A stretch of DNA of 64,000 bases. Source: Gammaproteobacteria bacterium. Its GTDB lineage: Bacteria > Pseudomonadota > Gammaproteobacteria > Eutrophobiales > Eutrophobiaceae. The stretch's first letter is position 1; every line of letters starts with the position of its first letter. Location: contig OZ220696.1 of NCBI GenBank assembly GCA_965116495.1, positions 3,520,001 through 3,584,000 on the forward strand, given 5' to 3'. Positions 1 through 64,000 of the stretch are shown here, in pieces. The notes under the pieces were generated by a model. The model did no database searches, was not told the origin of the DNA, and saw only the letters and a program-made list of their open reading frames with translations. The position numbers and the translations under genes are program-made.

Positions 1-1404
1 ATTTCTTTCGGCCGGGACAAGAGCCCGCAAACCTTGTTGACAGTCATAACGGGCGTAGCCGGTCTGCCGGGGCAGGCGTCACAGGACATCTTCCTGGACG
101 TCAAGGTGACGCCTGAAGCGGCTTATGTCCAGGCCGAATTGATTTATACCGTAAAACTGTATCGCGCAGTCGCCACCTCCAATGAGACATTATCCGAGCC
201 GGAACTGGGCCAGGGGAGTGCAATTATAGAAGTGCTGGATGCGGACAGGAGTTACGACGACTTCTTTCAAGGCAGGCGTTATGCGGTGTTCGAGAGACGT
301 TACGGGATTTATCCCCAGGTCAGCGGGACCCTGTCGATCAAGCCTGTGCGGTTTCAGGCGCAGGTGTCGAACAGTTCACCCTTCAGCCTCGATCCTTTCG
401 GAGCCAGGTCCAGGACGGTCGTAAGACAGTCGGAACCGGTGCAACTGGCGATCAAGCCGGTCCCCGGCAATTACCGGGGTGGACACTGGCTGCCTGCGGC
501 TGACGTAAAAATCACCGAGAGGTGGTCAAAAAATCCGTTCGAGTTATTGCCCAATGAACCGGTGACCCGTACCGTCACGCTGACTGCCCAGGGTTTGACC
601 GCCAGCCAGTTGCCGGAGATGCAGGAACAACTCCCCGCGGACTTCAAGCAGTACCCGGATATCCCGGTATTGGAAAATGGCCGGAGCGCTGACGGTATAA
701 CGGGGGTAAGACAGCAAAAGAACGCAATCATCCCGGCGCGGGCGGGCAACTATGTCCTGCCGGCAATCTCCCTGACCTGGTGGAATACCGGAACGCAGAC
801 CATGGAAAATGCGGTTTTACCCGAACGGCGCGTACAGGTAGCGGCGGCTGAAGCGGGGGCAGTTATCGAGGCGCCGGAGCTGCCTGCGCTCGATTTGGAT
901 ACGGCGGCCCCCGGCCGGACGGTCCCGGACGCTGCACAGGCTGCCACAGCCGAACACACGGCCCCTCCCGTTGTATCGATCTGGCAATGGCTTACCTGCA
1001 TCATGGCGCTGACCTGGGTCATCACCCTCGTATATCTACTGAAGAACAGAGGGCGTTCGCGGCCTGTGACCCCGCAGACGCATACGGGGGATGCCAACGA
1101 AGCGCTGAAAGCGCTGAAACGGGCTTGCCGGGAGAATGACCCGCAACGGGCAAAAGCGGCGTTGTTACGCTGGGCAGGGGCACGCACAAGCGCAACGCTG
1201 GTCACCAGCCTGGGTGACCTGGAACGACACAGCAGCGAGGCCCTGGCCGTGGAAATCCGCGCCCTGTCGCGCCGGCTTTATTCCCGCACGACAGACCCCT
1301 GGCGCGGCGAACCGTTATGGCAGGCATTCCTGCAGGAGCGCAAAACTGCCGATAAGGAATCATCCCCGGACAGCGGCGACCTTGAACCGTTGTTTCGACT
1401 GTGA
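1..1404 (+). CDS. BatD family protein (5'-truncated by window edge)
   Basis: Frame is open from base 1; Ig-like repeats, 'ISLTWWNT' segment and a C-terminal TM helix typical of BatD-like proteins. Confidence 0.75.
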   Translation: MSFGRDKSPQTLLTVITGVAGLPGQASQDIFLDVKVTPEAAYVQAELIYTVKLYRAVATSNETLSEPELGQGSAIIEVLDADRSYDDFFQGRRYAVFERRYGIYPQVSGTLSIKPVRFQAQVSNSSPFSLDPFGARSRTVVRQSEPVQLAIKPVPGNYRGGHWLPAADVKITERWSKNPFELLPNEPVTRTVTLTAQGLTASQLPEMQEQLPADFKQYPDIPVLENGRSADGITGVRQQKNAIIPARAGNYVLPAISLTWWNTGTQTMENAVLPERRVQVAAAEAGAVIEAPELPALDLDTAAPGRTVPDAAQAATAEHTAPPVVSIWQWLTCIMALTWVITLVYLLKNRGRSRPVTPQTHTGDANEALKALKRACRENDPQRAKAALLRWAGARTSATLVTSLGDLERHSSEALAVEIRALSRRLYSRTTDPWRGEPLWQAFLQERKTADKESSPDSGDLEPLFRL

Positions 1405-1412
1405 GTATTCGG

Positions 1413-1446
1413 GAACCGGGGACAGGTTTAAACCTGTCCCCGGTTC
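1413..1446. repeat. Perfect 34-bp palindrome, repeat family A (GGGGACAG..TTTAAA..CTGTCCCC)
   Basis: gaaccggggacaggttt|aaacctgtccccggttc between convergent genes; related copies at 8747, 9838, 38957, 45891, 51565-51640, 60566. Confidence 0.9.
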
Positions 1447-1454
1447 ATCACTCC

Positions 1455-2255
1455 CTACAGTTTGACAAACTTCATGGTCATCCTGTCGCTTTCGCCTATG
1501 GCGGTGTATTTTGCCCTGTCCTGCTCGCCCAGCCGGTACGAGGGAGGCAGGGTCCAGACGCCCTCAGGGTAATCTTTGGTGTCTTTCGGGTTGGCATTGA
1601 TCTCCGATTTTTTCACCAGTTCAAAGCCCATGCCTTCCAGCAGTCCGATCAGGTAGCTTTCGGGCACGTAGCCGCGCTCAGCGGTTTCTTTGGCATTGCT
1701 CCCAGGTTCGGCCCGGTGCTGCACCACGCCCAGGGTCCCGCCGGGTTTGAGCACCCGGTAAAATGAACGGTAAATGTCTTCCACACCCCCGCGACGGATC
1801 CAGTTATGGGTATTGCGGAACGTCAGCACCATGTCGAAACTGGCATCCTCGAAGTTCTCCAGGTACGCCTCGCCCTGAAACACGCCGAGTACGACCTTAC
1901 CGTATATCTCCGGTTCGCCGCCAAATTTTTCCGCCAGTTTGTTATGCATGCTGCGCAGGAACTCAACGGAATGCTCATGGCCGAAACTGGCGACCGCGAG
2001 CAGGCCGTCATCCTTCAGGTACGGGGCCAGTATCTCCGTGTACCAGCCGCCGCCGGGCAGGATTTCGAGCACGTGCATATCCGGCCTGATCCCGAACAGG
2101 GTCAAGGTCTCCCCGGGGTGCCGGTAGACATCCCTGGCAACGTTTCCCGCGGTCCGGTGTTCCGAGGCGATCGCCTTATCCAGCAGGCCGTCCTGCTGAT
2201 CGGCATGACCTGCAAACGCCAGCGCCAGTAATATGAAAATGGTTAACCTGCTCAT
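1455..2255 (-). CDS. Secreted class I SAM-dependent methyltransferase (COG4798-like)
   Basis: Signal peptide MSRLTIFILLALAFAG; motifs RDVYRHP, EILPGGGWYT, FRNTHNW, IGESDRM. Confidence 0.8.
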   Translation of the reverse strand: MSRLTIFILLALAFAGHADQQDGLLDKAIASEHRTAGNVARDVYRHPGETLTLFGIRPDMHVLEILPGGGWYTEILAPYLKDDGLLAVASFGHEHSVEFLRSMHNKLAEKFGGEPEIYGKVVLGVFQGEAYLENFEDASFDMVLTFRNTHNWIRRGGVEDIYRSFYRVLKPGGTLGVVQHRAEPGSNAKETAERGYVPESYLIGLLEGMGFELVKKSEINANPKDTKDYPEGVWTLPPSYRLGEQDRAKYTAIGESDRMTMKFVKL

Positions 2256-2274
2256 GATAGTTACTCCCGGGAAA

Positions 2275-2314
2275 ATCAATGGGGTCAGACTCGATTGATT
2301 TTTACTCTGACCCC
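2275..2314. repeat. Repeat family B (ATCAATGGGGTCAGACTCGATTGATTT followed by TTTACTCTGACCCC)
   Basis: 27-mer identical to 58662-58688; related to the inverted pair at 33070-33155. Confidence 0.85.
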
Positions 2315-2339
2315 GAAAATCAGAGAATATCATGCTCCG

Positions 2340-2669
2340 TCATGATAAAATACCGGAATCGTTTGCAGCATCCGCCCAACGATATTCTACCAGGTCGATT
2401 TTATCATCCTCCGAGAAAACGATGCCCTCTGCTTCAAGCAATATCCGTTGCAGATGATGTCCCTCCGAGCCAGTACGCATGCTGATCCGGCCCTGGCTGT
2501 TGATAATCCTGTGCCAGGGAATGTTATTGTCTCCGGACAGGGCCGCCATGGCATAGCCTACCTGTCTGGCTGAGCATCTCCCTGCCAGCCCGGCTATCTG
2601 GCCGTAGGTGGCGACTTTTCCCTCCGGGACCCGGCGCACCCATGCATAGATCCTGTCATAAACGCGCAT
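2340..2669 (-). CDS. Alkyltransferase-like protein (MGMT family DNA-binding domain)
   Basis: VPEGKVATYGQIA and PWHRIINSQG (Trp in place of catalytic Cys, as in ATL proteins). Confidence 0.85.
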   Translation of the reverse strand: MRVYDRIYAWVRRVPEGKVATYGQIAGLAGRCSARQVGYAMAALSGDNNIPWHRIINSQGRISMRTGSEGHHLQRILLEAEGIVFSEDDKIDLVEYRWADAANDSGILS

Positions 2670-2967
2670 TTATCCTGTCTATCCGGGTTACCTGCACCTG
2701 GCAGTCGGCGTACCACCTGGCGCGCCCCAGTGCCTGGGCCGCCCGGTGTTCCGGGTGCGCTTTCCAGGCCTTGATGGCGGCGAGGCTTTCCCAGTAGGAA
2801 ACAGTGAGCTCCCGGTTCCCCTCCATGCTGGTATGTTTGCCGATATAACCGGGTTGCTGTTCGACCAGTTCTGTCATGCGCTGTGCCGTGTCTGCATAGC
2901 CGGCCGTGTCGTCAGACATTTCTGCGGTGAAAATCACCGCGTAATAGCTGTCATCCCTGGTTTCCAT
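2656..2967 (-). CDS. Antibiotic biosynthesis monooxygenase family protein
   Basis: YYAVIFT, QQPGYIG, TVSYWESLAAIKAWKAHPEH; start taken at METRDD. Confidence 0.8.
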   Translation of the reverse strand: METRDDSYYAVIFTAEMSDDTAGYADTAQRMTELVEQQPGYIGKHTSMEGNRELTVSYWESLAAIKAWKAHPEHRAAQALGRARWYADCQVQVTRIDRINARL

Positions 2968-4402
2968 GCGCGCGCAGCCGGCTCGCCGTTTCCGTAATTT
3001 TATGCCATGCCTGTTCGACGTGTTCCAGTTCGGTGTGGGACTGGCCGATACAGATGCGAATGACAAAGCGGTCGTTCAGCTTCGTATGGGTGAGGAAAAT
3101 ATCGCCGCTTTTGTTAAGTTCATCCAGAAGTTTCCTGTTGAGTTCGTCGCTGCCCCGGTGACGCAGGCAGACCAGGTTGAACGGCGCTGGCGCAACGATT
3201 TCGAAATGCTCATCAGCCTCGATCCACCCAACCAGTAACCGGGTCAGCTCGATATGCCGGCGTATATGGTATCGCAGGCCTTCCACACCGTAGTAGCGCA
3301 GTACGAACCAGAGCTTGAGCGCGCGGAAACGGCGGCCCAGCGGCACCTGCCAGTCGCGGTAATCAAACACCGCGCCGCTTTCCGTCGCCTCGTTGAGCAG
3401 GTATTCGGGCAGGATGGACAATGCATTGATCAACGCGCTGCGGTCCGCCACCCAGAAGCAACTGCAATCAAAATTGGTAAACATCCATTTATGGGGGTTG
3501 AAGCAATAACTGTCGGTGTATTCGATGCCGTCGTGGAGATAACGGTATTCGGGACAGATGACCGCGGTGCCGGACATGGCCGCGTCCACGTGGAACCACA
3601 GGCCTTCAGCGGCGCAGATCCTGCCGATCGCGGCAATGGGATCAAGTGCATTGGATGAGGTGGTGCCCAGTGTGGCGCAGACGAAGATGGGGCGCAAACC
3701 ATCGGCCCTGTCGGCCTTGACCTGCGCGGCCAGTTTGCCGGCGTCCAGGGCAAAGTTCTCATCGACGCCGACCTGTCGCAGGTTGGCCCGCCCCAGGCCA
3801 GCTATGCCCATGGCTTTCTCCAGGGAGGAATGGGTTTGTGTGGAGCAGTATGCGACCTGTTTCCCGTCACAGCCTTCCCGGTTCGTACGCAGGCCGGAGT
3901 CCCGCTCCCGCGCCGCGAGCAGGGCGCACAGGATAGCGCTGGAAGCCGTGTCCTGGATCACGCCGCCGCCGCTGCCCTTTGAACGGTACCTGTCCGGTAA
4001 TCCCAGCAGGTCTGCCAGCCAGTCCATTACCCGGGTTTCAAGCTCGGTACAGGCGGGACTGGTCGACCATAACATCCCCTGCACCCCGAGACCGGAGCAC
4101 AGCAGGTCGCCCAGGATAGCCGGTCCTGAGGTATTGGCGGGGAAATAGGCATGGAAGTGCGGGGACTGCCAATGGGTGATTCCGGGCAGGATCTTGTCCT
4201 CAATATCCCGGAATATGTCGGTGAATTCCTCGCCCTGTACGGGTACGGCATCAGCCAGTGAAGCACCTGTCTCGCCCGGTTTTACCTGTGACTGAACGGG
4301 ATAGCGGCCTGCATTTTCATAGTAATCCGCTATCCAGTCGATCACCTCCTTGCCGTAACGGCGGAAATCTTCCACCGGCATATGGTAACCCTGCTTACTC
4401 AT
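2951..4402 (-). CDS. PLP-dependent aromatic-L-amino-acid decarboxylase (group II)
   Basis: [32 protein letters not shown] (PLP Lys), [17 protein letters not shown]. Confidence 0.9.
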
Positions 4403-6074
4403 CGGTGACGCAACCGAGCGAGGCTGACTTCACGCTCTTTATGTATTTGTACAGGGTACCGCGCGTCGCCTTGTACCGGGGCATGATCCAGTCCGCCTTG
4501 CGTTGCGCCAGTTCGTCATCGGTCAGGTCAACGTTTATCTGGTTATGCTCCGCATTGATCGTGATCATATCGCCGGTTTTAATCAAGGCAATGGGCCCGC
4601 CTTCCTGGGCTTCAGGCACCACGTGGCCGATGATAAAACCATGGGAACCGCCGGAAAACCGGCCGTCGGTGATCATGGCGACATCGTTGCCCAGTCCTGC
4701 GCCCATGAGGGCGGAAGTCGGGGTCAGCATTTCCGGCATCCCCGGCCCGCCCCTGGGACCTTCGTAACGGATCACGACCACGTCGCCTTTTTCAATCCGG
4801 TCCTGTTCCAGCGCCGCCAGCATGGCTTCTTCCGAGTCGAATACCCTGGCGGGGCCGCTGAACACTTCCCCTTCCTTGCCGGTGATCTTCGCCACCGCGC
4901 CGCCCGGCGCCAGGTTGCCCTTCAGGATGCGGATATGGCCGCTTGACTTGAACGGTTTGTCCAGCGGCCGCAGCACATCCTGCCCTTCACTCAACGCCGG
5001 CAAACCGGCCAGGTTTTCACCTATGGTCTTTCCCGTGACTGTCATGCAAGCGCCGTCGATCATGCCGTTTTCCAGCAGGAACTTCATCACCGCCGGTACG
5101 CCGCCGACCTTGTGCAGGTCCTCCATCACGTAGCGGCCGCTGGGTTTGAGGTCTGCCAGGTACGGGGTGCGGTCACTGACTGCCTGGAAGTCGTCGATAC
5201 CCAGCGTCACGTCGACGGAGCGGGCCATGGCGATCAGGTGCAATACCGCGTTGGTTGAACCACCGAGCGCCGTAACGACAACCATGGCATTTTCGAATGC
5301 GGAGCGGGTCATGATGTCCCGCGGCTTGAGATCCAGTTCCAGGAGGTTTTTTATGGCCGCGCCGGCCTGGAGGCATTCATCCAGCTTGTGCGGGTCGACT
5401 GCGGGTGTGGAGGAACTGTAGGGTAACGACATGCCCAGCGCCTCAATCGCCGAGGCCATGGTATTGGCCGTGTACATGCCGCCGCACGCGCCCGGGCCGG
5501 GACAGGCTGAACGCACGATAGCGCTGCGGTTGTTGTTGTCGATCCGGCCCGATATGAACTCGCCGTAGCTCTGGAACGCGGAGATGACGTCCACTTTGTT
5601 GCCCTGGTGATACCCCGGTTTGATGGTGCCGCCGTAGATCATGAGGGCGGGGCGGTTGAGGCGGCCCATGGCCATGATGCAACCGGGCATGTTCTTGTCG
5701 CATCCCGGGATCGAGATATTGGCGTCATACCATTGGGCGTACATGATGGTTTCGATAGAATCCGCGATGAGATCCCGGGATTGCAGGGAAAAACTCATGC
5801 CCTCCGTACCCATGGATATGGCGTCGCTGACACCGACGGTGTTAAAGCGCATCCCCACCAGGTCCCTGGCCTCCACGCCTTCCTTGACCCTGGCCGCAAG
5901 GTCCAGCAGGTGCATGTTGCAGGTATTGCCCTCAAACCAGACACTGGCAATACCCACCTGGGGTTTGGCCATGTCCTGTTCGGTCATACCGGTACCGTAG
6001 AGCATGGCCTGTGAGGCGCCCTGTGATTTCTCCTGGGTTACCCTTGCGCTGTAACGATTTAGCTGCTCAGTCAT
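4395..6074 (-). CDS. ilvD: Dihydroxy-acid dehydratase
   Basis: [41 protein letters not shown]. Confidence 0.97.
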
Positions 6075-6252
6075 TGTATTGTTCCTGTGCCTGTAGATTG
6101 GAGAACGAACATTAATATTGACGGTACATCCCGACCCCGCAGGAAACTGAGAATAAATACAGGTTTCCTGTATTATTTTCATCTGCGATAATCCCTGTCC
6201 CCGCATGCTTTAAGCAGGGATGCCTAACCTGCGGATAAATTATTATGACAAC

Positions 6253-7404
6253 ATGATAACACTACCTGCGTTCAAAGAGTCATTTGCCGCGCTGGTGGCA
6301 GCGCCTTCAGTAAGCAGCATAGACCCGCGCCATGACCAGAGTAATCTTCCCGTGGCGGACCTGCTGGCAAACTGGTTTGCCGACCTGGGTTGCGCCGTTG
6401 AGACGTTGCCGGTTAACGGCAGGGCGGACAAAGTCAACGTGGTCGCGAGCCTGGGTAGCGGCGCCGGCGGGCTGGTCCTGTCGGGCCATACCGATACGGT
6501 GCCCTACACCGGGTCCGCCTGGTGCCAGGACCCGTTCAGGTTGACGGAAAGGGACGGGCGTTTTTACGGCCTGGGCACATCGGACATGAAGTGTTTCTTC
6601 CCTATCGTGATGCAGGTGTTGCTGTCACTGGACCTGAAAAGGATCAAGCGCCCCCTTGTCCTGCTGGCGACCTGTGATGAAGAAAGCACCATGGCCGGCG
6701 CCAAGGCACTGGTTGATGCAAACAGGGGTCTGGGACGCTACGCGCTCATCGGCGAACCGACGGGTTTAAAACCCGTCATCATGCACAAGGGAGTGATGAT
6801 CGAGACCATTATGCTCAAGGGCAAGGCCGGACATGCCAGTAATCCGTCCCTGGGTATCAATGCCATGGAAGGTATGCATGATGTCATGAACACCCTGCTC
6901 GATTGGCGCCGCCGCCTGCAGCAGGAATTCTCCAACGGAAACTTCGATGTGCCGGTACCGACCTTGAATTTTGGTTCTATCCATGGCGGCGACAGCCCCA
7001 ACCGGATCTGTGCCGACTGTGAACTGAAGATCGACCTGAGACTATTGCCGGGCATGCACATCGGTGACGTTCGTAAACAATTGCGCCGGACGGTGACACA
7101 GGCGCTCAGCGGGAGCGGCCTGACCGTGGAGTTTGATGAGGTATTCTCCGGGACACCCCCCATGGAAACCGATCCCCGGAGTGATATCGTCAGCGTGGCG
7201 GAGAAACTGACCGGACATACCGCCGGGACCGTCAATTTCGGCACGGAAGGGCCGTACCTGAATTCTCTGGGCATGGACACGGTGGTGCTGGGTCCGGGGG
7301 ATATCGACCAGGCGCACCAGGCCAATGAATATATCGAGCAGGCGCGCATCCGGCCCATGCAGGACCTGCTGAAAAAGATGATTACCCATTTCTGCATGTC
7401 ATGA
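6253..7404 (+). CDS. argE: Acetylornithine deacetylase
   Basis: SGHTDTVP, GTSDMK, CDEE, GEPT, FGTEG, QAHQANE; directly upstream of argA. Confidence 0.92.
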   Translation: MITLPAFKESFAALVAAPSVSSIDPRHDQSNLPVADLLANWFADLGCAVETLPVNGRADKVNVVASLGSGAGGLVLSGHTDTVPYTGSAWCQDPFRLTERDGRFYGLGTSDMKCFFPIVMQVLLSLDLKRIKRPLVLLATCDEESTMAGAKALVDANRGLGRYALIGEPTGLKPVIMHKGVMIETIMLKGKAGHASNPSLGINAMEGMHDVMNTLLDWRRRLQQEFSNGNFDVPVPTLNFGSIHGGDSPNRICADCELKIDLRLLPGMHIGDVRKQLRRTVTQALSGSGLTVEFDEVFSGTPPMETDPRSDIVSVAEKLTGHTAGTVNFGTEGPYLNSLGMDTVVLGPGDIDQAHQANEYIEQARIRPMQDLLKKMITHFCMS

Positions 7405-7413
7405 GATGAAGTT

Positions 7414-8727
7414 ATGGACAAATCGCAATTCGTAAACTGGTTCCGGTCTGCTTCGCCTTACATCCGCATTCATCGCGGCAAGACGTTCGTTGTGCAGGTC
7501 AGTGACACCATGCTTCGCAGCGGCGGCTTTACTCCGCTGGTCCACGACGTGGCCCTGCTTACCAGCCTGGGGATCCGCCTGGTGCTGGTATTCGGTACCC
7601 GTGCGTCCATCGAGGCGCGTCTGCGTGAGAGAGGAGTGGATTCAAGCTATCACAACAGCATACGCATCACCGACTCGGACACCATGGAAGACGTCAGGAC
7701 GGTTACCGGGCGGCTGTTGCTGGACCTGCAGGCCGGGTTGTCCATGGGGCCCGGCAACAGCCCCATGTCCAATGCGCTGATCAGGGTGAACACGGGAAAT
7801 TACGTGTCGGCAAAACCCCTGGGTGTTATCGAAGGCGTGGATCATCAACTCACCGGCAATATCCGCCATATCGATGCGGACGCCATCACCCACAAACTGG
7901 ATAAGGGTGAAATCGTGGTCTTGCCCCCGCTGGGCTATTCCGTGACCGGAGAGGCGTATAACCTGTCCGCAATTGCCCTGGCGGCGGAAGTGGCGGTGGC
8001 CCTGCAAGCGGACAAACTGGTTTATTTGATGGAACAGGATGAATTGGCCGGGTTGATGGACGGCCGCCAGGCCAACCAGTTGAACCAGGCATCGGCCCAG
8101 GCGCTAGTCAGCCGGCTGGGGGTAGAATCACAGGGCCGGGTTTACCTGGAACACGCATTGGATGCCTGCGCCGACGGAGTCCAGCGCGCACACCTGCTTG
8201 ATCGCGAAGAAGACGGCGCCATGTTGAATGAGCTGTTTACCCGTGACGGTTCCGGGCTGATGATCACCACCTCTGCCTATGACGTCACGCGCAAAGCGGT
8301 CAGCGCTGATATCGGCGCTATCCTGGACTTGATCGAACCCCATGAGCAGCAGGGGTTCCTGGTAAAACGTTCCCGGGAGAAACTGGAGTTGGAGGTCGGC
8401 CACTTCACCATCCTGCTCCGGGACGGCGTCGTCATCGGCTGCGTCGGTCTGTATCCCTACCCGGATGACAGGATGGGAGAAGTGGCCTGCCTGGTCGTAC
8501 ACCCGGATTACCAGGATGCCGGTCACGGCAACCAGTTGCTTGACGAAGTGGAAAAAGAGGCACAGCGCCAGGACCTGGACAGCCTGTTTGTGCTGACCAC
8601 CCGGGCCCAGCAGTGGTTCCTCGAACGCGGTTTCAACACAGTCTCACTGGAGAACCTGCCCATGGAAAAGCAGAGCCTGTACAACTATCAGCGCAACTCC
8701 AGGATCCTGGTCAAGGACCTGAAATAG
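7414..8727 (+). CDS. argA: Amino-acid N-acetyltransferase
   Basis: FRSASPYI..HRGKTFV, ELFTRDG, C-terminal GNAT domain ending YNYQRNS. Confidence 0.95.
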   Translation: MDKSQFVNWFRSASPYIRIHRGKTFVVQVSDTMLRSGGFTPLVHDVALLTSLGIRLVLVFGTRASIEARLRERGVDSSYHNSIRITDSDTMEDVRTVTGRLLLDLQAGLSMGPGNSPMSNALIRVNTGNYVSAKPLGVIEGVDHQLTGNIRHIDADAITHKLDKGEIVVLPPLGYSVTGEAYNLSAIALAAEVAVALQADKLVYLMEQDELAGLMDGRQANQLNQASAQALVSRLGVESQGRVYLEHALDACADGVQRAHLLDREEDGAMLNELFTRDGSGLMITTSAYDVTRKAVSADIGAILDLIEPHEQQGFLVKRSREKLELEVGHFTILLRDGVVIGCVGLYPYPDDRMGEVACLVVHPDYQDAGHGNQLLDEVEKEAQRQDLDSLFVLTTRAQQWFLERGFNTVSLENLPMEKQSLYNYQRNSRILVKDLK

Positions 8728-8780
8728 CAGACGGACCCTGGCAAAAGGGGACAGGTCCTGCCGTTCACTCCTGTCCCGCC

Positions 8781-8806
8781 GTCATTCCTGCGCAGGTAGG
8801 AATCCA
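8781..8806. repeat. REP-like palindrome, family D (GTCATTCCNGCG..GGAATCCA)
   Basis: gtcattcctgcgcaggtaggaatcca; related copies at 36723, 45933, 49823, 50524, 50582. Confidence 0.85.
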
Positions 8807-9880
8807 TCAGTCATAAACTATATTAGAGTTAAACTCAGGGGTGGATTTATCCTTGAACCCCATGCCGGCATGGATGATGAAACAGGCAGCCAGCTTCTTT
8901 TTCAAAGCCAGTTCATAGCCCTGGTCCGGCCCCAGCACGAGTAGGCCGGTCGCCCACGCGTCGGCCAGCATGGCCGAGGGGTGCAACACCGTCACCGAGG
9001 CGAGTCCATGGGCGATCGGACGGCCCTTGCGCGGGTCTATCGTATGTGAATAGCGGGCCCCGTCTTTCTCGAAATAATTCCGGTAATCACCCGAGGTCGC
9101 CATGGCCATGTTCTCAAGCTTGATGATTTTCCGCACGCCGTCCTGTCCGCTAACAGGCTGTTCAATCCCGATTTGCCAGGGCCTGTTTTTGCCGTTCACG
9201 CCCCGCCCGCGAATTTCCCCGCCGATTTCCACCAGGTAGTTGTCCAGTTGAAGCAGGTCCAGGTAGGCCGCGACCTCATCCACACCAAACCCTTTTGCGA
9301 TAGCGGAGAGGTCGATATACATTCCGCCATTCGATTTTTTCAGGGTAGAGGCGACGGGGTCAAGTTGCAGTTTTTGATAACCAACCAGGCGTAAAGCCGT
9401 ATCAATTTGCTCGTCCTCCGGGACAGTGAACTCCTGTTCCGGGCCGAATCCCCACAGGTTGACCAGGGGGCCGGCAGTGACATCGAAGGCGCCTGTTGTT
9501 GATCGGCTTATCTCCCGGGCCGCCTGTAACATCTGCATCAGGGATGCACTCACGCTGAGTCGGCCCGTGCTGTCCGAAGCATTTATCCGTGACAGTTCCG
9601 ACCCGGGCAGGTAAGTGGACATCTCCTTGTTGACCCGGTTGAGGATGGTATCGAACTGCGCCTGTATACGTTGCCTGGAATGCGGCAGCGCCCCGGCGTT
9701 GATCAGGACGGACCAGGTTGTTCCCATCGTCAGCCCGGCAAATTCATAAACCTGTCGCGGTTGCTCCGACTGGCACGAGGACAGGGACAGGAAACAGGTA
9801 ACGGATAATAGAATACGGCGGGTTACAGGGAACAGCAGGGGACGGAATTTAATTCCGTCCCCGTGCCGAAGTGGAAACAT
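8807..9880 (-). CDS. apbE: FAD:protein FMN transferase (lipoprotein)
   Basis: GLTMGTTW, FDVTAGPLVNLWGFG, DLSAIAKG, ATSGDYRNY, ADAWAT; GGAGG RBS before ATG at 9880; lipobox-like LSSC. Confidence 0.92.
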   Translation of the reverse strand: MFPLRHGDGIKFRPLLFPVTRRILLSVTCFLSLSSCQSEQPRQVYEFAGLTMGTTWSVLINAGALPHSRQRIQAQFDTILNRVNKEMSTYLPGSELSRINASDSTGRLSVSASLMQMLQAAREISRSTTGAFDVTAGPLVNLWGFGPEQEFTVPEDEQIDTALRLVGYQKLQLDPVASTLKKSNGGMYIDLSAIAKGFGVDEVAAYLDLLQLDNYLVEIGGEIRGRGVNGKNRPWQIGIEQPVSGQDGVRKIIKLENMAMATSGDYRNYFEKDGARYSHTIDPRKGRPIAHGLASVTVLHPSAMLADAWATGLLVLGPDQGYELALKKKLAACFIIHAGMGFKDKSTPEFNSNIVYD

Positions 9881-9919
9881 TCTTTCGTCCTCCAGGTACG
9901 GCAACGGGGGGGTGACCCG

Positions 9920-11668
9920 TCACATAACGGCCGTTCCCTGGTCGCGTTCCGGCACCGAATGCCGGAAGTAGGGAATAATCAGTTCTATATCGCCACTCAG
10001 GTGTTTCTGTTTAATGTGGTTCCAGTATTCCGCCGTGAGCAGGTCGCCGTGGACCTCCAGGAACAGGGTCCGCAAATCCGGGTCCATGGATAAAAATTTG
10101 ATGAATTCTTCCGGGAAAATATCGTTTTTGTTGACGTGGAACCAGACGTCGGAGCGCATCACGTCTTCATCGTCGTCGCTGTCCGGAATTTCGCGGAAAT
10201 CGCATTCCGTTACCAGCGCCACTTCATCGTAATCATAGAAAACCACCCGCCGGTGCCGGGTCACGCCGAAGTTTTTCAGCAACAGGTCGCCGGGGAAGAT
10301 ATTGGTATTGGCCAGGTCCTTGATGGTTTGTCCGTAATCCAGTATGACCTCGCCGGCATCGGTACGGTTTGTTTCTCTGAGATAAAGGTTCAACGGCCGT
10401 ACCCGGCGTTCGATATAGACGTGGTCGATAATCAGTTTATCGTTCTTTACGCGCACGGTTTCGGCCGCTTCACTCAGCAGTTCACTCCGCAGGGCTTCGT
10501 CGAAGCGGTTTACCGGGAATTCCAGGTTACGGAACTCCTGGGTGTCGATCAGGCGGCCGGCCCGGTCATGCCTGGAAACCAGCCGGTACTTGCTTTGCAC
10601 CTCCTCCCTGTTGACGGTCTTCGGGTAGCCGAAATTATCCCGGATGATTTTGAATACCAGGTCGTAGGAGGGCAGGGTGAACACCAGCATCACCAGGCCC
10701 TTGTCTCCTTCAGCGTGCACGAACCTGTCATCCGTGTTCTGCAGGTGGTGTGAAAAGATGCGGTAGCGTTCGGTCTTGCCCTGGCGCAACCGCCCCAGCA
10801 CCGTGTACAACTCGTCTATGGGTTTGTTGGGCAGGATGGAATGCAGGAAATGCACCGCGCCTATGACGGAATGGGGGTTGGCGAAATAGTAGGAGCGGGT
10901 GTAACTGAATACGACGCTGACTTCTTCCTCGGACAACAGCACCGCGTCAACCTCGATACCGCTCGAGGTGTTTTTCAGGGCAATGATGATGGGGTTGACG
11001 TGGTCCTGCTGGATCGTGCGCCCAATCAGGTAGGCGCGTGCCGATTGAAAAAATGCCGAGTTGATGAATTCGAACCTGACAAACTCGCCGTGTTCCCGCA
11101 GGTGCACCTGGTAATAGCGCTGGATTTCCTGGCTGAATGTCCGGGTGTCGGCTGCAATATTCCGGTACGGGACCTTGAAGGCAAAATCTTCCAGGATTTT
11201 TTTGAATGTCTTTTCCAGCGAACCCCAGTAGGGATAGCGGTTCAGGGTCAGGGTTTCCAGCGGGTTAAAGCCTTCGTCCGGCGCCGAGGTAACGAATTCG
11301 ATTTCCGGGTCGGTCCCTACGGTATTGAAAATACGCCGGGTTGTGGAATTGAAAAAGGTTTTCAGAAATCCGGCGTCAGGCACGTTATACAGGCGCTGGC
11401 CGAAGTACCTGCGCGTACTGTGCCAGAGTTTGCGGTCGACGACCCTGGGCCCCAGGTTTTTGCGCAACGAGACGACGATGCGGCGCACGGATTTTTCATA
11501 GAGTTCGACCCGTTCGGTTATATCCTGTTGATGTCCCTCCCAGTCCCGCTGTTCAAACCGGCGCCCTGCCCGCTCAGTGATACGAAAGAAATTCTCGTTA
11601 TATTTCTGGAAGCCCTCGTAGATAAACTCCGAGATGCGCGCAATGGTCTGTTTACGTTGCTCGGGCAT
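9920..11668 (-). CDS. aceK: Isocitrate dehydrogenase kinase/phosphatase
   Basis: FSYTRSY, GLVMLVF, HDRAGRLID, NIFPGDLLLKNFGVTRHRRVVFYDYDE. Confidence 0.95.
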   Translation of the reverse strand: MPEQRKQTIARISEFIYEGFQKYNENFFRITERAGRRFEQRDWEGHQQDITERVELYEKSVRRIVVSLRKNLGPRVVDRKLWHSTRRYFGQRLYNVPDAGFLKTFFNSTTRRIFNTVGTDPEIEFVTSAPDEGFNPLETLTLNRYPYWGSLEKTFKKILEDFAFKVPYRNIAADTRTFSQEIQRYYQVHLREHGEFVRFEFINSAFFQSARAYLIGRTIQQDHVNPIIIALKNTSSGIEVDAVLLSEEEVSVVFSYTRSYYFANPHSVIGAVHFLHSILPNKPIDELYTVLGRLRQGKTERYRIFSHHLQNTDDRFVHAEGDKGLVMLVFTLPSYDLVFKIIRDNFGYPKTVNREEVQSKYRLVSRHDRAGRLIDTQEFRNLEFPVNRFDEALRSELLSEAAETVRVKNDKLIIDHVYIERRVRPLNLYLRETNRTDAGEVILDYGQTIKDLANTNIFPGDLLLKNFGVTRHRRVVFYDYDEVALVTECDFREIPDSDDDEDVMRSDVWFHVNKNDIFPEEFIKFLSMDPDLRTLFLEVHGDLLTAEYWNHIKQKHLSGDIELIIPYFRHSVPERDQGTAVM

Positions 11669-11688
11669 CGGCTGATGAGAAATCCGGG

Positions 11689-12984
11689 CTACATGTTTGC
11701 AATCAATGCCTGGCCGAATTCGCTGCAACTGACCTTTCTCGCACCCTCCATGAGTCGGGCAAAATCATAGGTGACGGTCTTGGCGGCTATCGTTTTATCC
11801 ATACCGGAAATGATGAGGTCTGCGGCATCCGTCCAGCCCAGGTAGCGCATCATCATCTCGCCGGAGAGTACCAGGGATCCCGGGTTGACCTTGTCCTGGT
11901 TGGCATACTTGGGCGCGGTGCCGTGAGTTGCCTCGAATACGGCATGTCCGGTGTCGTAGTTGATATTGCCTCCGGGCGCAATGCCGATACCGCCGACCTG
12001 TGCCGCCAGTGCATCGGACAGGTAATCACCGTTCAGGTTCATGGTGGCAATCACATCGAATTCTTTGGGCCGGGTCAATACCTGTTGCAGGGTAATATCG
12101 GCAATGGCGTCCTTGATCAGTATTTTGCCGCCCGCCAGTGCTTCTTCCTGTTCCTTGTTGGCAGCCGCCGAACCTTTTGCCGCACGGGTGCGTTCCCATT
12201 GATCCCAGGTGTAGGTCTGGTCGGCGAAGGAGTCCTCCGCTAACGCATAGCCCCAGTTACGGAACGCGCCTTCGGTGTATTTCATGATGTTGCCCTTGTG
12301 TACAAACGTCACGCTCTTGCGCTTATTGTCCAGCGCGTACCGGATTGCCGCCTTGACCAGGCGCCCCGTCCCTTCCTGTGATACCGGCTTGATACCGATA
12401 CCGGACGTCTCGGGAAAGCGGATTTTCCGGTAATAGTTGGGAAATGTTTCCTGCATGAACTCAAGAAATTTCCGGTTTTCTTCCGATCCCTGTTCAAACT
12501 CGATACCGGCGTAGATGTCTTCGGTGTTTTCCCGGAATATGACCATGTCCACCAGTTGCGGGTTTCTTGTCGGCGACGGTACGCCCTGAAACCAGCGCAC
12601 CGGACGCAGGCAGACATACAGGTCGAGGATCTGGCGCAGGGCGACGTTGAGGGAACGGATACCGCCGCCGATGGGCGTGGTGAGCGGGCCCTTGATGGCA
12701 ACCAGGAATTCCCGGCAGCGGTCAAGGGTCTCGTCCGGCAGCCAGGATCCGGTCAATTCGTTGGCCTTCTCCCCGGCGTAGACTTCCAGCCAATGGATCT
12801 CGCGCCGGCCGTTGTAGGCCCTGGCAACCGCCGCATCAAGTACCTGCCGGGTCGCACGCCAGACATCAGGCCCGATACCGTCACCTTCGATAAACGGTAT
12901 TACCGGGTGAGCCGGGACTTGCAGTCGTCCGTTCTCAATAGTGATCTTTTCCCCTTCAGGGGGGATCGATAACGCTGTGGCCAC
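11689..12984 (-). CDS. icd: NADP-dependent isocitrate dehydrogenase
   Basis: [50 protein letters not shown]. Confidence 0.97.
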
Positions 12985-13173
12985 GTTAAATCTCCTTGGT
13001 TGGTCAATTTTTGCAATAGCTTATCACATCTCTTACCGGGTAAGCAGTTGTAAGCACTGGGTAACAGCTCCCACGCGCCGGTCAGCAGGGCTGAAACAGG
13101 ATACATTTTGGATATGATCAGAAACGATCCGGGTCGCGCTCTACGTCAGTATCAATGCCCTTCAGAAAACTCC

Positions 13174-13351
13174 TCAGGTTCTCCTGTGACATTTTTTATG
13201 AAAAACCGCTTCAGCTTCGTCTTCCAGCATGGGCCCGATGACTTCCATCGGCCAGCAACGCGCCGAACGCGTGGTTGCCCCGCACCCGCGCCCTGACGGC
13301 CTCCTTGAATGCTATGCGCAGGTAATGTTCATCCACGTTCTTCATGTGCAT
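13174..13351 (-). pseudogene. Internally deleted nucleoside deaminase (TadA/guanine deaminase-like) remnant
   Basis: Manual translation gives N-terminus MKNVDEHYLRIAFKEAVRARVRGNHAFGALLADG joined out of frame to a C-terminus-like EVIGPMLEDEAEAVFH; no HAE/PCxxC core. Confidence 0.65.
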
Positions 13352-13394
13352 GAAAATACGTTATCCATCTGCACTAATCTGCGTAATCTGCGGA

Positions 13395-14075
13395 TTAGAT
13401 ACAACGTTCGATGAACTCCTGCCCGGTCATCACGTCGCCGAACTGCTGGATGATGGACTCCAGCGTCGCCTGGTGTTCGCGGTCGGACAGGGTGGAGCAG
13501 CAGTCTTCGACCATGACCACGTTGAAGTCCATGTCAAAAGCAGTGCGTGCAGTGGTCTCACAACAGATGTTAGTCTTTGTCCCGGCTATCAGCAGGATCT
13601 CGATGGCGCGGCTGCGCAACACCCGTTCCAGTTTCGAAGCACCCGGTGAGAGACAGCCGTAACGGTTCTTGACCAGGTGAATATCGTCCTCATCCACCTC
13701 CAGTTCATGCCATAGCTTGCCGCCCTCCTGCCCGGGCGCCATGTACTGCATGGTACGCTCGCGCACCTCCCCGGACACCATGTTGCTGAAGAAATTCTCC
13801 CATTCCGATTTGCCGCCGTTGCAATGGAACTCGCTGACGATCCAGATCACGTCGCCACCCCGCTTGCGCAGTTCCTGTGCCAGCCGGTTAATGTTACCGA
13901 CAGTCCCGCGGCTGGCCGGCACCTCGGCCGGCGCCCCCGGCTTGCAGAAGGCATTCTGCATGTCGATGACCACCAGGGCGCATTTTGCCGGGTCAAAACT
14001 GTCATAAAGGTGATAACGCCCGCGGCGCTTCATCACCCGCTCAACGATCTCGTCACTTATTCGTATATTGTGCAT
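13395..14075 (-). CDS. Isochorismatase-family cysteine hydrolase
   Basis: ALVVIDMQNAF, KNRY, GTKTNICCETTAR. Confidence 0.9.
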   Translation of the reverse strand: MHNIRISDEIVERVMKRRGRYHLYDSFDPAKCALVVIDMQNAFCKPGAPAEVPASRGTVGNINRLAQELRKRGGDVIWIVSEFHCNGGKSEWENFFSNMVSGEVRERTMQYMAPGQEGGKLWHELEVDEDDIHLVKNRYGCLSPGASKLERVLRSRAIEILLIAGTKTNICCETTARTAFDMDFNVVMVEDCCSTLSDREHQATLESIIQQFGDVMTGQEFIERCI

Positions 14076-14093
14076 AGCTTAAGAAAATTATAT

Positions 14094-14228
14094 GTATCCG
14101 CAGATTACGCAGATTGTTTATGTTGGTTCATTAATAATTTGGGACACCCACAAATTGACAGTTGTCCTCAATTTATGGGTGTCCCAAATTTCAGTCCCAA
14201 ATTTCAATTGCGTCATCTGCGGATAAAT
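14094..14228. repeat. Nested palindromic element: family F outer arms (ATCCGCAGATTACGCAGAT) around family C inner arms (AATTTGGGACACCC)
   Basis: atccgcagattacgcagatt at 14096; aatttgggacacccacaaattga...tcaatttatgggtgtcccaaatt at 14136-14190; ttgcgtcatctgcggataaa at the right end. Confidence 0.8.
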
Positions 14229-16282
14229 ATCTGGTCATGCAGGTACGGGTCGCCCGTCATGGCAGTCTCCGTTTCCAGCAGCGCGCCGCAGTCCGGACAG
14301 GAGAAAGAGCGCAGCAATACTTCGCCGCCGCTGGCATAGGGCCCGCCCAGGGTTTGCATGGCCGTTTCCTGCAGGCAGGCAGATTCCTTCCAGTTGTTGT
14401 CTCCCTCAGCCGGGTTCTCGCCGCAATGTTTGCAGGTGACGGGTGCGCCTGCAACAGGCGCGGGTTGCGCTCTGTTTTTTCTATGCGCTACCAGTCCGGT
14501 TCTCTTCTTCTCTGTGAGGGACGGGTCTGCTTCCCCTGTCCCGGCGTCCACGACGACGCCATACACGGTCTCTGCAAATTCCGCTGAAGTCAGCCCGTCC
14601 CGCACGTCGCGGGCCACTTCTTCCGGCGGGCGGGCCAGCGGATCGCCGTAACCGCCGCCGCCGTTCCAGCGGACGTACAAGGCATCCTTGCCCATTAACG
14701 GAAACACCCCCCAGTCTACGACCTGTTGCTCTGCCATTGCGGTACCTGCTTGTGCCGTGTCCTCACCGTTGATTGCACCAGGTTCATTGTTCTTGATCCA
14801 CATGTAGGCATTGGGAGATCCGGGATAACCGCCGGCCAGACCTTCGCTCATGGGGAACTTAGAGCCCTTGCCGGATACCACGTAGTGCATCCCGCCGTCC
14901 GGCGCATCGTGCGGTACGAAGGACAGCTCCATACCGACACCGCCGCGGTAACGCCCCGGCCCGCCGGAATCCTTAAGGCGCCGGCGGTACAGGTAACGGA
15001 TCGGGAAGGTGTATTCGACGGTCTCCACGTTGGCCATACGCGAGATGGGGTTCGGGATCTCGCCGCCCACCTCGATACCGTCCGCCCAGGCGCGGGCGCC
15101 GCCGGCGCCGGCGAAGGTCTCGGTCAGGATGCCGATGGCCTGTTTGTTGTGCTGGTTCCGGCCGAACAGGAACACCGCGAAATGGTTGGCGTGCCACACG
15201 GCCGTGGCCTCGTCAGCATACTTTTCACTGGCGCTGAGCATCTTGCCGATGGTGGTGCAGGCTGCATTGTTGACGGACTGTATGGCGCCGACAGTGGCGA
15301 CGGAGACCGGCGCCGGCCGCGTGCAGTTCACGACCGTCCCCTCCGGCGCGATCATGGTGATAGGGCTGATCACGCCTTCATTCCAGGTAATGTCGTAGCA
15401 CAGCAACGGGAACAGGGGCGCGAACAAGCCGCCCAGGGAGGCCCATCTGGTGCAGTTGATGGCGTACCGGCTCTGCTCGCTGGAGCCGCTAAAATCGAAG
15501 GTGAGCGTATCGTCCCGCTTGGTCATGGTCAGTTCGACCCGGCACACCTCATCCTCCACGCTCAGGTACTGGCGCGATTGCCATTGCCCGTCAGGCAGTT
15601 CCTGAAGGCGGGCGCGCAATTTTTCTTCAGACCTGATGATCAGGGTTTTGCAGGTCTCATCCACTGTCTCGAGCCCGTATTTTTCAATGAGGGCCAGCAT
15701 CCGCTCCCGGGCAACGTTGTTGCAGGCGATCATGGAATTCAGGTCCAGCGCCACCATGTCCGGCGCGCGCACCATGTTGAGGAAAGTATCCATGATAGCC
15801 CGGTTAATCTCTCCCTTTTCCACCAGCCTCAGCCCCGGTGAACTGAAGCCTTCGGTATAAATATTGTCCGCGTCGGGGCAGAACCCGCCGGGGTTGGTGG
15901 CGCCGATATCGTACACGTGCACAAAGCAGGCGCTCCAGGCCACCAGTTCTCTCCGGTAGTGAATGGGCGCCACCAGGTACACGTCGGAGGTATGCAGGGC
16001 CGCGGTGTAGGGGTCGTTCAGCAGGAACACGTCACCGGCATGAATGTCCCCGCGGAAGCGTCGGATGATGGATTTGCACGCCTCCGCGGCGCTGGTCAGG
16101 TGGTGCAGGAAACCCACACCGCCCATCAGCAGGGAACCGTCCGCCCGGTACAGGGATACCATGAGATCATGGCCCTCGTTGGTGATGGCGCTGCCGGATA
16201 CGTTTTTCAGGGTGATCACGGCCTCGTCCACGACCCGGAACAGGCGGTGGCGGATGATCGAAAAAGTGATCGGATCAATCAT
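14213..16282 (-). CDS. Hydantoinase B/oxoprolinase family protein with C-terminal Zn-ribbon
   Basis: IDPITFSII, NDPY..LHTSD, DSGGPGRYRGG, GGGGYGDPL; tail with CKHC...CPDCG. Confidence 0.9.
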   Translation of the reverse strand: MIDPITFSIIRHRLFRVVDEAVITLKNVSGSAITNEGHDLMVSLYRADGSLLMGGVGFLHHLTSAAEACKSIIRRFRGDIHAGDVFLLNDPYTAALHTSDVYLVAPIHYRRELVAWSACFVHVYDIGATNPGGFCPDADNIYTEGFSSPGLRLVEKGEINRAIMDTFLNMVRAPDMVALDLNSMIACNNVARERMLALIEKYGLETVDETCKTLIIRSEEKLRARLQELPDGQWQSRQYLSVEDEVCRVELTMTKRDDTLTFDFSGSSEQSRYAINCTRWASLGGLFAPLFPLLCYDITWNEGVISPITMIAPEGTVVNCTRPAPVSVATVGAIQSVNNAACTTIGKMLSASEKYADEATAVWHANHFAVFLFGRNQHNKQAIGILTETFAGAGGARAWADGIEVGGEIPNPISRMANVETVEYTFPIRYLYRRRLKDSGGPGRYRGGVGMELSFVPHDAPDGGMHYVVSGKGSKFPMSEGLAGGYPGSPNAYMWIKNNEPGAINGEDTAQAGTAMAEQQVVDWGVFPLMGKDALYVRWNGGGGYGDPLARPPEEVARDVRDGLTSAEFAETVYGVVVDAGTGEADPSLTEKKRTGLVAHRKNRAQPAPVAGAPVTCKHCGENPAEGDNNWKESACLQETAMQTLGGPYASGGEVLLRSFSCPDCGALLETETAMTGDPYLHDQIFIRR

Positions 16283-18396
16283 GTCCGGTTTCCCCGGGCA
16301 ATCTCGATAACAATATTTCTATAACCGTCCATAAACCCCTGCTGGCTGTCCTGGACCACGATAGTCGTGATCGGTGTATGAATTACTGCCGGTCCGTTTA
16401 TGATATTACCCGGACGCAGTTTTTCAAAATCATGGACCCAAGCCTCGGTCAGGCCGTCATGCCCGTCGACGAATATCCTGCGCCGCCCCGTACGGGCGGC
16501 GTCCGCGGAGGAATCCGCAAACGCTTGCGCGGCAACCTCGGGGCGGTCTATCCTGCCGGCGGCGCTGAGCCGGAACCGGGTCATCTCGATCCCCGCATCC
16601 CGGTAGGCGGACCCCTTGCCGTAGCGGTTCTCGTACAGCGCCTCGAAATCATCGATCAATCGCTCCAATCCGTCTTCGTCCAGCGGCGTTGCGGCGCGCA
16701 CCGGCGTGATGATTTCATGGACCTGCATCGCATAGCGGAACCCGACGGACCACTTGAAGCTCATTTTATCCCCGGAAAATCCCTCCCGGTCCAGCGTGTC
16801 CGCGGCCGTTTTCAGCATGGGCTCGTAGATGGCGTTGATTTCCCCGGCAGGGCAGGGGGCGGATTTGGTCAGGGTCGTGCTGTACTCGTGCATCACGTCA
16901 GTGCTGGCCAGGCCGAAGGCGCAATTCACCGATGCGGTATACGGCACGATAACCCGCTGCACGCTCAGTTCCCGGGCGAACACGCTCGCCAGGATGGGAC
17001 AGGTACCGCCGAACGCGTGCAGCACGAAATCCCGCGGGTCCAGGCCCTGCTCGACAGTGATCTTGTGGATCAGGTCGGTGACCTGTGCGCTTGCCACGCG
17101 GAATATGCCGATTGCCGCCTGCTCCACGGACAGGCCCAGCGGTTCAGCAATCTGTTTCCTGAACAACTCCACCGTATTTCCCGTATCCAGTGTTATGGCG
17201 CCGTTGAGGAAATGCTGCGGGTCGATATATCCCAGCAATAACAACACGTCGGTGAGGGTTGGCCGGGTGCCGCCGAGGCCGTAACAGATCGGCCCCGGAT
17301 CGGCCCCGGCGCTACGGGGTCCCACCAGGGGCGCGGCCGTGTCCTGTTCCAGGGTGACCAGGCTGCCGCCACCGGCGCCGATGGACGCTACGTCAATCTT
17401 CGGCGCCGAGTAGTGGAAGCGGTCAATCAGGGGTTCCCTGGCATACTCGATTTCGCCGTCCTGGATAATGCCCACCTTGAACGTGGTGCCGCCCATGTCC
17501 GCGGCGATGATGTTGCTGTCGCCCATGCCGTCGCCGAGAAACTTGCTGCCGATGACCCCGGCAACGGGGCCGCATTCCACCATGTTCACCGCCCGCCCGG
17601 CAGCCTGTTCGGCAGGCAGCAGGCCGCCGTAGCCCTGCATGACCAGCACCGGCCCCTGGTAATCATGCTGGCCCAGCAGCCTTTGCAGGTTGCTGATGTA
17701 ACGGTTGACCACTTGTCCGGCATAGGCGTTGATTACTGTGGTCGAGGTGCGTTCGTACTCGCCGGGGAGCGGCGCCACTTCGCTGCTGACGGACACGTGG
17801 ATGTCCGGCCTGCGCGCCTTGATGATGGAGCGGATACGCTGTTCATGGACGGGATTGGCAAACGACCACAGCAACGCCACCGCAACGGATTCGACCTGCT
17901 GCTCGCCGATAAGGTAACTGACGGCCTCGGCAACCTCGGCCTCATCCAGTTCCTGAATAACGGCGCCCTTGTAATCCACCCGCTCCGTCACACCACGGAT
18001 CAGGTCGTACGGGACCAGCGGGGCAGGCCGGTCCGTGGCAACCGGGTGTTTGAGTCCCTCTTCCGACAGGCCCGACCAGCGCCCGTAGGCGCCCCGGGTG
18101 ACCAGCAGGGTGTCTTCAAAACCGGCCGTGGTAATCAGGCCGGTGCGGGCGCCCTTGCGCTCCAGCAAGGTGTTGTCCACCACGGTGGAGCCGTGGATGA
18201 ACAGGGTGGTGTGCCGGAAAATGTCTGCCAGGCCCACTTGCATGGTTTCGGCCGCGGACCTGATGGAAGCAATGACGCCGTCGGCGAAATCAGGCGGCGA
18301 TGACAAGGCCTTGCCGATGTAGACGGAACGTCCGTCCTCGACGATCACCGTGTCGGTACAGGTACCGCCAACGTCAGTTGCGACTACGAATGGCAT
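16279..18396 (-). CDS. Hydantoinase A/oxoprolinase family protein (ATP-dependent)
   Basis: DVGGTCTD, EYERTSTTVINAY, DMGGTT, IGAGGGS, SAGADPGP. Confidence 0.92.
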   Translation of the reverse strand: MPFVVATDVGGTCTDTVIVEDGRSVYIGKALSSPPDFADGVIASIRSAAETMQVGLADIFRHTTLFIHGSTVVDNTLLERKGARTGLITTAGFEDTLLVTRGAYGRWSGLSEEGLKHPVATDRPAPLVPYDLIRGVTERVDYKGAVIQELDEAEVAEAVSYLIGEQQVESVAVALLWSFANPVHEQRIRSIIKARRPDIHVSVSSEVAPLPGEYERTSTTVINAYAGQVVNRYISNLQRLLGQHDYQGPVLVMQGYGGLLPAEQAAGRAVNMVECGPVAGVIGSKFLGDGMGDSNIIAADMGGTTFKVGIIQDGEIEYAREPLIDRFHYSAPKIDVASIGAGGGSLVTLEQDTAAPLVGPRSAGADPGPICYGLGGTRPTLTDVLLLLGYIDPQHFLNGAITLDTGNTVELFRKQIAEPLGLSVEQAAIGIFRVASAQVTDLIHKITVEQGLDPRDFVLHAFGGTCPILASVFARELSVQRVIVPYTASVNCAFGLASTDVMHEYSTTLTKSAPCPAGEINAIYEPMLKTAADTLDREGFSGDKMSFKWSVGFRYAMQVHEIITPVRAATPLDEDGLERLIDDFEALYENRYGKGSAYRDAGIEMTRFRLSAAGRIDRPEVAAQAFADSSADAARTGRRRIFVDGHDGLTEAWVHDFEKLRPGNIINGPAVIHTPITTIVVQDSQQGFMDGYRNIVIEIARGNRT

Positions 18397-18412
18397 TTAG
18401 CGAGATGCTGCT

Positions 18413-18703
18413 TCAGGAACCCATGCCGATGGAAAATATCTCTTCCAGGTCGTGTTGCGAATAGGTCTTGAACGCGATCATGGTTTCGGTATTTTCAATG
18501 CCTTCAACCCGTACCATGCGGTTGGTCACCATGTCGGCGATGGCCTCGTTGGTTTCTACCCGCAGGATGCCGACGATATCGTAGCTGCCGCCGACGGAGT
18601 AAACCTCGGAAAATTCGGGCACGTCAGCCAGGGCTTCGGCGACCTCATTGATCCTGCCGTGCTGGGTATTGATTAACACGATTGCTGTAACCATTTGAAT
18701 CAC
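18413..18703 (-). CDS. Lrp/AsnC ligand-binding-domain-only protein
   Basis: VTAIVLIN, EVYSVGGSYDIV, ENTETMIAF; no HTH. Confidence 0.85.
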   Translation of the reverse strand: MIQMVTAIVLINTQHGRINEVAEALADVPEFSEVYSVGGSYDIVGILRVETNEAIADMVTNRMVRVEGIENTETMIAFKTYSQHDLEEIFSIGMGS

Positions 18704-18722
18704 CTTCCGCTGAGTGCGTGTC

Positions 18723-20354
18723 TCATTGGTGTAATGCCCGCAGTTTGTTTCTCTGGATCTTGCCGGTCTGTGTCTTCGGCAATGCCGTTATGAATTCTAT
18801 CACTCTCGGGTACTTGTAGGGGGCAATGGATTGTTTGGTAAAGTCCTGCAACTCCGAAATTAAATTCTCCGATGCCTGAAAACCCTCTGCGGGCACGATA
18901 AATGCTTTTATGAGCATCCCCCGCTTTTCATCCGGTATGCCGACTACGCCGCATTCACTGACCGCCGGGTGCGGCAACAGGGCCGCCTCCACTTCCGCAC
19001 CGGATATATTGTAACCCGAGGAGATGATCATGTCGTCCGTGCGTCCTTGGTACCAGACGTAACCGTCTTCGTCCATGGTGCACACGTCCCCGGTCAGGTT
19101 CCAGCCGTTGACCACGTAGTTTTTTTGCCGTTCATCGGCCAGGTATTTACAGCCGGTCGGGCCCTTTACCCCCAGGCGGCCCAGGGTGCCGGGAGGTACC
19201 GGCCGGTCATCATCGCCCAGGATACAGGCCTGGTAACCGGTGATCGCCTTGCCCGTTGCCCCCGGGCGGATATCGTCACCGACCGCGGAAATAAAGACGT
19301 GGATCATTTCGGTCGAACCGAAGATATCCACCATTTTGATGCCGGTCGCCGCCAGCCATTCCCGGTAAGTGGGCAGGGGGAGTTTTTCGCCTGCGCTGGC
19401 GCTTTTTTTCAGGCTGCCCAGGTCAAACTCATCGATGTGCCCCAGGATGGCGCGGTAAGCAGTCGGTGCAGAGGCGCAGATGGTAGCTTTGAACCTGTCG
19501 ATTGCCCTGGCCAGTTCCAGGGGTGGAGACGTCTCCAGCAACACCACGCTGGCGCCGGCATACAGGGGCATGCCTACCAGCATGCCCAGGCCGAAGGTGA
19601 ATGCAACCGGCGGGCTGCCGATGAAGATATCGGTGGGCTCCGCTCTGACGACGTAGGAATTGCCGCAAATGCACATGGCCAGGATGTCGCGGTGGAAATG
19701 GACCGTGCCTTTGGGCTGGCCCGTGGTACCGCTGGTGAAGGCAATGATGGCGGGGTCGTCACTGGCCATCTCGACAGGGCTGAAGGAGGGTTCCCTGGCG
19801 GCCATGAGTTGCTCCAGTTCCGCCGCCGCGCCGGCCTCTCCGGAGCCGTTGAACTGCAGGATGCGTCTCAGGTACGGACTGGATTGCGTGGCGGCAACCA
19901 GGTCGCCAATCAGTCTTTCATCGCACAATGCGAACTGCACCTGCGCCTTGTCGACGATGGGTTCCAGGTCCCGTCTGCGCAGCAGGGGCATGGTGGCGAC
20001 GGCCACGCCGCCGGCTTTTATCACGCCGAACCAGCAGGCGACCAGCATCGGGTTGTTGGGGGAGCGCAGCAGGACGCGGTTACCCGGCACAAGGCCCAGG
20101 TCGTCCACCAGTACCCGGGCAATCCGGTTGGATTTTTCGTACAGGTCCCGGTAACTCCAGGTCTCGTTGGGCGTCAGGATGACATTGTTAGGGCCGTGGC
20201 CCCGGGTGATTTGCTTATCGAGCAACTCTGCCGCGCTGTTCATGCGCGCCGGGAGCTGTAACTCGTCGGTGCTGAACAGGAATTCAGGTAATTGTTCCGC
20301 CGGGGGCAGGTTGTCCCTGACGAACGTATCGACGTGGCTGGTGTGATTACTCAC
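18723..20354 (-). CDS. Benzoate/2-aminobenzoate-CoA ligase family AMP-binding enzyme
   Basis: N-terminus HTSHVDTFVRDNLPP, FTSGTTGQPKGTVHFHRD, GSTEMIHVF, APYKYPR, PKTQTGKIQR. Confidence 0.85.
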   Translation of the reverse strand: MSNHTSHVDTFVRDNLPPAEQLPEFLFSTDELQLPARMNSAAELLDKQITRGHGPNNVILTPNETWSYRDLYEKSNRIARVLVDDLGLVPGNRVLLRSPNNPMLVACWFGVIKAGGVAVATMPLLRRRDLEPIVDKAQVQFALCDERLIGDLVAATQSSPYLRRILQFNGSGEAGAAAELEQLMAAREPSFSPVEMASDDPAIIAFTSGTTGQPKGTVHFHRDILAMCICGNSYVVRAEPTDIFIGSPPVAFTFGLGMLVGMPLYAGASVVLLETSPPLELARAIDRFKATICASAPTAYRAILGHIDEFDLGSLKKSASAGEKLPLPTYREWLAATGIKMVDIFGSTEMIHVFISAVGDDIRPGATGKAITGYQACILGDDDRPVPPGTLGRLGVKGPTGCKYLADERQKNYVVNGWNLTGDVCTMDEDGYVWYQGRTDDMIISSGYNISGAEVEAALLPHPAVSECGVVGIPDEKRGMLIKAFIVPAEGFQASENLISELQDFTKQSIAPYKYPRVIEFITALPKTQTGKIQRNKLRALHQ

Positions 20355-20424
20355 ACTTTGGTAGCGCCGTAATAAAGTACGCCGACAAAAAACAATACAG
20401 CAATGGTCAGTAAAATGAACTCAA

Positions 20425-20655
20425 TCATATTTTTCCTATTTCTTTGGTATATTTCTGGATGCGCTTGAAGACTATTAAATTCATGTAGCTTAAAATGAAA
20501 AGGAGAAACATGCCTACCCAAAAAATCTCATTGATATTCCCTGAAAGATACAAATTCACTAATCCGCCTATGATAAGTACAAACAGCCCAACAAGCACAA
20601 AAAATAGTTTGGTTAAGAATGAAATTCTTTCTTTTAGCTCATCAAGTTTTGTCAT
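20425..20655 (-). CDS. Small AT-rich two-TM membrane protein, hypothetical
   Basis: Two hydrophobic segments; markedly AT-rich; start may be 20655 or 20670. Confidence 0.55.
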   Translation of the reverse strand: MTKLDELKERISFLTKLFFVLVGLFVLIIGGLVNLYLSGNINEIFWVGMFLLFILSYMNLIVFKRIQKYTKEIGKI

Positions 20656-20753
20656 GGGTAAATCATGCAATATATATTTTTGATATTCAAGTTGTTATAC
20701 GGGAGAATCTCAGGTACTGAAATATTATTTAATTTGGAACGGTAATCATCCTG

Positions 20754-22238
20754 ATGACATTTAAACTCCCCGACAGCACCGAACTGAAACGGCTGGCCGC
20801 TGAACTGAACCTGGCACTCGACGATAACCAGGCGGAAAAACTGCTTGACTACATGCAGCCTCTTGCCGCCGGATATGAATATATTGACCAGTGCGATAAC
20901 GAACTGCCGGAGTCGGCCTACCCGGGACGGGATTATTACTACCCGGAGGCGGAGGAAAACCCCTATGGCGCCTGGCTGGTGAAATGCCGGATCAAGGGCG
21001 CCCCGTCGGGCCCCTTGCTGGGCAAAAAGGTCGCGGTCAAGGACAATATCTTTGTCGCGGACCTGCCTCTCACGAACGGTTCGGGCGTCCTGGCCGATTT
21101 CGTTGCCGATTTCGATGCGACGGTCGTGGACAGGTTGCTCGGCGCCGGCGCCGAGATCGTCGGAAAGTCCGCCTGTGAGTACATGTGCCTGTCAGGCGGC
21201 AGCGCCACCTCAAGCGCAGGCATCGTGCAAAATCCCAGGAAACCGGGCTATTCCACCGGCGGGTCTTCCTCCGGCAGCGCGGCGCTGGTCGCCGCCGGTG
21301 AAGTGGATATTGCCCTGGGCACCGACCAGGGCGGTTCGGTACGCATACCGGCATGCTGGACCGGTGTGGTAGGGATGAAAGCAACCCGGGGCGTGGTCCC
21401 CTTCAGCGGCGGCGTGCCCATTGAGGCGTCCATAGAGTACATCGGTCCCCTGACTGACAGCGTTGCCGGTAATGCCCAGTGCCTGGAAGTCCTGGCCGCC
21501 GCCGGCGCAGGCGATTATACCGGCGCGTTGGGAAAAGACCCGGCAGGGTTGAAGATCGCCGTGGTCAGGGAAGGTTTCGGTTGGCCGTCTTCTGCGGCCG
21601 CGGTGGATCAATGCGTGAAATCCGCGGCGTCACAGTTCGCCTCGCTGGGGGCGGCGGTGGAAGAAATATCCATCCCCGAACACCTGACCGGCCCGGCAAT
21701 ATGGGGGGCCGTGGTTACGGACGGTTTCTGGCAGACCGTGAAACTGAACGGGGTGGGCTTTAACCATGGTGATGTTTATTCACCGGCATTGTACCGGGCA
21801 ATGCAGGACTGGACGGCCCGCACAGGAGATGCCCCGATCAACGCGCAACTAATCTGGCTGTTGGCCCGGCACCTGGAGAAGTACGACGGCCGCTACTACG
21901 CCAGGGCGAAGAACCTGGTGCGCAAACTGCGCGCAAGCTACGACGGGCCGTTACGGAACTATGACCTGTTGCTGATGCCCACCCTGGTATCCACGGCCGC
22001 ACCGAATCCGGAGTCACTGGAGCACGCAAGCGATGATGAGATAATGTACACCGCGTTCGGCAACACGCTGAACACCTGCCAGTTCAACGCCACCGGGCAT
22101 CCCGCCATCTCCATCCCGTGCGGCCGCATAGACGGCCTGCCGGTGGGCCTGATGCTGGTCGGTCGTTATTTTTCCGAAAAGACCATCTACCGGGCTGCCC
22201 ATGCGTTCGAACAATCGGTAGATTGGCAATCTTCGTGA
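20754..22238 (+). CDS. Amidase-signature family amidase
   Basis: AVKDN, GGSSSGSAA, GTDQGGSVRIPA. Confidence 0.93.
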   Translation: MTFKLPDSTELKRLAAELNLALDDNQAEKLLDYMQPLAAGYEYIDQCDNELPESAYPGRDYYYPEAEENPYGAWLVKCRIKGAPSGPLLGKKVAVKDNIFVADLPLTNGSGVLADFVADFDATVVDRLLGAGAEIVGKSACEYMCLSGGSATSSAGIVQNPRKPGYSTGGSSSGSAALVAAGEVDIALGTDQGGSVRIPACWTGVVGMKATRGVVPFSGGVPIEASIEYIGPLTDSVAGNAQCLEVLAAAGAGDYTGALGKDPAGLKIAVVREGFGWPSSAAAVDQCVKSAASQFASLGAAVEEISIPEHLTGPAIWGAVVTDGFWQTVKLNGVGFNHGDVYSPALYRAMQDWTARTGDAPINAQLIWLLARHLEKYDGRYYARAKNLVRKLRASYDGPLRNYDLLLMPTLVSTAAPNPESLEHASDDEIMYTAFGNTLNTCQFNATGHPAISIPCGRIDGLPVGLMLVGRYFSEKTIYRAAHAFEQSVDWQSS

Positions 22239-22515
22239 TATTTTTGTTGAAGGATATTATGCCGGAGCAGCATCATGGCTGATACCCTGTTTGAGACGGT
22301 CTTCAGGTTGATTCATACTTCTGCTTGTCTCTATGGTTGAACAACGATGCCATCCTGCACGGCTGTAGGCTTACAGCATCTTGCCACATGGCGGGCATCG
22401 GGTAATTGAGGATTAGTAATTGAAGCTATGGTGGTGAAACGTTGTTTCAAGGATTCAATCGCATGCATCGGGCCCTCGTCCTAAGTCTGAAGGAATATTA
22501 CTTTCCATTGTTAGT

Positions 22516-22551
22516 GGAAAAACCGCCTCTAGGGCGGTTTTTCCGCCCCAA
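22516..22551. repeat. Terminator-like hairpin, left copy of the direct repeat bounding the island
   Basis: ggaaaaaccgcctctagggcggtttttccgccccaa; similar to 31721-31756. Confidence 0.75.
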
Positions 22552-22602
22552 GCCAATATTTGCAATAACCTGGCAAGGGGTGAGTTGTACGCAAGTTATC
22601 AA

Positions 22603-22626
22603 ATATTGACGCGAACTTGTCAATAT
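22603..22626. promoter_or_regulatory. Inverted repeat overlapping a TTGAC -35-like element upstream of the islet operon
   Basis: atattgac-gcgaactt-gtcaatat (8-bp perfect arms, 8-bp spacer). Confidence 0.4.
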
Positions 22627-22693
22627 CAAGTATCAATGTTCAGTTATATTTGTTGACGGCGAAGACGACGGTCACTTCGAACCTGAAATACTA

Positions 22694-25600
22694 TTGTCGT
22701 TTTCTACCCATCAATTATACTCACTATATTCTTCAATATCAGAGTTTAAGAACCTGTCTGGTTTTCAGGTACCAATTCATTTTGCTAGCCCAGAGAACAT
22801 GAAAAAACATCGAATCGGCAAAGGTCTTCCTCGTTGTATAGGAAGTGATAAAAATGGCTTCGAGAGACTATGTAATACGCTTGGGCTAATCGATCGGCAG
22901 CATCGTAAAGTTCTACTGAAAAATGACTTTGTAAAAGAGAAAACAAGTACCCTTCGCAAATCCTTATCTCGTACTCGGCCCGGACCGGGTATGCGGGACC
23001 GAGAACTGTTATTCGAGCTTTATAGCGACCCAAACTCCCGTCTTGAACTCTGGTGCGAATCATTCAATGAAATTAAAACTGGTGAAGAAGAAAACCATTT
23101 AGAGACAGTCTTAGTTCCATCACTGGAATATTGCATTCTTACCAATCATATTCAAAATTTCTCTACGGAAAACAGTACCTCCGACATCAGTGAAGTTTTT
23201 GCTGAGTGGCCGGAGATTGTTCAGTGTTTGAAAGATGAGATTCCATGGGCCAATTTAGCAGGATATGTGTGGTCGGAAATCAAGAAGGATCTTGATAACT
23301 GGGACAACCTAACTGACGATGAACGCACACAAACCACACTGGTCACGTTTGCCGTGGCAACTATCGTCGATGATGATCGAATACTCAGCACCGCCATCCA
23401 GAAAGTCCCACAACTGGAAAATGAATTTAGTAGCCTGCTTAACGGCGGTAGTGACACAGAAAGAGTTGATGACCCAATCGAAGAAAAGGATATCGTGTTT
23501 CAGTGGAATGAGTTCTGTGGGACGTTAGGGATGTTAGCAGCAGAGGCGGTCGGCTCTCCCCCTAAGGTGGATGCTCTAGCCCAAATCAAGCTCACTGTAG
23601 GGGAACTAGATAAAATCGAGCAGTCTGTGAGAGCTCACCTTGTTACCATTTCATCAGAACGCCTGATCTCACGTGTAGAGGAACTCATTAATGAACTTAC
23701 TATAGAAGAGGCATTCTCATGGCTTGATGATACGGTCAGTAAGCAATTGAAAACTAGATGGCTAGAAGTAGGACAGTCATTGTCTCCCGATCAGATAAAA
23801 GAAGAGTTCAAGCGGCTGGAGGAAGAAGTTCCGAACGCATCTGAACATGTGCAGAACCTTGCGACTACCTTATCGGAAGTCACACAAAAACTTGATAATC
23901 TCCGCACAGAAGAACCAACTAACTTTAAAATACGTTGCCTCTGGGAGGAGAAACTTAATGAGCAGGAGGAGAAACTCCCCGATTTAAGGCGCGAACAGAG
24001 TAAGGCACGGGTCGAATTACTCAGCAAGCTTTCCCCATTAGGGGAAACCTTCAAGCTTAGCCAAGATGGGATTGAATCCCGTCCAAGCGGAGATACACCA
24101 GTTCCTGTTGAGGAAGATCCTTTCTCTGAGAAGTCAGATATAGATGAAAAGCGCCATGCCGAGCAAACAGAGGAAATCGAAATAGAAGATGTTTCTGTTA
24201 AGGATCTTGATGATGTTGATCCTGTTGACCAACCACAAAATATTGAGGAAACGCATAGCGAACAAAATATTGAAAATGATTCCGAACCGCAGAAACCTTT
24301 AACTATTACATCAACCCAAAGGGTTGATATTGGAAAACCAAAAAGTGGTTCAGTAGCGGATACACGCTTAGATCTTGCACGGACACGAGTGATTGATGCA
24401 TTGCTTGAATCACCGCCTCGCTTTGCCTACGTGGTACAAGTTTGCCGTCTGATTAACCGCTTTAGTCTTGATACTGATCTGCCACCAGTCAAACTTTTTG
24501 AGGCCATGTTGTTATCTGATCGTCTTCAGTTGCCTGATGCAAATGTGGCTTTTGAATTGAAGCAAGTTCTTGAGCAAGTTCTTGAGCAATTCTCTTCACC
24601 AGAAAAAATCACGGATGGTTCAAACCGTGACCTGCATGTAATGTTGGTGCTTGCAGGCACCTTGCGTCCAGCATTACTCGCGCCACAATCCGGTGCGTTA
24701 GTGTTCTTGACTGCGTTAAAGCCGAGTGAACGTTTAGGTACCGTATATCAACTTGCCAATGTGATTATCGAAGGGAGTGAAAAGCTCCAAGGGGTACGGG
24801 TCGATTCCTCCATTTTGAGAGGTGCTGATTCTAAAGCCGTTTGGGAAACTAAACGTGAACAACTCGTGTCGGATGTAGTCGAATGGAAAAAACAGGCACC
24901 GTACAGGACAATTAAGTATGCCCCTGCCACTAAGGTATGGCAGAAGTGGCTGAAGACAGACGGCTACATACATCAGTTGTTATCACCTATTGCCCCTGGC
25001 AGTAATGGTAATAGCACAACAATTAAGGAGATATTAACAAAATTAGGAGATAGAAAGTCGTTCGAGGAATTAGTCAAAAATACTGATCGATCAGAACTCG
25101 GACGTCGGAGGGGTGAGAACATCCACTCGAAAGCATTAAACCAACTCTATGCATTGACAAGGGAAGCCGTAGATCTTGCTCGTCGCCACCTCAGCTTGAA
25201 TAGTTCCATACCTGCTCAGTCAGATTTCCTGACCAACACGCTAGCAGATATACGTGATAGCTTTGAAAACTTGGCACCAATCGCACTCCAAGAGTTAGAC
25301 AGTTTTATGGGTGAAGAAAAATCACTACTCTCCGGGGCTGCGAATTCTGCCATCTACGCGCTCAAGCGGTTTCGTGAGATATTAACGACTGGATATACGG
25401 GGGGTGACCAAGAACCTGATCCCAAGGAACTTATTGGTTCCGGACTTTTCGGTTTTTCATCTATCCATATCGATGACAATGGTATGCCAGAAGGTGACCC
25501 TGAGCAGGCACTCAATGCCCTCTTGTCTACCGACAAGCCAGAAGAATATGAATCGGCGCTCGAACGATATTTGACAGTGGGTGATCTGAAGACAGCAAAG

Positions 25601-28600
25601 CGGGTCGCAAACTGGATTGAATACGAAGATCTTAATGATACAGGGGATATCCAAAATCGACTGGACGAAGTATTAGCTTCGGAAACCCAAAAATTGTACT
25701 TGCTCATAAATGAGACGAGGAAGGAGGTCGAGGTTGGACTTGGTCGTGGCACCATATCTGATGCGGAAAGAGATACATTTGATGCAGACTTAGTTCAATT
25801 AGAACTTCTTCTTGAAGAAGCGAGGGTACTACGTTTTGATCTTGAGAGGGATAAGCTGGAACATATAGTTGAAACTATCAAGAACAGCCGCGATTCAAAA
25901 ACGGAGAAGTTGAAAGTGTCGCTTGATGATCTCTCTCTTTCCTCTGAAAGCACGGAACATAAGCAGATTACACAATCAATTGAACAGGGTGATCTTGTAA
26001 CTGCGAATGAACTCATAGATCGGGTTCGCGACAACACATCCTATTCGGTCGAAACTGAACCGGGTAATCAAAGGCAAGTATTCCGGGAGTTTTATCCCAT
26101 CCGGTCAGATGAGATAGATAAAGAACTTGAGGTATTACGAAACAGCAAAGAAATTGTAGAGAAAATCAGAAAAAGTAGCGAGTTTGGAGGAATGGCACTC
26201 GGCGAAATCCCTGGTGCGCAGCGGGATTCTGCAAAGCAGATGCTTGAAGCATGGTATAGCCTGAAACGCGCAAATCGACTCGATGAAAAAGATAAGGCAA
26301 GTATAACTACGCTATTTTCGGGACTAGGGTTCATCGTACAAAAGGTGGCTATAAATCGATCAGGGCGGAATTTTGCGGAAGCTTTGATTAAAACAGATCC
26401 TTTACAAGCGCGAGAACGGTGCCCTATTCCTGCATTTGGATCATTTACTAAGGGTCAATATCGTCTCGTGTTTCTCTGGGGGCGACCCACCGAGGAGGAT
26501 ATTATCCAGCACGCTGATGAGCGTAGCGTAACGCAAGCCACAATTGTTCTCTACCTGGGACGACTCAGTAATGCTAGACGAGAGGGATTATCACGTATTT
26601 CTCGCGAGCGATCTCGGACCTTACTTATCCTAGATGAACTTTTGCTGGTTTTTCTCTGTGGTGAACGCGACTCGCGGACATTCAATCTCTTCTCATGTGC
26701 TATACCGTTCACTTATGTACAGCCATACGTGACGATCGCCGGTTCAGTCCCTCCAGAAATGTTTTATGGGCGTGAGCAAGAAATGCAAGAGATTGTAAAT
26801 CCACATGGTTCCGTCTTCATTTTTGGAGGCCGACAACTTGGGAAGACGGCGCTCCTTCGAGCAGTTGAGAGGATGTCGCATCGGCCGAAAGACGGTAGTT
26901 TTGCCGTTTTTATAGACCTCAAGGGTGCAGGGGTTGGTTATGATAGAGACGCGGCAGAAATATGGCTTGTAATCTGGCGCAGACTACGGGAACTTTCAGC
27001 CATACCTGATGAAATCAAGGAACCTAATAATAAGGGGAGAGGACGTATAGACGATTTCATGGATCGCTTATGTACCCGTTTCAGTGAGTCATCAGGACGT
27101 TCACTTTTTATTTTATTGGATGAGGCTGATAAGTTCCTGGAAGTGGATGCACGAGATTCAGGTATTTCAACGAAGGGATTTCGCGAGTCATCCAGGCTCA
27201 AAGCACTAATGGACAGAACCGGACGTTCTATCAAAGTTGTATTTGCAGGACTTCACAATGTGTTACGCACTGTTAAAGGGGCAAATCATCCGTTAGGTCA
27301 CTTCGGGGAGCCTATCGAGGTTGGTCCACTGCTTTCAGGTACTGGCTGGCAAAACGCAGAGGAGTTAATTCGCCAACCGCTCCTTGTGTCTGGATATCGA
27401 TTCAAGGACGATAGCCTCGTAACTCGCATTCTGGCCCAGACGAATTATTACCCAAGTCTCATCCAACTGTATGGTTCAGCGCTAATAAAGGAGATGCGGT
27501 CCCGGCAAATAACCGGCGCTCCACTCTACATCATAGATGACAAAATACTTGCTCAAACTTATCAGAATACAAATCTTCGAGAGATGATTCGTTCGAGGTT
27601 TCATCTAACCTTACAACTCGACCCGCGCTATGAGGTTATTGCGTATTCTATCGCAAATGATTGTATTGAACAGGAAGCTTTACTGGGCAAAGGAATCGAT
27701 CATCGACGGATTGATGAGGCTGTAAGAGACTGGTGGCCGGAAGGCTTTAAGGATATTGAGCCTCATACTGACGGGTTAAGAGCGCTTCTGGAGGAGATGG
27801 CAGGGCTCGGTGTGCTAAGGGTCGTCGATGAACAAGATGGTCGATATACTCTGCGTAATCCAAATGTCTTGCTGTTGATGGGGACAAAAAATGAAATCGC
27901 CGAAAACCTTCTCAGGAATCGTGAACCACCGCAGGAGTTCGAGCGCGAATATTTCAGGGCACGTGATCCACAGGAACCTGACGGTCCTTCTCGGAGTCCT
28001 CTTACGTTTCAACAGGAAGATATTTTACGTGCTGAGCGGAATGGTATTTCTCTTATCTGTGGTCTTCCGGCTTCCGGATTTGACTATGTTATACCGTTCC
28101 TCAGATCCCGTGGAGATAATGATTCCGTTATTGAGTTCAATGACTTAATTGACCAACGTGAATTTGAAAAAGAGGTGAGACGTCTGCATTCCAAACGACC
28201 TGACGGTACAACTATCTGTGTGATTTCCCATGAGGTGCCGTGGAGTGAAAGATGGGTTCAAGCTGCTTTGGATCAGGTTGACAGACTAAGCGCAAAGGGC
28301 CGGTATCTCCAGATAGTATTTATGACTGATCCGCAACACCTGTGGACACTTCAATCCGAACTCAAAAAGCTCAACCAGGCGGGGCTTCGGTGGAACTCAT
28401 TACGACCGTGGCGAGAAGGCTTCCTTCGCCAATGGATGGATGATGTCGGATTTAGCAATGACCCAACCATTCGCGAACAGATCATCGAGAAAACAGGTGG
28501 ATGGAAGACACTCCTCGAACGACTTTATTTTTTGAGCCAGGAAACTGGTAATTTGGAAAACAGCCTCAAAACACTGGAAAATGAATTCACGAATGGGGAT

Positions 28601-28873
28601 GATTCTATACTTCGCAAAAACTTTGCTCTTGATGTTCCCGGAGCAAATAAGGCGCTGCAGTGTCTTAATGATGTCGGTGGTAAAAATGAAACTACGACAG
28701 AGGAAATCATGAATTTCCTTGATAACTTCCCTGATGACTATGGCATAGATGGTGTCACACTAAAACGAACCCTTGAGTGGGCTGAGTTGCTTCATCTAGT
28801 ACGTAGGGCAGGCCATAACGCTTGGCGGTTGGACTCAATCGCGGCACATGCGATCTCTTCGATCGGACGTTGA
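22694..28873 (+). CDS. Giant (~2,060 aa) STAND-like/AAA P-loop ATPase
   Basis: PYV..GSVPPEMFYGRE, Walker A GGRQLGKT (26825-26848), Walker B LFILLDEAD, YYPSLIQL, wHTH-like LEEMAGLGVL; start may be ATG 22799. Confidence 0.8.
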   Translation: MSFSTHQLYSLYSSISEFKNLSGFQVPIHFASPENMKKHRIGKGLPRCIGSDKNGFERLCNTLGLIDRQHRKVLLKNDFVKEKTSTLRKSLSRTRPGPGMRDRELLFELYSDPNSRLELWCESFNEIKTGEEENHLETVLVPSLEYCILTNHIQNFSTENSTSDISEVFAEWPEIVQCLKDEIPWANLAGYVWSEIKKDLDNWDNLTDDERTQTTLVTFAVATIVDDDRILSTAIQKVPQLENEFSSLLNGGSDTERVDDPIEEKDIVFQWNEFCGTLGMLAAEAVGSPPKVDALAQIKLTVGELDKIEQSVRAHLVTISSERLISRVEELINELTIEEAFSWLDDTVSKQLKTRWLEVGQSLSPDQIKEEFKRLEEEVPNASEHVQNLATTLSEVTQKLDNLRTEEPTNFKIRCLWEEKLNEQEEKLPDLRREQSKARVELLSKLSPLGETFKLSQDGIESRPSGDTPVPVEEDPFSEKSDIDEKRHAEQTEEIEIEDVSVKDLDDVDPVDQPQNIEETHSEQNIENDSEPQKPLTITSTQRVDIGKPKSGSVADTRLDLARTRVIDALLESPPRFAYVVQVCRLINRFSLDTDLPPVKLFEAMLLSDRLQLPDANVAFELKQVLEQVLEQFSSPEKITDGSNRDLHVMLVLAGTLRPALLAPQSGALVFLTALKPSERLGTVYQLANVIIEGSEKLQGVRVDSSILRGADSKAVWETKREQLVSDVVEWKKQAPYRTIKYAPATKVWQKWLKTDGYIHQLLSPIAPGSNGNSTTIKEILTKLGDRKSFEELVKNTDRSELGRRRGENIHSKALNQLYALTREAVDLARRHLSLNSSIPAQSDFLTNTLADIRDSFENLAPIALQELDSFMGEEKSLLSGAANSAIYALKRFREILTTGYTGGDQEPDPKELIGSGLFGFSSIHIDDNGMPEGDPEQALNALLSTDKPEEYESALERYLTVGDLKTAKRVANWIEYEDLNDTGDIQNRLDEVLASETQKLYLLINETRKEVEVGLGRGTISDAERDTFDADLVQLELLLEEARVLRFDLERDKLEHIVETIKNSRDSKTEKLKVSLDDLSLSSESTEHKQITQSIEQGDLVTANELIDRVRDNTSYSVETEPGNQRQVFREFYPIRSDEIDKELEVLRNSKEIVEKIRKSSEFGGMALGEIPGAQRDSAKQMLEAWYSLKRANRLDEKDKASITTLFSGLGFIVQKVAINRSGRNFAEALIKTDPLQARERCPIPAFGSFTKGQYRLVFLWGRPTEEDIIQHADERSVTQATIVLYLGRLSNARREGLSRISRERSRTLLILDELLLVFLCGERDSRTFNLFSCAIPFTYVQPYVTIAGSVPPEMFYGREQEMQEIVNPHGSVFIFGGRQLGKTALLRAVERMSHRPKDGSFAVFIDLKGAGVGYDRDAAEIWLVIWRRLRELSAIPDEIKEPNNKGRGRIDDFMDRLCTRFSESSGRSLFILLDEADKFLEVDARDSGISTKGFRESSRLKALMDRTGRSIKVVFAGLHNVLRTVKGANHPLGHFGEPIEVGPLLSGTGWQNAEELIRQPLLVSGYRFKDDSLVTRILAQTNYYPSLIQLYGSALIKEMRSRQITGAPLYIIDDKILAQTYQNTNLREMIRSRFHLTLQLDPRYEVIAYSIANDCIEQEALLGKGIDHRRIDEAVRDWWPEGFKDIEPHTDGLRALLEEMAGLGVLRVVDEQDGRYTLRNPNVLLLMGTKNEIAENLLRNREPPQEFEREYFRARDPQEPDGPSRSPLTFQQEDILRAERNGISLICGLPASGFDYVIPFLRSRGDNDSVIEFNDLIDQREFEKEVRRLHSKRPDGTTICVISHEVPWSERWVQAALDQVDRLSAKGRYLQIVFMTDPQHLWTLQSELKKLNQAGLRWNSLRPWREGFLRQWMDDVGFSNDPTIREQIIEKTGGWKTLLERLYFLSQETGNLENSLKTLENEFTNGDDSILRKNFALDVPGANKALQCLNDVGGKNETTTEEIMNFLDNFPDDYGIDGVTLKRTLEWAELLHLVRRAGHNAWRLDSIAAHAISSIGR

Positions 28874-28876
28874 TGT

Positions 28877-29977
28877 GTGGATATCTGGAGTCTCCCAGGC
28901 CCGTCCTCGTTCGTTGATAATATCGAGAATGCGGTTCGGGATGGATCAAATGTAATTGTCAGGTTTCCAATAGATATCCCTGGTGGATTGAAGCGCGAAC
29001 TAAGAGAGCGGTTACACTCGCTATTTATCTGGAATTACATTGATGCATCGGATTCCAGCTTGAATCCACTTGCATTTCTGCACCAGCAAATTTCTCCAGA
29101 TGTCAGTGCGTTTAAGATAAGTAGCATTGCAGAGTTAGCAGATAATACTTCATTTCAGGGAAGGCTCATTTGGGTAGAGAACATCGATAATGAAATGTGG
29201 CCTGAATGGTCAACGTTTCTAAGAGCTTACTCGGATGCATGTCGGAATGTGGACCTTATGAACCGTACAGTATTCATTGTTCTATTATCCAAAGGAGCTA
29301 TTGCGGGCAAGATAACAAAAGAAGTAGCTCTCGTATCCTATGACTTCAGAGGAGTCGTGGATATGTTGGATCTATTTGTGTTAGCCTTACGGGAAGCTCC
29401 GGTAAGTAATAAACCCCGCGAATATCGTGCACTATTGGCACATATGGTTGCTCAGGTTGCACAGTGGGACATCTCTCTAGCTGGTCAGCTTTTAGCATTG
29501 CCACTCGAAGAAGTGCTCAGTCCCGATAATATCCTCCGGCAATATGCTTTAGATCGCGGTTGGACATCCGAAACACTTAATTGTTGGGAGAATGGAACGC
29601 AGGATGGCATGCCAGAAAAACCTGTCGTGCATTCTGCTTTATTGGAAGTGTGCGGAGAATCGCGAACAGTGCGCCAAAGAATTTGGGCAGCTCAGGCGGC
29701 GGTGCTGCTGCCTCTCATAGAAGAGCAGCGCATCAGCCTTATATCCCAAAATAGTCGGTATCTGAATCTACCTATTAAAACTGAAGATGGGCGGCAAATC
29801 GACGATCCACTCGATTTAGATGTTGGTCAATTAGCGTGGCATCTGGACCGGAGAGACAAACCTAAAGTGTTGAGGAAAAAAATCCGGAGTCTTCGCTTGG
29901 TCCGTAACAAACTGGCACACATGGAACCACTTAAACCAAACGAAGTTCTGAGAGTGATGTTATTCGCCAACTCGTGA
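28877..29977 (+). CDS. Hypothetical protein with C-terminal HEPN-like RNKLAH motif
   Basis: GTG start 3 nt after the upstream stop; LDVGQLAWHL...LVRNKLAH near the C-terminus. Confidence 0.6.
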   Translation: MDIWSLPGPSSFVDNIENAVRDGSNVIVRFPIDIPGGLKRELRERLHSLFIWNYIDASDSSLNPLAFLHQQISPDVSAFKISSIAELADNTSFQGRLIWVENIDNEMWPEWSTFLRAYSDACRNVDLMNRTVFIVLLSKGAIAGKITKEVALVSYDFRGVVDMLDLFVLALREAPVSNKPREYRALLAHMVAQVAQWDISLAGQLLALPLEEVLSPDNILRQYALDRGWTSETLNCWENGTQDGMPEKPVVHSALLEVCGESRTVRQRIWAAQAAVLLPLIEEQRISLISQNSRYLNLPIKTEDGRQIDDPLDLDVGQLAWHLDRRDKPKVLRKKIRSLRLVRNKLAHMEPLKPNEVLRVMLFANS

Positions 29978-29995
29978 ATCTTCTCTTTTCCCTCA

Positions 29996-30886
29996 ATGCC
30001 TGTCCTATACCCAATTGTTAAAGTAAGTCCGGAATGGCTTCGTGACCCCGAGGATATGGGAAGCAAGAAAAAGTTCTGGTATCTGGTTCCTAGGAGACAG
30101 AGAAGATATTGGCTTTTCAAATATCCACAGGCAGGTACTGGGCAACACTGGGCAGAGAAGATTGCCGCCGAGGTTGCGAGGTTACTGAATATTCAGTGTG
30201 CGAAAGTGGAATTGGCGGTTTTTGGAAGTGAGCAAGGATCGGTGACGGAAGCATTTACACATGGTAAGCGGGAATTAATTCATGGCAATCAGATTTTGGT
30301 AAGGGCTGTTTACGGCTACGATCCCGAGAGAAAATTCCATCAGTCAAGTCATAGTCTGGCGAATATCTGGCAGGCAATAGACAGAGTTTTTACAGAGAAC
30401 ACAGGTGCAAATCGGGCGAAACTCCGTCTTGCAGAGTACTTGGTTCTAGATGCATTGATTGGCAACACGGATCGCCATCACGAGAATTGGGGGATACTTC
30501 GAAAGCGCGTAGGTGACCGTTGGAAAGGGTCGGTGGCTCCATCATTCGATCATGCTTCCTCTTTGGGCCGGGAACTTCGGGATGTGAGACGTGAAAGGCT
30601 GTTAGCTGAGAATCGTGTAGGCGAATATGTCGAAAAGGGACGCGGCGCGATTTACTGGTCGGAAGATGACCTGCACGGTCCAAGCCCGCTGGAATTGGTA
30701 CGGCGGGCAGTCATTTCGTATCCAGACCTATTCCTTCCGGTTGGAAAGAAGCTGGAAAAGCTGGACGGGAAAGCTATGGAAGATATCGTGAACCACATAC
30801 CTGATGGTTGGATATCATCTTTCGCCAGAAAGTTTGCTGTTGCGCTACTGTGTTATAATTTTAAACAATTACAGGAACTATTCTGA
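29996..30886 (+). CDS. HipA/CtkA-like Ser/Thr kinase
   Basis: GSKKKFW, WLFKYP, WAEKIAAE, catalytic DALIGNTDRHHENWG, APSFDHASSLG. Confidence 0.88.
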   Translation: MPVLYPIVKVSPEWLRDPEDMGSKKKFWYLVPRRQRRYWLFKYPQAGTGQHWAEKIAAEVARLLNIQCAKVELAVFGSEQGSVTEAFTHGKRELIHGNQILVRAVYGYDPERKFHQSSHSLANIWQAIDRVFTENTGANRAKLRLAEYLVLDALIGNTDRHHENWGILRKRVGDRWKGSVAPSFDHASSLGRELRDVRRERLLAENRVGEYVEKGRGAIYWSEDDLHGPSPLELVRRAVISYPDLFLPVGKKLEKLDGKAMEDIVNHIPDGWISSFARKFAVALLCYNFKQLQELF

Positions 30887-31632
30887 TGAGTGAACGAACC
30901 TTATTTCTGGCCTGGCAGGACAGCGATTCCAGCAGGGCGTGGTTCCCAGTGGGACAGCTCGATGCGGACGTTGATCGTCCTTTGTATCGTTTCCGTTATA
31001 TCGGAGGAGCGAAGCGCGCGCAGGAAAACTCAGGGTTCCCTCTACTCGTTGAGTTTCCCTCACTAGGGGGGGATTATAAATCTCCAGAGTTGTTCCCGCT
31101 GTTCCAGAACCGGGTAATGAATAAGAAAAGGCCGGACTTTGCCGACTATCTGCGTAGTCTTGACTTTACGGAGGAAGCTGATCCTATTGAGATTCTATCG
31201 GTAAACGGAGGTCAACGCATAACGGACGCCTATGAGGTGTTTCCGAAAATCGAGAAGGACGATAGTGGGAACTTCTCTTGTCGGTTCTTTCTGCATGGTT
31301 GGCGGCACGTCAAACAAGCTGCCCAGGAGCGAATTAACGGTCTGGAATCTGGAGAACGGCTTTTCCTAACACGGGGACAGACCGGTCCTGAGACCGGGTT
31401 GGCAGTAGAAATCTGCACTGGTGATGGTTTTATGATTGGTTGGGCGCCACGCTATCTGGTTGCCGATTTTGTTGCGTCTAAGTCTGAAACTCCTGAATAT
31501 TCTGCCCATGTGGTGCGGGTTAATCCCCAGCCTGCCCTGTCAAAACAACGGGTTCTGATTGAGATGCGTGGCCGCTGGGAAACCCACGAACCCATGAGAG
31601 GTGAGGATTTTGTGCCTTTGGTTGACGGCTGA
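30886..31632 (+). CDS. HipS-like N-terminal domain plus HIRAN-like domain protein
   Basis: LFLAWQD..WFPVG..YRFRY..LFPLFQNRVM..RPD, then FFLHGWRH...IGWAPRY; TGATG coupling to the kinase. Confidence 0.75.
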   Translation: MSERTLFLAWQDSDSSRAWFPVGQLDADVDRPLYRFRYIGGAKRAQENSGFPLLVEFPSLGGDYKSPELFPLFQNRVMNKKRPDFADYLRSLDFTEEADPIEILSVNGGQRITDAYEVFPKIEKDDSGNFSCRFFLHGWRHVKQAAQERINGLESGERLFLTRGQTGPETGLAVEICTGDGFMIGWAPRYLVADFVASKSETPEYSAHVVRVNPQPALSKQRVLIEMRGRWETHEPMRGEDFVPLVDG

Positions 31633-31719
31633 GTGTCTGTCAGAGTCGGTCTTAAGATTGTCTAAGGCTTCGTCTTGCCTGTGTGATTGACTATCGTCAA
31701 TGACCCTGCTCCCGAGTAA

Positions 31720-31756
31720 CGAAAAAACCGCTATAGAGGCGGTTTTTTCGCCCCAA
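31720..31756. terminator. Bidirectional Rho-independent terminator-like hairpin, right copy of the island-bounding repeat
   Basis: cgaaaaaaccgctatagaggcggttttttcgccccaa between convergent genes. Confidence 0.75.
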
Positions 31757-31762
31757 TCCCGC

Positions 31763-32413
31763 TTACCCGAATACCCGGGGCTGAAAATCTGCCTGGTTGA
31801 CGATACTGGCACTGCTCCCAGTTGCCCGGATAACAAACAGCCCCTGTCGCTCCGCATGGACCTCGGCGGATTGCTCCACCCGCAAATACGCCAGCGCGCC
31901 GTACACCTGCTTGCCCCGGAAAACCGGCACGTGCCCCGTGAACCTTGCCAGCTTCTCCAGAAAGTGTGTCACATCCTGGGCGTGCAACGTAGTCTTCACT
32001 TCCACTACAACCACTACCTCGCTGTTGACGGCCAGGATGTCATACTCGTAATGTTCCCCGTTGCGCCGGCCCTTCACCCTGGTGTGGGTTGAACGCACAT
32101 TTATCCCTTGCGCCTGCAACAAGGCCACCAGGTCACCCTCCACCAGGCTCTCCATGAGTTTGCCCCATTGACCGGTGAAGAGGTTTTCCATCTCTCTCAT
32201 GCGTTTATCCATACGCCGGTCGGTTTCCTGCATCTGTCGGTCGGTTTCCTTCTGTTGCCGTTTGGTTTCCTTGCTCAGCCGGTCGGTTTCCTTCATCTGC
32301 CGGTCAGTTTCACGCATCCGCCGGGACAATTCCTCTTGCTCCTTTGATACCGAGCGCAGGATATTCCAGATCTCTTCGGGGGTGGCAGGTTGTTGGTCAG
32401 GGTTGCGTTCCAT
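31763..32413 (-). CDS. Coiled-coil PD-(D/E)XK nuclease-like protein (DUF3782-like)
   Basis: ETDRQMK heptad repeats, QWGKLMESLV, EYDILAVN...VVEVKTTL, AERQGLFVI. Confidence 0.75.
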   Translation of the reverse strand: MERNPDQQPATPEEIWNILRSVSKEQEELSRRMRETDRQMKETDRLSKETKRQQKETDRQMQETDRRMDKRMREMENLFTGQWGKLMESLVEGDLVALLQAQGINVRSTHTRVKGRRNGEHYEYDILAVNSEVVVVVEVKTTLHAQDVTHFLEKLARFTGHVPVFRGKQVYGALAYLRVEQSAEVHAERQGLFVIRATGSSASIVNQADFQPRVFG

Positions 32414-32485
32414 TGATACTTCCTCCTGTTCAGAAATGACAGGGCCAAGAGTAATAGGAAGGCCGCATTCCGTCAAATCCAGGTA

Positions 32486-33046
32486 TCAGTCCCCATTACC
32501 CTCCGTCGCAGGATTGTAGGTAGCCGTAATCCGGCCGGCCTCGTCGTAGAGACCGGTCATGATGCTGATCATTTTGTTGGTCTCATCAAGTTTTTCGTCC
32601 ACCCGGTCGATGTTCTTCGATTGCTCCGTCAGGATGCGCCTGCGCAGTTCGGCGTAATTGTCGGTCATTTTCCTGCCCTTGGCCGTTACCCGGTAGGCGG
32701 CGGTCTTGCGGCTCCTGTCCTTGATCCGTTCGCAGAACCCGGTCTTCACCAGTTTCCTCAGGCAATACTGGATATTGGGGATATCATCCCGGTTCAACTG
32801 CCGGGCGATGTCCGTGGCGCTCTTGGGCCGGTCATGCATGCGGATGATATGGATGATGACGGCCTCGATATAACTCAGTTCGCCCATGCCGGTCACCCCG
32901 GCAAGTTGCGTCACCCATCGTTCAAAGGCCTGCTGAAAACGCAATATGCTCCATTCGAATTCCGTGGAAATGGCTTCATGGGATGAACTGGCAAGGTGCC
33001 AGGCCCGGTAACGGGATGCTTCAAAGTTTTCCTGTTTTTTCTTCAT
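32486..33046 (-). CDS. MarR-type winged-helix transcriptional regulator
   Basis: TEFEWS, LNRDDIPNIQYCLRKL, YRVTAKG. Confidence 0.8.
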   Translation of the reverse strand: MKKKQENFEASRYRAWHLASSSHEAISTEFEWSILRFQQAFERWVTQLAGVTGMGELSYIEAVIIHIIRMHDRPKSATDIARQLNRDDIPNIQYCLRKLVKTGFCERIKDRSRKTAAYRVTAKGRKMTDNYAELRRRILTEQSKNIDRVDEKLDETNKMISIMTGLYDEAGRITATYNPATEGNGD

Positions 33047-33069
33047 CAGAGGAGTTACCCAGTTCGTTG

Positions 33070-33155
33070 AATATTTGGGGTCAGAGTAAAAATTTGTCTG
33101 TTCGGCAGGCGATGCCGGTTTATTGTTGGGTATTTTTACTCTGACCCTAAATATT
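33070..33155. repeat. Family B inverted pair (GGGGTCAGAGTAAAAAT ... ATTTTTACTCTGACCC)
   Basis: aatatttggggtcagagtaaaaat / atttttactctgaccctaaatatt. Confidence 0.85.
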
Positions 33156-33897
33156 AGATTGTTGGAAATAAATTTTCATCCTGGATGGTTTCGGGAGACG
33201 GAAACGCCTGTTTCGAATGCGCCAGCCCCATATCCAGCAGGGCTTCACACAGTTTGTAGGCAACCACGCCGGGGTTGAGCACGGGCGCGGGCAGGTTGTC
33301 GCGCAGGAAGCGGTGTGACTGGTGCATGGTGGTGGAACCCAGGATGATGACGTCGGCGCCGTCTTCTTCGATGGCTTTCAACCCCTGCTCCTTCAGCTTG
33401 TCAAACACCATCTCTTCCTTGCCCGTCAACAACTCCTGTACGTCCGGGCGGGTGTCAATATGCCTGATCGAGGCCAGCTTGTGCTCCAGCCCGTATTCTT
33501 TCAGGGTCTTGCGGTATAACGCCAGCCACGGTTGCCACATGGTCAGGATGGAAAACCGGTGCCCCAGGGTGGCGGCCAGGTGGAATGACGCCTGGCCCGG
33601 ACCGATGACCGGGATATTCAAGCGGGAGCGCAGGGCATACAGCCCTGAATCGCTGACCGTGTTGATACAGACTGCGGCACAGCCCTCTTCCTCTGCCCTG
33701 AGACCGGCTTCGATCACTATGGTATCCATGATGTAAGTATCGTAATAGCTGTCCGCCAGCGACATGAGTCGTTTTGACCCGACGAATTCCACGTCAAATT
33801 CCGGCCGGATGTATTCCGCCGGGATCTGGGTTTCAATCAACTCACGGGTATGTTCGTTGAGCGGTACCGGGAAGATGACCTTGATTTTTTTACCCAT
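33154..33897 (-). CDS. Asp/Glu/hydantoin racemase family protein
   Basis: AEEEG..AVCINTVSDSG, IPVIGPG, EDGADVIILGSTTM. Confidence 0.85.
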   Translation of the reverse strand: MGKKIKVIFPVPLNEHTRELIETQIPAEYIRPEFDVEFVGSKRLMSLADSYYDTYIMDTIVIEAGLRAEEEGCAAVCINTVSDSGLYALRSRLNIPVIGPGQASFHLAATLGHRFSILTMWQPWLALYRKTLKEYGLEHKLASIRHIDTRPDVQELLTGKEEMVFDKLKEQGLKAIEEDGADVIILGSTTMHQSHRFLRDNLPAPVLNPGVVAYKLCEALLDMGLAHSKQAFPSPETIQDENLFPTI

Positions 33898-33971
33898 CAG
33901 GTTTTATCGAAGTTTTATTGAAATCTAAAGTGATATTATACTGGCAATTTTGTTGAATCAGGTAATCATAG

Positions 33972-35171
33972 ATGGAAACCCACATCCCCTACGGTGGTTA
34001 CTGGACCACGCCGTTCGCCCGTTGGCAGGGCAGCCTGTCCCACCTGCACAGCATGGAATACGCCGCCCACGTGACCCGGCAGGTCATGGCCGGCCGGGAC
34101 CTCGACGGACGGCAGTTCGATTTCGGTGTGCTGGGGATGACCGTCCCGCAAAATAGCTGTTTTTACGGTCTGCCCTGGTTGACGGCCATGGCCGGGCTCG
34201 GCCATATCGGCGGCCCGACGGTCAGCCAGGCCTGCGCCACCAGCGCCCGGGCGATGGCGACCGCCAGCGGGGAAATCCAGGCCGGACTGGCGCAATGTGC
34301 GCTGGTCATCAGCGCAGACCGTATCTCCAACGGCCCCCATATTTACTACCCGGACCCGCTCGGCCCCGGCGGCACCGGTGTTACGGAAGACTGGGTCATG
34401 AGCAATTTCACCCAGGACCCGTATGCGAAATGCGATATGACCCGCACCGCGGAGAACTGCGCGGGCAAATGGAACGTGTCGACGGCGCAGCAGCACGAGG
34501 TTGCCTTGCGCCGTTACGAACAGTACCAGCAGGCGCTCTACGACAATGGGAGCGGCACATTTCAGCAGAAATACATGCTTCTGCCCCTGGATGTGCCTGA
34601 CAAGAAGTACCGGAAAACGGTCGCTACCCTGACGGGCGATGAGGGTATTACCGCGACCAGCGGCGAGAAGATGGCGCGGCTGAAGCCGGTACGGGAAGGC
34701 GGCACCGTGACCTTTGCCGGCCAGACCCACCCGGCCGACGGCAATGCCGGTATGATCATCACGACTTCTGACAAGGCACGAGCATTGAGTAGCGATCCGA
34801 ATATCAGGATCAGCATCGTCGCTTACGGGCAGGCCAGGGAAGCCCCGGCCTGGATGCCGGCCGCGCCCATTCCGGCCAGCCGGCGCGCCCTGGCCCGGGC
34901 AGGAATTTCGATGAAGGATATCAAGGCAATCAAGTCCCATAACCCGTTCGCGGTCAATGACATTATTTTTGCCAGGGAGATGGGTATCGACGTCATGACC
35001 ATGAACAATTACGGCTGTTCCCTGATCTGGGGTCACCCGCAGGGTCCGACAGGGATGCGCGCAGTGATCGAACTCATCGAGGAACTGGTACTGGAAGGCG
35101 GTGGATACGGCCTGTTTCACGGTTGTGCGGCCGGCGATACCGCCATGGCAGTGGTGCTGCGCGTAAACTGA
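33972..35171 (+). CDS. Thiolase family protein (atypical motifs)
   Basis: SQACATS (catalytic Cys), HPADG, HNPFA, GHPQGPTG, GCAAGD. Confidence 0.88.
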   Translation: METHIPYGGYWTTPFARWQGSLSHLHSMEYAAHVTRQVMAGRDLDGRQFDFGVLGMTVPQNSCFYGLPWLTAMAGLGHIGGPTVSQACATSARAMATASGEIQAGLAQCALVISADRISNGPHIYYPDPLGPGGTGVTEDWVMSNFTQDPYAKCDMTRTAENCAGKWNVSTAQQHEVALRRYEQYQQALYDNGSGTFQQKYMLLPLDVPDKKYRKTVATLTGDEGITATSGEKMARLKPVREGGTVTFAGQTHPADGNAGMIITTSDKARALSSDPNIRISIVAYGQAREAPAWMPAAPIPASRRALARAGISMKDIKAIKSHNPFAVNDIIFAREMGIDVMTMNNYGCSLIWGHPQGPTGMRAVIELIEELVLEGGGYGLFHGCAAGDTAMAVVLRVN

Positions 35172-35173
35172 TC

Positions 35174-36793
35174 ATGGTCCGGACGGTTACCGGTTTGCCC
35201 ACGCTATTCCCTACCGTTGTCCACGCACTGGCGGACGCGGCGGCAAGGAGTCCCGGGCGCGAGGCCCTGGTACTCGGTGATGAACGGCTCAATTACCGGG
35301 AATACCTGCGTTGCGTCGCCGGATTCAGCCGGGAGCTGGAAGCGCTGGAACTGGGCGGCTGCCGGGTGGCGCTGCTGATGGGCAATTCCATCGACGTGTG
35401 CATAGCGATGTTCGCCGTCCATGCCGCCCGCGCCGAGGCAGTCCCGTTGAACCCGGCCTACACGGCCCGCGAACTGCTTCCCATGCTGGAAGACGCCGAA
35501 GTGGCGGCCATAATTTACGATGAACCCTTCGATGCCATGGTCAGGTCCCTCGCGCCCGAACCGGGCATCAAACGCCTGCTCGCCGTCGGCAACAGCCGGC
35601 GTTTAACCGAATGGCGCGAGCGTCGGGATCTCGACAGCCTCGGTGACCTGCCGGAAGCAGAAGACCCGGCCACCCTGCAGTTTACCGGCGGTACCACCGG
35701 CACGGCCAAGGGCGCCTGTATCAGCCATCATTCTCTGTCCGTCAACGTGAGCCAGCGCGAGGCCATTTCCCCCACCCGCGATGACGTGGAAAGAACCTTG
35801 TGCATCATGCCCCTGTTCCATTGCTACGCAGTGTCCATGTGCCTGCATGCCATGGTCTACCGGCGCGGCGCCCTGGTCATCCTGCCGCGCTATCACCCCG
35901 AAGAAGTCATCGCCGCCCTGGTCCGGGAAAAGATCACCCTGTTTGCAGGCAGCCCCACGATTTTTACCGGGTTGCTGAATTATCCGGGTTTTGCCGAAAC
36001 CGATTTTTCCAACCTGTACATGTCCTCATCCGGTTCGGCGCCCCTGGCGGAAAATATACTGAGTAACTGGGAAAGGATCACCGGCACGCCGATACTTGAG
36101 GGCTATGGCCAGTCGGAGGCGGGGCCGGTGATCTCGTTCAACCCGCTGCACGGGGTCAGGAAACCGACATCGGTCGGCCTGCCCCTGCCCGCAACGGAAA
36201 TCCAGGTGGTCGACGTGGAGACCGGCACACAGGTACTCAGTACCGGGCAAAAAGGAGAAATCCGGGTGGCAGGCCCCCAGGTGATGGGCGGTTACCGGAA
36301 TCGCCCGCAGGAGACGGCCCAGGCATTGCGCGACGGCTGGCTCTACACGGGCGATATCGGTGAACTGGATGAGGAGGGCTACCTGTATATACGCGCCAGA
36401 AAAAAGGAGATGATCATTGTTTCCGGCTATAACGTGTACCCCCGCGAGGTCGAAGAGATACTGCATCAAAACCCCGGCGTCAGGGAAGCGGCCGTTGTCG
36501 CAAAGAAAGATGCCTACCGCGGCGAATTGCCGGTTGCATTTATAGTGCCGGGGAAAGAGGACGGCGTGGATGAGGAAGTATTGCGGCACTATTGTATGGA
36601 ATACCTGGCATCCTATAAGATCCCGGCGGAATTTCACTTCGTGGACAACCTGCCCAAGACTGTGGTAGGAAAAGTAGACAAAATCCTGTTGGCCGAAATG
36701 GCAAACCGGAATCCAGAATCCCGTCATTCCGGCGAACGCCGGAATCCGGAAGGCAATGAACCGTCGGCAGCAATTAATAACAAGAAATCTTGA
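35174..36793 (+). CDS. Acyl-CoA synthetase (long-chain-fatty-acid-CoA ligase-like)
   Basis: FTGGTTGTAKG, EGYGQSE, GWLYTGD, LPKTVVGK. Confidence 0.9.
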   Translation: MVRTVTGLPTLFPTVVHALADAAARSPGREALVLGDERLNYREYLRCVAGFSRELEALELGGCRVALLMGNSIDVCIAMFAVHAARAEAVPLNPAYTARELLPMLEDAEVAAIIYDEPFDAMVRSLAPEPGIKRLLAVGNSRRLTEWRERRDLDSLGDLPEAEDPATLQFTGGTTGTAKGACISHHSLSVNVSQREAISPTRDDVERTLCIMPLFHCYAVSMCLHAMVYRRGALVILPRYHPEEVIAALVREKITLFAGSPTIFTGLLNYPGFAETDFSNLYMSSSGSAPLAENILSNWERITGTPILEGYGQSEAGPVISFNPLHGVRKPTSVGLPLPATEIQVVDVETGTQVLSTGQKGEIRVAGPQVMGGYRNRPQETAQALRDGWLYTGDIGELDEEGYLYIRARKKEMIIVSGYNVYPREVEEILHQNPGVREAAVVAKKDAYRGELPVAFIVPGKEDGVDEEVLRHYCMEYLASYKIPAEFHFVDNLPKTVVGKVDKILLAEMANRNPESRHSGERRNPEGNEPSAAINNKKS

Positions 36794-36806
36794 GGTTGTC
36801 CGCCTT

Positions 36807-38951
36807 ATGCAGGAATACAATAACCCCATCCTGATCCAGCCTACAGGGGAAATACCCCGCAAAATCGGTATCATCGGCGCCGGCACCATCGGCCCGGACA
36901 TCGGTTATTACCTGAAAAGCACCCTCCCGGATTTAAGCCTGGTCCTGGTTGATATCAGCCGGGAAGCCCTGGAACGGGCTATCGACAGGATCCACGGGTA
37001 TGCACAAAAAGGGCTTGCCAGGGGGAAATTGACCCCCGCGCAGGCCGAACATGTACGGCAGAACCTCAGCGTTTCCCTTGACTATGAGGCCCTGGACGGA
37101 TGCGACTGGGTCGTCGAGGCCGCTACGGAAAATATTGAACTGAAAAAACAGATCTTCTCAAGGGTGGAGGCCATTTGCAGTGAACAGTGCATGATCACCT
37201 CAAATACCAGTTCCATCCCCGCCAGGCTGCTGTTTTCTCACCTGCATCATCCTGGGCGGACTACCGTTACCCATTTTTTTGCGCCGGCCTTCCGCAACCC
37301 GGTGGTCGAGGTGGTCGATTGGGAACAGGCCGATCCGGTATTCCTGCAACAACTGCGCCGGCTGTTTTACCTGACCGGCAAGGTCCCTATGGTCACCCGT
37401 GACGTAGTCTGCTTCATGCTCGACCGCATATTCGACAACTGGTGTAACGAAGCCGGTTATTTACTGTCCGGCGCCACCCCGGCACAAATCGACCACGCAG
37501 CCGGCGATTACGTACACGCCGGCCCGTTCTTTGTATTGAACATGTCCAACGGCAACCCGATCATCATTGAGACCAACTCCCTGCAAGCCGAACTGGAAGG
37601 CCCACACTACCGCCCCGCAGAAATTTTCCAGACAGCACAGGATTGTACTAATTTGGGACACCCACAAATTGCCAATTCACGTGATAATTTGGGACAACCA
37701 CAAATTGGCGGAAATGATAATTTGGGACAACCAGAAATTGCAGACCGGGGATTATTATGGGACGAGTCGGGAAAATGGTTAACAATCAAACCCGGCGAGA
37801 ACGTAGACGTGCCACAGGCTGTAACTGCGGAAATCCGGGACCGTCTGCTGGGGGTCCTGTTTTCGCAGACCGTGGATATCCTGGACCGTGACATCGGTAC
37901 GGCGGCCGACCTGGAACTGGGCTGCCGGCTTGCCTTTGCCTTCAGGCAGGGTCCCCTGGAACTGATGCGGGAACTGGGCGAACAGGAGAGTGAACGGATC
38001 CTGACGAAGTTTACCCGCGCAAAGCCCGGTATGCCCGGCGCGCAACGACCGCTGCGCGCGTACCAGGATTTTTACAGGTTTATCCTGGTCGATGAACTCG
38101 ACGGCGTAATCATCATCACGCTGCGCCGTCCCGAGGCATTGAATGCTTTGCATGATGACATGACCGACGAAATCCTGGCCGTATTGAAGCAATATGAGAA
38201 TGATCCGCAGACTACCGGATTCATCATTACCGGCTATGGCGGCGCGGCGTTCAGCGCGGGCGCCGACATCGGCAGGTTTCCCTCGATGCTGGGAGACAAG
38301 GACCAGAGTATTGATTACGCACGCGTGTGCTCCCGGTTACTGGTCTACCTGGACACCTGCGCGAAGCCGGTTGTCGCTGCGTTGAACGGCATGGCCCTGG
38401 GCGGCGGCCTGGAACTGGTGGTCCGCTGCCACGGCATCGTTGCCGTGGAGGACGCGTGGTTGCAATTTCCGGAGATTACCCTGGGTATTGCGCCGGGTCT
38501 GGGCGGCATGGTGATTCCCTACCGGCGCTGGCCTGCAGCCGCGGCGGCTTTTCATGCCATGCTGCTCAAAGCAAAAAAAATGGCTGCAACCGATGCAGCA
38601 GAGGCGGGGATAATTGACACCTTGGAGGATAACCATGCCGCACTGCTGCCCGGCGCGGTGCGGTTGGTCAGGGAACTCGCGGGTAAACCGCACACGCTTA
38701 CGGATACCCCCATCAATATTTCGCCTCCGGCTGCCGGAAAGGACAAACCACTCAGCTCCACCGGTCAAAAACTGAGCGCCGCGGTGACCGCTATTATCCG
38801 TCGGGCTATCGTTGATGCGGCGGCGGCCGTATCACTGGACGCAGCGCTGGAGGCCGGTTATAGCGCGTTCGGAGACAGCGCCTGCACGGCGGCAGCCCGT
38901 GAGGGCATCGGCGCGTTCATGGAAAAAAGAAAACCCGATTTTACAGATTAG
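36807..38951 (+). CDS. 3-hydroxyacyl-CoA dehydrogenase / enoyl-CoA hydratase fusion
   Basis: IIGAGTIG, VEAATE, SNTSSI, HFFAP; C-terminal crotonase FSAGADI, ALGGGLEL, PEITLG. Confidence 0.9.
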   Translation: MQEYNNPILIQPTGEIPRKIGIIGAGTIGPDIGYYLKSTLPDLSLVLVDISREALERAIDRIHGYAQKGLARGKLTPAQAEHVRQNLSVSLDYEALDGCDWVVEAATENIELKKQIFSRVEAICSEQCMITSNTSSIPARLLFSHLHHPGRTTVTHFFAPAFRNPVVEVVDWEQADPVFLQQLRRLFYLTGKVPMVTRDVVCFMLDRIFDNWCNEAGYLLSGATPAQIDHAAGDYVHAGPFFVLNMSNGNPIIIETNSLQAELEGPHYRPAEIFQTAQDCTNLGHPQIANSRDNLGQPQIGGNDNLGQPEIADRGLLWDESGKWLTIKPGENVDVPQAVTAEIRDRLLGVLFSQTVDILDRDIGTAADLELGCRLAFAFRQGPLELMRELGEQESERILTKFTRAKPGMPGAQRPLRAYQDFYRFILVDELDGVIIITLRRPEALNALHDDMTDEILAVLKQYENDPQTTGFIITGYGGAAFSAGADIGRFPSMLGDKDQSIDYARVCSRLLVYLDTCAKPVVAALNGMALGGGLELVVRCHGIVAVEDAWLQFPEITLGIAPGLGGMVIPYRRWPAAAAAFHAMLLKAKKMAATDAAEAGIIDTLEDNHAALLPGAVRLVRELAGKPHTLTDTPINISPPAAGKDKPLSSTGQKLSAAVTAIIRRAIVDAAAAVSLDAALEAGYSAFGDSACTAAAREGIGAFMEKRKPDFTD
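37649..37740 (+). repeat. Three in-frame copies of the family C 23-mer inside the HAD/ECH gene
   Basis: TAATTTGGGACA(C/A)C(C/A).AAATTG-like copies at 37649, 37685, 37718, translated as NLGHPQI/NLGQPQI/NLGQPEI. Confidence 0.9.
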
Positions 38952-39071
38952 AAAAAGGGGGCAGATTTAAATCTGTTCCCCGGGTGGAATGGCAGCGGGA
39001 TTCATGTTTTGCCTCCTGCTCCTTTGAACTATAGACTATAGCCGGGTCAACAGAAAAATAAACTTTGTTCA

Positions 39072-39458
39072 TTGCAAAAAACACCAGACAACCATAACGG
39101 TGATACTGAGGTCTATCACCACCAGGCAGACAACCTGCCCGCGCACGGTTCCCATGATGACGAAGTATTGACGGAGTCCCGCGTCTCGGACTACTGGCGC
39201 GCCAACATCAGGCTGCTGCTGATATTGCTGGCAATCTGGTTTACCGTATCCTACGGCTTCGGAATCCTGCTGGTCGACTGGCTGAACCGGATCAGCCTGT
39301 TCGGTTTCAAGCTCGGATTCTGGTGGGCGCAACAGGGGTCAATCTACACGTTTGTCATACTCATTTTCGTGTACGTGGCGCTCATCGGCAGGATCGATCG
39401 CAAGTTCGGTGTGGACGATTCCGATGCGGACAGTGACCGGCGCGGAGAACGCCCATGA
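39072..39458 (+). CDS. DUF4212-type small membrane partner of a solute symporter
   Basis: YWRANIRL, LGFWWAQQGSI; overlaps the symporter start; true start uncertain. Confidence 0.85.
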   Translation: MQKTPDNHNGDTEVYHHQADNLPAHGSHDDEVLTESRVSDYWRANIRLLLILLAIWFTVSYGFGILLVDWLNRISLFGFKLGFWWAQQGSIYTFVILIFVYVALIGRIDRKFGVDDSDADSDRRGERP

Positions 39459-41227
39459 CCACCCAGATGCTGACTTACATCGTGGTCGGCCTGACCTTCG
39501 CCCTTTATATCGGCATTGCCGTGTGGTCCAGGGCGGCATCAACCAAGGATTTCTACGTGGCGGGCGCCGGCGTGCACCCACTGACCAACGGCATGGCGAC
39601 CGCCGCGGACTGGATGAGCGCCGGCTCGTTCATTTCCATCGCCGGCATGATCGCCTTTGCCGGTTATGACGGCTCGGTCTACCTGATGGGCTGGACCGGC
39701 GGTTACGTCCTCCTTGCGCTGTTGCTGGCGCCGTACCTGCGCAAGTTCGGCCAGTACACCGTGCCGGACTTCATCGGCGAGCGCTATTACTCAAGTTCCG
39801 CCCGGGTGGTGGCCGTGATCTGCCTGGTCTTTATCTGCTTTACCTACGTGGCCGGGCAGATGCGCGGGGTAGGGGTGGTGTTCTCCCGTTTCCTGGAAGT
39901 GGAAATCATGACCGGTGTGTTTATCGGCATGGCAGTGGTGTTCTTCTATGCCGTGCTCGGCGGCATGAAGGGCATTACCTATACCCAGGTGGCGCAGTAT
40001 TGCGTCATGATTTTTGCATACATAACGCCGGCGATCTTTGTCTCAATGCTGATCACGGGCAACCCGGTGCCGCAACTGGGCCTCGGTTCCGAGGTGCAGG
40101 ACGGATCCGGTCTGCGGGTGCTGGAAAAACTGGACCAGGTGCTGACGGACCTGGGTTTTACGCCTTACACGGATGGAAGCAAAAGCATGATTGACGTGTT
40201 CACGATTACCCTGGTGCTGATGGCCGGCACGGCCGGCCTGCCCCACGTGATCGTGCGCTTCTTTACCGTGCCCAAGGTGTCCGATGCGCGCAAATCCGCG
40301 GGTTACGCCCTGATATTCATTGCCTTGCTGTACACGACCGCGCCTGCTCTCGCCGCCTTCTCCCGGCTGAATTTCATAGACACGGTAAACAACACCGCCT
40401 ACGTGGAAGCGCCCTCCTGGGTGAAGACCTGGGAGGGTATCGGCCTGATTGCCTGGCTGGATAAAAATGAGGACGGCAGGATTCAATATGCCGCAGGCGC
40501 CGCCTTCGAGGGCGCGCCTGTCTTCATCGACGGCGCAGGGGAACACGGGCAGAAACTGGTCGGGAATACCCCGCTGGACAATACCAACGAGGTGTATGTC
40601 GACCGCGATATCATGATGCTGGCCAGTCCGGAGATTGCCAACCTGCCGCCCTGGGTGCTGGCGCTGGTGGCAGCCGGTGGACTGGCCGCGGCGTTGTCCA
40701 CTGCGGCCGGTTTATTGCTGGTGGTATCGACATCCATCTCCCATGACCTGCTCAAGAAAACCCTGAGGCCGGACATCAGCGAAAAACAGGAGTTGTTCTA
40801 CGCCCGAATTGCGGCCGCGGCTGCCGTCTGCTTTGCCGGCTACCTGGGGATCAATCCGCCGGGGTTCGTCGCCCAGGTGATCGCGTTTGCGTTCGGACTG
40901 GCCGCCGCATCGCTGTTCCCGGCCATTTTCCTCGGCATATTCGTGCGTAATATGAACCGCGAGGGCGCCATAGCCGGCATGTTGAGCGGTCTCCTGTTCA
41001 CCGCCGCGTATATCGTCTACTTCAAGTTCGTCAACCCCGGCGCCAGCAACCCGGAAAACTGGTGGCTGGGTATCTCGCCGGAGGGAATCGGCAGTATGGG
41101 CATGGTAATCAATTTCGCGGTCGCGTTTACGGTCAACCGTTTCACCGCGCAACCGCCGGATTATATCAAGGCACTGGTCGATGACGTCCGCATACCCGCC
41201 GGCGCGGGAGTGGCGCACCGGCATTAG
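39455..41227 (+). CDS. Sodium:solute symporter, ActP-like cation/acetate permease
   Basis: NGMATAADWMSA, GWTGGY, GGMKGITYTQVAQY, GTAGLPHV. Confidence 0.9.
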   Translation: MTTQMLTYIVVGLTFALYIGIAVWSRAASTKDFYVAGAGVHPLTNGMATAADWMSAGSFISIAGMIAFAGYDGSVYLMGWTGGYVLLALLLAPYLRKFGQYTVPDFIGERYYSSSARVVAVICLVFICFTYVAGQMRGVGVVFSRFLEVEIMTGVFIGMAVVFFYAVLGGMKGITYTQVAQYCVMIFAYITPAIFVSMLITGNPVPQLGLGSEVQDGSGLRVLEKLDQVLTDLGFTPYTDGSKSMIDVFTITLVLMAGTAGLPHVIVRFFTVPKVSDARKSAGYALIFIALLYTTAPALAAFSRLNFIDTVNNTAYVEAPSWVKTWEGIGLIAWLDKNEDGRIQYAAGAAFEGAPVFIDGAGEHGQKLVGNTPLDNTNEVYVDRDIMMLASPEIANLPPWVLALVAAGGLAAALSTAAGLLLVVSTSISHDLLKKTLRPDISEKQELFYARIAAAAAVCFAGYLGINPPGFVAQVIAFAFGLAAASLFPAIFLGIFVRNMNREGAIAGMLSGLLFTAAYIVYFKFVNPGASNPENWWLGISPEGIGSMGMVINFAVAFTVNRFTAQPPDYIKALVDDVRIPAGAGVAHRH

Positions 41228-41343
41228 GAATTACGAATTAGGAATTACGAATTAGGAATTACGAATTAGGAATTGGAGTTATCACAATGGAAAAGCCGCC
41301 GCAGCAGGCGGCACATTCATTCGTAATTCCTAATTCGTAATTC
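41224..41343. repeat. Heptamer tandem array (TTAGGAA/TTACGAA) with an inverted copy
   Basis: Seven strictly alternating units at 41224-41272; reverse-complement units at 41320-41343. Confidence 0.9.
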
Positions 41344-41369
41344 AATTTGCGTTGATCTGCAGATAAAAC

Positions 41370-42293
41370 ATGAACACAACGAGTAACCGATTCACCATCG
41401 CCGCGCTGTACAAGTTCCTCAGGCTGCCGGACTTTAGAGAATTGAAGCGACCCCTGCTGGATCGTTGTAATGATCTCCGGCTCAGGGGGACTTTCCTGCT
41501 GGCGCCCGAGGGCATTAACGGCGCCGTCGCAGGAAGCACGGAAGGCGTGGACGGGATCCTGGACTACCTGCGTGCGGAGCCCCGTTTTGCCGACCTTGTA
41601 CACAAGGAATCCCGCGCCGCTGCATGTCCTTTCCACCGGATGAAGGTAAAGCTCAAGCAGGAAATAGTCTCGCTGGGTGTAGAGGGAGTTGATGCGCAGC
41701 ATCTCAGCGGCAGGTATGTGCAGCCGGAACACTGGAATACGGAAATCTCCCGGCCGGATACGCTGGTGCTGGACGTTCGCAACGAGTATGAATCCGGGAT
41801 CGGCGGTTTTAAAAACGCCGTCGCGCCGCATACCGAGACCTTCCGCGAATTTCCGGAGTACGTGCAACAAAACCTCGACCCGGCTGAACATCCCAGGGTC
41901 GCCATGTTTTGTACGGGAGGTATCCGTTGTGAGAAGGCATCCTCTTACCTGCTGTCCCGGGGTTTCAGGGAGGTTCTCCAGTTACACGGCGGCATCCTGA
42001 ACTACCTGGAGAAAATCGACCGTAAAGACAGCCTGTGGGAAGGAGAGTGTTTTGTCTTCGACAGCCGGGTTGCCGTCAATCACGACCTGGGCGAAGGTGA
42101 TTATGAGCAGTGTTTCGCCTGTCGCAGGCCGATTACCGAGCAAGATATGACCGCGGAAAAATATCAGCCTGGCGTGTCCTGCCCGCGCTGTTATGATGAG
42201 TTGACTGCCGAACAACGGGAACGCTTCAGTGAACGCCAGCGCCAGGTCGAACTGGCGGAGAGCCGCGGTGAAAAACACATCGGCGTGGACTGA
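41370..42293 (+). CDS. trhO: Rhodanese-related tRNA uridine(34) hydroxylase
   Basis: ALYKF, APEGING, DVRNEYE, MFCTGGIRCEKAS, LHGGILNY, GECFVFD. Confidence 0.88.
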   Translation: MNTTSNRFTIAALYKFLRLPDFRELKRPLLDRCNDLRLRGTFLLAPEGINGAVAGSTEGVDGILDYLRAEPRFADLVHKESRAAACPFHRMKVKLKQEIVSLGVEGVDAQHLSGRYVQPEHWNTEISRPDTLVLDVRNEYESGIGGFKNAVAPHTETFREFPEYVQQNLDPAEHPRVAMFCTGGIRCEKASSYLLSRGFREVLQLHGGILNYLEKIDRKDSLWEGECFVFDSRVAVNHDLGEGDYEQCFACRRPITEQDMTAEKYQPGVSCPRCYDELTAEQRERFSERQRQVELAESRGEKHIGVD

Positions 42294-43314
42294 CAGGGAA
42301 CTACAGGACAGGAAAGCGCAAATTTTTCCGCAGCACTTGGCGCGGGTTTACACTCACGTCAGCCATGGCGATTACCCGGACTGGCTGGACGCAATCAGCA
42401 GGTTGCCTGAAATCAGCCCCTCACAAGTCAGGCTCGACGCGGACGCCATCCGGATCGGCGCTGCGACGGATTGCAGCGCATCACAACGCGACATCATCCG
42501 GCAACAACTGCAACGGTTGCTGCCGTGGCGCAAAGGCCCGTTTAACCTGTTCGGCCTAAAGATTGACGCCGAATGGCGTTCCGACATGAAATGGCAGCGC
42601 TTGCAGGACAAAATAACTCCACTGTCCGGCCGTACCGTGCTGGACGTCGGTTGCGGCAACGGCTATTACGGTTGGCGTATGTTGGGGGCCGGAGCGAAAC
42701 ATGTGGTCGGGACGGACCCCACACTCCGATATGTTATGCAGCAGCGCGCCATTGCGAGATACCTTCCTGATGTACCTTTCGAAATCTTGCCATTTTCGCT
42801 GGAGACACTGGTCAGCAGCGCGCCGGACTTCATTGCTGCCCAGCCTGCCCCTGCAGGCTCTAAGCAGGGGACAGGAATCCACCCCGCGGCTTCCCTGTTA
42901 CCCCCTGACGGGTTCGACGCCGTCTTTTCCATGGGTGTGATTTATCATCGCCGCAACCCTGTCAGGCATATTCGCGATCTTTTGATGTTCCTGCGCTCCG
43001 GCGGTGAACTGGTGCTGGAGTCATTGATCATTGACGAGGAGCATGGTGACGTACTGCAACCCCGGGACCGCTACGCCAGGATGAGGAATATCTGGACTAT
43101 CCCCTCCATCACCGCCCTGAAAAACTGGCTGTCCGACGCGGGTCTCATTTCAATCGAAGTCGCAGATGTCTCCGCCACGACCCCTGCCGAACAACGGGTC
43201 ACGGAATGGACCTTCGAACAGTCACTGTCAGACTTCCTGGATCCGCAAAACTCCGACCTGACCGTAGAAGGCTACCCGGCCCCGAAACGGGCAATCGTGC
43301 TATGCTCAAGGTAA
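42268..43314 (+). CDS. cmoB: tRNA 5-carboxymethoxyuridine (cmo5U34) synthase
   Basis: HGDY, PWRKGPF, IDAEWRSD, LDVGCGNGY, FSMGVIYHRR, TVEGYPAP; start uncertain (42229 or GTG 42268). Confidence 0.92.
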   Translation: MKNTSAWTDRELQDRKAQIFPQHLARVYTHVSHGDYPDWLDAISRLPEISPSQVRLDADAIRIGAATDCSASQRDIIRQQLQRLLPWRKGPFNLFGLKIDAEWRSDMKWQRLQDKITPLSGRTVLDVGCGNGYYGWRMLGAGAKHVVGTDPTLRYVMQQRAIARYLPDVPFEILPFSLETLVSSAPDFIAAQPAPAGSKQGTGIHPAASLLPPDGFDAVFSMGVIYHRRNPVRHIRDLLMFLRSGGELVLESLIIDEEHGDVLQPRDRYARMRNIWTIPSITALKNWLSDAGLISIEVADVSATTPAEQRVTEWTFEQSLSDFLDPQNSDLTVEGYPAPKRAIVLCSR

Positions 43315-43466
43315 TGATTGAGGTTAATTGTGGTCTGGATGACATTAGATTGGAAACCATAGCGACAACTGAAACGTATTCCTTCAGAAAACCGCTGGAT
43401 TGAACTTTCGGGACTCTGCTATAATTTTCCCGAAAATATAAAACACATACCCGCAGGAGGAATAGC

Positions 43467-44126
43467 ATGCCTTTACGTATTGGTGATGAAGCACCGAACT
43501 TCACTGTTGAAACCACGGAAGGGACGATCAATTTCCATGACTGGATTGGCGACGGTTACGCCATCCTGTTTTCCCATCCCAAGGATTTTACCCCGGTGTG
43601 CACGACGGAACTGGGTTACATGGCCGGACTCAAGCCGGAGTTTGATAAACGCAACACCAAGGTTATCGGTCTGAGTATCGATTCGGTAGATGATCATAAT
43701 GCCTGGCTGAACGACATAGAGGAAACCCAGGGCCATGCGGTCAATTATCCGCTGATAGGAGACACCGACCTGGCTGTTGCCAAGCTCTATGACATGATCC
43801 ACCCGAACGCCAGCGGCGCGGCAAAGTCGCGCACCGCAGCGGACAACGCCACGATACGTTCGGTGTTCGTCGTCGGCCCGGATAAACTGATCAAGCTGAT
43901 CATTACCTATCCGATGAGTACCGGCAGGAATTTTGATGAGGTGCTCCGGGTGCTGGATTCCATCCAGTTGACCGCCAAACACAAGGTGGCCACTCCCGTT
44001 AACTGGCGCCAGGGCGAGGACGTGATCATCGTCCCTGCAGTGTCAAACGAGGCCGCCAAGGAGAAATTTCCGGAGGGCTGGAAGGCCCCGAAGCCCTACC
44101 TGAGGATAGTGCCTCAGCCTGAATAG
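43467..44126 (+). CDS. 1-Cys peroxiredoxin (Prx6)
   Basis: FSHPKDFTPVCTTELG, YPMSTGRNFDE, ATPVNW. Confidence 0.95.
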   Translation: MPLRIGDEAPNFTVETTEGTINFHDWIGDGYAILFSHPKDFTPVCTTELGYMAGLKPEFDKRNTKVIGLSIDSVDDHNAWLNDIEETQGHAVNYPLIGDTDLAVAKLYDMIHPNASGAAKSRTAADNATIRSVFVVGPDKLIKLIITYPMSTGRNFDEVLRVLDSIQLTAKHKVATPVNWRQGEDVIIVPAVSNEAAKEKFPEGWKAPKPYLRIVPQPE

Positions 44127-44151
44127 GGCTGCATCCTGTCCTGCGCGTGAT

Positions 44152-44445
44152 ATGTCTGCAAGGACGAGATTACTGATGCTGGCAACGCCGGCTTGGGCAA
44201 ATGACCCGGCTGTGTCTTCCGGCAAAGCGTCCGACGCGCAAGCCGCGAACTGGGAGTTGCAGGACTGGGAATTGGACATCCAGCGCTGTTTGTTCACCCA
44301 GGACCGCTGTTCGGGTTCGCTCACCATCATTTATGAGAGCCTGCAAAACGCCAGGAAGGATCCCGGGGTCGAGGAGTGGCGCGTGGAATACTGGGAGAAA
44401 AAGCTGCGCGATTACTTCGGTTACAACATGGACAGGCATGACTGA
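44152..44445 (+). CDS. Hypothetical protein (possibly a remnant)
   Basis: ORF fills the gap between prx and the MATE gene; no recognisable motif. Confidence 0.35.
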   Translation: MSARTRLLMLATPAWANDPAVSSGKASDAQAANWELQDWELDIQRCLFTQDRCSGSLTIIYESLQNARKDPGVEEWRVEYWEKKLRDYFGYNMDRHD

Positions 44446-45905
44446 TTGATACCAGGACAGAACGCACCCGCAGAATCATCACGGAACCGGTTGCCCCGTT
44501 ACTGGCGCGCCTGACCGGCACCATGGTCCTGGGCGTCATCGCTATGATGACGCTGGGCTTTGTCGATACCTGGTTCATCAGCCTGCTGGGGACAAACCAG
44601 TTGGCGGCCATCGGCTTCATCGTCCCCGTATACATGATTTTTATCAGTTTTGCCCTGGGGATAGGCATGGGCATCAGTTCGATTACTTCACGTTTGATCG
44701 GCGAAGCAAAACATGACGTGGCCGCCCGTTACGTGACGGATGCGCAAATTCTGGCGCTGTTGTTGTCAATCTTCATCGCCATCCTGGTCGGTTATTCCAT
44801 CAACGCCGTCTTTTCAGCTATGGGCGCGACGGAACAAGTGATGCCCCATATCAGGAGCTATATGTATATCCTGATTTTCGGCCTGCCGGTGATAATGATC
44901 GCAGTGGTCAGCGGGAACACGTTCCGTTCCATCGGCGCGATGAAGACTTCCGCCTTGATGTCCACGCTTATGGCATTGCTGAACCTGATCCTCGACCCGT
45001 TACTGATTTTCGGTCCGGGTCCTTTCCCGGAAATGGGGATAAAAGGCGCGGCGCTCGCCAGCGTCATTGCCGCGACGACCGTGGCCGTCGTCGCGGTCTA
45101 TATCCTGGCGGTCCGGGAAAAGCTGCTGCTGTTCACCCTGCCGCGCCTGCACCATATCAGGGAAAACTGGGAGGAGTTGTTGCAGATCGCGATACCTGCC
45201 ATGCTCGCCAACATGATGACTCCGTTTGCCGCGGCCATCATGACCGCGATGATAGCCGGTTATGGCGCCGAGGCCGTCGCCGGGTTCGGAGTAGGGGCGC
45301 GCATAGAGACCTTGTGCCTGCTCGTCATTTTTGCCCTGTCCGCGACCCTGCCCATGTTCATCGGACAAAACCTGGGAGCAGGGAAAGGGGAGCGCGCCTA
45401 CCAGGCATTATTCGGTTGTCTGAAGTTCGGTATCGTCTTCCAGGTTGCGGTCTATGTCCTGCTGCTCATCCTCTCACCGTATATCGCCCCCGCGTTCAGC
45501 GATGACGCAAGGGTGATGCAAGTGATCAATACCTTCATCTACATATTGCCGCTGACCTACGGCGCCCATGCTATCGTGATCCTGGTCATGGTCTCCCTGA
45601 ACGTGTTGAGACGACCCCGCCTTGCCTTGTTCCTGATCATTATCAGGCTGATTGCTTTGTACCTGCCGCTGGCGTATATTGGCAGCCTTTATTGGGGTAT
45701 AACCGGCCTGTTCGCGGGCGCCGCCGCCGGAAACGTCATCGCCGGCGTCATCGCGTACCGGGTGATAAAGAAAATCTGCGCCGATACGGAGGACAGAGGG
45801 CGGAAGACAGAAGACAGAGAACGGATGACGGGGGACCGAGGACAGAGGACCGCGACCGTCATTCCGGCAAATAAGACCATTTCGTCGACCGGGGGACAGA
45901 TTTGA
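44445..45905 (+). CDS. MATE family efflux transporter
   Basis: VDTWFISLLG, LNLILDPLLIFG..MGIKGAALAS, FIGQNLGAG; MATE-like sequence continues upstream of ATG 44523. Confidence 0.9.
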   Translation: MDTRTERTRRIITEPVAPLLARLTGTMVLGVIAMMTLGFVDTWFISLLGTNQLAAIGFIVPVYMIFISFALGIGMGISSITSRLIGEAKHDVAARYVTDAQILALLLSIFIAILVGYSINAVFSAMGATEQVMPHIRSYMYILIFGLPVIMIAVVSGNTFRSIGAMKTSALMSTLMALLNLILDPLLIFGPGPFPEMGIKGAALASVIAATTVAVVAVYILAVREKLLLFTLPRLHHIRENWEELLQIAIPAMLANMMTPFAAAIMTAMIAGYGAEAVAGFGVGARIETLCLLVIFALSATLPMFIGQNLGAGKGERAYQALFGCLKFGIVFQVAVYVLLLILSPYIAPAFSDDARVMQVINTFIYILPLTYGAHAIVILVMVSLNVLRRPRLALFLIIIRLIALYLPLAYIGSLYWGITGLFAGAAAGNVIAGVIAYRVIKKICADTEDRGRKTEDRERMTGDRGQRTATVIPANKTISSTGGQI

Positions 45906-45993
45906 AATCCGGCCCCGGCAGGACTGTGGTCCGTCATTCCTGCGCAAGCAGGAATCCAGCTGACAAAACAATACCTTATAACAAGCCGAGGAA

Positions 45994-46656
45994 ATGAATA
46001 TGAGTCGATTATACGGTGATAACCACCGGCAGTTGCAGGAACAGTTTGAAACGCGGCGTATGGCCGACGTTATCGAGAAAGTCGCGATGGAGACGGAAGT
46101 GGTTGGCCCACACAAGGATTTTATCGAAAGCCGCGATATGTTTTTCCTGAGTACGGTGGATCACAAGGGCAGGCCCACGGTGTCCTACAAGGGCGGCGAC
46201 CCGGGCTTCGTCAAGGTGGTTGATGACACGACGGTGGTTTTTCCCAGCTATGACGGAAACGGCATGTTCCTGTCCATGGGAAACATCAAGGGCAATACGA
46301 ATATCGGCATGTTATTCATAAATTTTGAGACGCCTCACAGGTTGCGGTTGCAGGGAGAAGCCTCCATCCACGATGACGACCCACTGATCGCCGCGTACAA
46401 GGAAGCGGATTTGATTGTCAGGGTCAAGGTCTCGGAGATCTTCGTAAACTGCCCGCGTTACGTGCACAAGTACCAGAAAGTCGACCCGTCCAAATACGTA
46501 CCCCGTACCGAATGTGATACGCCGTTGGCCGGTTGGAAGCATATCGACAAGATCCAGGAAGTCCTGCCCACGAGAGACCAGGGACGCGCGGAAAAAGAGG
46601 GCGGCATCATATCCATGGAAGAGTGGCACGAGAATGTCAGACGGGGGGATGGGTGA
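45994..46656 (+). CDS. Pyridoxamine 5'-phosphate oxidase-like FMN-binding protein
   Basis: FFLSTVD..GRPTVSYKGG.PGFV, YDGNGM, NCPRY. Confidence 0.85.
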   Translation: MNMSRLYGDNHRQLQEQFETRRMADVIEKVAMETEVVGPHKDFIESRDMFFLSTVDHKGRPTVSYKGGDPGFVKVVDDTTVVFPSYDGNGMFLSMGNIKGNTNIGMLFINFETPHRLRLQGEASIHDDDPLIAAYKEADLIVRVKVSEIFVNCPRYVHKYQKVDPSKYVPRTECDTPLAGWKHIDKIQEVLPTRDQGRAEKEGGIISMEEWHENVRRGDG

Positions 46657-46657
46657 A

Positions 46658-46699
46658 TTACGAATTAGGAATTATGAATTATGAATTACGAATTAGTAA
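46658..46699. repeat. Heptamer tandem array (TTA(C/G/T)GAA x6)
   Basis: ttacgaa ttaggaa ttatgaa ttatgaa ttacgaa ttagtaa between convergent genes. Confidence 0.85.
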
Positions 46700-46703
46700 T
46701 TGA

Positions 46704-48089
46704 TCAAAAGCCTTCTGTCGACAGCGTAAGCGCCTGGCGCATCACTGCGCTTTTTGCCAGCACTTCGTTGTGTTCCGTCGCCGGGTGGCTGTCGGCAACG
46801 ATACCGGCGCCGGCGTGGTAGCTGTAGCTGCCGTTCTCAAAGATGATGGTGCGTATCGCGATGGCCTGGTCCATGTTGCCGTAGTGGTCGAAATAACCCA
46901 CCGTGCCGCCGTATAACCCGCGCCGCACCGGTTCATAGCCGTTCAGCAACTCGATGGCGCGGATCTTGGGGGCGCCAACCAGGGTGCCCGCGGGGAATGC
47001 CGCGGCAAATAAATCAAAAGCATCCTTCCCTTGTTGCGGCCTGCCGCTGACGCCACTGACGATGTGCATGACGTGGCTGTAGCGTTCGATGGACTGGTAA
47101 GGGTCGACCAGGATGGAACCGGTGGCCGCGATGCGTCCCAAATCGTTTCTGGCCAGGTCCACCAGCATGACATGTTCGGCAATTTCCTTGGGGTCCTTCA
47201 CCAGGTCCGACTCCAGTTTCCGATCTGCTTCAGGGGTACCTCCGCGGGGACGGGTGCCGGCGATGGGCCGCAGTGCGGCCACACCGTCCTGCAATTTAAC
47301 CAAGGCCTCGGGGGAGGAGCCGGCGATAGTCCGGCTGCCTATCTCGATAAAGTACATATACGGGGACGGGTTAATCAGGCGCAACGCCCGGTACACCATG
47401 AATGGGTCGACGGCACACTCCCCGGAAAACCGGTTTGCCAGAACCACCTGAAAAATATCGCCGTCTCGTATTTTTTGCTTGGCTTCGTACACCAGTTGCA
47501 TATAGTCATTCCGGGAAAGACTCGCCTTCGCTATTGAACAGGTGTCCCTGGAGGTGGGTACCCGGACCGGGCCGCGCAAGGCCGCACTGACCTCTTTCTG
47601 CAAAGCCAGCCGTTCCGCTTCCGGACCGGCATGGAGCAGGGCCACCCGGCGGGTCAGATGATCGAACACCAACAGGGAGCGCGGCGCCATGTAAGCGGCC
47701 TGCGGATGGTAATCCGTCACGCTCGTATTAGCGGGGAATTGCTCAAGTTCGTGGATCAGGTCAAAATCGGCATAGCCCACCAAGCCGCCCTGAAACGGTA
47801 TCTCGTCTGCCTGGGGGGCTAATTGCGGCGCGGCACGTAATCCCTCCCGTAACGCGGCCAGCACCTCAGCGCGGCCGGAAGGTCGGGAACATGTTCTGCC
47901 GTTCAAGGTCAGGCCCCGTGCGTCAAAATGCAGGTCCAGCGCACTGCCCAGGCCCAGGAAGGAAAAACGCGCGACCTGTTCGCCCCGCTCCACGCTCTCC
48001 AGCAGGAAGCGCGCGCCCAGGGCCTTCAGTTTCAGAAAAGCCGATACCGGTGTATCGAGATCGGCAGCAATGTCAAAAGGCGGTTTCAT
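46704..48089 (-). CDS. trpE: Anthranilate synthase component I
   Basis: DLDTPVSA, FLLESVE, NPSPYM, PIAGTRPRG, AEHVMLVDLARND, GAGIVADS; preceded by a Trp attenuator. Confidence 0.92.
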   Translation of the reverse strand: MKPPFDIAADLDTPVSAFLKLKALGARFLLESVERGEQVARFSFLGLGSALDLHFDARGLTLNGRTCSRPSGRAEVLAALREGLRAAPQLAPQADEIPFQGGLVGYADFDLIHELEQFPANTSVTDYHPQAAYMAPRSLLVFDHLTRRVALLHAGPEAERLALQKEVSAALRGPVRVPTSRDTCSIAKASLSRNDYMQLVYEAKQKIRDGDIFQVVLANRFSGECAVDPFMVYRALRLINPSPYMYFIEIGSRTIAGSSPEALVKLQDGVAALRPIAGTRPRGGTPEADRKLESDLVKDPKEIAEHVMLVDLARNDLGRIAATGSILVDPYQSIERYSHVMHIVSGVSGRPQQGKDAFDLFAAAFPAGTLVGAPKIRAIELLNGYEPVRRGLYGGTVGYFDHYGNMDQAIAIRTIIFENGSYSYHAGAGIVADSHPATEHNEVLAKSAVMRQALTLSTEGF

Positions 48090-48136
48090 CAGTTCCCCTT
48101 GTTCGTTCGCCACCACCTACCAGGAGGAACAGGCAT

Positions 48137-48169
48137 AAAAAAACCCACCCCTGGTCCAGAGGTGGGTTT
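48137..48169 (-). terminator. Attenuator terminator hairpin upstream of trpE
   Basis: Minus strand aaacccacctctggaccaggggtgggttttttt: GC stem plus U-tract. Confidence 0.85.
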
Positions 48170-48196
48170 GGTTAATAAACTATTTTGCAACAGTGA

Positions 48197-48259
48197 TTAA
48201 GCCGGCATCCACCCCGGGATGTCGCGCCACCACCATTGCCTGTGATTCATACAATTCAT
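48197..48259 (-). CDS. trpL: Trp operon leader peptide
   Basis: Manual translation MNCMNHRQWWWRDIPGWMPA* immediately upstream of the terminator. Confidence 0.85.
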   Translation of the reverse strand: MNCMNHRQWWWRDIPGWMPA

Positions 48260-48320
48260 GCCCGCAGCATAACGATAGTTTCAGGACAGGTCAAGGGGGG
48301 GGTTGGGGAATTACGGATAA

Positions 48321-48417
48321 TTACGAATTACGAATTAGGAATTACGAATTAATATCTGCTTCTCGATATCCCCTAATTCCTAATTCCTAATTCCTAATTC
48401 CTAATTCGTAATTCCTA
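48321..48417. repeat. Inverted heptamer arrays (TTACGAA/TTAGGAA ... TTCCTAA/TTCGTAA)
   Basis: Forward units 48321-48350, reverse units 48372-48417. Confidence 0.85.
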
Positions 48418-49575
48418 CGCCGCCGGCCAGTGTTTGCGGTAACGCTGCACCAGCCAGCGGTTGAACTGGGGCAGCGTCCCTTCCTGCCAGGAGTAACGGC
48501 CGCGGGGACCGAAGCGGGAGGTGAGCCCTTTCTGCACCATGGTGTCTGCATAGACGTCCTGGACGTTGAAGTTATTCACCCCGGCCTCCGCCTGTTCGAA
48601 CAGGTACTCGAACATCGGGTCTTTCAGCGCTTGGGGGTTGAAACAGTAGTTGATATCGATGCTGATCTGCCCGGCTGCCTGGGCGTCGATAATAAAATAG
48701 GCGATCTCGTCCGGCACCACCGCCAGGGCCAGGGTGGGCGGGATGAGAATGAACATCCCGCGTTTGCGTTCCTCCAGGGTCAGCTTCGGAAACACGGGCA
48801 ATAAACTTTTTTTTGTCGGGTTGAACGAACCGTCGATCTCGGTGAAGTGCTGGATGCGCGAGATGTGGTTCATGTCGTCGCGCCAGTCAAAAAAATCACT
48901 CATCCCGCTCGGCGCGAAGGTCTGCAGCGGTCCGTGCAGGCGGCTGGCATGGTACGGGTCGTTGAAGTTCTCCATCATCACCTTCCAGTTCCAGGGCAGG
49001 TCGGGAATTTTCGTGCCGGTGCGCGTGGCGGTCTGCGGCAGTTCGAAGTGTTCCAGCAATGGGTCGAGTTCAGCCAGCATGGGCGCCAGCGGCGCTGCCT
49101 GCTCATCGAAACTGGTGAAGATAAATCCCTGCCATATTTCCACGGGCAGAGAAGGGAGGTTGTGGTTTGCCTTGTCAAAATCGACTGCCCGGTCCATCTC
49201 CGGCGCGCCGACCAGGCGTCCGTCAAGGCCGTAGGTCCAGTGGTGGTAAGGACAGATAAAGCGGCTGCAATTTCCGCCTTTTTCAGCCAGGACCATGCCA
49301 CGATGTTGACACACGGCGGAGATGACCCGGATCCCTTCCCCGGTATGGGCGACAATCAGGGGTTCGTCGAAAATGGTGACAACCAGGTAATCACCCACCT
49401 CCGGCACCTGGTCGACCCGTCCCGCGCACAGCCATTCCCGGGAAAAGATCGCTTCTTTCTCAAAGCGGAAAAATTCTTCAGACGTGTAAACCTCACGTGG
49501 CAGCAGGCAGGCTTCGTTGGTGGGTAAGACGGATGCGTTGAACGTACTGAGCATCTCTTCACTGAACAGGTTCAT
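48415..49575 (-). CDS. Rieske non-heme iron oxygenase alpha subunit
   Basis: CQHRG...CPYHHW Rieske motif; NWKVMMENFNDPYH..LH. Confidence 0.92.
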   Translation of the reverse strand: MNLFSEEMLSTFNASVLPTNEACLLPREVYTSEEFFRFEKEAIFSREWLCAGRVDQVPEVGDYLVVTIFDEPLIVAHTGEGIRVISAVCQHRGMVLAEKGGNCSRFICPYHHWTYGLDGRLVGAPEMDRAVDFDKANHNLPSLPVEIWQGFIFTSFDEQAAPLAPMLAELDPLLEHFELPQTATRTGTKIPDLPWNWKVMMENFNDPYHASRLHGPLQTFAPSGMSDFFDWRDDMNHISRIQHFTEIDGSFNPTKKSLLPVFPKLTLEERKRGMFILIPPTLALAVVPDEIAYFIIDAQAAGQISIDINYCFNPQALKDPMFEYLFEQAEAGVNNFNVQDVYADTMVQKGLTSRFGPRGRYSWQEGTLPQFNRWLVQRYRKHWPAA

Positions 49576-49637
49576 AACGTGTCTCCCGGCTCGCTCATAA
49601 CTGTTGGACTGCCATCCGTTAATCGGCCTCCTTTGAG

Positions 49638-49728
49638 TAAGGGAAGCTTTGATCAAGTCCGTCCGGGACTTGTCAGACGGTACATCCCTGTACCGTAGGA
49701 ACCTCTGACTTAATCAGAGGTTCCTACG
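49638..49728. repeat. Small MITE-like palindromic element
   Basis: Perfect 15-bp stem cgtaggaacctctga-cttaa-tcagaggttcctacg; degenerate left arm gggaagctttgatcaagtc; inner hairpin acggtaca-tccc-tgtaccgt. Confidence 0.6.
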
Positions 49729-49852
49729 ATATATTCGATTTCATTTGACAATGTTACATTATAATATTACATGGGGAAAACTGGGACAGACCTCATTAAT
49801 TCATTAATTCAGCGTAGGTTTCGTCGTTCCAGCACAAGCCGGAACCCACATA

Positions 49853-50368
49853 TTACCTTGTCAATAAGGTAATCAACCCAGCCCTGTCCGGGTATTGTTT
49901 AATCAGGAAGTCCCGTTCACCGGGCGTGTAATCCCCGTCGATAAAGCCGGGCGCCATGGTGGTGCCGAGCAAGGCGAACTCACCCCCCGGTACAAGTCGG
50001 GAGCCCTGCCAGACACCGGCCGGCACCGCAAACTGGACCTGTTGTCCGCTCATTACATCGTGCCCCAGGGTGATGACCCTGCCGGCGCCGTCCTGTTCGA
50101 GCAGGAGCAATTCAACCGGATCCCCAAGGTAGAAATGATAGATCTCGTCGGCCGGCAGCGAGTGTATTGCCGAGAAGGAATCCGGGTCTGCTGAGAGCAG
50201 GTAGATGATCGCGGTGGAACGCGGTTTCAGCAGCAGGCTTTCCCGACCCGGCTCCGCAACGGACACGGTCTCGTCCGCCTTATAGGTCTGTCTGAAGTGC
50301 CCGCCTTCAAGCGGCAGGACTTCAAGACCTAAATTCCGGATCAATGCTTCAACGGTTATTTTTTTCAT
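49853..50368 (-). CDS. Cupin domain protein (DUF985/cupin_5)
   Basis: PLEGGHFRQTY, STAIIYLL, DEIYHFYLGDP, VPAGVWQG, MAPGF. Confidence 0.88.
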   Translation of the reverse strand: MKKITVEALIRNLGLEVLPLEGGHFRQTYKADETVSVAEPGRESLLLKPRSTAIIYLLSADPDSFSAIHSLPADEIYHFYLGDPVELLLLEQDGAGRVITLGHDVMSGQQVQFAVPAGVWQGSRLVPGGEFALLGTTMAPGFIDGDYTPGERDFLIKQYPDRAGLITLLTR

Positions 50369-50468
50369 GATCGTCACGTAATTCAGCAGCGTAATTCAGG
50401 ACACCCATAAATTTAACATGTAATTCAGGACACCCATAAATTTAAGGAAGCCAAGGGGAGACACAATT

Positions 50469-50673
50469 CAGGGCAACCGCATACTTTTGAATATTCAGAA
50501 ATACAACCGAAAAACAGCCCAACGTCATTCCCGCGCAAGCGGGAATCCAGTCGAAAAAACGATAAAAGACCGGTTTACTTACTGGATTCCTGCTTCCGCA
50601 GGAATGACGCGCTGGGTTTCCGGGTTGGATTGCTGTTTTTCGAGAAAACATATAAAAGTATGCGGTTGCCCTG
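50469..50673. mobile_element. 205-bp MITE with 20-bp perfect TIRs and 10-bp target-site duplication
   Basis: TIRs cagggcaaccgcatactttt / aaaagtatgcggttgccctg; agacacaatt duplicated at 50459-50468 and 50674-50683. Confidence 0.9.
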
Positions 50674-50786
50674 AGACACAATTAATGGTTGTCCCAAATT
50701 ATGCTCTGATCTGCGTCATCTGCGGATAAAACAATATGTGTGATAATCTGTGGTATAACCAGTTCTCGAGTACCAGGCAAACAGAT

Positions 50787-50903
50787 ATGTCAGAGACACA
50801 GAATGATTTATTGGACCTGAGCGGCAGGACGGCCGTGGTCACGGGCGGAGCAGGCGGCATCGGCACGGCGATATGCCAGGTCCTGCATCCCCTGTGGCTA
50901 TGA
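50787..50903 (+). pseudogene. Truncated SDR oxidoreductase N-terminus
   Basis: MSETQNDLLDLSGRTAVVTGGAGGIGTAICQVLHPLWL*; stop overlaps the deoC start (ATGA). Confidence 0.75.
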
Positions 50904-51562
50904 CCAGGAAGATCCCGGCAAAAGAAATTGCCGGGATGATCGATCACACGCTGCTGCTGCCGGAAGCCACGCCGGAAATGGCGGCGCGGCTGTGCCGGGA
51001 AGCGGATGAGCATGGATTTTATGCTGTCTGCATCTCCCCTGTTTTCATTCCCCTTGCCCGTGATGCACTGGCAGGCTCGCCGGTGAAGGTGTGCACAGTG
51101 GTCGGCTTTCCGGCGGGTGTGAACGAGACGGACGTGAAAGCCTATGAAACACGCCGCGCCATTCACCAGGGTGCAGATGAAATCGACATGGTGATGAACG
51201 TCGGCGCGGCAAAAGCGGGGGACTGGACAAAGGTTGGGTCTGATGTGGAAAGCGTGGTGGAAAACGCCCGGGGACATCTCGTCAAGGTAATCCTGGAAAC
51301 CTGCCTGCTGACGGATGAGGAAAAGCTGCGGGCCTGCGAGGTCTGTGTTGCCGCGGGCGCAGGTTTTGTAAAGACCTCTACAGGGTTCAACCGTTCCGGG
51401 GCCACAGTGGCAGACGTCAGGCTCATGCGCGCCGCGGTCGGAACGGACATGGGCGTGAAAGCCAGCGGCGGGATCAGGGATTATGAAACAGCCCGCAACA
51501 TGATAGAAGCGGGCGCCACCCGGCTGGGCACCAGTTCCAGCCTGAACATCATCTCAATCTGA
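50900..51562 (+). CDS. deoC: Deoxyribose-phosphate aldolase
   Basis: IDHTLL, CTVVGFPAG, GADEIDMV, KVILET, FVKTSTGF, VKASGGIR, RLGTS. Confidence 0.96.
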   Translation: MTRKIPAKEIAGMIDHTLLLPEATPEMAARLCREADEHGFYAVCISPVFIPLARDALAGSPVKVCTVVGFPAGVNETDVKAYETRRAIHQGADEIDMVMNVGAAKAGDWTKVGSDVESVVENARGHLVKVILETCLLTDEEKLRACEVCVAAGAGFVKTSTGFNRSGATVADVRLMRAAVGTDMGVKASGGIRDYETARNMIEAGATRLGTSSSLNIISI

Positions 51563-51641
51563 ATGGGGACAGACCCCTGCTTACGACCCTGCCTCGGGGG
51601 CCAGGGCAGGCATGCGGGGGCATGTTTAAATCTGTCCCCGG

Positions 51642-52355
51642 TTAAACTGTGGTGATGGCAGTCTCCAGCGCCAGCTCGATCATATCCTTGAATCCCGACT
51701 GCCGCTCTTCGGCGCTCAGCCGCTCACCGCTGATGATCTGGTCGCTGACCGTACAGATCGCCAGGGCCCGGGCGCCGAATTCCGCGGCCAGGCCGTAAAT
51801 GCCGGCGGTCTCCATCTCCACGCCCAGAATGTTGTATTTTGCCATCATTTCGAATGCTTCCTGCTCGGGCGAATAAAACAGGTCGCTGGAGAAGACATTG
51901 CCCACGCGGAAGGAAAGTCCCCTTTGTTCGGCGATTGTTACCGCAGACTGCAATAACCGGTAGTCCGCGATAGCGGCAAAATCATGGTCCCTGAAACGAA
52001 TGCGATTCACCTTTGAATCGGTACAGGCGCCCATGGCTATAATGATATCCCGCAGGTTCACCGATTTGTTTACGTTGCCGCAACTGCCGACCCGCACCAG
52101 GCGCTTCACACCGAAATCGTTGATCAGTTCGGTGCAATACAGGGAACAGGAGGGTATTCCGACTCCATGACCCATGACCGACAGGGCCTGCCCCTTGTAA
52201 CTGCCGGTAAAACCCAGCATCCCCCTGATGTCGGTCACCAGGCGCGGGTTGTCCAGGAAGTTTTCCGCAACAAACTTTGCCCGGAGGGGGTCTCCCGGCA
52301 TAAGCACGGTTTCCGCAAAATCACCGGGTTCTGCATTGATGTGTGGCGTACTCAT
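51642..52355 (-). CDS. deoD: Purine-nucleoside phosphorylase
   Basis: [38 protein letters not shown]. Confidence 0.96.
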
Positions 52356-52375
52356 AATGTCTCAATAAGATAATG

Positions 52376-52762
52376 TCAGGATTTGTCAACCACCGACGCA
52401 AAAGTCTGGTCGAACGTCTTGATACGGGTTATCCCGCGCCGCTGACAACTGGCCAGGTGACAAAGATCCCTCGCCGCGAGAGCAGGGAATTGTGCGTGAA
52501 GCCGGCAGGCAAGGAACACATCTTCGCTTTCCAGTGGCCAAACTTCAACTTCGGCTTTGACGATGAGTGAAATGACCGTTTCAAGCGTGTACCTGCGGTT
52601 GACGGTAAGATAAGAATATGCCAATTCCTGTAACACTTCGGCAGATGTGCATAAGCGCGTTTGCTTACGGATAGCCTCGTTGAAAAACTCGCGGGCAGGC
52701 TTCTTGAGCAGGTGAGCCCTGCCTATGGAATACATGAATACATTGGTGTCGACGAAGATCAC
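52376..52762 (-). CDS. VapC-family PIN toxin
   Basis: IFVDTNVFMY, TSAEVLQE, RDLCHLA, TFD. Confidence 0.88.
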   Translation of the reverse strand: MIFVDTNVFMYSIGRAHLLKKPAREFFNEAIRKQTRLCTSAEVLQELAYSYLTVNRRYTLETVISLIVKAEVEVWPLESEDVFLACRLHAQFPALAARDLCHLASCQRRGITRIKTFDQTFASVVDKS

Positions 52763-53034
52763 GTACTTGTTGCGCCGCGCTTGCGAGCTTCATTGATGAC
52801 AGCGAGATGTTGCTCCCAATCAGGCTCTGTCTCTGTGTGTTCCAGTTTGTCGGACTCGGCGAAGAAAGCTTCAAGGTCTGCAATGGATGCAAACGGCTGG
52901 ACTTGAGATTGCCGTTCCAGCCGCTCACGCGCGGCGGCGCGCAGCCAAGCGCTCAGGGACATACCCTCTCTACGCGCCTGGTAAACGAACCGGGTGCGGT
53001 CTTCATCCGGAATGACTAATTGAACTCTGGCCAT
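52759..53034 (-). CDS. RHH-type antitoxin (VapB-like)
   Basis: RVQLVIPDE...ARREGMSLSAWLR; overlaps the PIN gene by 4 nt. Confidence 0.8.
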   Translation of the reverse strand: MARVQLVIPDEDRTRFVYQARREGMSLSAWLRAAARERLERQSQVQPFASIADLEAFFAESDKLEHTETEPDWEQHLAVINEARKRGATST

Positions 53035-53060
53035 TCAATTTATCCTCAAAAATAATATGT

Positions 53061-53081
53061 ATGTGTAATTAGTATACACAT
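53061..53081. promoter_or_regulatory. Putative autoregulatory operator of the vapBC-like pair
   Basis: atgtgta-attagta-tacacat inverted repeat in the AT-rich upstream region. Confidence 0.5.
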
Positions 53082-53165
53082 TAAATTATAACAAAAAAAT
53101 CCCCTCATGAGTTGACAAAGTCCCGTTCCCTGTAATTTGTCAGATAGCCGGCCTCCCAGGCGCCG

Positions 53166-54392
53166 TTACACCTGCAGGGACATGAACAGGCTTGCCAGCA
53201 CCGCGCTCATCAGGTTGGACAGGGTACCGGCGAGCACGGACATGAAACCCAGTGCAGCGATGTCCTGGCGCCGTTCAGGTACCAGGCTGCCCATGCCGCC
53301 CAGCAGGATGGCAATGGATGTCAGATTGGCGAAGCCGCACAGGGCAAAGGTGACGATCACCTGCGTGTGCGGGCTGAGCGTATCCGCTATCTCGCTGAAA
53401 CTCAGGTAGGCGATAAATTCAGTCATTATGAATTTCTGCCCGATCAGGCTGCCGGCCGCGGCGGCCTCATGCCACGGCACGCCAATCAGCCAGGCCAGCG
53501 GCGCCAGCAGTTTGCCGAGGATGCCCTGCAGCGTCAGTCCCTCAATGCCGAACCAGCCGCCGATACCTCCCAGCAGGCCGTTGAACAGGGCAATCATGGC
53601 CACAAACGCGATCAGCATGGCGCCGACATTGGCCGCGAGTTTCAGCCCGTCCAGGGTACCGTTACCGATGGCTTCAAAGATATTCACCACTTTTCCCGGG
53701 CCGCTGAACTGTACGTGTTCTATGTTCTGTTCCGAGCTTTCGGTCTCCGGCTTGATGATCTTGGCCATGAGCAGACCGCCGGGCGCGGCCATGAAACTGG
53801 CCGCGATCAGGTAGCTCAGGTTAATTCCCATTGCGGCATAGGCTGCCATGATGGCGCCGGAGATGGCCGCCATGCCGCCGGTCATCACCGCGAACAGTTC
53901 CGAGCGCGTCAGGTCCTTCAGGTAGGGCCTGATGACCAGCGGTGATTCACTGTGGCCGATGAATATGTTGGCCACCGCGCACATGGATTCAGTCTTGCTG
54001 GTGCCAAGCAGTTTATGTATACCGCCACCCAGAAACGTTACCAGTTTCTGCATGATGCCGAGGTAATACAGGGTGGACATCAGCGCGGAAAAGAAGATGA
54101 TCACCGGCAACAGTTGAAACGCGATGGAAAACCCGCCTTCCTGGGTGGCCAGGTCACCGAACACGAACTCGCTGCCCACCCTGCCGTAGTCGATCACGTT
54201 CTGTACGCCTGCCACCATGGTGTTGAGGAACGTCTGGCCCGGCGGGAAGTAGAGAATGAGACCGGCAATGGCAGCCTGTGTCAGGAACGCGGGAACGACG
54301 GTTTTAAGCCGGATCGCCCGCCTGTTTTCGGACAGCAACAGGGCCAGGCAGAGAATCACCGCCATCCCGACAAAACACATCAGTATCGTCAT
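53166..54392 (-). CDS. NupC/CNT family nucleoside transporter
   Basis: LPVIIFFSAL..LYYLGIMQ, ANIFIG.SE, TRSELF, MAAPG, FALCGFAN. Confidence 0.93.
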   Translation of the reverse strand: MTILMCFVGMAVILCLALLLSENRRAIRLKTVVPAFLTQAAIAGLILYFPPGQTFLNTMVAGVQNVIDYGRVGSEFVFGDLATQEGGFSIAFQLLPVIIFFSALMSTLYYLGIMQKLVTFLGGGIHKLLGTSKTESMCAVANIFIGHSESPLVIRPYLKDLTRSELFAVMTGGMAAISGAIMAAYAAMGINLSYLIAASFMAAPGGLLMAKIIKPETESSEQNIEHVQFSGPGKVVNIFEAIGNGTLDGLKLAANVGAMLIAFVAMIALFNGLLGGIGGWFGIEGLTLQGILGKLLAPLAWLIGVPWHEAAAAGSLIGQKFIMTEFIAYLSFSEIADTLSPHTQVIVTFALCGFANLTSIAILLGGMGSLVPERRQDIAALGFMSVLAGTLSNLMSAVLASLFMSLQV

Positions 54393-54461
54393 GAAAAACC
54401 GTTCCGTCTGATCCCGTAGTGGAATTGTTATAAGATACACGCGGTGAGGAGGTTAGGCAAA

Positions 54462-56011
54462 ATGAAATTACCGCTATTCCTGAAGCTGGCGATGACAGCG
54501 CTGATCGCCGCTGTGTTCCCCGCCGCCACCGCTGCCGGCGAAGCTGAAACCAGGGCGTACTTCCAGCAAGTGCGTAATGAACCGACCTTGCTGCGGGGTT
54601 TCCTCTACGCGTTCCCCAAGGGAGGCGAATTGCATAATCACCTGGACGGCGCCATATATGCGGAGAGCTACATCCGCTGGGCGGCTGAGGACGGCAAGTG
54701 CATAGACCTTGAGAGTTTCATGATCACACCCCGCCGCGCTGCGATGCGGAGGCCGGCCGGCCGGCCGTCAGCGACATCCGCTATGACGCCGACGTGGTAA
54801 ACCGGATTATCGATGCGTTTTCCATACGCAACTATGAGCGCCGTTCCGTTTCCGGGCACGACCAGTTTTTCTCGACGTTCCGGCATTTCATCCCCGCGGG
54901 CGTCGGGCGCGAAGGGCACATGCTGGCGGAATCGACCGCCAGGTCTGCGCGCCAGAATATCCTCTACCTGGAACTGTTGCAGTCCTGGGGCATGGCCGAG
55001 GCGCGCCAACTGGCTGCGGTTAACAGGGAGTTCGACATCGATACACCCCTGGCGGACCTGGTCCGCCACCCCGGGATCGAACAACTGGCTGCGGCGACAA
55101 TCCTCAAACTCGACAGCATTGAGCAGCAGTGGCGCGACAGCCTTGCCTGCGGTGGGGAACAGGCAGATCCCGGTTGTGACATAACCGTGCGTTACCTGGC
55201 CCAGGTAATCCGAATCTTTCCGCCGCAACAGGTCCTGGCCCAGACCCTGCTGGCCTACCACCTGATTGAAAAAGACCCGCGCTACGTGGGTCTGAACTTC
55301 GTTGCGCCGGAAGACAACCCCGTCACCCTGAGAGATTATCGCTGGCAGATGGAGATGATAGGGGAACTGGCGGAGCATTTCCCTGCGGCAAAAGACAGCA
55401 TCACGCTGCATGCCGGTGAGGTTGAAATGGGACTGGTGCCGCCCGAACACCTGGGCTGGCACATCCGCGCGGCGCTGGATCTTGCCGGCGCCAGGCGCAT
55501 CGGCCACGGCACGGATATATATTACGATCCGCAGGCCGTGCAACTCATGCAGCGCATGGCCGAACAGGGCATCCTGGTCGAGATCAACCTGACCAGCAGC
55601 GAGGCCATCCTGGGCATAACCGGCGAGAGACATCCCATCCGGGCGTACCTCAAACACAAGGTTCCCATTGCCTTGTCGACCGACGATGAAGGAGTCGCCC
55701 GCATCGACCTGACCCACGAATACCAGCGCGCCCTGGAAACCTACGGCCTTAGCTACGACGATCTCAAGTACCTGTCGCGGAACGCCCTTGCCTACAGTTT
55801 CCTCCCCGGGGAAAGCCTGCTTGCTTCAACCCGGACGGGAAAAATGGTGGAAGAATGTGACTACGACACCACAGCGCCGGCCGCCGATGAGGTGGTGGAA
55901 GACCAGGTCGAGATCTGCCTGGAATTCATGTTCCGCAACGAAAAAGCCAGGCTGCAGTCGGAACTGGAGCGACGCTTCACTGAATTTGAAGCGAACTATC
56001 CGCGGATATAA
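54462..56011 (+). pseudogene. Secreted adenosine deaminase-family gene split by a frameshift near 54726-54732
   Basis: ORF1 has a signal peptide and PKGGELHNHLDG; ORF2 has TLHAGE, RRIGHG, STDDEG; frames join at ITPP/PPRCDAE. Confidence 0.8.
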
Positions 56012-56028
56012 TAAACCGTAAATGATGA

Positions 56029-56233
56029 TTTATCCGCAGATTACGCAGATTAACGCAGATTAAATATGTGTTATCTTTTTTCCGGGGAAATATGCTCAAG
56101 CCGGCAAATGTAAGTATTTTGTTGCTGAGGTTCTTATTGCATATTTCTTTGGTCACAGATGATATTCCTATAGGTCAAATTCTTGCGGCTGGCACGAAAC
56201 AACATTAAATTTACCTGCGTTAATCTGCGGATA
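56029..56233. repeat. Family F inverted arms enclosing an AT-rich spacer
   Basis: ttatccgcagattacgcagattaacgcagatt ... acctgcgttaatctgcggataa. Confidence 0.75.
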
Positions 56234-58159
56234 ATATTTTTTTTGCTCTCATTTCCCCTCGCGGCACAGGAGGCGGCGCAGCGCTTCCCGTACTTCGGCG
56301 ACCTGCACGTGCATTCATCCTGGTCGCTGGACAGCTACGTCAATTACAATCCCGCCGGTCCCCGTGACGCCTACCGTTTTGCCCTGGGTGAGGAGGTTGT
56401 CCTGTCCGGCGGCAGGGTGGTACGGATCGACCGGCCGCTTGATTTTGCCGCGGTGACGGACCACGGGGAGTACCTGGGGGAACTGCCGCTTTGCACCGAT
56501 GAAACCAGCGCCGCGTATGCGCTGGAGATTTGCCGGGACATCCGCAATGAAACCCGGCACAAGCCGCTCATAGACAAGGTTTTCCGGGAACTGATCATTC
56601 GCGACGTGGTGTCCACGGACCCGCAGCGGGAACCCGGACTGTGCGGTGCGGACAATGCCCGTTGCCTGGCCAGGGCGAAGTCAACCTGGCGGGAACTGCA
56701 GGATATCGCCCATGAATTCAACCGCCCAGGCGTATTCACCACCCTGGTCGGCTACGAGTGGACCGGGAATCCGGACGGAAACAACCTGCACAGGAATGTT
56801 ATCTACGGCAACGACCATGTCCCGGCGTTACCCATCAGTTATTTTGAAGCGAATACGCCGGAAAAACTGTGGGCGCAGTTGCACGAAACCTGTGCCGCTC
56901 CCTGCGAAGTCCTGGCCATCCCGCATAATTCCAACCAGAGCAACGGCCGGCAGTTCCCGTCTTTGCGCGAGATTGTCCCGGCGCCAGGCCGGGATGCCCC
57001 GGGTCAGGCTCGGAATGACGAGGCAGACGGCGCCGGGTGGGCGGCGCTGCGGGCCAGGACGGAACCCCTGGTGGAGATCATCCAGGCCAAGGGCGAGTCG
57101 GAATGCCACACCAGGGTGGGTACGGAGGATGAACTGTGCCTGTATGAGAAGCTGGAGCGCCGCCGCATCTGCGGCGCAGAACCCGGCGCTGCAGCCTGTG
57201 CCCGGGTATGCGCAGACGACGGCTCTCCCGAAGGCTGCGTTGCGCCCAACAACTATGTCCGTAACGCCCTGAAAGCGGGCCTTGAGTTTGACCGGCAACT
57301 GGATGTGAACCCGTACAAGTTCGGTTTCATCGGCAGCACTGACACCCATAACGGCACCCCCGGCGGCACCGACGAGTCAAATTACCAGGGCCACCACGGG
57401 TTCGAAGACGGCACCCCGGCGCGGCGCGCGCTCACGCCCGAGATAAAGGAATTTTCCGCAAGCCGGGAGAAAAGTTCCGGCGGACTGGCCGGCGTGTGGG
57501 CGGAGGAGAATACCCGGACCGCCATATTCGCCGCGCTGCAACGCCGGGAAACCTTTGCCACCAGCGGCACGCGCATCAGCGTGCGCTTTTTTGCCGGCTG
57601 GGATTATCCCGAAACTGTTGACATGAACACCGACCTGGCTGCCCTGGGCTACGGCGAGGGAGTGACCATGGGCGGCGACCTGCCATCACGTCCCGGCCTG
57701 GAGCATACCGGCAACAGCGCCGCACAGGACAACCCAACAGCGCCGCGTTTCATCCTCCTGGCAATGAAGGACCCGGAAGGCGTAAACCTGCAACGCATGC
57801 AGGTAATCAAGGGATGGCTGGAACAGGATGAGGCCCGGGAACAGGTGTACGACGTGGCCTGTGCCGACGGCCTGGTCCCCGACCCGGACACCCAGCGCTG
57901 TCCCGGCAACGGCGCCGGCGTGAACCTGGACGATTGCAGCGTCAGCGCCGGTAAGGGCGCGGCGCAACTGAAAGCCTTGTGGCAGGACCCGGATTTCAAC
58001 CGGAATGAACACGCATTTTATTATGTCAGGGTGCTGGAGAACCCCAGCTGCCGCTGGAGCACCTGGGAAGCAATCCGGGAAAATACAAAACCGTTCGACG
58101 ACGTTGACCTGACCATACAGGAACGCGCCTGGAGTTCGCCGATCTGGTACAGGCCCTGA
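56183..58159 (+). CDS. DUF3604 domain protein (PHP-like, probably secreted)
   Basis: YFGDLHVHSSWSLD, PLDFAAVTDH, GYEWT, NLHRNV, IPHNSN, GSTDTH, QERAWSSPIWY; start uncertain. Confidence 0.88.
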   Translation: MRLARNNIKFTCVNLRIIFFLLSFPLAAQEAAQRFPYFGDLHVHSSWSLDSYVNYNPAGPRDAYRFALGEEVVLSGGRVVRIDRPLDFAAVTDHGEYLGELPLCTDETSAAYALEICRDIRNETRHKPLIDKVFRELIIRDVVSTDPQREPGLCGADNARCLARAKSTWRELQDIAHEFNRPGVFTTLVGYEWTGNPDGNNLHRNVIYGNDHVPALPISYFEANTPEKLWAQLHETCAAPCEVLAIPHNSNQSNGRQFPSLREIVPAPGRDAPGQARNDEADGAGWAALRARTEPLVEIIQAKGESECHTRVGTEDELCLYEKLERRRICGAEPGAAACARVCADDGSPEGCVAPNNYVRNALKAGLEFDRQLDVNPYKFGFIGSTDTHNGTPGGTDESNYQGHHGFEDGTPARRALTPEIKEFSASREKSSGGLAGVWAEENTRTAIFAALQRRETFATSGTRISVRFFAGWDYPETVDMNTDLAALGYGEGVTMGGDLPSRPGLEHTGNSAAQDNPTAPRFILLAMKDPEGVNLQRMQVIKGWLEQDEAREQVYDVACADGLVPDPDTQRCPGNGAGVNLDDCSVSAGKGAAQLKALWQDPDFNRNEHAFYYVRVLENPSCRWSTWEAIRENTKPFDDVDLTIQERAWSSPIWYRP

Positions 58160-58225
58160 ATGCTGGCTGAATTCCACAGATATGAGTGGCACATGGTCCC
58201 TCAATACCATGAAACAGATATGCCG

Positions 58226-58414
58226 TCATTCAGGAGGAGGCGCACCGATATCCTTGCAAATCTTCCGCACCAGGTGTTTGTCAATATCTCGATGACGCGG
58301 GATGGCCGATCTTTTGTTGAGTAGAGGATTATGCCACCAAGAGTGATTTCCTCCCTCTCTCAGGAGTTCGCAACCATGTGCTTTGAGCCAGCGTAACAAT
58401 TTACGCCGATTCAT
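58226..58414 (-). CDS. HicA-family toxin
   Basis: LLREGGNHSWW, IPRHRDI, KICK. Confidence 0.9.
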   Translation of the reverse strand: MNRRKLLRWLKAHGCELLREGGNHSWWHNPLLNKRSAIPRHRDIDKHLVRKICKDIGAPPPE

Positions 58415-58623
58415 ACGGCGATATTAAGTTCCTCGTACCTCTCACCGGCAGCATGACGCGCATCCTTGCGGTTGAGTTCAAGCGCTTCCCTCAATGTTAC
58501 ATTTAATGATTCCAGGAGTTCCTCACGGGTTGCTTCCTGGCAGTTTACACCGGGTACTTCTTCAATCCAGCCGATCCACCAATTGTCCTGTTGTTTAATG
58601 ATGGCAGTGTAGTTCGTTTTCAT
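58411..58623 (-). CDS. Short HicB-family antitoxin
   Basis: YTAII..WWIGWIEEVPGVNCQ..TREEL. Confidence 0.88.
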   Translation of the reverse strand: MKTNYTAIIKQQDNWWIGWIEEVPGVNCQEATREELLESLNVTLREALELNRKDARHAAGERYEELNIAV

Positions 58624-58830
58624 AACTTCATTATACCCAAATACCAGCTAGAATGAGAAATATCAATGGGGTCAGACTCGATTGATTTCCAGCCTGCGAC
58701 AGATGTCACTGGTTTACTCAACAATCTCGTTTGAACAAAATGAAACTTATACTTTCATATTGTGCACCTTCACAGGTAATGGAGAAAATTCCCGATTTGA
58801 CGCAGTACTGCAGAGCCGTATGATAAACTT

Positions 58831-59157
58831 ATGCGTACAGTTGCTGAAACACTGAAAATATCTGAAAGGCAATCAATGACAGTAAAAATGACTAAAGCCG
58901 GACAAGCGCTGCTTGATGACGTATTGGTTATCAAAGCCGGAGCGACCGCTAAAGTCCGGACCCCTGAACAGTTGCTGGTTATTTCAGTACGTAAGCAACT
59001 GAAAAAATCCCAGTCAGCCTTTTCCAGGTTGCTGGGTATTCCCATTGCTACCCTCAGGGATTGGGAGCAGGGCCGGAAACAACCCGACAGCGCTGCCGTA
59101 ACGCTCATAAAGGTTGCGCAGAGGTATCCGGAAGTTTTGGATGATATTACATCCTGA
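58831..59157 (+). CDS. XRE/HigA-like helix-turn-helix protein (no adjacent cognate toxin)
   Basis: RKQLKKSQSAFSRLLGI...TLRDWEQGR.QP; start may be 58876 or 58888. Confidence 0.8.
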   Translation: MRTVAETLKISERQSMTVKMTKAGQALLDDVLVIKAGATAKVRTPEQLLVISVRKQLKKSQSAFSRLLGIPIATLRDWEQGRKQPDSAAVTLIKVAQRYPEVLDDITS

Positions 59158-59165
59158 AAAATCAA

Positions 59166-60560
59166 TTGAGCCTGACCCCATTGATTAAGACTTTAATATC
59201 ACGGTTTTCTGCCCTGGCCGCGACACTGCTTCTTGCCGGCTGCGCCGTCTCGGCAATCTCTCCCGATGTCAGAGACCCGGACCTGCCCGAGAGCTGGACC
59301 GGGGAGGCCGATTATGACTCCGTCAGTGACGGCTGGCTGGCGCAACTGGGTGACACTGAACTCAATGGCCTGGTGGATATCGCCATGGAGCAGAACTACC
59401 GCCTGGCGCAACTGGCCGCGGAGGTGGAAGCCGCGCAGCAGGCCCTCATCATCAGCGGCGCGGCGCGGCTCCCGGATGTATCGCTTGCGCTGGATGCCTC
59501 GCGCAGGCGGGTTATCAGCAACCAGTTCGGGATCACGCGCACCTCCAGCAACTTCGAGCTTGGCGTGGACCTGGCCTGGGAAATCGATGCCTGGGGCAAA
59601 CTTCGGGACGTCGAAAAACAGGCCGGTCTGAAACTGATGGCGGCGCAGGCGAGCTATGCGGACAGCCGTAACAGGCTGGCGGCCGGGGTGGCGCGCGCCT
59701 GGTTCAACGTGGTCGGCGCAGCTGAGTTACTGGCAGTATTGCGCGAGCGGCTGGCAAACCTGGAAGAGGACCTGGACATTATCGAAAGCGCCTACAACCA
59801 GGGCCTGACGGGAGCGCTGGACATCTACCTGGCCCGTACCAGCGCGGACCAGGAACGCGCCCGTATCGCGGCACAGGAACAGGCGCTCGCAGAAAACCGG
59901 GTTGCCCTGCAGTTGCTGCTGGGGCATTACCCGGACGGCAGGCTGGAAGCCGCCAGGACGCTGCCGCTGTTCGAGGCACCCATCCCGGCGGGCCTGCCCT
60001 CGGAACTCGTCAGCCGACGGCCGGATTTGCAGCAGGCCTGGATGAACCTGTTGGCCGCTGACGCCGCGGTCGCGGTCGCCCACAAGCAGCGCTTCCCGCG
60101 CCTCGCCCTGGTGGCGTCCGGCAACGACGTTTCGGATGAACTCGGCAGCCTGCTGAACGGCACCGCGCTGGCCTGGTCGGTGCTGGGCAACCTGACCCAG
60201 CCCCTGTTCAACCGCGGCCGGCTGAAAGCGCAGGAAGAGCAGGCCAGGGCCCGCCTGGTGCAGGCGGAAAAGCAGTACCTGGAGATGTTATACCAGGCTT
60301 TTTCCGAGGTGGAGAATGCCCTCACCCGCACCAGGACGGTGCAGACCCGTTACCAGGTCACCCTGGCTTCGGAGAAAAATGCCGTGGCCGCGCTGACCCT
60401 GGCATTTGAACAGTACCAGCGCGGCCTGGTCCCTTACACCACGGTTCTTGAGGCACAACGGCGCGCTTTTGATATACAATCAGGGATTATCGGGTTGCGC
60501 AATGAACTGTTACAGAACAGGATCACCCTGTACCTCGCCCTGGGAGGCGACTTTGAGTAA
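59166..60560 (+). CDS. Efflux outer-membrane factor lipoprotein (NodT/TolC family)
   Basis: Lipobox LLAGC, WEIDAWG, PAGLPSELVSRRPD, LYLALGG. Confidence 0.92.
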   Translation: MSLTPLIKTLISRFSALAATLLLAGCAVSAISPDVRDPDLPESWTGEADYDSVSDGWLAQLGDTELNGLVDIAMEQNYRLAQLAAEVEAAQQALIISGAARLPDVSLALDASRRRVISNQFGITRTSSNFELGVDLAWEIDAWGKLRDVEKQAGLKLMAAQASYADSRNRLAAGVARAWFNVVGAAELLAVLRERLANLEEDLDIIESAYNQGLTGALDIYLARTSADQERARIAAQEQALAENRVALQLLLGHYPDGRLEAARTLPLFEAPIPAGLPSELVSRRPDLQQAWMNLLAADAAVAVAHKQRFPRLALVASGNDVSDELGSLLNGTALAWSVLGNLTQPLFNRGRLKAQEEQARARLVQAEKQYLEMLYQAFSEVENALTRTRTVQTRYQVTLASEKNAVAALTLAFEQYQRGLVPYTTVLEAQRRAFDIQSGIIGLRNELLQNRITLYLALGGDFE

Positions 60561-60619
60561 GAACAGGGGACAGATTTGAAATCTGTCCCTTTTTCCCAGG
60601 CAACACACAAGCCTGCCGC

Positions 60620-61834
60620 ATGAAAAAATTAACGCCAATCATCATTCTTGCCGTACTCGTCGGACTGGCCTACCTGGTGCTGCGCAACCCGCCGCACGCG
60701 GACCGGCAGGCCGCGCCCGCGGGACCGCAACTCACGGTGGATGTGCTGAAGCTGGAGAGGGAACCCTACCAGGTCAGGCTGCAAAGCTACGGCACGGTTC
60801 AGCCGCGCACCCAGAGCACGTTGATTGCGCAGGTTTTCGGTGAGATCACCGCCATCAACGACAGCCTGAGAGGCGGCGGTTTCTTCGAGAAAGGCGAAGT
60901 CCTGCTCAACATCGATCAAAGGGATTACCTCGCCAATGTAAAGATTGCCGAAGCGACCCTGCTGGATGCAAAACAGGCGCTGGCCCAGGAAAATGCCCGG
61001 GCTGCCCAGGCGCTGGAAGACTGGAACCGTCTCGGCAACCAGGGTGAAGCACCTGCCCTGGTGTTGCGCAAGCCACAGTTACTGGCAACCGAAGCCCGGG
61101 TAATCTCTGCCGAATCGGCCCTGGACAAGGCGCGCCTTGAACTGGAGCGCACCAACATCGTCGCGCCCTACGCCGGCCGCGTATTGACAAAACTGGTGGA
61201 CCAGGGACAGGTAGTCAACAGGAACTCGCCGCTGGCGGAAATTTATGCCGTCGACCTGGTCGAAATCCGCCTGCCGCTGCGCAATCGCGACCTGACCTTT
61301 ATCGACCTGCCCGAAGACTACCGGTTCGACGACGATGAATTCGTCGACGGGCCGCAGGTCGCAATTTATTCCGAACTGGCAACAGGCGCCGAATGGCAGG
61401 GCAGGGTAGTGCGCACGGAGGGCACCATCGATGACCGCGCCAGACAGTTGCACGTGGTGGCGCAGGTCGACGACCCCTTCGGCATCCGCGCACGTGGCAA
61501 GACCCCGTTGAAGATCGGGCAGTACGTGACCGCCGAGCTGGCCGGCAGGCAACTGGAGGACGCCCTGGTGATCCCGAGCCACGCCATTTACCAGGGTGGT
61601 TACGTCTATGTTGTCATGGACGACGTATTGCAGCGCCGCGAGATCGACGTCGCCTGGCAGAACCAGGAGGAGGCATTGGTCGCCGCCGGCCTGGACGAGG
61701 GTGATTTGCTGGTTTTGACTCCGCTCGGACAGGTCACTTCAGGGGTGCGCGTGGCGATATCAAGGCAATCATTACGGGAGGACCAGCCCATCGCGTCTGA
61801 AAAACCCCGCGCCGGAGCCGTCGGCAGCATGTAA
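60620..61834 (+). CDS. RND efflux periplasmic adaptor subunit
   Basis: YGTVQPR, GGFFEKGEVL, LERTNIVAPYAG. Confidence 0.9.
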   Translation: MKKLTPIIILAVLVGLAYLVLRNPPHADRQAAPAGPQLTVDVLKLEREPYQVRLQSYGTVQPRTQSTLIAQVFGEITAINDSLRGGGFFEKGEVLLNIDQRDYLANVKIAEATLLDAKQALAQENARAAQALEDWNRLGNQGEAPALVLRKPQLLATEARVISAESALDKARLELERTNIVAPYAGRVLTKLVDQGQVVNRNSPLAEIYAVDLVEIRLPLRNRDLTFIDLPEDYRFDDDEFVDGPQVAIYSELATGAEWQGRVVRTEGTIDDRARQLHVVAQVDDPFGIRARGKTPLKIGQYVTAELAGRQLEDALVIPSHAIYQGGYVYVVMDDVLQRREIDVAWQNQEEALVAAGLDEGDLLVLTPLGQVTSGVRVAISRQSLREDQPIASEKPRAGAVGSM

Positions 61835-61836
61835 CC

Positions 61837-64000
61837 ATGATCGACTGGTTCGCAAGAAACCATGTAGCGGCCAACCTGCTGCTGTTCAGTATCATCATCG
61901 GCGGCTTTTATTCGCTTAACTCGACCTTGAGACTGGACCTGTTCCCGGAAGTCGAACCCGATATCATCCGGGTATTCGTCCCCCTGCGCGGCGCCACACC
62001 CGAGGACGTCGAACTGGGGGTCGCGATTCGCATCGAAGAGGCGGTACAGGACCTGGAAGGCATCGACCAGATCACCAGCCGTTCCGTCGAAGGCAGCGCG
62101 ACGGTCAGGATTGAAGTGGATTCGGACTATGAGCCGCGGGACTTGCTGAATGACATAAAGAACCGGGTCGATTCCATCAATACCTTTCCCGCCGATACGG
62201 AGAAACCGGTAGTCAGCCTGCTGCAACGCAACCACGCGGTGCTCTCGGTGGTGGTGGCCGGCAATTACAGCGAAAAGGAAATCCGCACTTTCGCCGAGCA
62301 GGTACGGGACGATTTACTGGCCATCGAGGGCGTCACGCAGATCAGGCTGGACGCGGTCAGGAAATACGAGATCAGCATAGAGGCCTCCCAGGACCGGTTG
62401 CGGGAGTTCAGGCTGACCCTGGCGGATATCGCCCACGCGGTGCAGCGCAGTTCCCTGGACGTGTCCGCGGGCAACGTGCGCACCGAGGGGGGCGACGTTC
62501 TCATCCGCTCCAAGGGCCAGGCCTACCGGCGCGCGCAGTTCGAAGACATCGTGGTCAAGACCAATACTGACGGCAGCATCATACGGGTGTCCGACGTGGC
62601 AACGGTCGACGACGGTTTCGAGGAAGTCCTGCTGAAGGCCGGCTTCAACGGCGAGCATGCTGCCATGATCCGGGTCTACCGCACCGGCGCCCAGGACGTC
62701 CTGGAGGTTGCCGGGAAGGTAAAGGACTATATTGCAGAGCGGCAGGGCACGCTGCCCGCGGGCATGCTCCTGGACTACTGGAACGACCGTTCCACTTACC
62801 TGCAGGCGCGCCTCGGCACGCTGGTCAAAAACGGTATCCAGGGGAGCATCCTGGTGATCATCCTGCTGGCCATGTTCCTGCGGCCGGCCGTGGCTTTCTG
62901 GGTGTTTATCGGGATACCGGCCAGTTTCCTCGGCGCCCTGATACTCATGCCGCTCAGCGGGGTCAGCATCAACATGATGAGCCTGTTCGGGTTCATCATC
63001 GTGCTTGGCATCGTCGTCGACGACGCCATCGTCACCGGTGAGAATATCTACACGCGCCTGCGCCAGGGCGGCGACCCCCTCGACGCCTCCATACGCGGCA
63101 CCAAACAGGTCGCGGTGCCGGTGACCTTCGGCATCCTCACCACCATCGCGGCATTCAGCCCCCTGGCGTTTGTCGAGGGGCGCATGGGCGATTTCATGGG
63201 CGCGATACCGGCCGTCGTCATACCGTGCCTGGTGTTTTCCCTGGTCGAGTCGAAGCTGGTGCTGCCGGCGCACATGAAAAGCGTCAGGATCCGTAGCGAC
63301 CCGGCAGCGCTCACCGGCTTCACCGGGTTCCAGCAGCGCTTTGCCGACGGCTTTGAACAGTTCATATTCGACTATTACCGACCCTTGCTGCGTTTTGCCC
63401 TGGCCCACCGCTATTCGGTGATCGCCGGGTTCCTGGGTGTCCTGGTGCTGACCCTGTCCCTGGTGCTGAGCGGCTGGGCCAAGTTCATCTTCTTCCCGCG
63501 CGTCGAATCGGATACTGCAACAGTGACCCTAACCATGCCCGTCGGCACGCCGTTCCAGGTCACCGACCGGCACATGCAGCGCATCACCGCAACCGCGTTC
63601 GCATTGCAGCGGAAATACACCAACGGTGAGGGCGGGGAACCGATCATCCGTAATATCCTGTCCACGACGGGTTCGGCGCTTGCCCAGACCGGCGGGCCGG
63701 GAGGCACCCAGAATTACGGCGACAATGTCGGCCAGGTCGTCATTGAAACGGTGCCTTCCGACGAGCGCGTCGTAGACATCAGGACACTTGAACTGGTCGA
63801 TGAATGGCGCAAGGCCATCGGCACGGTACCCGGCGCTGAATCGCTTACTTATCGCGCCGAACTTATCAGCAGCGGCGATCCGGTCAACATTCAGCTCAAC
63901 GCCCAGTCCCTGGAGACCCTGGCGCAGGTGGGGGAACGGATAAAACAGCGCCTGGCGACCTATCCCACGGTGTTTGACATCGAGGATACGCTGTCCGACG
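61837..64000 (+). CDS. RND efflux permease subunit (3'-truncated by window edge)
   Basis: MIDWFARNHVAANLL, GATPEDVE, GIVVDDAIVTGEN; frame open to the window end. Confidence 0.92.
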   Translation, partial: MIDWFARNHVAANLLLFSIIIGGFYSLNSTLRLDLFPEVEPDIIRVFVPLRGATPEDVELGVAIRIEEAVQDLEGIDQITSRSVEGSATVRIEVDSDYEPRDLLNDIKNRVDSINTFPADTEKPVVSLLQRNHAVLSVVVAGNYSEKEIRTFAEQVRDDLLAIEGVTQIRLDAVRKYEISIEASQDRLREFRLTLADIAHAVQRSSLDVSAGNVRTEGGDVLIRSKGQAYRRAQFEDIVVKTNTDGSIIRVSDVATVDDGFEEVLLKAGFNGEHAAMIRVYRTGAQDVLEVAGKVKDYIAERQGTLPAGMLLDYWNDRSTYLQARLGTLVKNGIQGSILVIILLAMFLRPAVAFWVFIGIPASFLGALILMPLSGVSINMMSLFGFIIVLGIVVDDAIVTGENIYTRLRQGGDPLDASIRGTKQVAVPVTFGILTTIAAFSPLAFVEGRMGDFMGAIPAVVIPCLVFSLVESKLVLPAHMKSVRIRSDPAALTGFTGFQQRFADGFEQFIFDYYRPLLRFALAHRYSVIAGFLGVLVLTLSLVLSGWAKFIFFPRVESDTATVTLTMPVGTPFQVTDRHMQRITATAFALQRKYTNGEGGEPIIRNILSTTGSALAQTGGPGGTQNYGDNVGQVVIETVPSDERVVDIRTLELVDEWRKAIGTVPGAESLTYRAELISSGDPVNIQLNAQSLETLAQVGERIKQRLATYPTVFDIEDTLSD

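Follow-up and report, generated by a model that had tools for sequence, protein, structure and literature searches.

Within the window, the stretch of 64,000 nucleotides analyzed here, four co-oriented genes raise the question of whether they form one conserved antiviral system or separate units that lie side by side. We refer to them as genes A to D:

22799–28873, forward strand: gene A, ATG start as called in the database, 2024 residues.
28877–29977, forward strand: gene B, 366 residues.
29996–30886, forward strand: gene C, 296 residues, HipI-type HipA-family kinase (PDC-M03A), a separate module.
30886–31632, forward strand: gene D, 248 residues, HipN-type HipS-like and HIRAN protein (PDC-M03B), a separate module.

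The reading frame of gene A is already open from a TTG at 22694. Recomputed coordinates gave a gap of 3 nt between A and B, a gap of 18 nt between B and C, and a TGATG overlap between C and D, as an earlier sequence-only reading had described. The AT-richness that it reported was also borne out, with a GC content of 46.2% for the block against 54.7% for the genome, placing the block within the lowest 0.7% of 4333 genome windows of 9 kb. The codon usage agrees, with GC3 values of 0.41, 0.42, 0.46 and 0.51 for A, B, C and D compared to a median of 0.66 for 1983 long ORFs. The block layout is not an assembly artefact, since a single Logan contig from a related population covers positions 22624–31640 unbroken. 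The flanks encode an amidase (Pfam, E = 2e-81) and a MarR-type regulator (Pfam), together with a probable CoA-ligase, racemase and thiolase, read by eye from the translations. Promoter and terminator counts in the sequence did not exceed those of shuffled controls, and no terminator-like site was found between B and C. Because A+B sits immediately upstream of C+D, the two pairs may be co-transcribed here.

The downstream pair is, by its profile matches, an ordinary member of the hipIN family, PADLOC PDC-M03. In this family, a HipS-like and HIRAN protein is encoded downstream of a small HipA-family kinase (Gerdes et al. 2021, PMC8262856 / bioRxiv 2021.04.14.439929). Gene C matches PDC-M03A over residues 5–293 (E = 2e-83) and Pfam HipA_C above cut-off (E = 1e-14), and carries the catalytic motifs FKYP, DRHHENW (residues 159–165) and SFDHA. 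It is a core HipA-type kinase without the N-subdomain, as the definition of hipIN requires. Gene D matches PDC-M03B over residues 1–245 (E = 1e-73) and Pfam HIRAN, below cut-off, at residues 130–195 (E = 3e-4); its HipS-like part is assigned from the PDC-M03B match and the hipIN description, not from a HipS profile. Both matches are full length, with no notable difference from hipIN. Neutralization of kinase toxicity by HipN is a prediction in Gerdes et al. 2021 (PMC8262856), and our literature searches found no functional test of this predicted family. HipN is predicted to hold the HipI kinase in check via its HipS-like domain and, extending the proposal of Gerdes et al., might free it once HIRAN meets DNA ends.

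Gene A encodes a STAND/ORC-Cdc6-type ATPase of 2024 residues. A variable N-terminal domain is followed by a coiled coil, an acidic linker, a helical region and an α/β domain, and the chain ends with an active STAND module plus a winged helix-turn-helix (wHTH), then an inactive STAND module and wHTH. The defining features are:

22799–23479, forward strand: residues 1–227 of A, variable N-terminal slot, predicted sensor; in relatives sigma-70, pPIWI-RE or absent.
26825–26848, forward strand: Walker A motif GGRQLGKT, residues 1343–1350 of A, in the active STAND module; found in 72/72 aligned relatives.
27113–27130, forward strand: Walker B motif LLDEAD, residues 1439–1444 of A; DE conserved in 72/72 relatives.
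28061–28078, forward strand: degenerate P-loop GLPASG in the second AAA+ module of A; GxxxxGK[ST] in 0/72 relatives.

The C-terminal half of A matches the fold of the archaeal STAND protein 2qen (TM 0.63) and of tandem AAA+ proteins, and the nearest folds to the modules of A and B are Cdc6/ORC, BrxC and TnsC. Sequence searches of the PDB returned nothing significant. Pfam found no domain in the N-terminal half of 36 of the 39 relatives scanned; the remaining three comprised one sigma-70 match and two weak matches at chance level. Residues ~1160–1290 of A may be restriction-nuclease-like, judged from secondary structure only, and no conserved PD-(D/E)XK acidic triad was apparent by eye in this α/β domain preceding the ATPase.

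Gene B combines an inactive ORC/Cdc6/STAND module (residues 1 to ~260) with a C-terminal domain of putative HEPN type:

29903–29920, forward strand: HEPN motif RNKLAH, residues 343–348 of B (R343, H348); Rx4H in 62/62 aligned relatives.

Residues 1–264 align with Cdc6/ORC/Avs5 folds with Z scores of 10.4–10.7, and this AAA+ part dominates the fold-search lists for B. Walker A is absent from the module in all 62 relatives. The profile-profile comparison of B with the C-terminal half of A was not significant (probability 0.5). The HEPN assignment rests on the RxxxxH motif (by column, R343 in 65/65 and H348 in 64/65) and on sub-cut-off matches to Pfam HEPN_Swt1 in 10 of the 62 members (best E = 8e-4). 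In the predicted model, a helix spans residues 330–347 with RxxxxH at its end. The sequence-only reading had called a STAND-like ATPase, a HEPN motif, a HipA-like kinase and a HipS/HIRAN protein, and these domain calls were right.

Genes A and B recur as a cassette. An A relative is encoded at 456 places in GTDB, the B profile matches 2,797 clusters at 50% identity, and the pair occurs together across phyla. B is found in 68 of the 77 A loci where the downstream DNA leaves space for it, with a gap of <30 nt in almost every case. B is not obligatory for A, since the other nine loci lack it despite having downstream DNA; in some of these, genes for a PLD-SNF2 helicase or type III restriction-modification come next. 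No third gene is conserved beside A+B among 80 loci, with no constant methyltransferase, PglZ or helicase, and an Eco57I-type methyltransferase lies close to only two loci. A hand tally of neighbors, covering 47 of the 80 A loci and made without a random-gene baseline, found defense-type genes at 21, mobile-element genes only at four more, and nothing clearly defensive at 22; WYL regulators recur. Relatives of A are found on 25 plasmid records, and none was found among 50,697 phage records. A metagenome scan with a single-protein query recovered one locus, with A+B and without hipIN. C+D are the named hipIN pair; for A+B, PADLOC and NCBIfam have no model and our literature searches found no account. 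A+B is a large uncatalogued family.

Comparison of the relatives reveals exchanges at the N-terminus of A and additions to B. In a cyanobacterial relative, sigma-70 replaces the N-terminal slot of A. In alphaproteobacterial relatives, a complete pPIWI-RE protein is fused ahead of A, within a REase-DinG-pPIWI-RE island, and pPIWI-RE occupies the N-terminal slot in 43 of 44 long clusters. For this three-gene island, the only pPIWI-RE fusion described in the portions of Burroughs et al. 2013 (PMC3702460) available to us is a rare one with a zincin, with no ATPase mentioned; our literature searches found no description of the fusion to A, a weak negative as they also missed this founding paper. 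At four alphaproteobacterial plasmid loci, B has gained a C-terminal P-loop kinase domain, polynucleotide-kinase-like, matched by Pfam AAA_33 in the three of the four proteins scanned, and this domain after HEPN accounts for the extra length of B relatives of 525–549 residues. The arrangement echoes the pairing of HEPN and kinase in the Las1-Grc3 RNase PNK. Unlike these alphaproteobacterial relatives, A and B in the window carry neither fusion.

We compared A+B to known systems built on STAND-type ATPases. In the parts of Kaur et al. 2021 (PMC8195603) available to us, the predicted two-gene nSTAND2 counter-invader operon begins with an active STAND gene; its second gene joins an inactive STAND to an effector, HEPN or GT4, with nSTAND2, wHTH and TPRs preceding HEPN (532–637 residues) or GT4 (756–768 residues). 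A+B shares this order of an active STAND gene and an inactive STAND fused to HEPN, as well as mobility and a proposed hetero-oligomer. However, B at 366 residues leaves no room for TPRs between wHTH and HEPN as described there, and A, set against a first nSTAND2 gene described as STAND and wHTH, has ~2000 residues and a second, dead STAND module. At E ≤ 0.05, PF20702 (nSTAND2) was absent from all 62 B relatives; it also matched none of 30 A segments and nothing in the window. We rejected membership of this operon on the missing PF20702 match, the missing TPRs and the short B.

A also resembles Avs and other NLR-like STAND proteins in its intact Walker A and B motifs, helical lid and wHTH, the B module aligns with Avs5 (Z score of 10.4), and the STAND switch of Avs is predicted to activate its effector by oligomerization (Lee et al. 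2026, PMC13581612), as we propose for A. A differs from Avs in lacking a C-terminal TPR/WD40 sensor, in placing the ATPase in the C-terminal half and the variable domain at the N-terminus, and in having its effector encoded by a separate gene instead of in the same chain. A second dead AAA+ module, not a repeat sensor, follows the ATPase, and we rejected Avs membership on this ground. PADLOC Avs models matched neither the window nor 30 relatives, and the four accessions and five names searched for were absent from the seven supplement files of Lee et al. (589 clades) that we could search. The BREX pair BrxC and BrxB/BrxF likewise joins an active coiled-coil ATPase of the ORC/Cdc6 clade to an inactive STAND partner (Rakesh and Krishnan 2026, PMC12839542), whereas B keeps the helical lid and carries HEPN, and the A+B cassette lacks PglZ and methyltransferase. 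Without either gene conserved among the 80 loci, BREX membership was rejected, as was membership of SspFGH/Dnd.

We conclude that the block probably consists of a hipIN pair and an independent, conserved A+B cassette in a toxin-antitoxin hotspot, with A+B acting as an ATP-gated anti-phage RNase. A defense role for the pair is plausible. We propose that the variable N-terminal domain of A would sense an invader, and that ATP binding would lead A to assemble into an ORC-like ring or arc, with the dead modules of A and B as packing subunits. The assembly would unite two HEPN domains of B into a composite active site, and the resulting RNA cleavage would arrest translation and abort the infection. 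The exchange of pPIWI-RE and sigma-70 at the N-terminal slot and the gain of a kinase by B, read from sequence, lend support to this proposed sensor-switch-RNase model. If A+B defends in this way, it adds an NLR-like design with its sensor at the N-terminus and with dead ATPase modules providing the coupling to a separate RNase.

A broader version, which we offer tentatively, is that A+B serves as an immune transducer of general use, its sensor plugged in at the N-terminus of A: the 227-residue domain in the window, sigma-70 acting as a decoy in cyanobacteria or, in alphaproteobacteria, a whole PIWI-RE, whose guide-loaded form would fire an ORC-like STAND assembly and hence the HEPN RNase with its own polynucleotide kinase. 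If so, the PIWI form would be an abortive system that is programmed by guides and NLR-like, and would be the counterpart in bacteria of RNase PNK. Bait-type sensing is suggested by the sigma-70 fusion, and the pPIWI-RE fusion would provide the poorly understood PIWI-RE systems with a testable effector.

The best-surviving rival, which we consider unlikely, is that A is mainly a DNA-binding ORC/TnsC/BrxC-like machine that directly recognizes or restricts foreign DNA or assists restriction systems, the HEPN of B being only a backup. The Cdc6/ORC, BrxC and TnsC folds, the winged-helix-type endings of A, the partner swaps to helicase or type III genes, the fusion into the pPIWI-RE/DinG/REase island and the precedent of BrxC+BrxB as an active and inactive STAND pair all fit this explanation. 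However, methyltransferase, PglZ and helicase are not conserved beside A+B, the α/β domain of A shows no conserved acidic triad by eye, and outside the ATPase the sole invariant catalytic-looking motif is the RxxxxH of B. It is more doubtful still that A+B is a selfish addiction module, with B as toxin and A as antidote or scaffold and no antiviral role. A slot rich in toxin-antitoxin genes, a patchy occurrence (a single genome with B among 126 from the order), the plasmid-borne relatives and the nine A loci without B are in its favor, but an ATPase of 2000 residues, whose Walker motifs are invariant and whose sensor-like N-termini can be exchanged, goes far beyond the needs of addiction, and the recurrent WYL regulators and defense neighbors also weigh against it.

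Returning to the two-unit reading, the genomic distribution of the pairs bears on whether they belong together, as the sequence-only reading had supposed in describing one system with a kinase arm. The pairs do meet elsewhere: a sister lineage, the only one to retain the whole A-B-C-D block, has all four genes in frame at ~88% identity, and the cyanobacterial locus L078 has hipIN upstream of the sigma-70-fused A. Nevertheless, of 80 loci with an A relative only one has hipIN close by, and 33 of 50 A+B genomes lack hipIN. Where both occur on one contig (12 genomes), they are 0.33–4.9 Mb apart. HipN is encoded anywhere in the genome in 17 of the 50 A+B genomes, compared to full-length HipN in 10 of 400 other genomes of the class (9 without G164), none of which has B; the congeners, all without B, show a comparable background, with hipN in 7 of the 20 regions retrieved. 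The weakest rival, a single integrated system whose HIRAN-gated kinase would regulate or back up the ATPase-HEPN arm, can draw on the tight co-orientation, the B–C junction, the sister lineage, L078 and the excess of hipN over the class sample, but is very unlikely given the rarity of adjacency, the wide separation, the congener background and the four congeners that carry hipIN at this site without A+B. Thus, the four genes are not supported as one conserved system and are best described as two separate units side by side.

Those four congeners (G001, G003, G008 and G012) have hipIN directly after the amidase. G015 and G022 have an empty slot of 87 bp; other congeners carry PIN, NYN-like or Phd-like genes there. 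This slot collects toxin-antitoxin genes. Three further features lie beside the block:

22518–22542, no strand assigned: hairpin bearing A/T tails, on the left side of the block; at the same slot in three congeners too.
31723–31747, no strand assigned: second similar hairpin, right of the block, 87% over 38 nt, immediately beyond where the PD-(D/E)XK gene has its 3' end.
31763–32476, reverse strand: gene combining a coiled coil with PD-(D/E)XK (Hjc-like), present in multiple copies in the genome; another cargo of this slot.

That the hairpins, with two copies in the genome, are the ends of a mobile element carrying the four genes was rejected as unproven; the block has no integrase or transposase, and the right hairpin is skipped in related contigs. 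The congeners offer a clean view of one chromosomal slot gaining and losing conflict genes.

In the window, the sequence-only reading had proposed a single undescribed anti-phage operon of ATPase, HEPN, HipA-like kinase and HipS/HIRAN genes. The four ORFs, with gaps of 3 nt and 18 nt and a TGATG overlap, agree with the window sequence, and the database start of gene A is ATG 22799, giving 2024 aa.

22799–28873, + strand, gene A, giant STAND/ORC-type ATPase
28877–29977, + strand, gene B, 366 aa, dead STAND module and HEPN-type domain
29996–30886, + strand, gene C, HipI-type kinase
30886–31632, + strand, gene D, HipN-type protein, HipS-like and HIRAN

The block is AT-rich as described, with a GC content of 46.2% against 54.7% for the genome, among the lowest 0.7% of 9-kb windows, and the GC3 of its genes lies within the lowest 1–7% (n = 1983 long ORFs). 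The locus itself is real and the four-gene system is rejected: the block is one known module (C and D) beside one undescribed module (A and B).

Gene C gave a HipA_C match and a match to PADLOC PDC-M03A (E 2e-83), and gene D matched PDC-M03B (E 1e-73), with a weak HIRAN match. In the part of Gerdes et al. 2021 available to us, hipIN is a kinase followed by an antitoxin of HipS-like and HIRAN domains, and C and D have the same layout. This pair is already named; no PADLOC or NCBIfam model matched A or B. The same models gave no match for 62 B relatives; when 29 A relatives and a long B relative were added, two of these 30 proteins gave matches, both marginal.

We scanned GTDB and found 456 places that encode an A relative, 80 of which were kept for analysis. 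B lies 3′ of A in 68 of these; three loci end at a contig edge and nine lack B though downstream DNA is present. The A–B gap is below 30 nt in nearly all loci; L046 carries a 1.9-kb insert, and B is broken in L001, L047 and L073. No conserved third gene accompanies the pair among the 80 loci, and hipIN is in the fetched flank of just one, L078, upstream of A and with a split kinase. Since hipIN also occupies the same slot without A and B in congeners, a single four-gene system is not borne out, and A and B are independent of hipIN in most genomes. B was present in one of 126 genomes of the order. A sample of 400 further genomes from the class had B in none and full-length HipN (E<1e-60) in 10, including the unpublished G164. 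Full-length A was absent from all 60 relatives searched.

A gene for HipN was found somewhere in the genome in 17 of the 50 A+B genomes searched (out of 68), above the class-sample rate. Shared background would be enough to explain this excess, since in the 12 genomes where a single contig carries the pair and hipN they are 0.33–4.9 Mb apart, and hipN is present in 7/20 regions of congeners without B. The whole block on one 9822-bp contig of a related population (Logan run X8, ~88% identity, balanced indels) counts against independence of the modules; in contigs of a second run, X7, the sequence runs on into the PD-(D/E)XK gene that the window also has. We read the X8 block as inheritance in a sister lineage, the arrangement being nonetheless long-lasting. 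Strictly, then, it is not true that the ATPase and kinase pairs are never together elsewhere, as the X8 block and L078 have both, although it is true of most loci (79/80 without hipIN nearby).

The amidase–MarR/racemase interval that holds the block (window 22238–32486; congener loci L108–L127) is a genus-wide hotspot of toxin–antitoxin-like genes. The slot holds nothing in G015 and G022, has hipIN straight after the amidase in G001, G003, G008 and G012, and hipN alone in G002 and G018, while in several congeners it carries genes that we read from their translations as PIN, NYN-like or Phd-like. In G002 the left hairpin region (22518–22542 in the window) is joined directly to the hipI end, so some congeners may also have lost A and B through a deletion. 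Pieces of the G018 locus (L111) match window 22347–22625 at 85–87%; the matching parts take in the beginning of a 165-aa ORF on the minus strand, and this stretch looks like a gene remnant with a shared hairpin/promoter element. The coiled-coil and PD-(D/E)XK gene at 31763–32476 (− strand) has at least eight paralogous stretches in the genome, four clustered at 3.634–3.636 Mb. An AT-rich 81-aa two-helix membrane ORF (20425–20670), with no significant Pfam match, lies between a CoA-ligase-like gene and the amidase.

By alignment, A comprises a variable N-terminal domain (1–227), a coiled coil, an acidic linker, a helical region and a conserved C-half. The model of residues 1085–2024 (pLDDT 91, pTM 0.83) has an α/β domain and then two AAA+ modules, each with a terminal winged-helix-type element; its top Foldseek match was the archaeal STAND protein 2qen (TM 0.63), followed by 2fna, Cdc6/Orc1 and proteins with AAA+ modules in tandem. 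In the active module Walker A is identical and the Walker B DE retained in 72/72 aligned relatives, and the second module has a Walker A in none of the 72. The B model (pLDDT 92, pTM 0.89) resembles Cdc6, ORC, Avs5 and BrxC over residues 1–264 (Z 9.6–10.7). Walker A is absent from all 62 B relatives, and the RNxLAH motif of the helical C-terminus is conserved (R343 in 65/65, H348 in 64/65). The B family spans 2,797 clusters at E≤0.001 and 964 at E≤1e-30, and the ESM Atlas holds unnamed clusters resembling B.

The N-terminal domain family of the window's A recurs in 47 of 77 A relatives, and 15 have <60 residues there, some being contig ends. Seven of 25 plasmid relatives are annotated as pPIWI-RE RNaseH proteins. 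On Microvirga, Bradyrhizobium and Azospirillum plasmids (L130:139–16343, L131:651–16092 and L135:2559–18502), the third gene of a four-gene run encodes pPIWI-RE with A fused to its C-terminal side (3100–3394 aa); REase and DinG-like genes precede it, and a B-family HEPN gene fused to a P-loop kinase follows. In Bradyrhizobium the first two are the island's REase and Z-domain genes (Pfam). A divergent WYL gene adjoins two of the three runs. Among long pPIWI-RE protein clusters, 43/44 have the A C-half (E≤6e-83) and 43/44 the GGRRLGK[TS] P-loop; as they are mostly from one alphaproteobacterial lineage, the fusion may be one or few events. Our literature search found no description of it. In these runs, as on an Agrobacterium plasmid, the partner gene belongs to the B family (E≤1e-39) and has a P-loop domain at its C-terminus; this domain matched Pfam AAA_33 in each of the three proteins scanned and is presumably a polynucleotide kinase. 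Las1–Grc3, in the source text available, is a precedent for pairing HEPN with a kinase domain. The Agrobacterium locus (L133:5743–18883) encodes WYL, A and B-kinase, then a protein without assigned function, followed by ThiF and patatin genes that look like a CBASS-type cassette.

A has an extended N-terminus at three loci from cyanobacteria and in one relative on a plasmid; in L063 and L078 it carries sigma-70 regions 1.2–4 (Pfam). In cyanobacterial L063, L064, L078, L080 and L132, sigma-70 regions are fused to the A-family ATPase or lie just ahead of it; a decoy for phage anti-sigma factors is possible. A PLD-SNF2 helicase replaces B 3′ of A in L063, L064 and L080. With the window-type domain, pPIWI-RE, sigma-70 or almost nothing among relatives, the N-terminus of A acts like an interchangeable slot, and this is the strongest argument to hand for its putative sensor role.

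Beside the observed motifs, A–B co-travel and swappable N-terminus, and the predicted folds, we propose a mechanism from STAND, ORC and HEPN biology. The N-terminal domain of A would sense, ATP would drive hetero-assembly of A and B through their dead modules, and B HEPN dimerisation would follow, leading to RNA cleavage and growth arrest. Physical interaction of A and B is thus a predicted step.

By literature search A and B are an undescribed module. The nearest description, in the portion of Kaur et al. 2021 available, is the nSTAND2 operon, which has a similar working principle, but A and B fail its profile and size. BREX and Avs (Lee et al. 2026), in the sections available, have some parts in common with the pair, and the family may be among the clades tabulated in Lee et al. 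2026. The accessible parts of the HEPN survey, pPIWI-RE paper, ParA preprint and Dnd paper contain no such pair.

For 47 of the 80 loci we inspected the nearest two ORFs of at least 150 aa on each side, plus 11 hand-picked ORFs. By our own judgement, and as a raw tally with no random-gene baseline, 21/47 have defence-type neighbours and 4 more mobile-element genes only. The former include DarTG (twice), pPIWI-RE, WYL (three times), type I and III RM, Eco57I-type methyltransferases, HNH, Vsr/Z1, PLD-SNF2 helicases and TatD/QueC. A relatives are on 25 plasmid records, and none was found in phage records. In L009 two divergent A-family genes without B (3133–8904 and 9941–15976) lie beside a DUF2357 gene. 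In L028 (15475–21985), directly after A and B, a 1951-aa protein combines a sacsin-type domain with DarT and adjoins a macro-domain gene.
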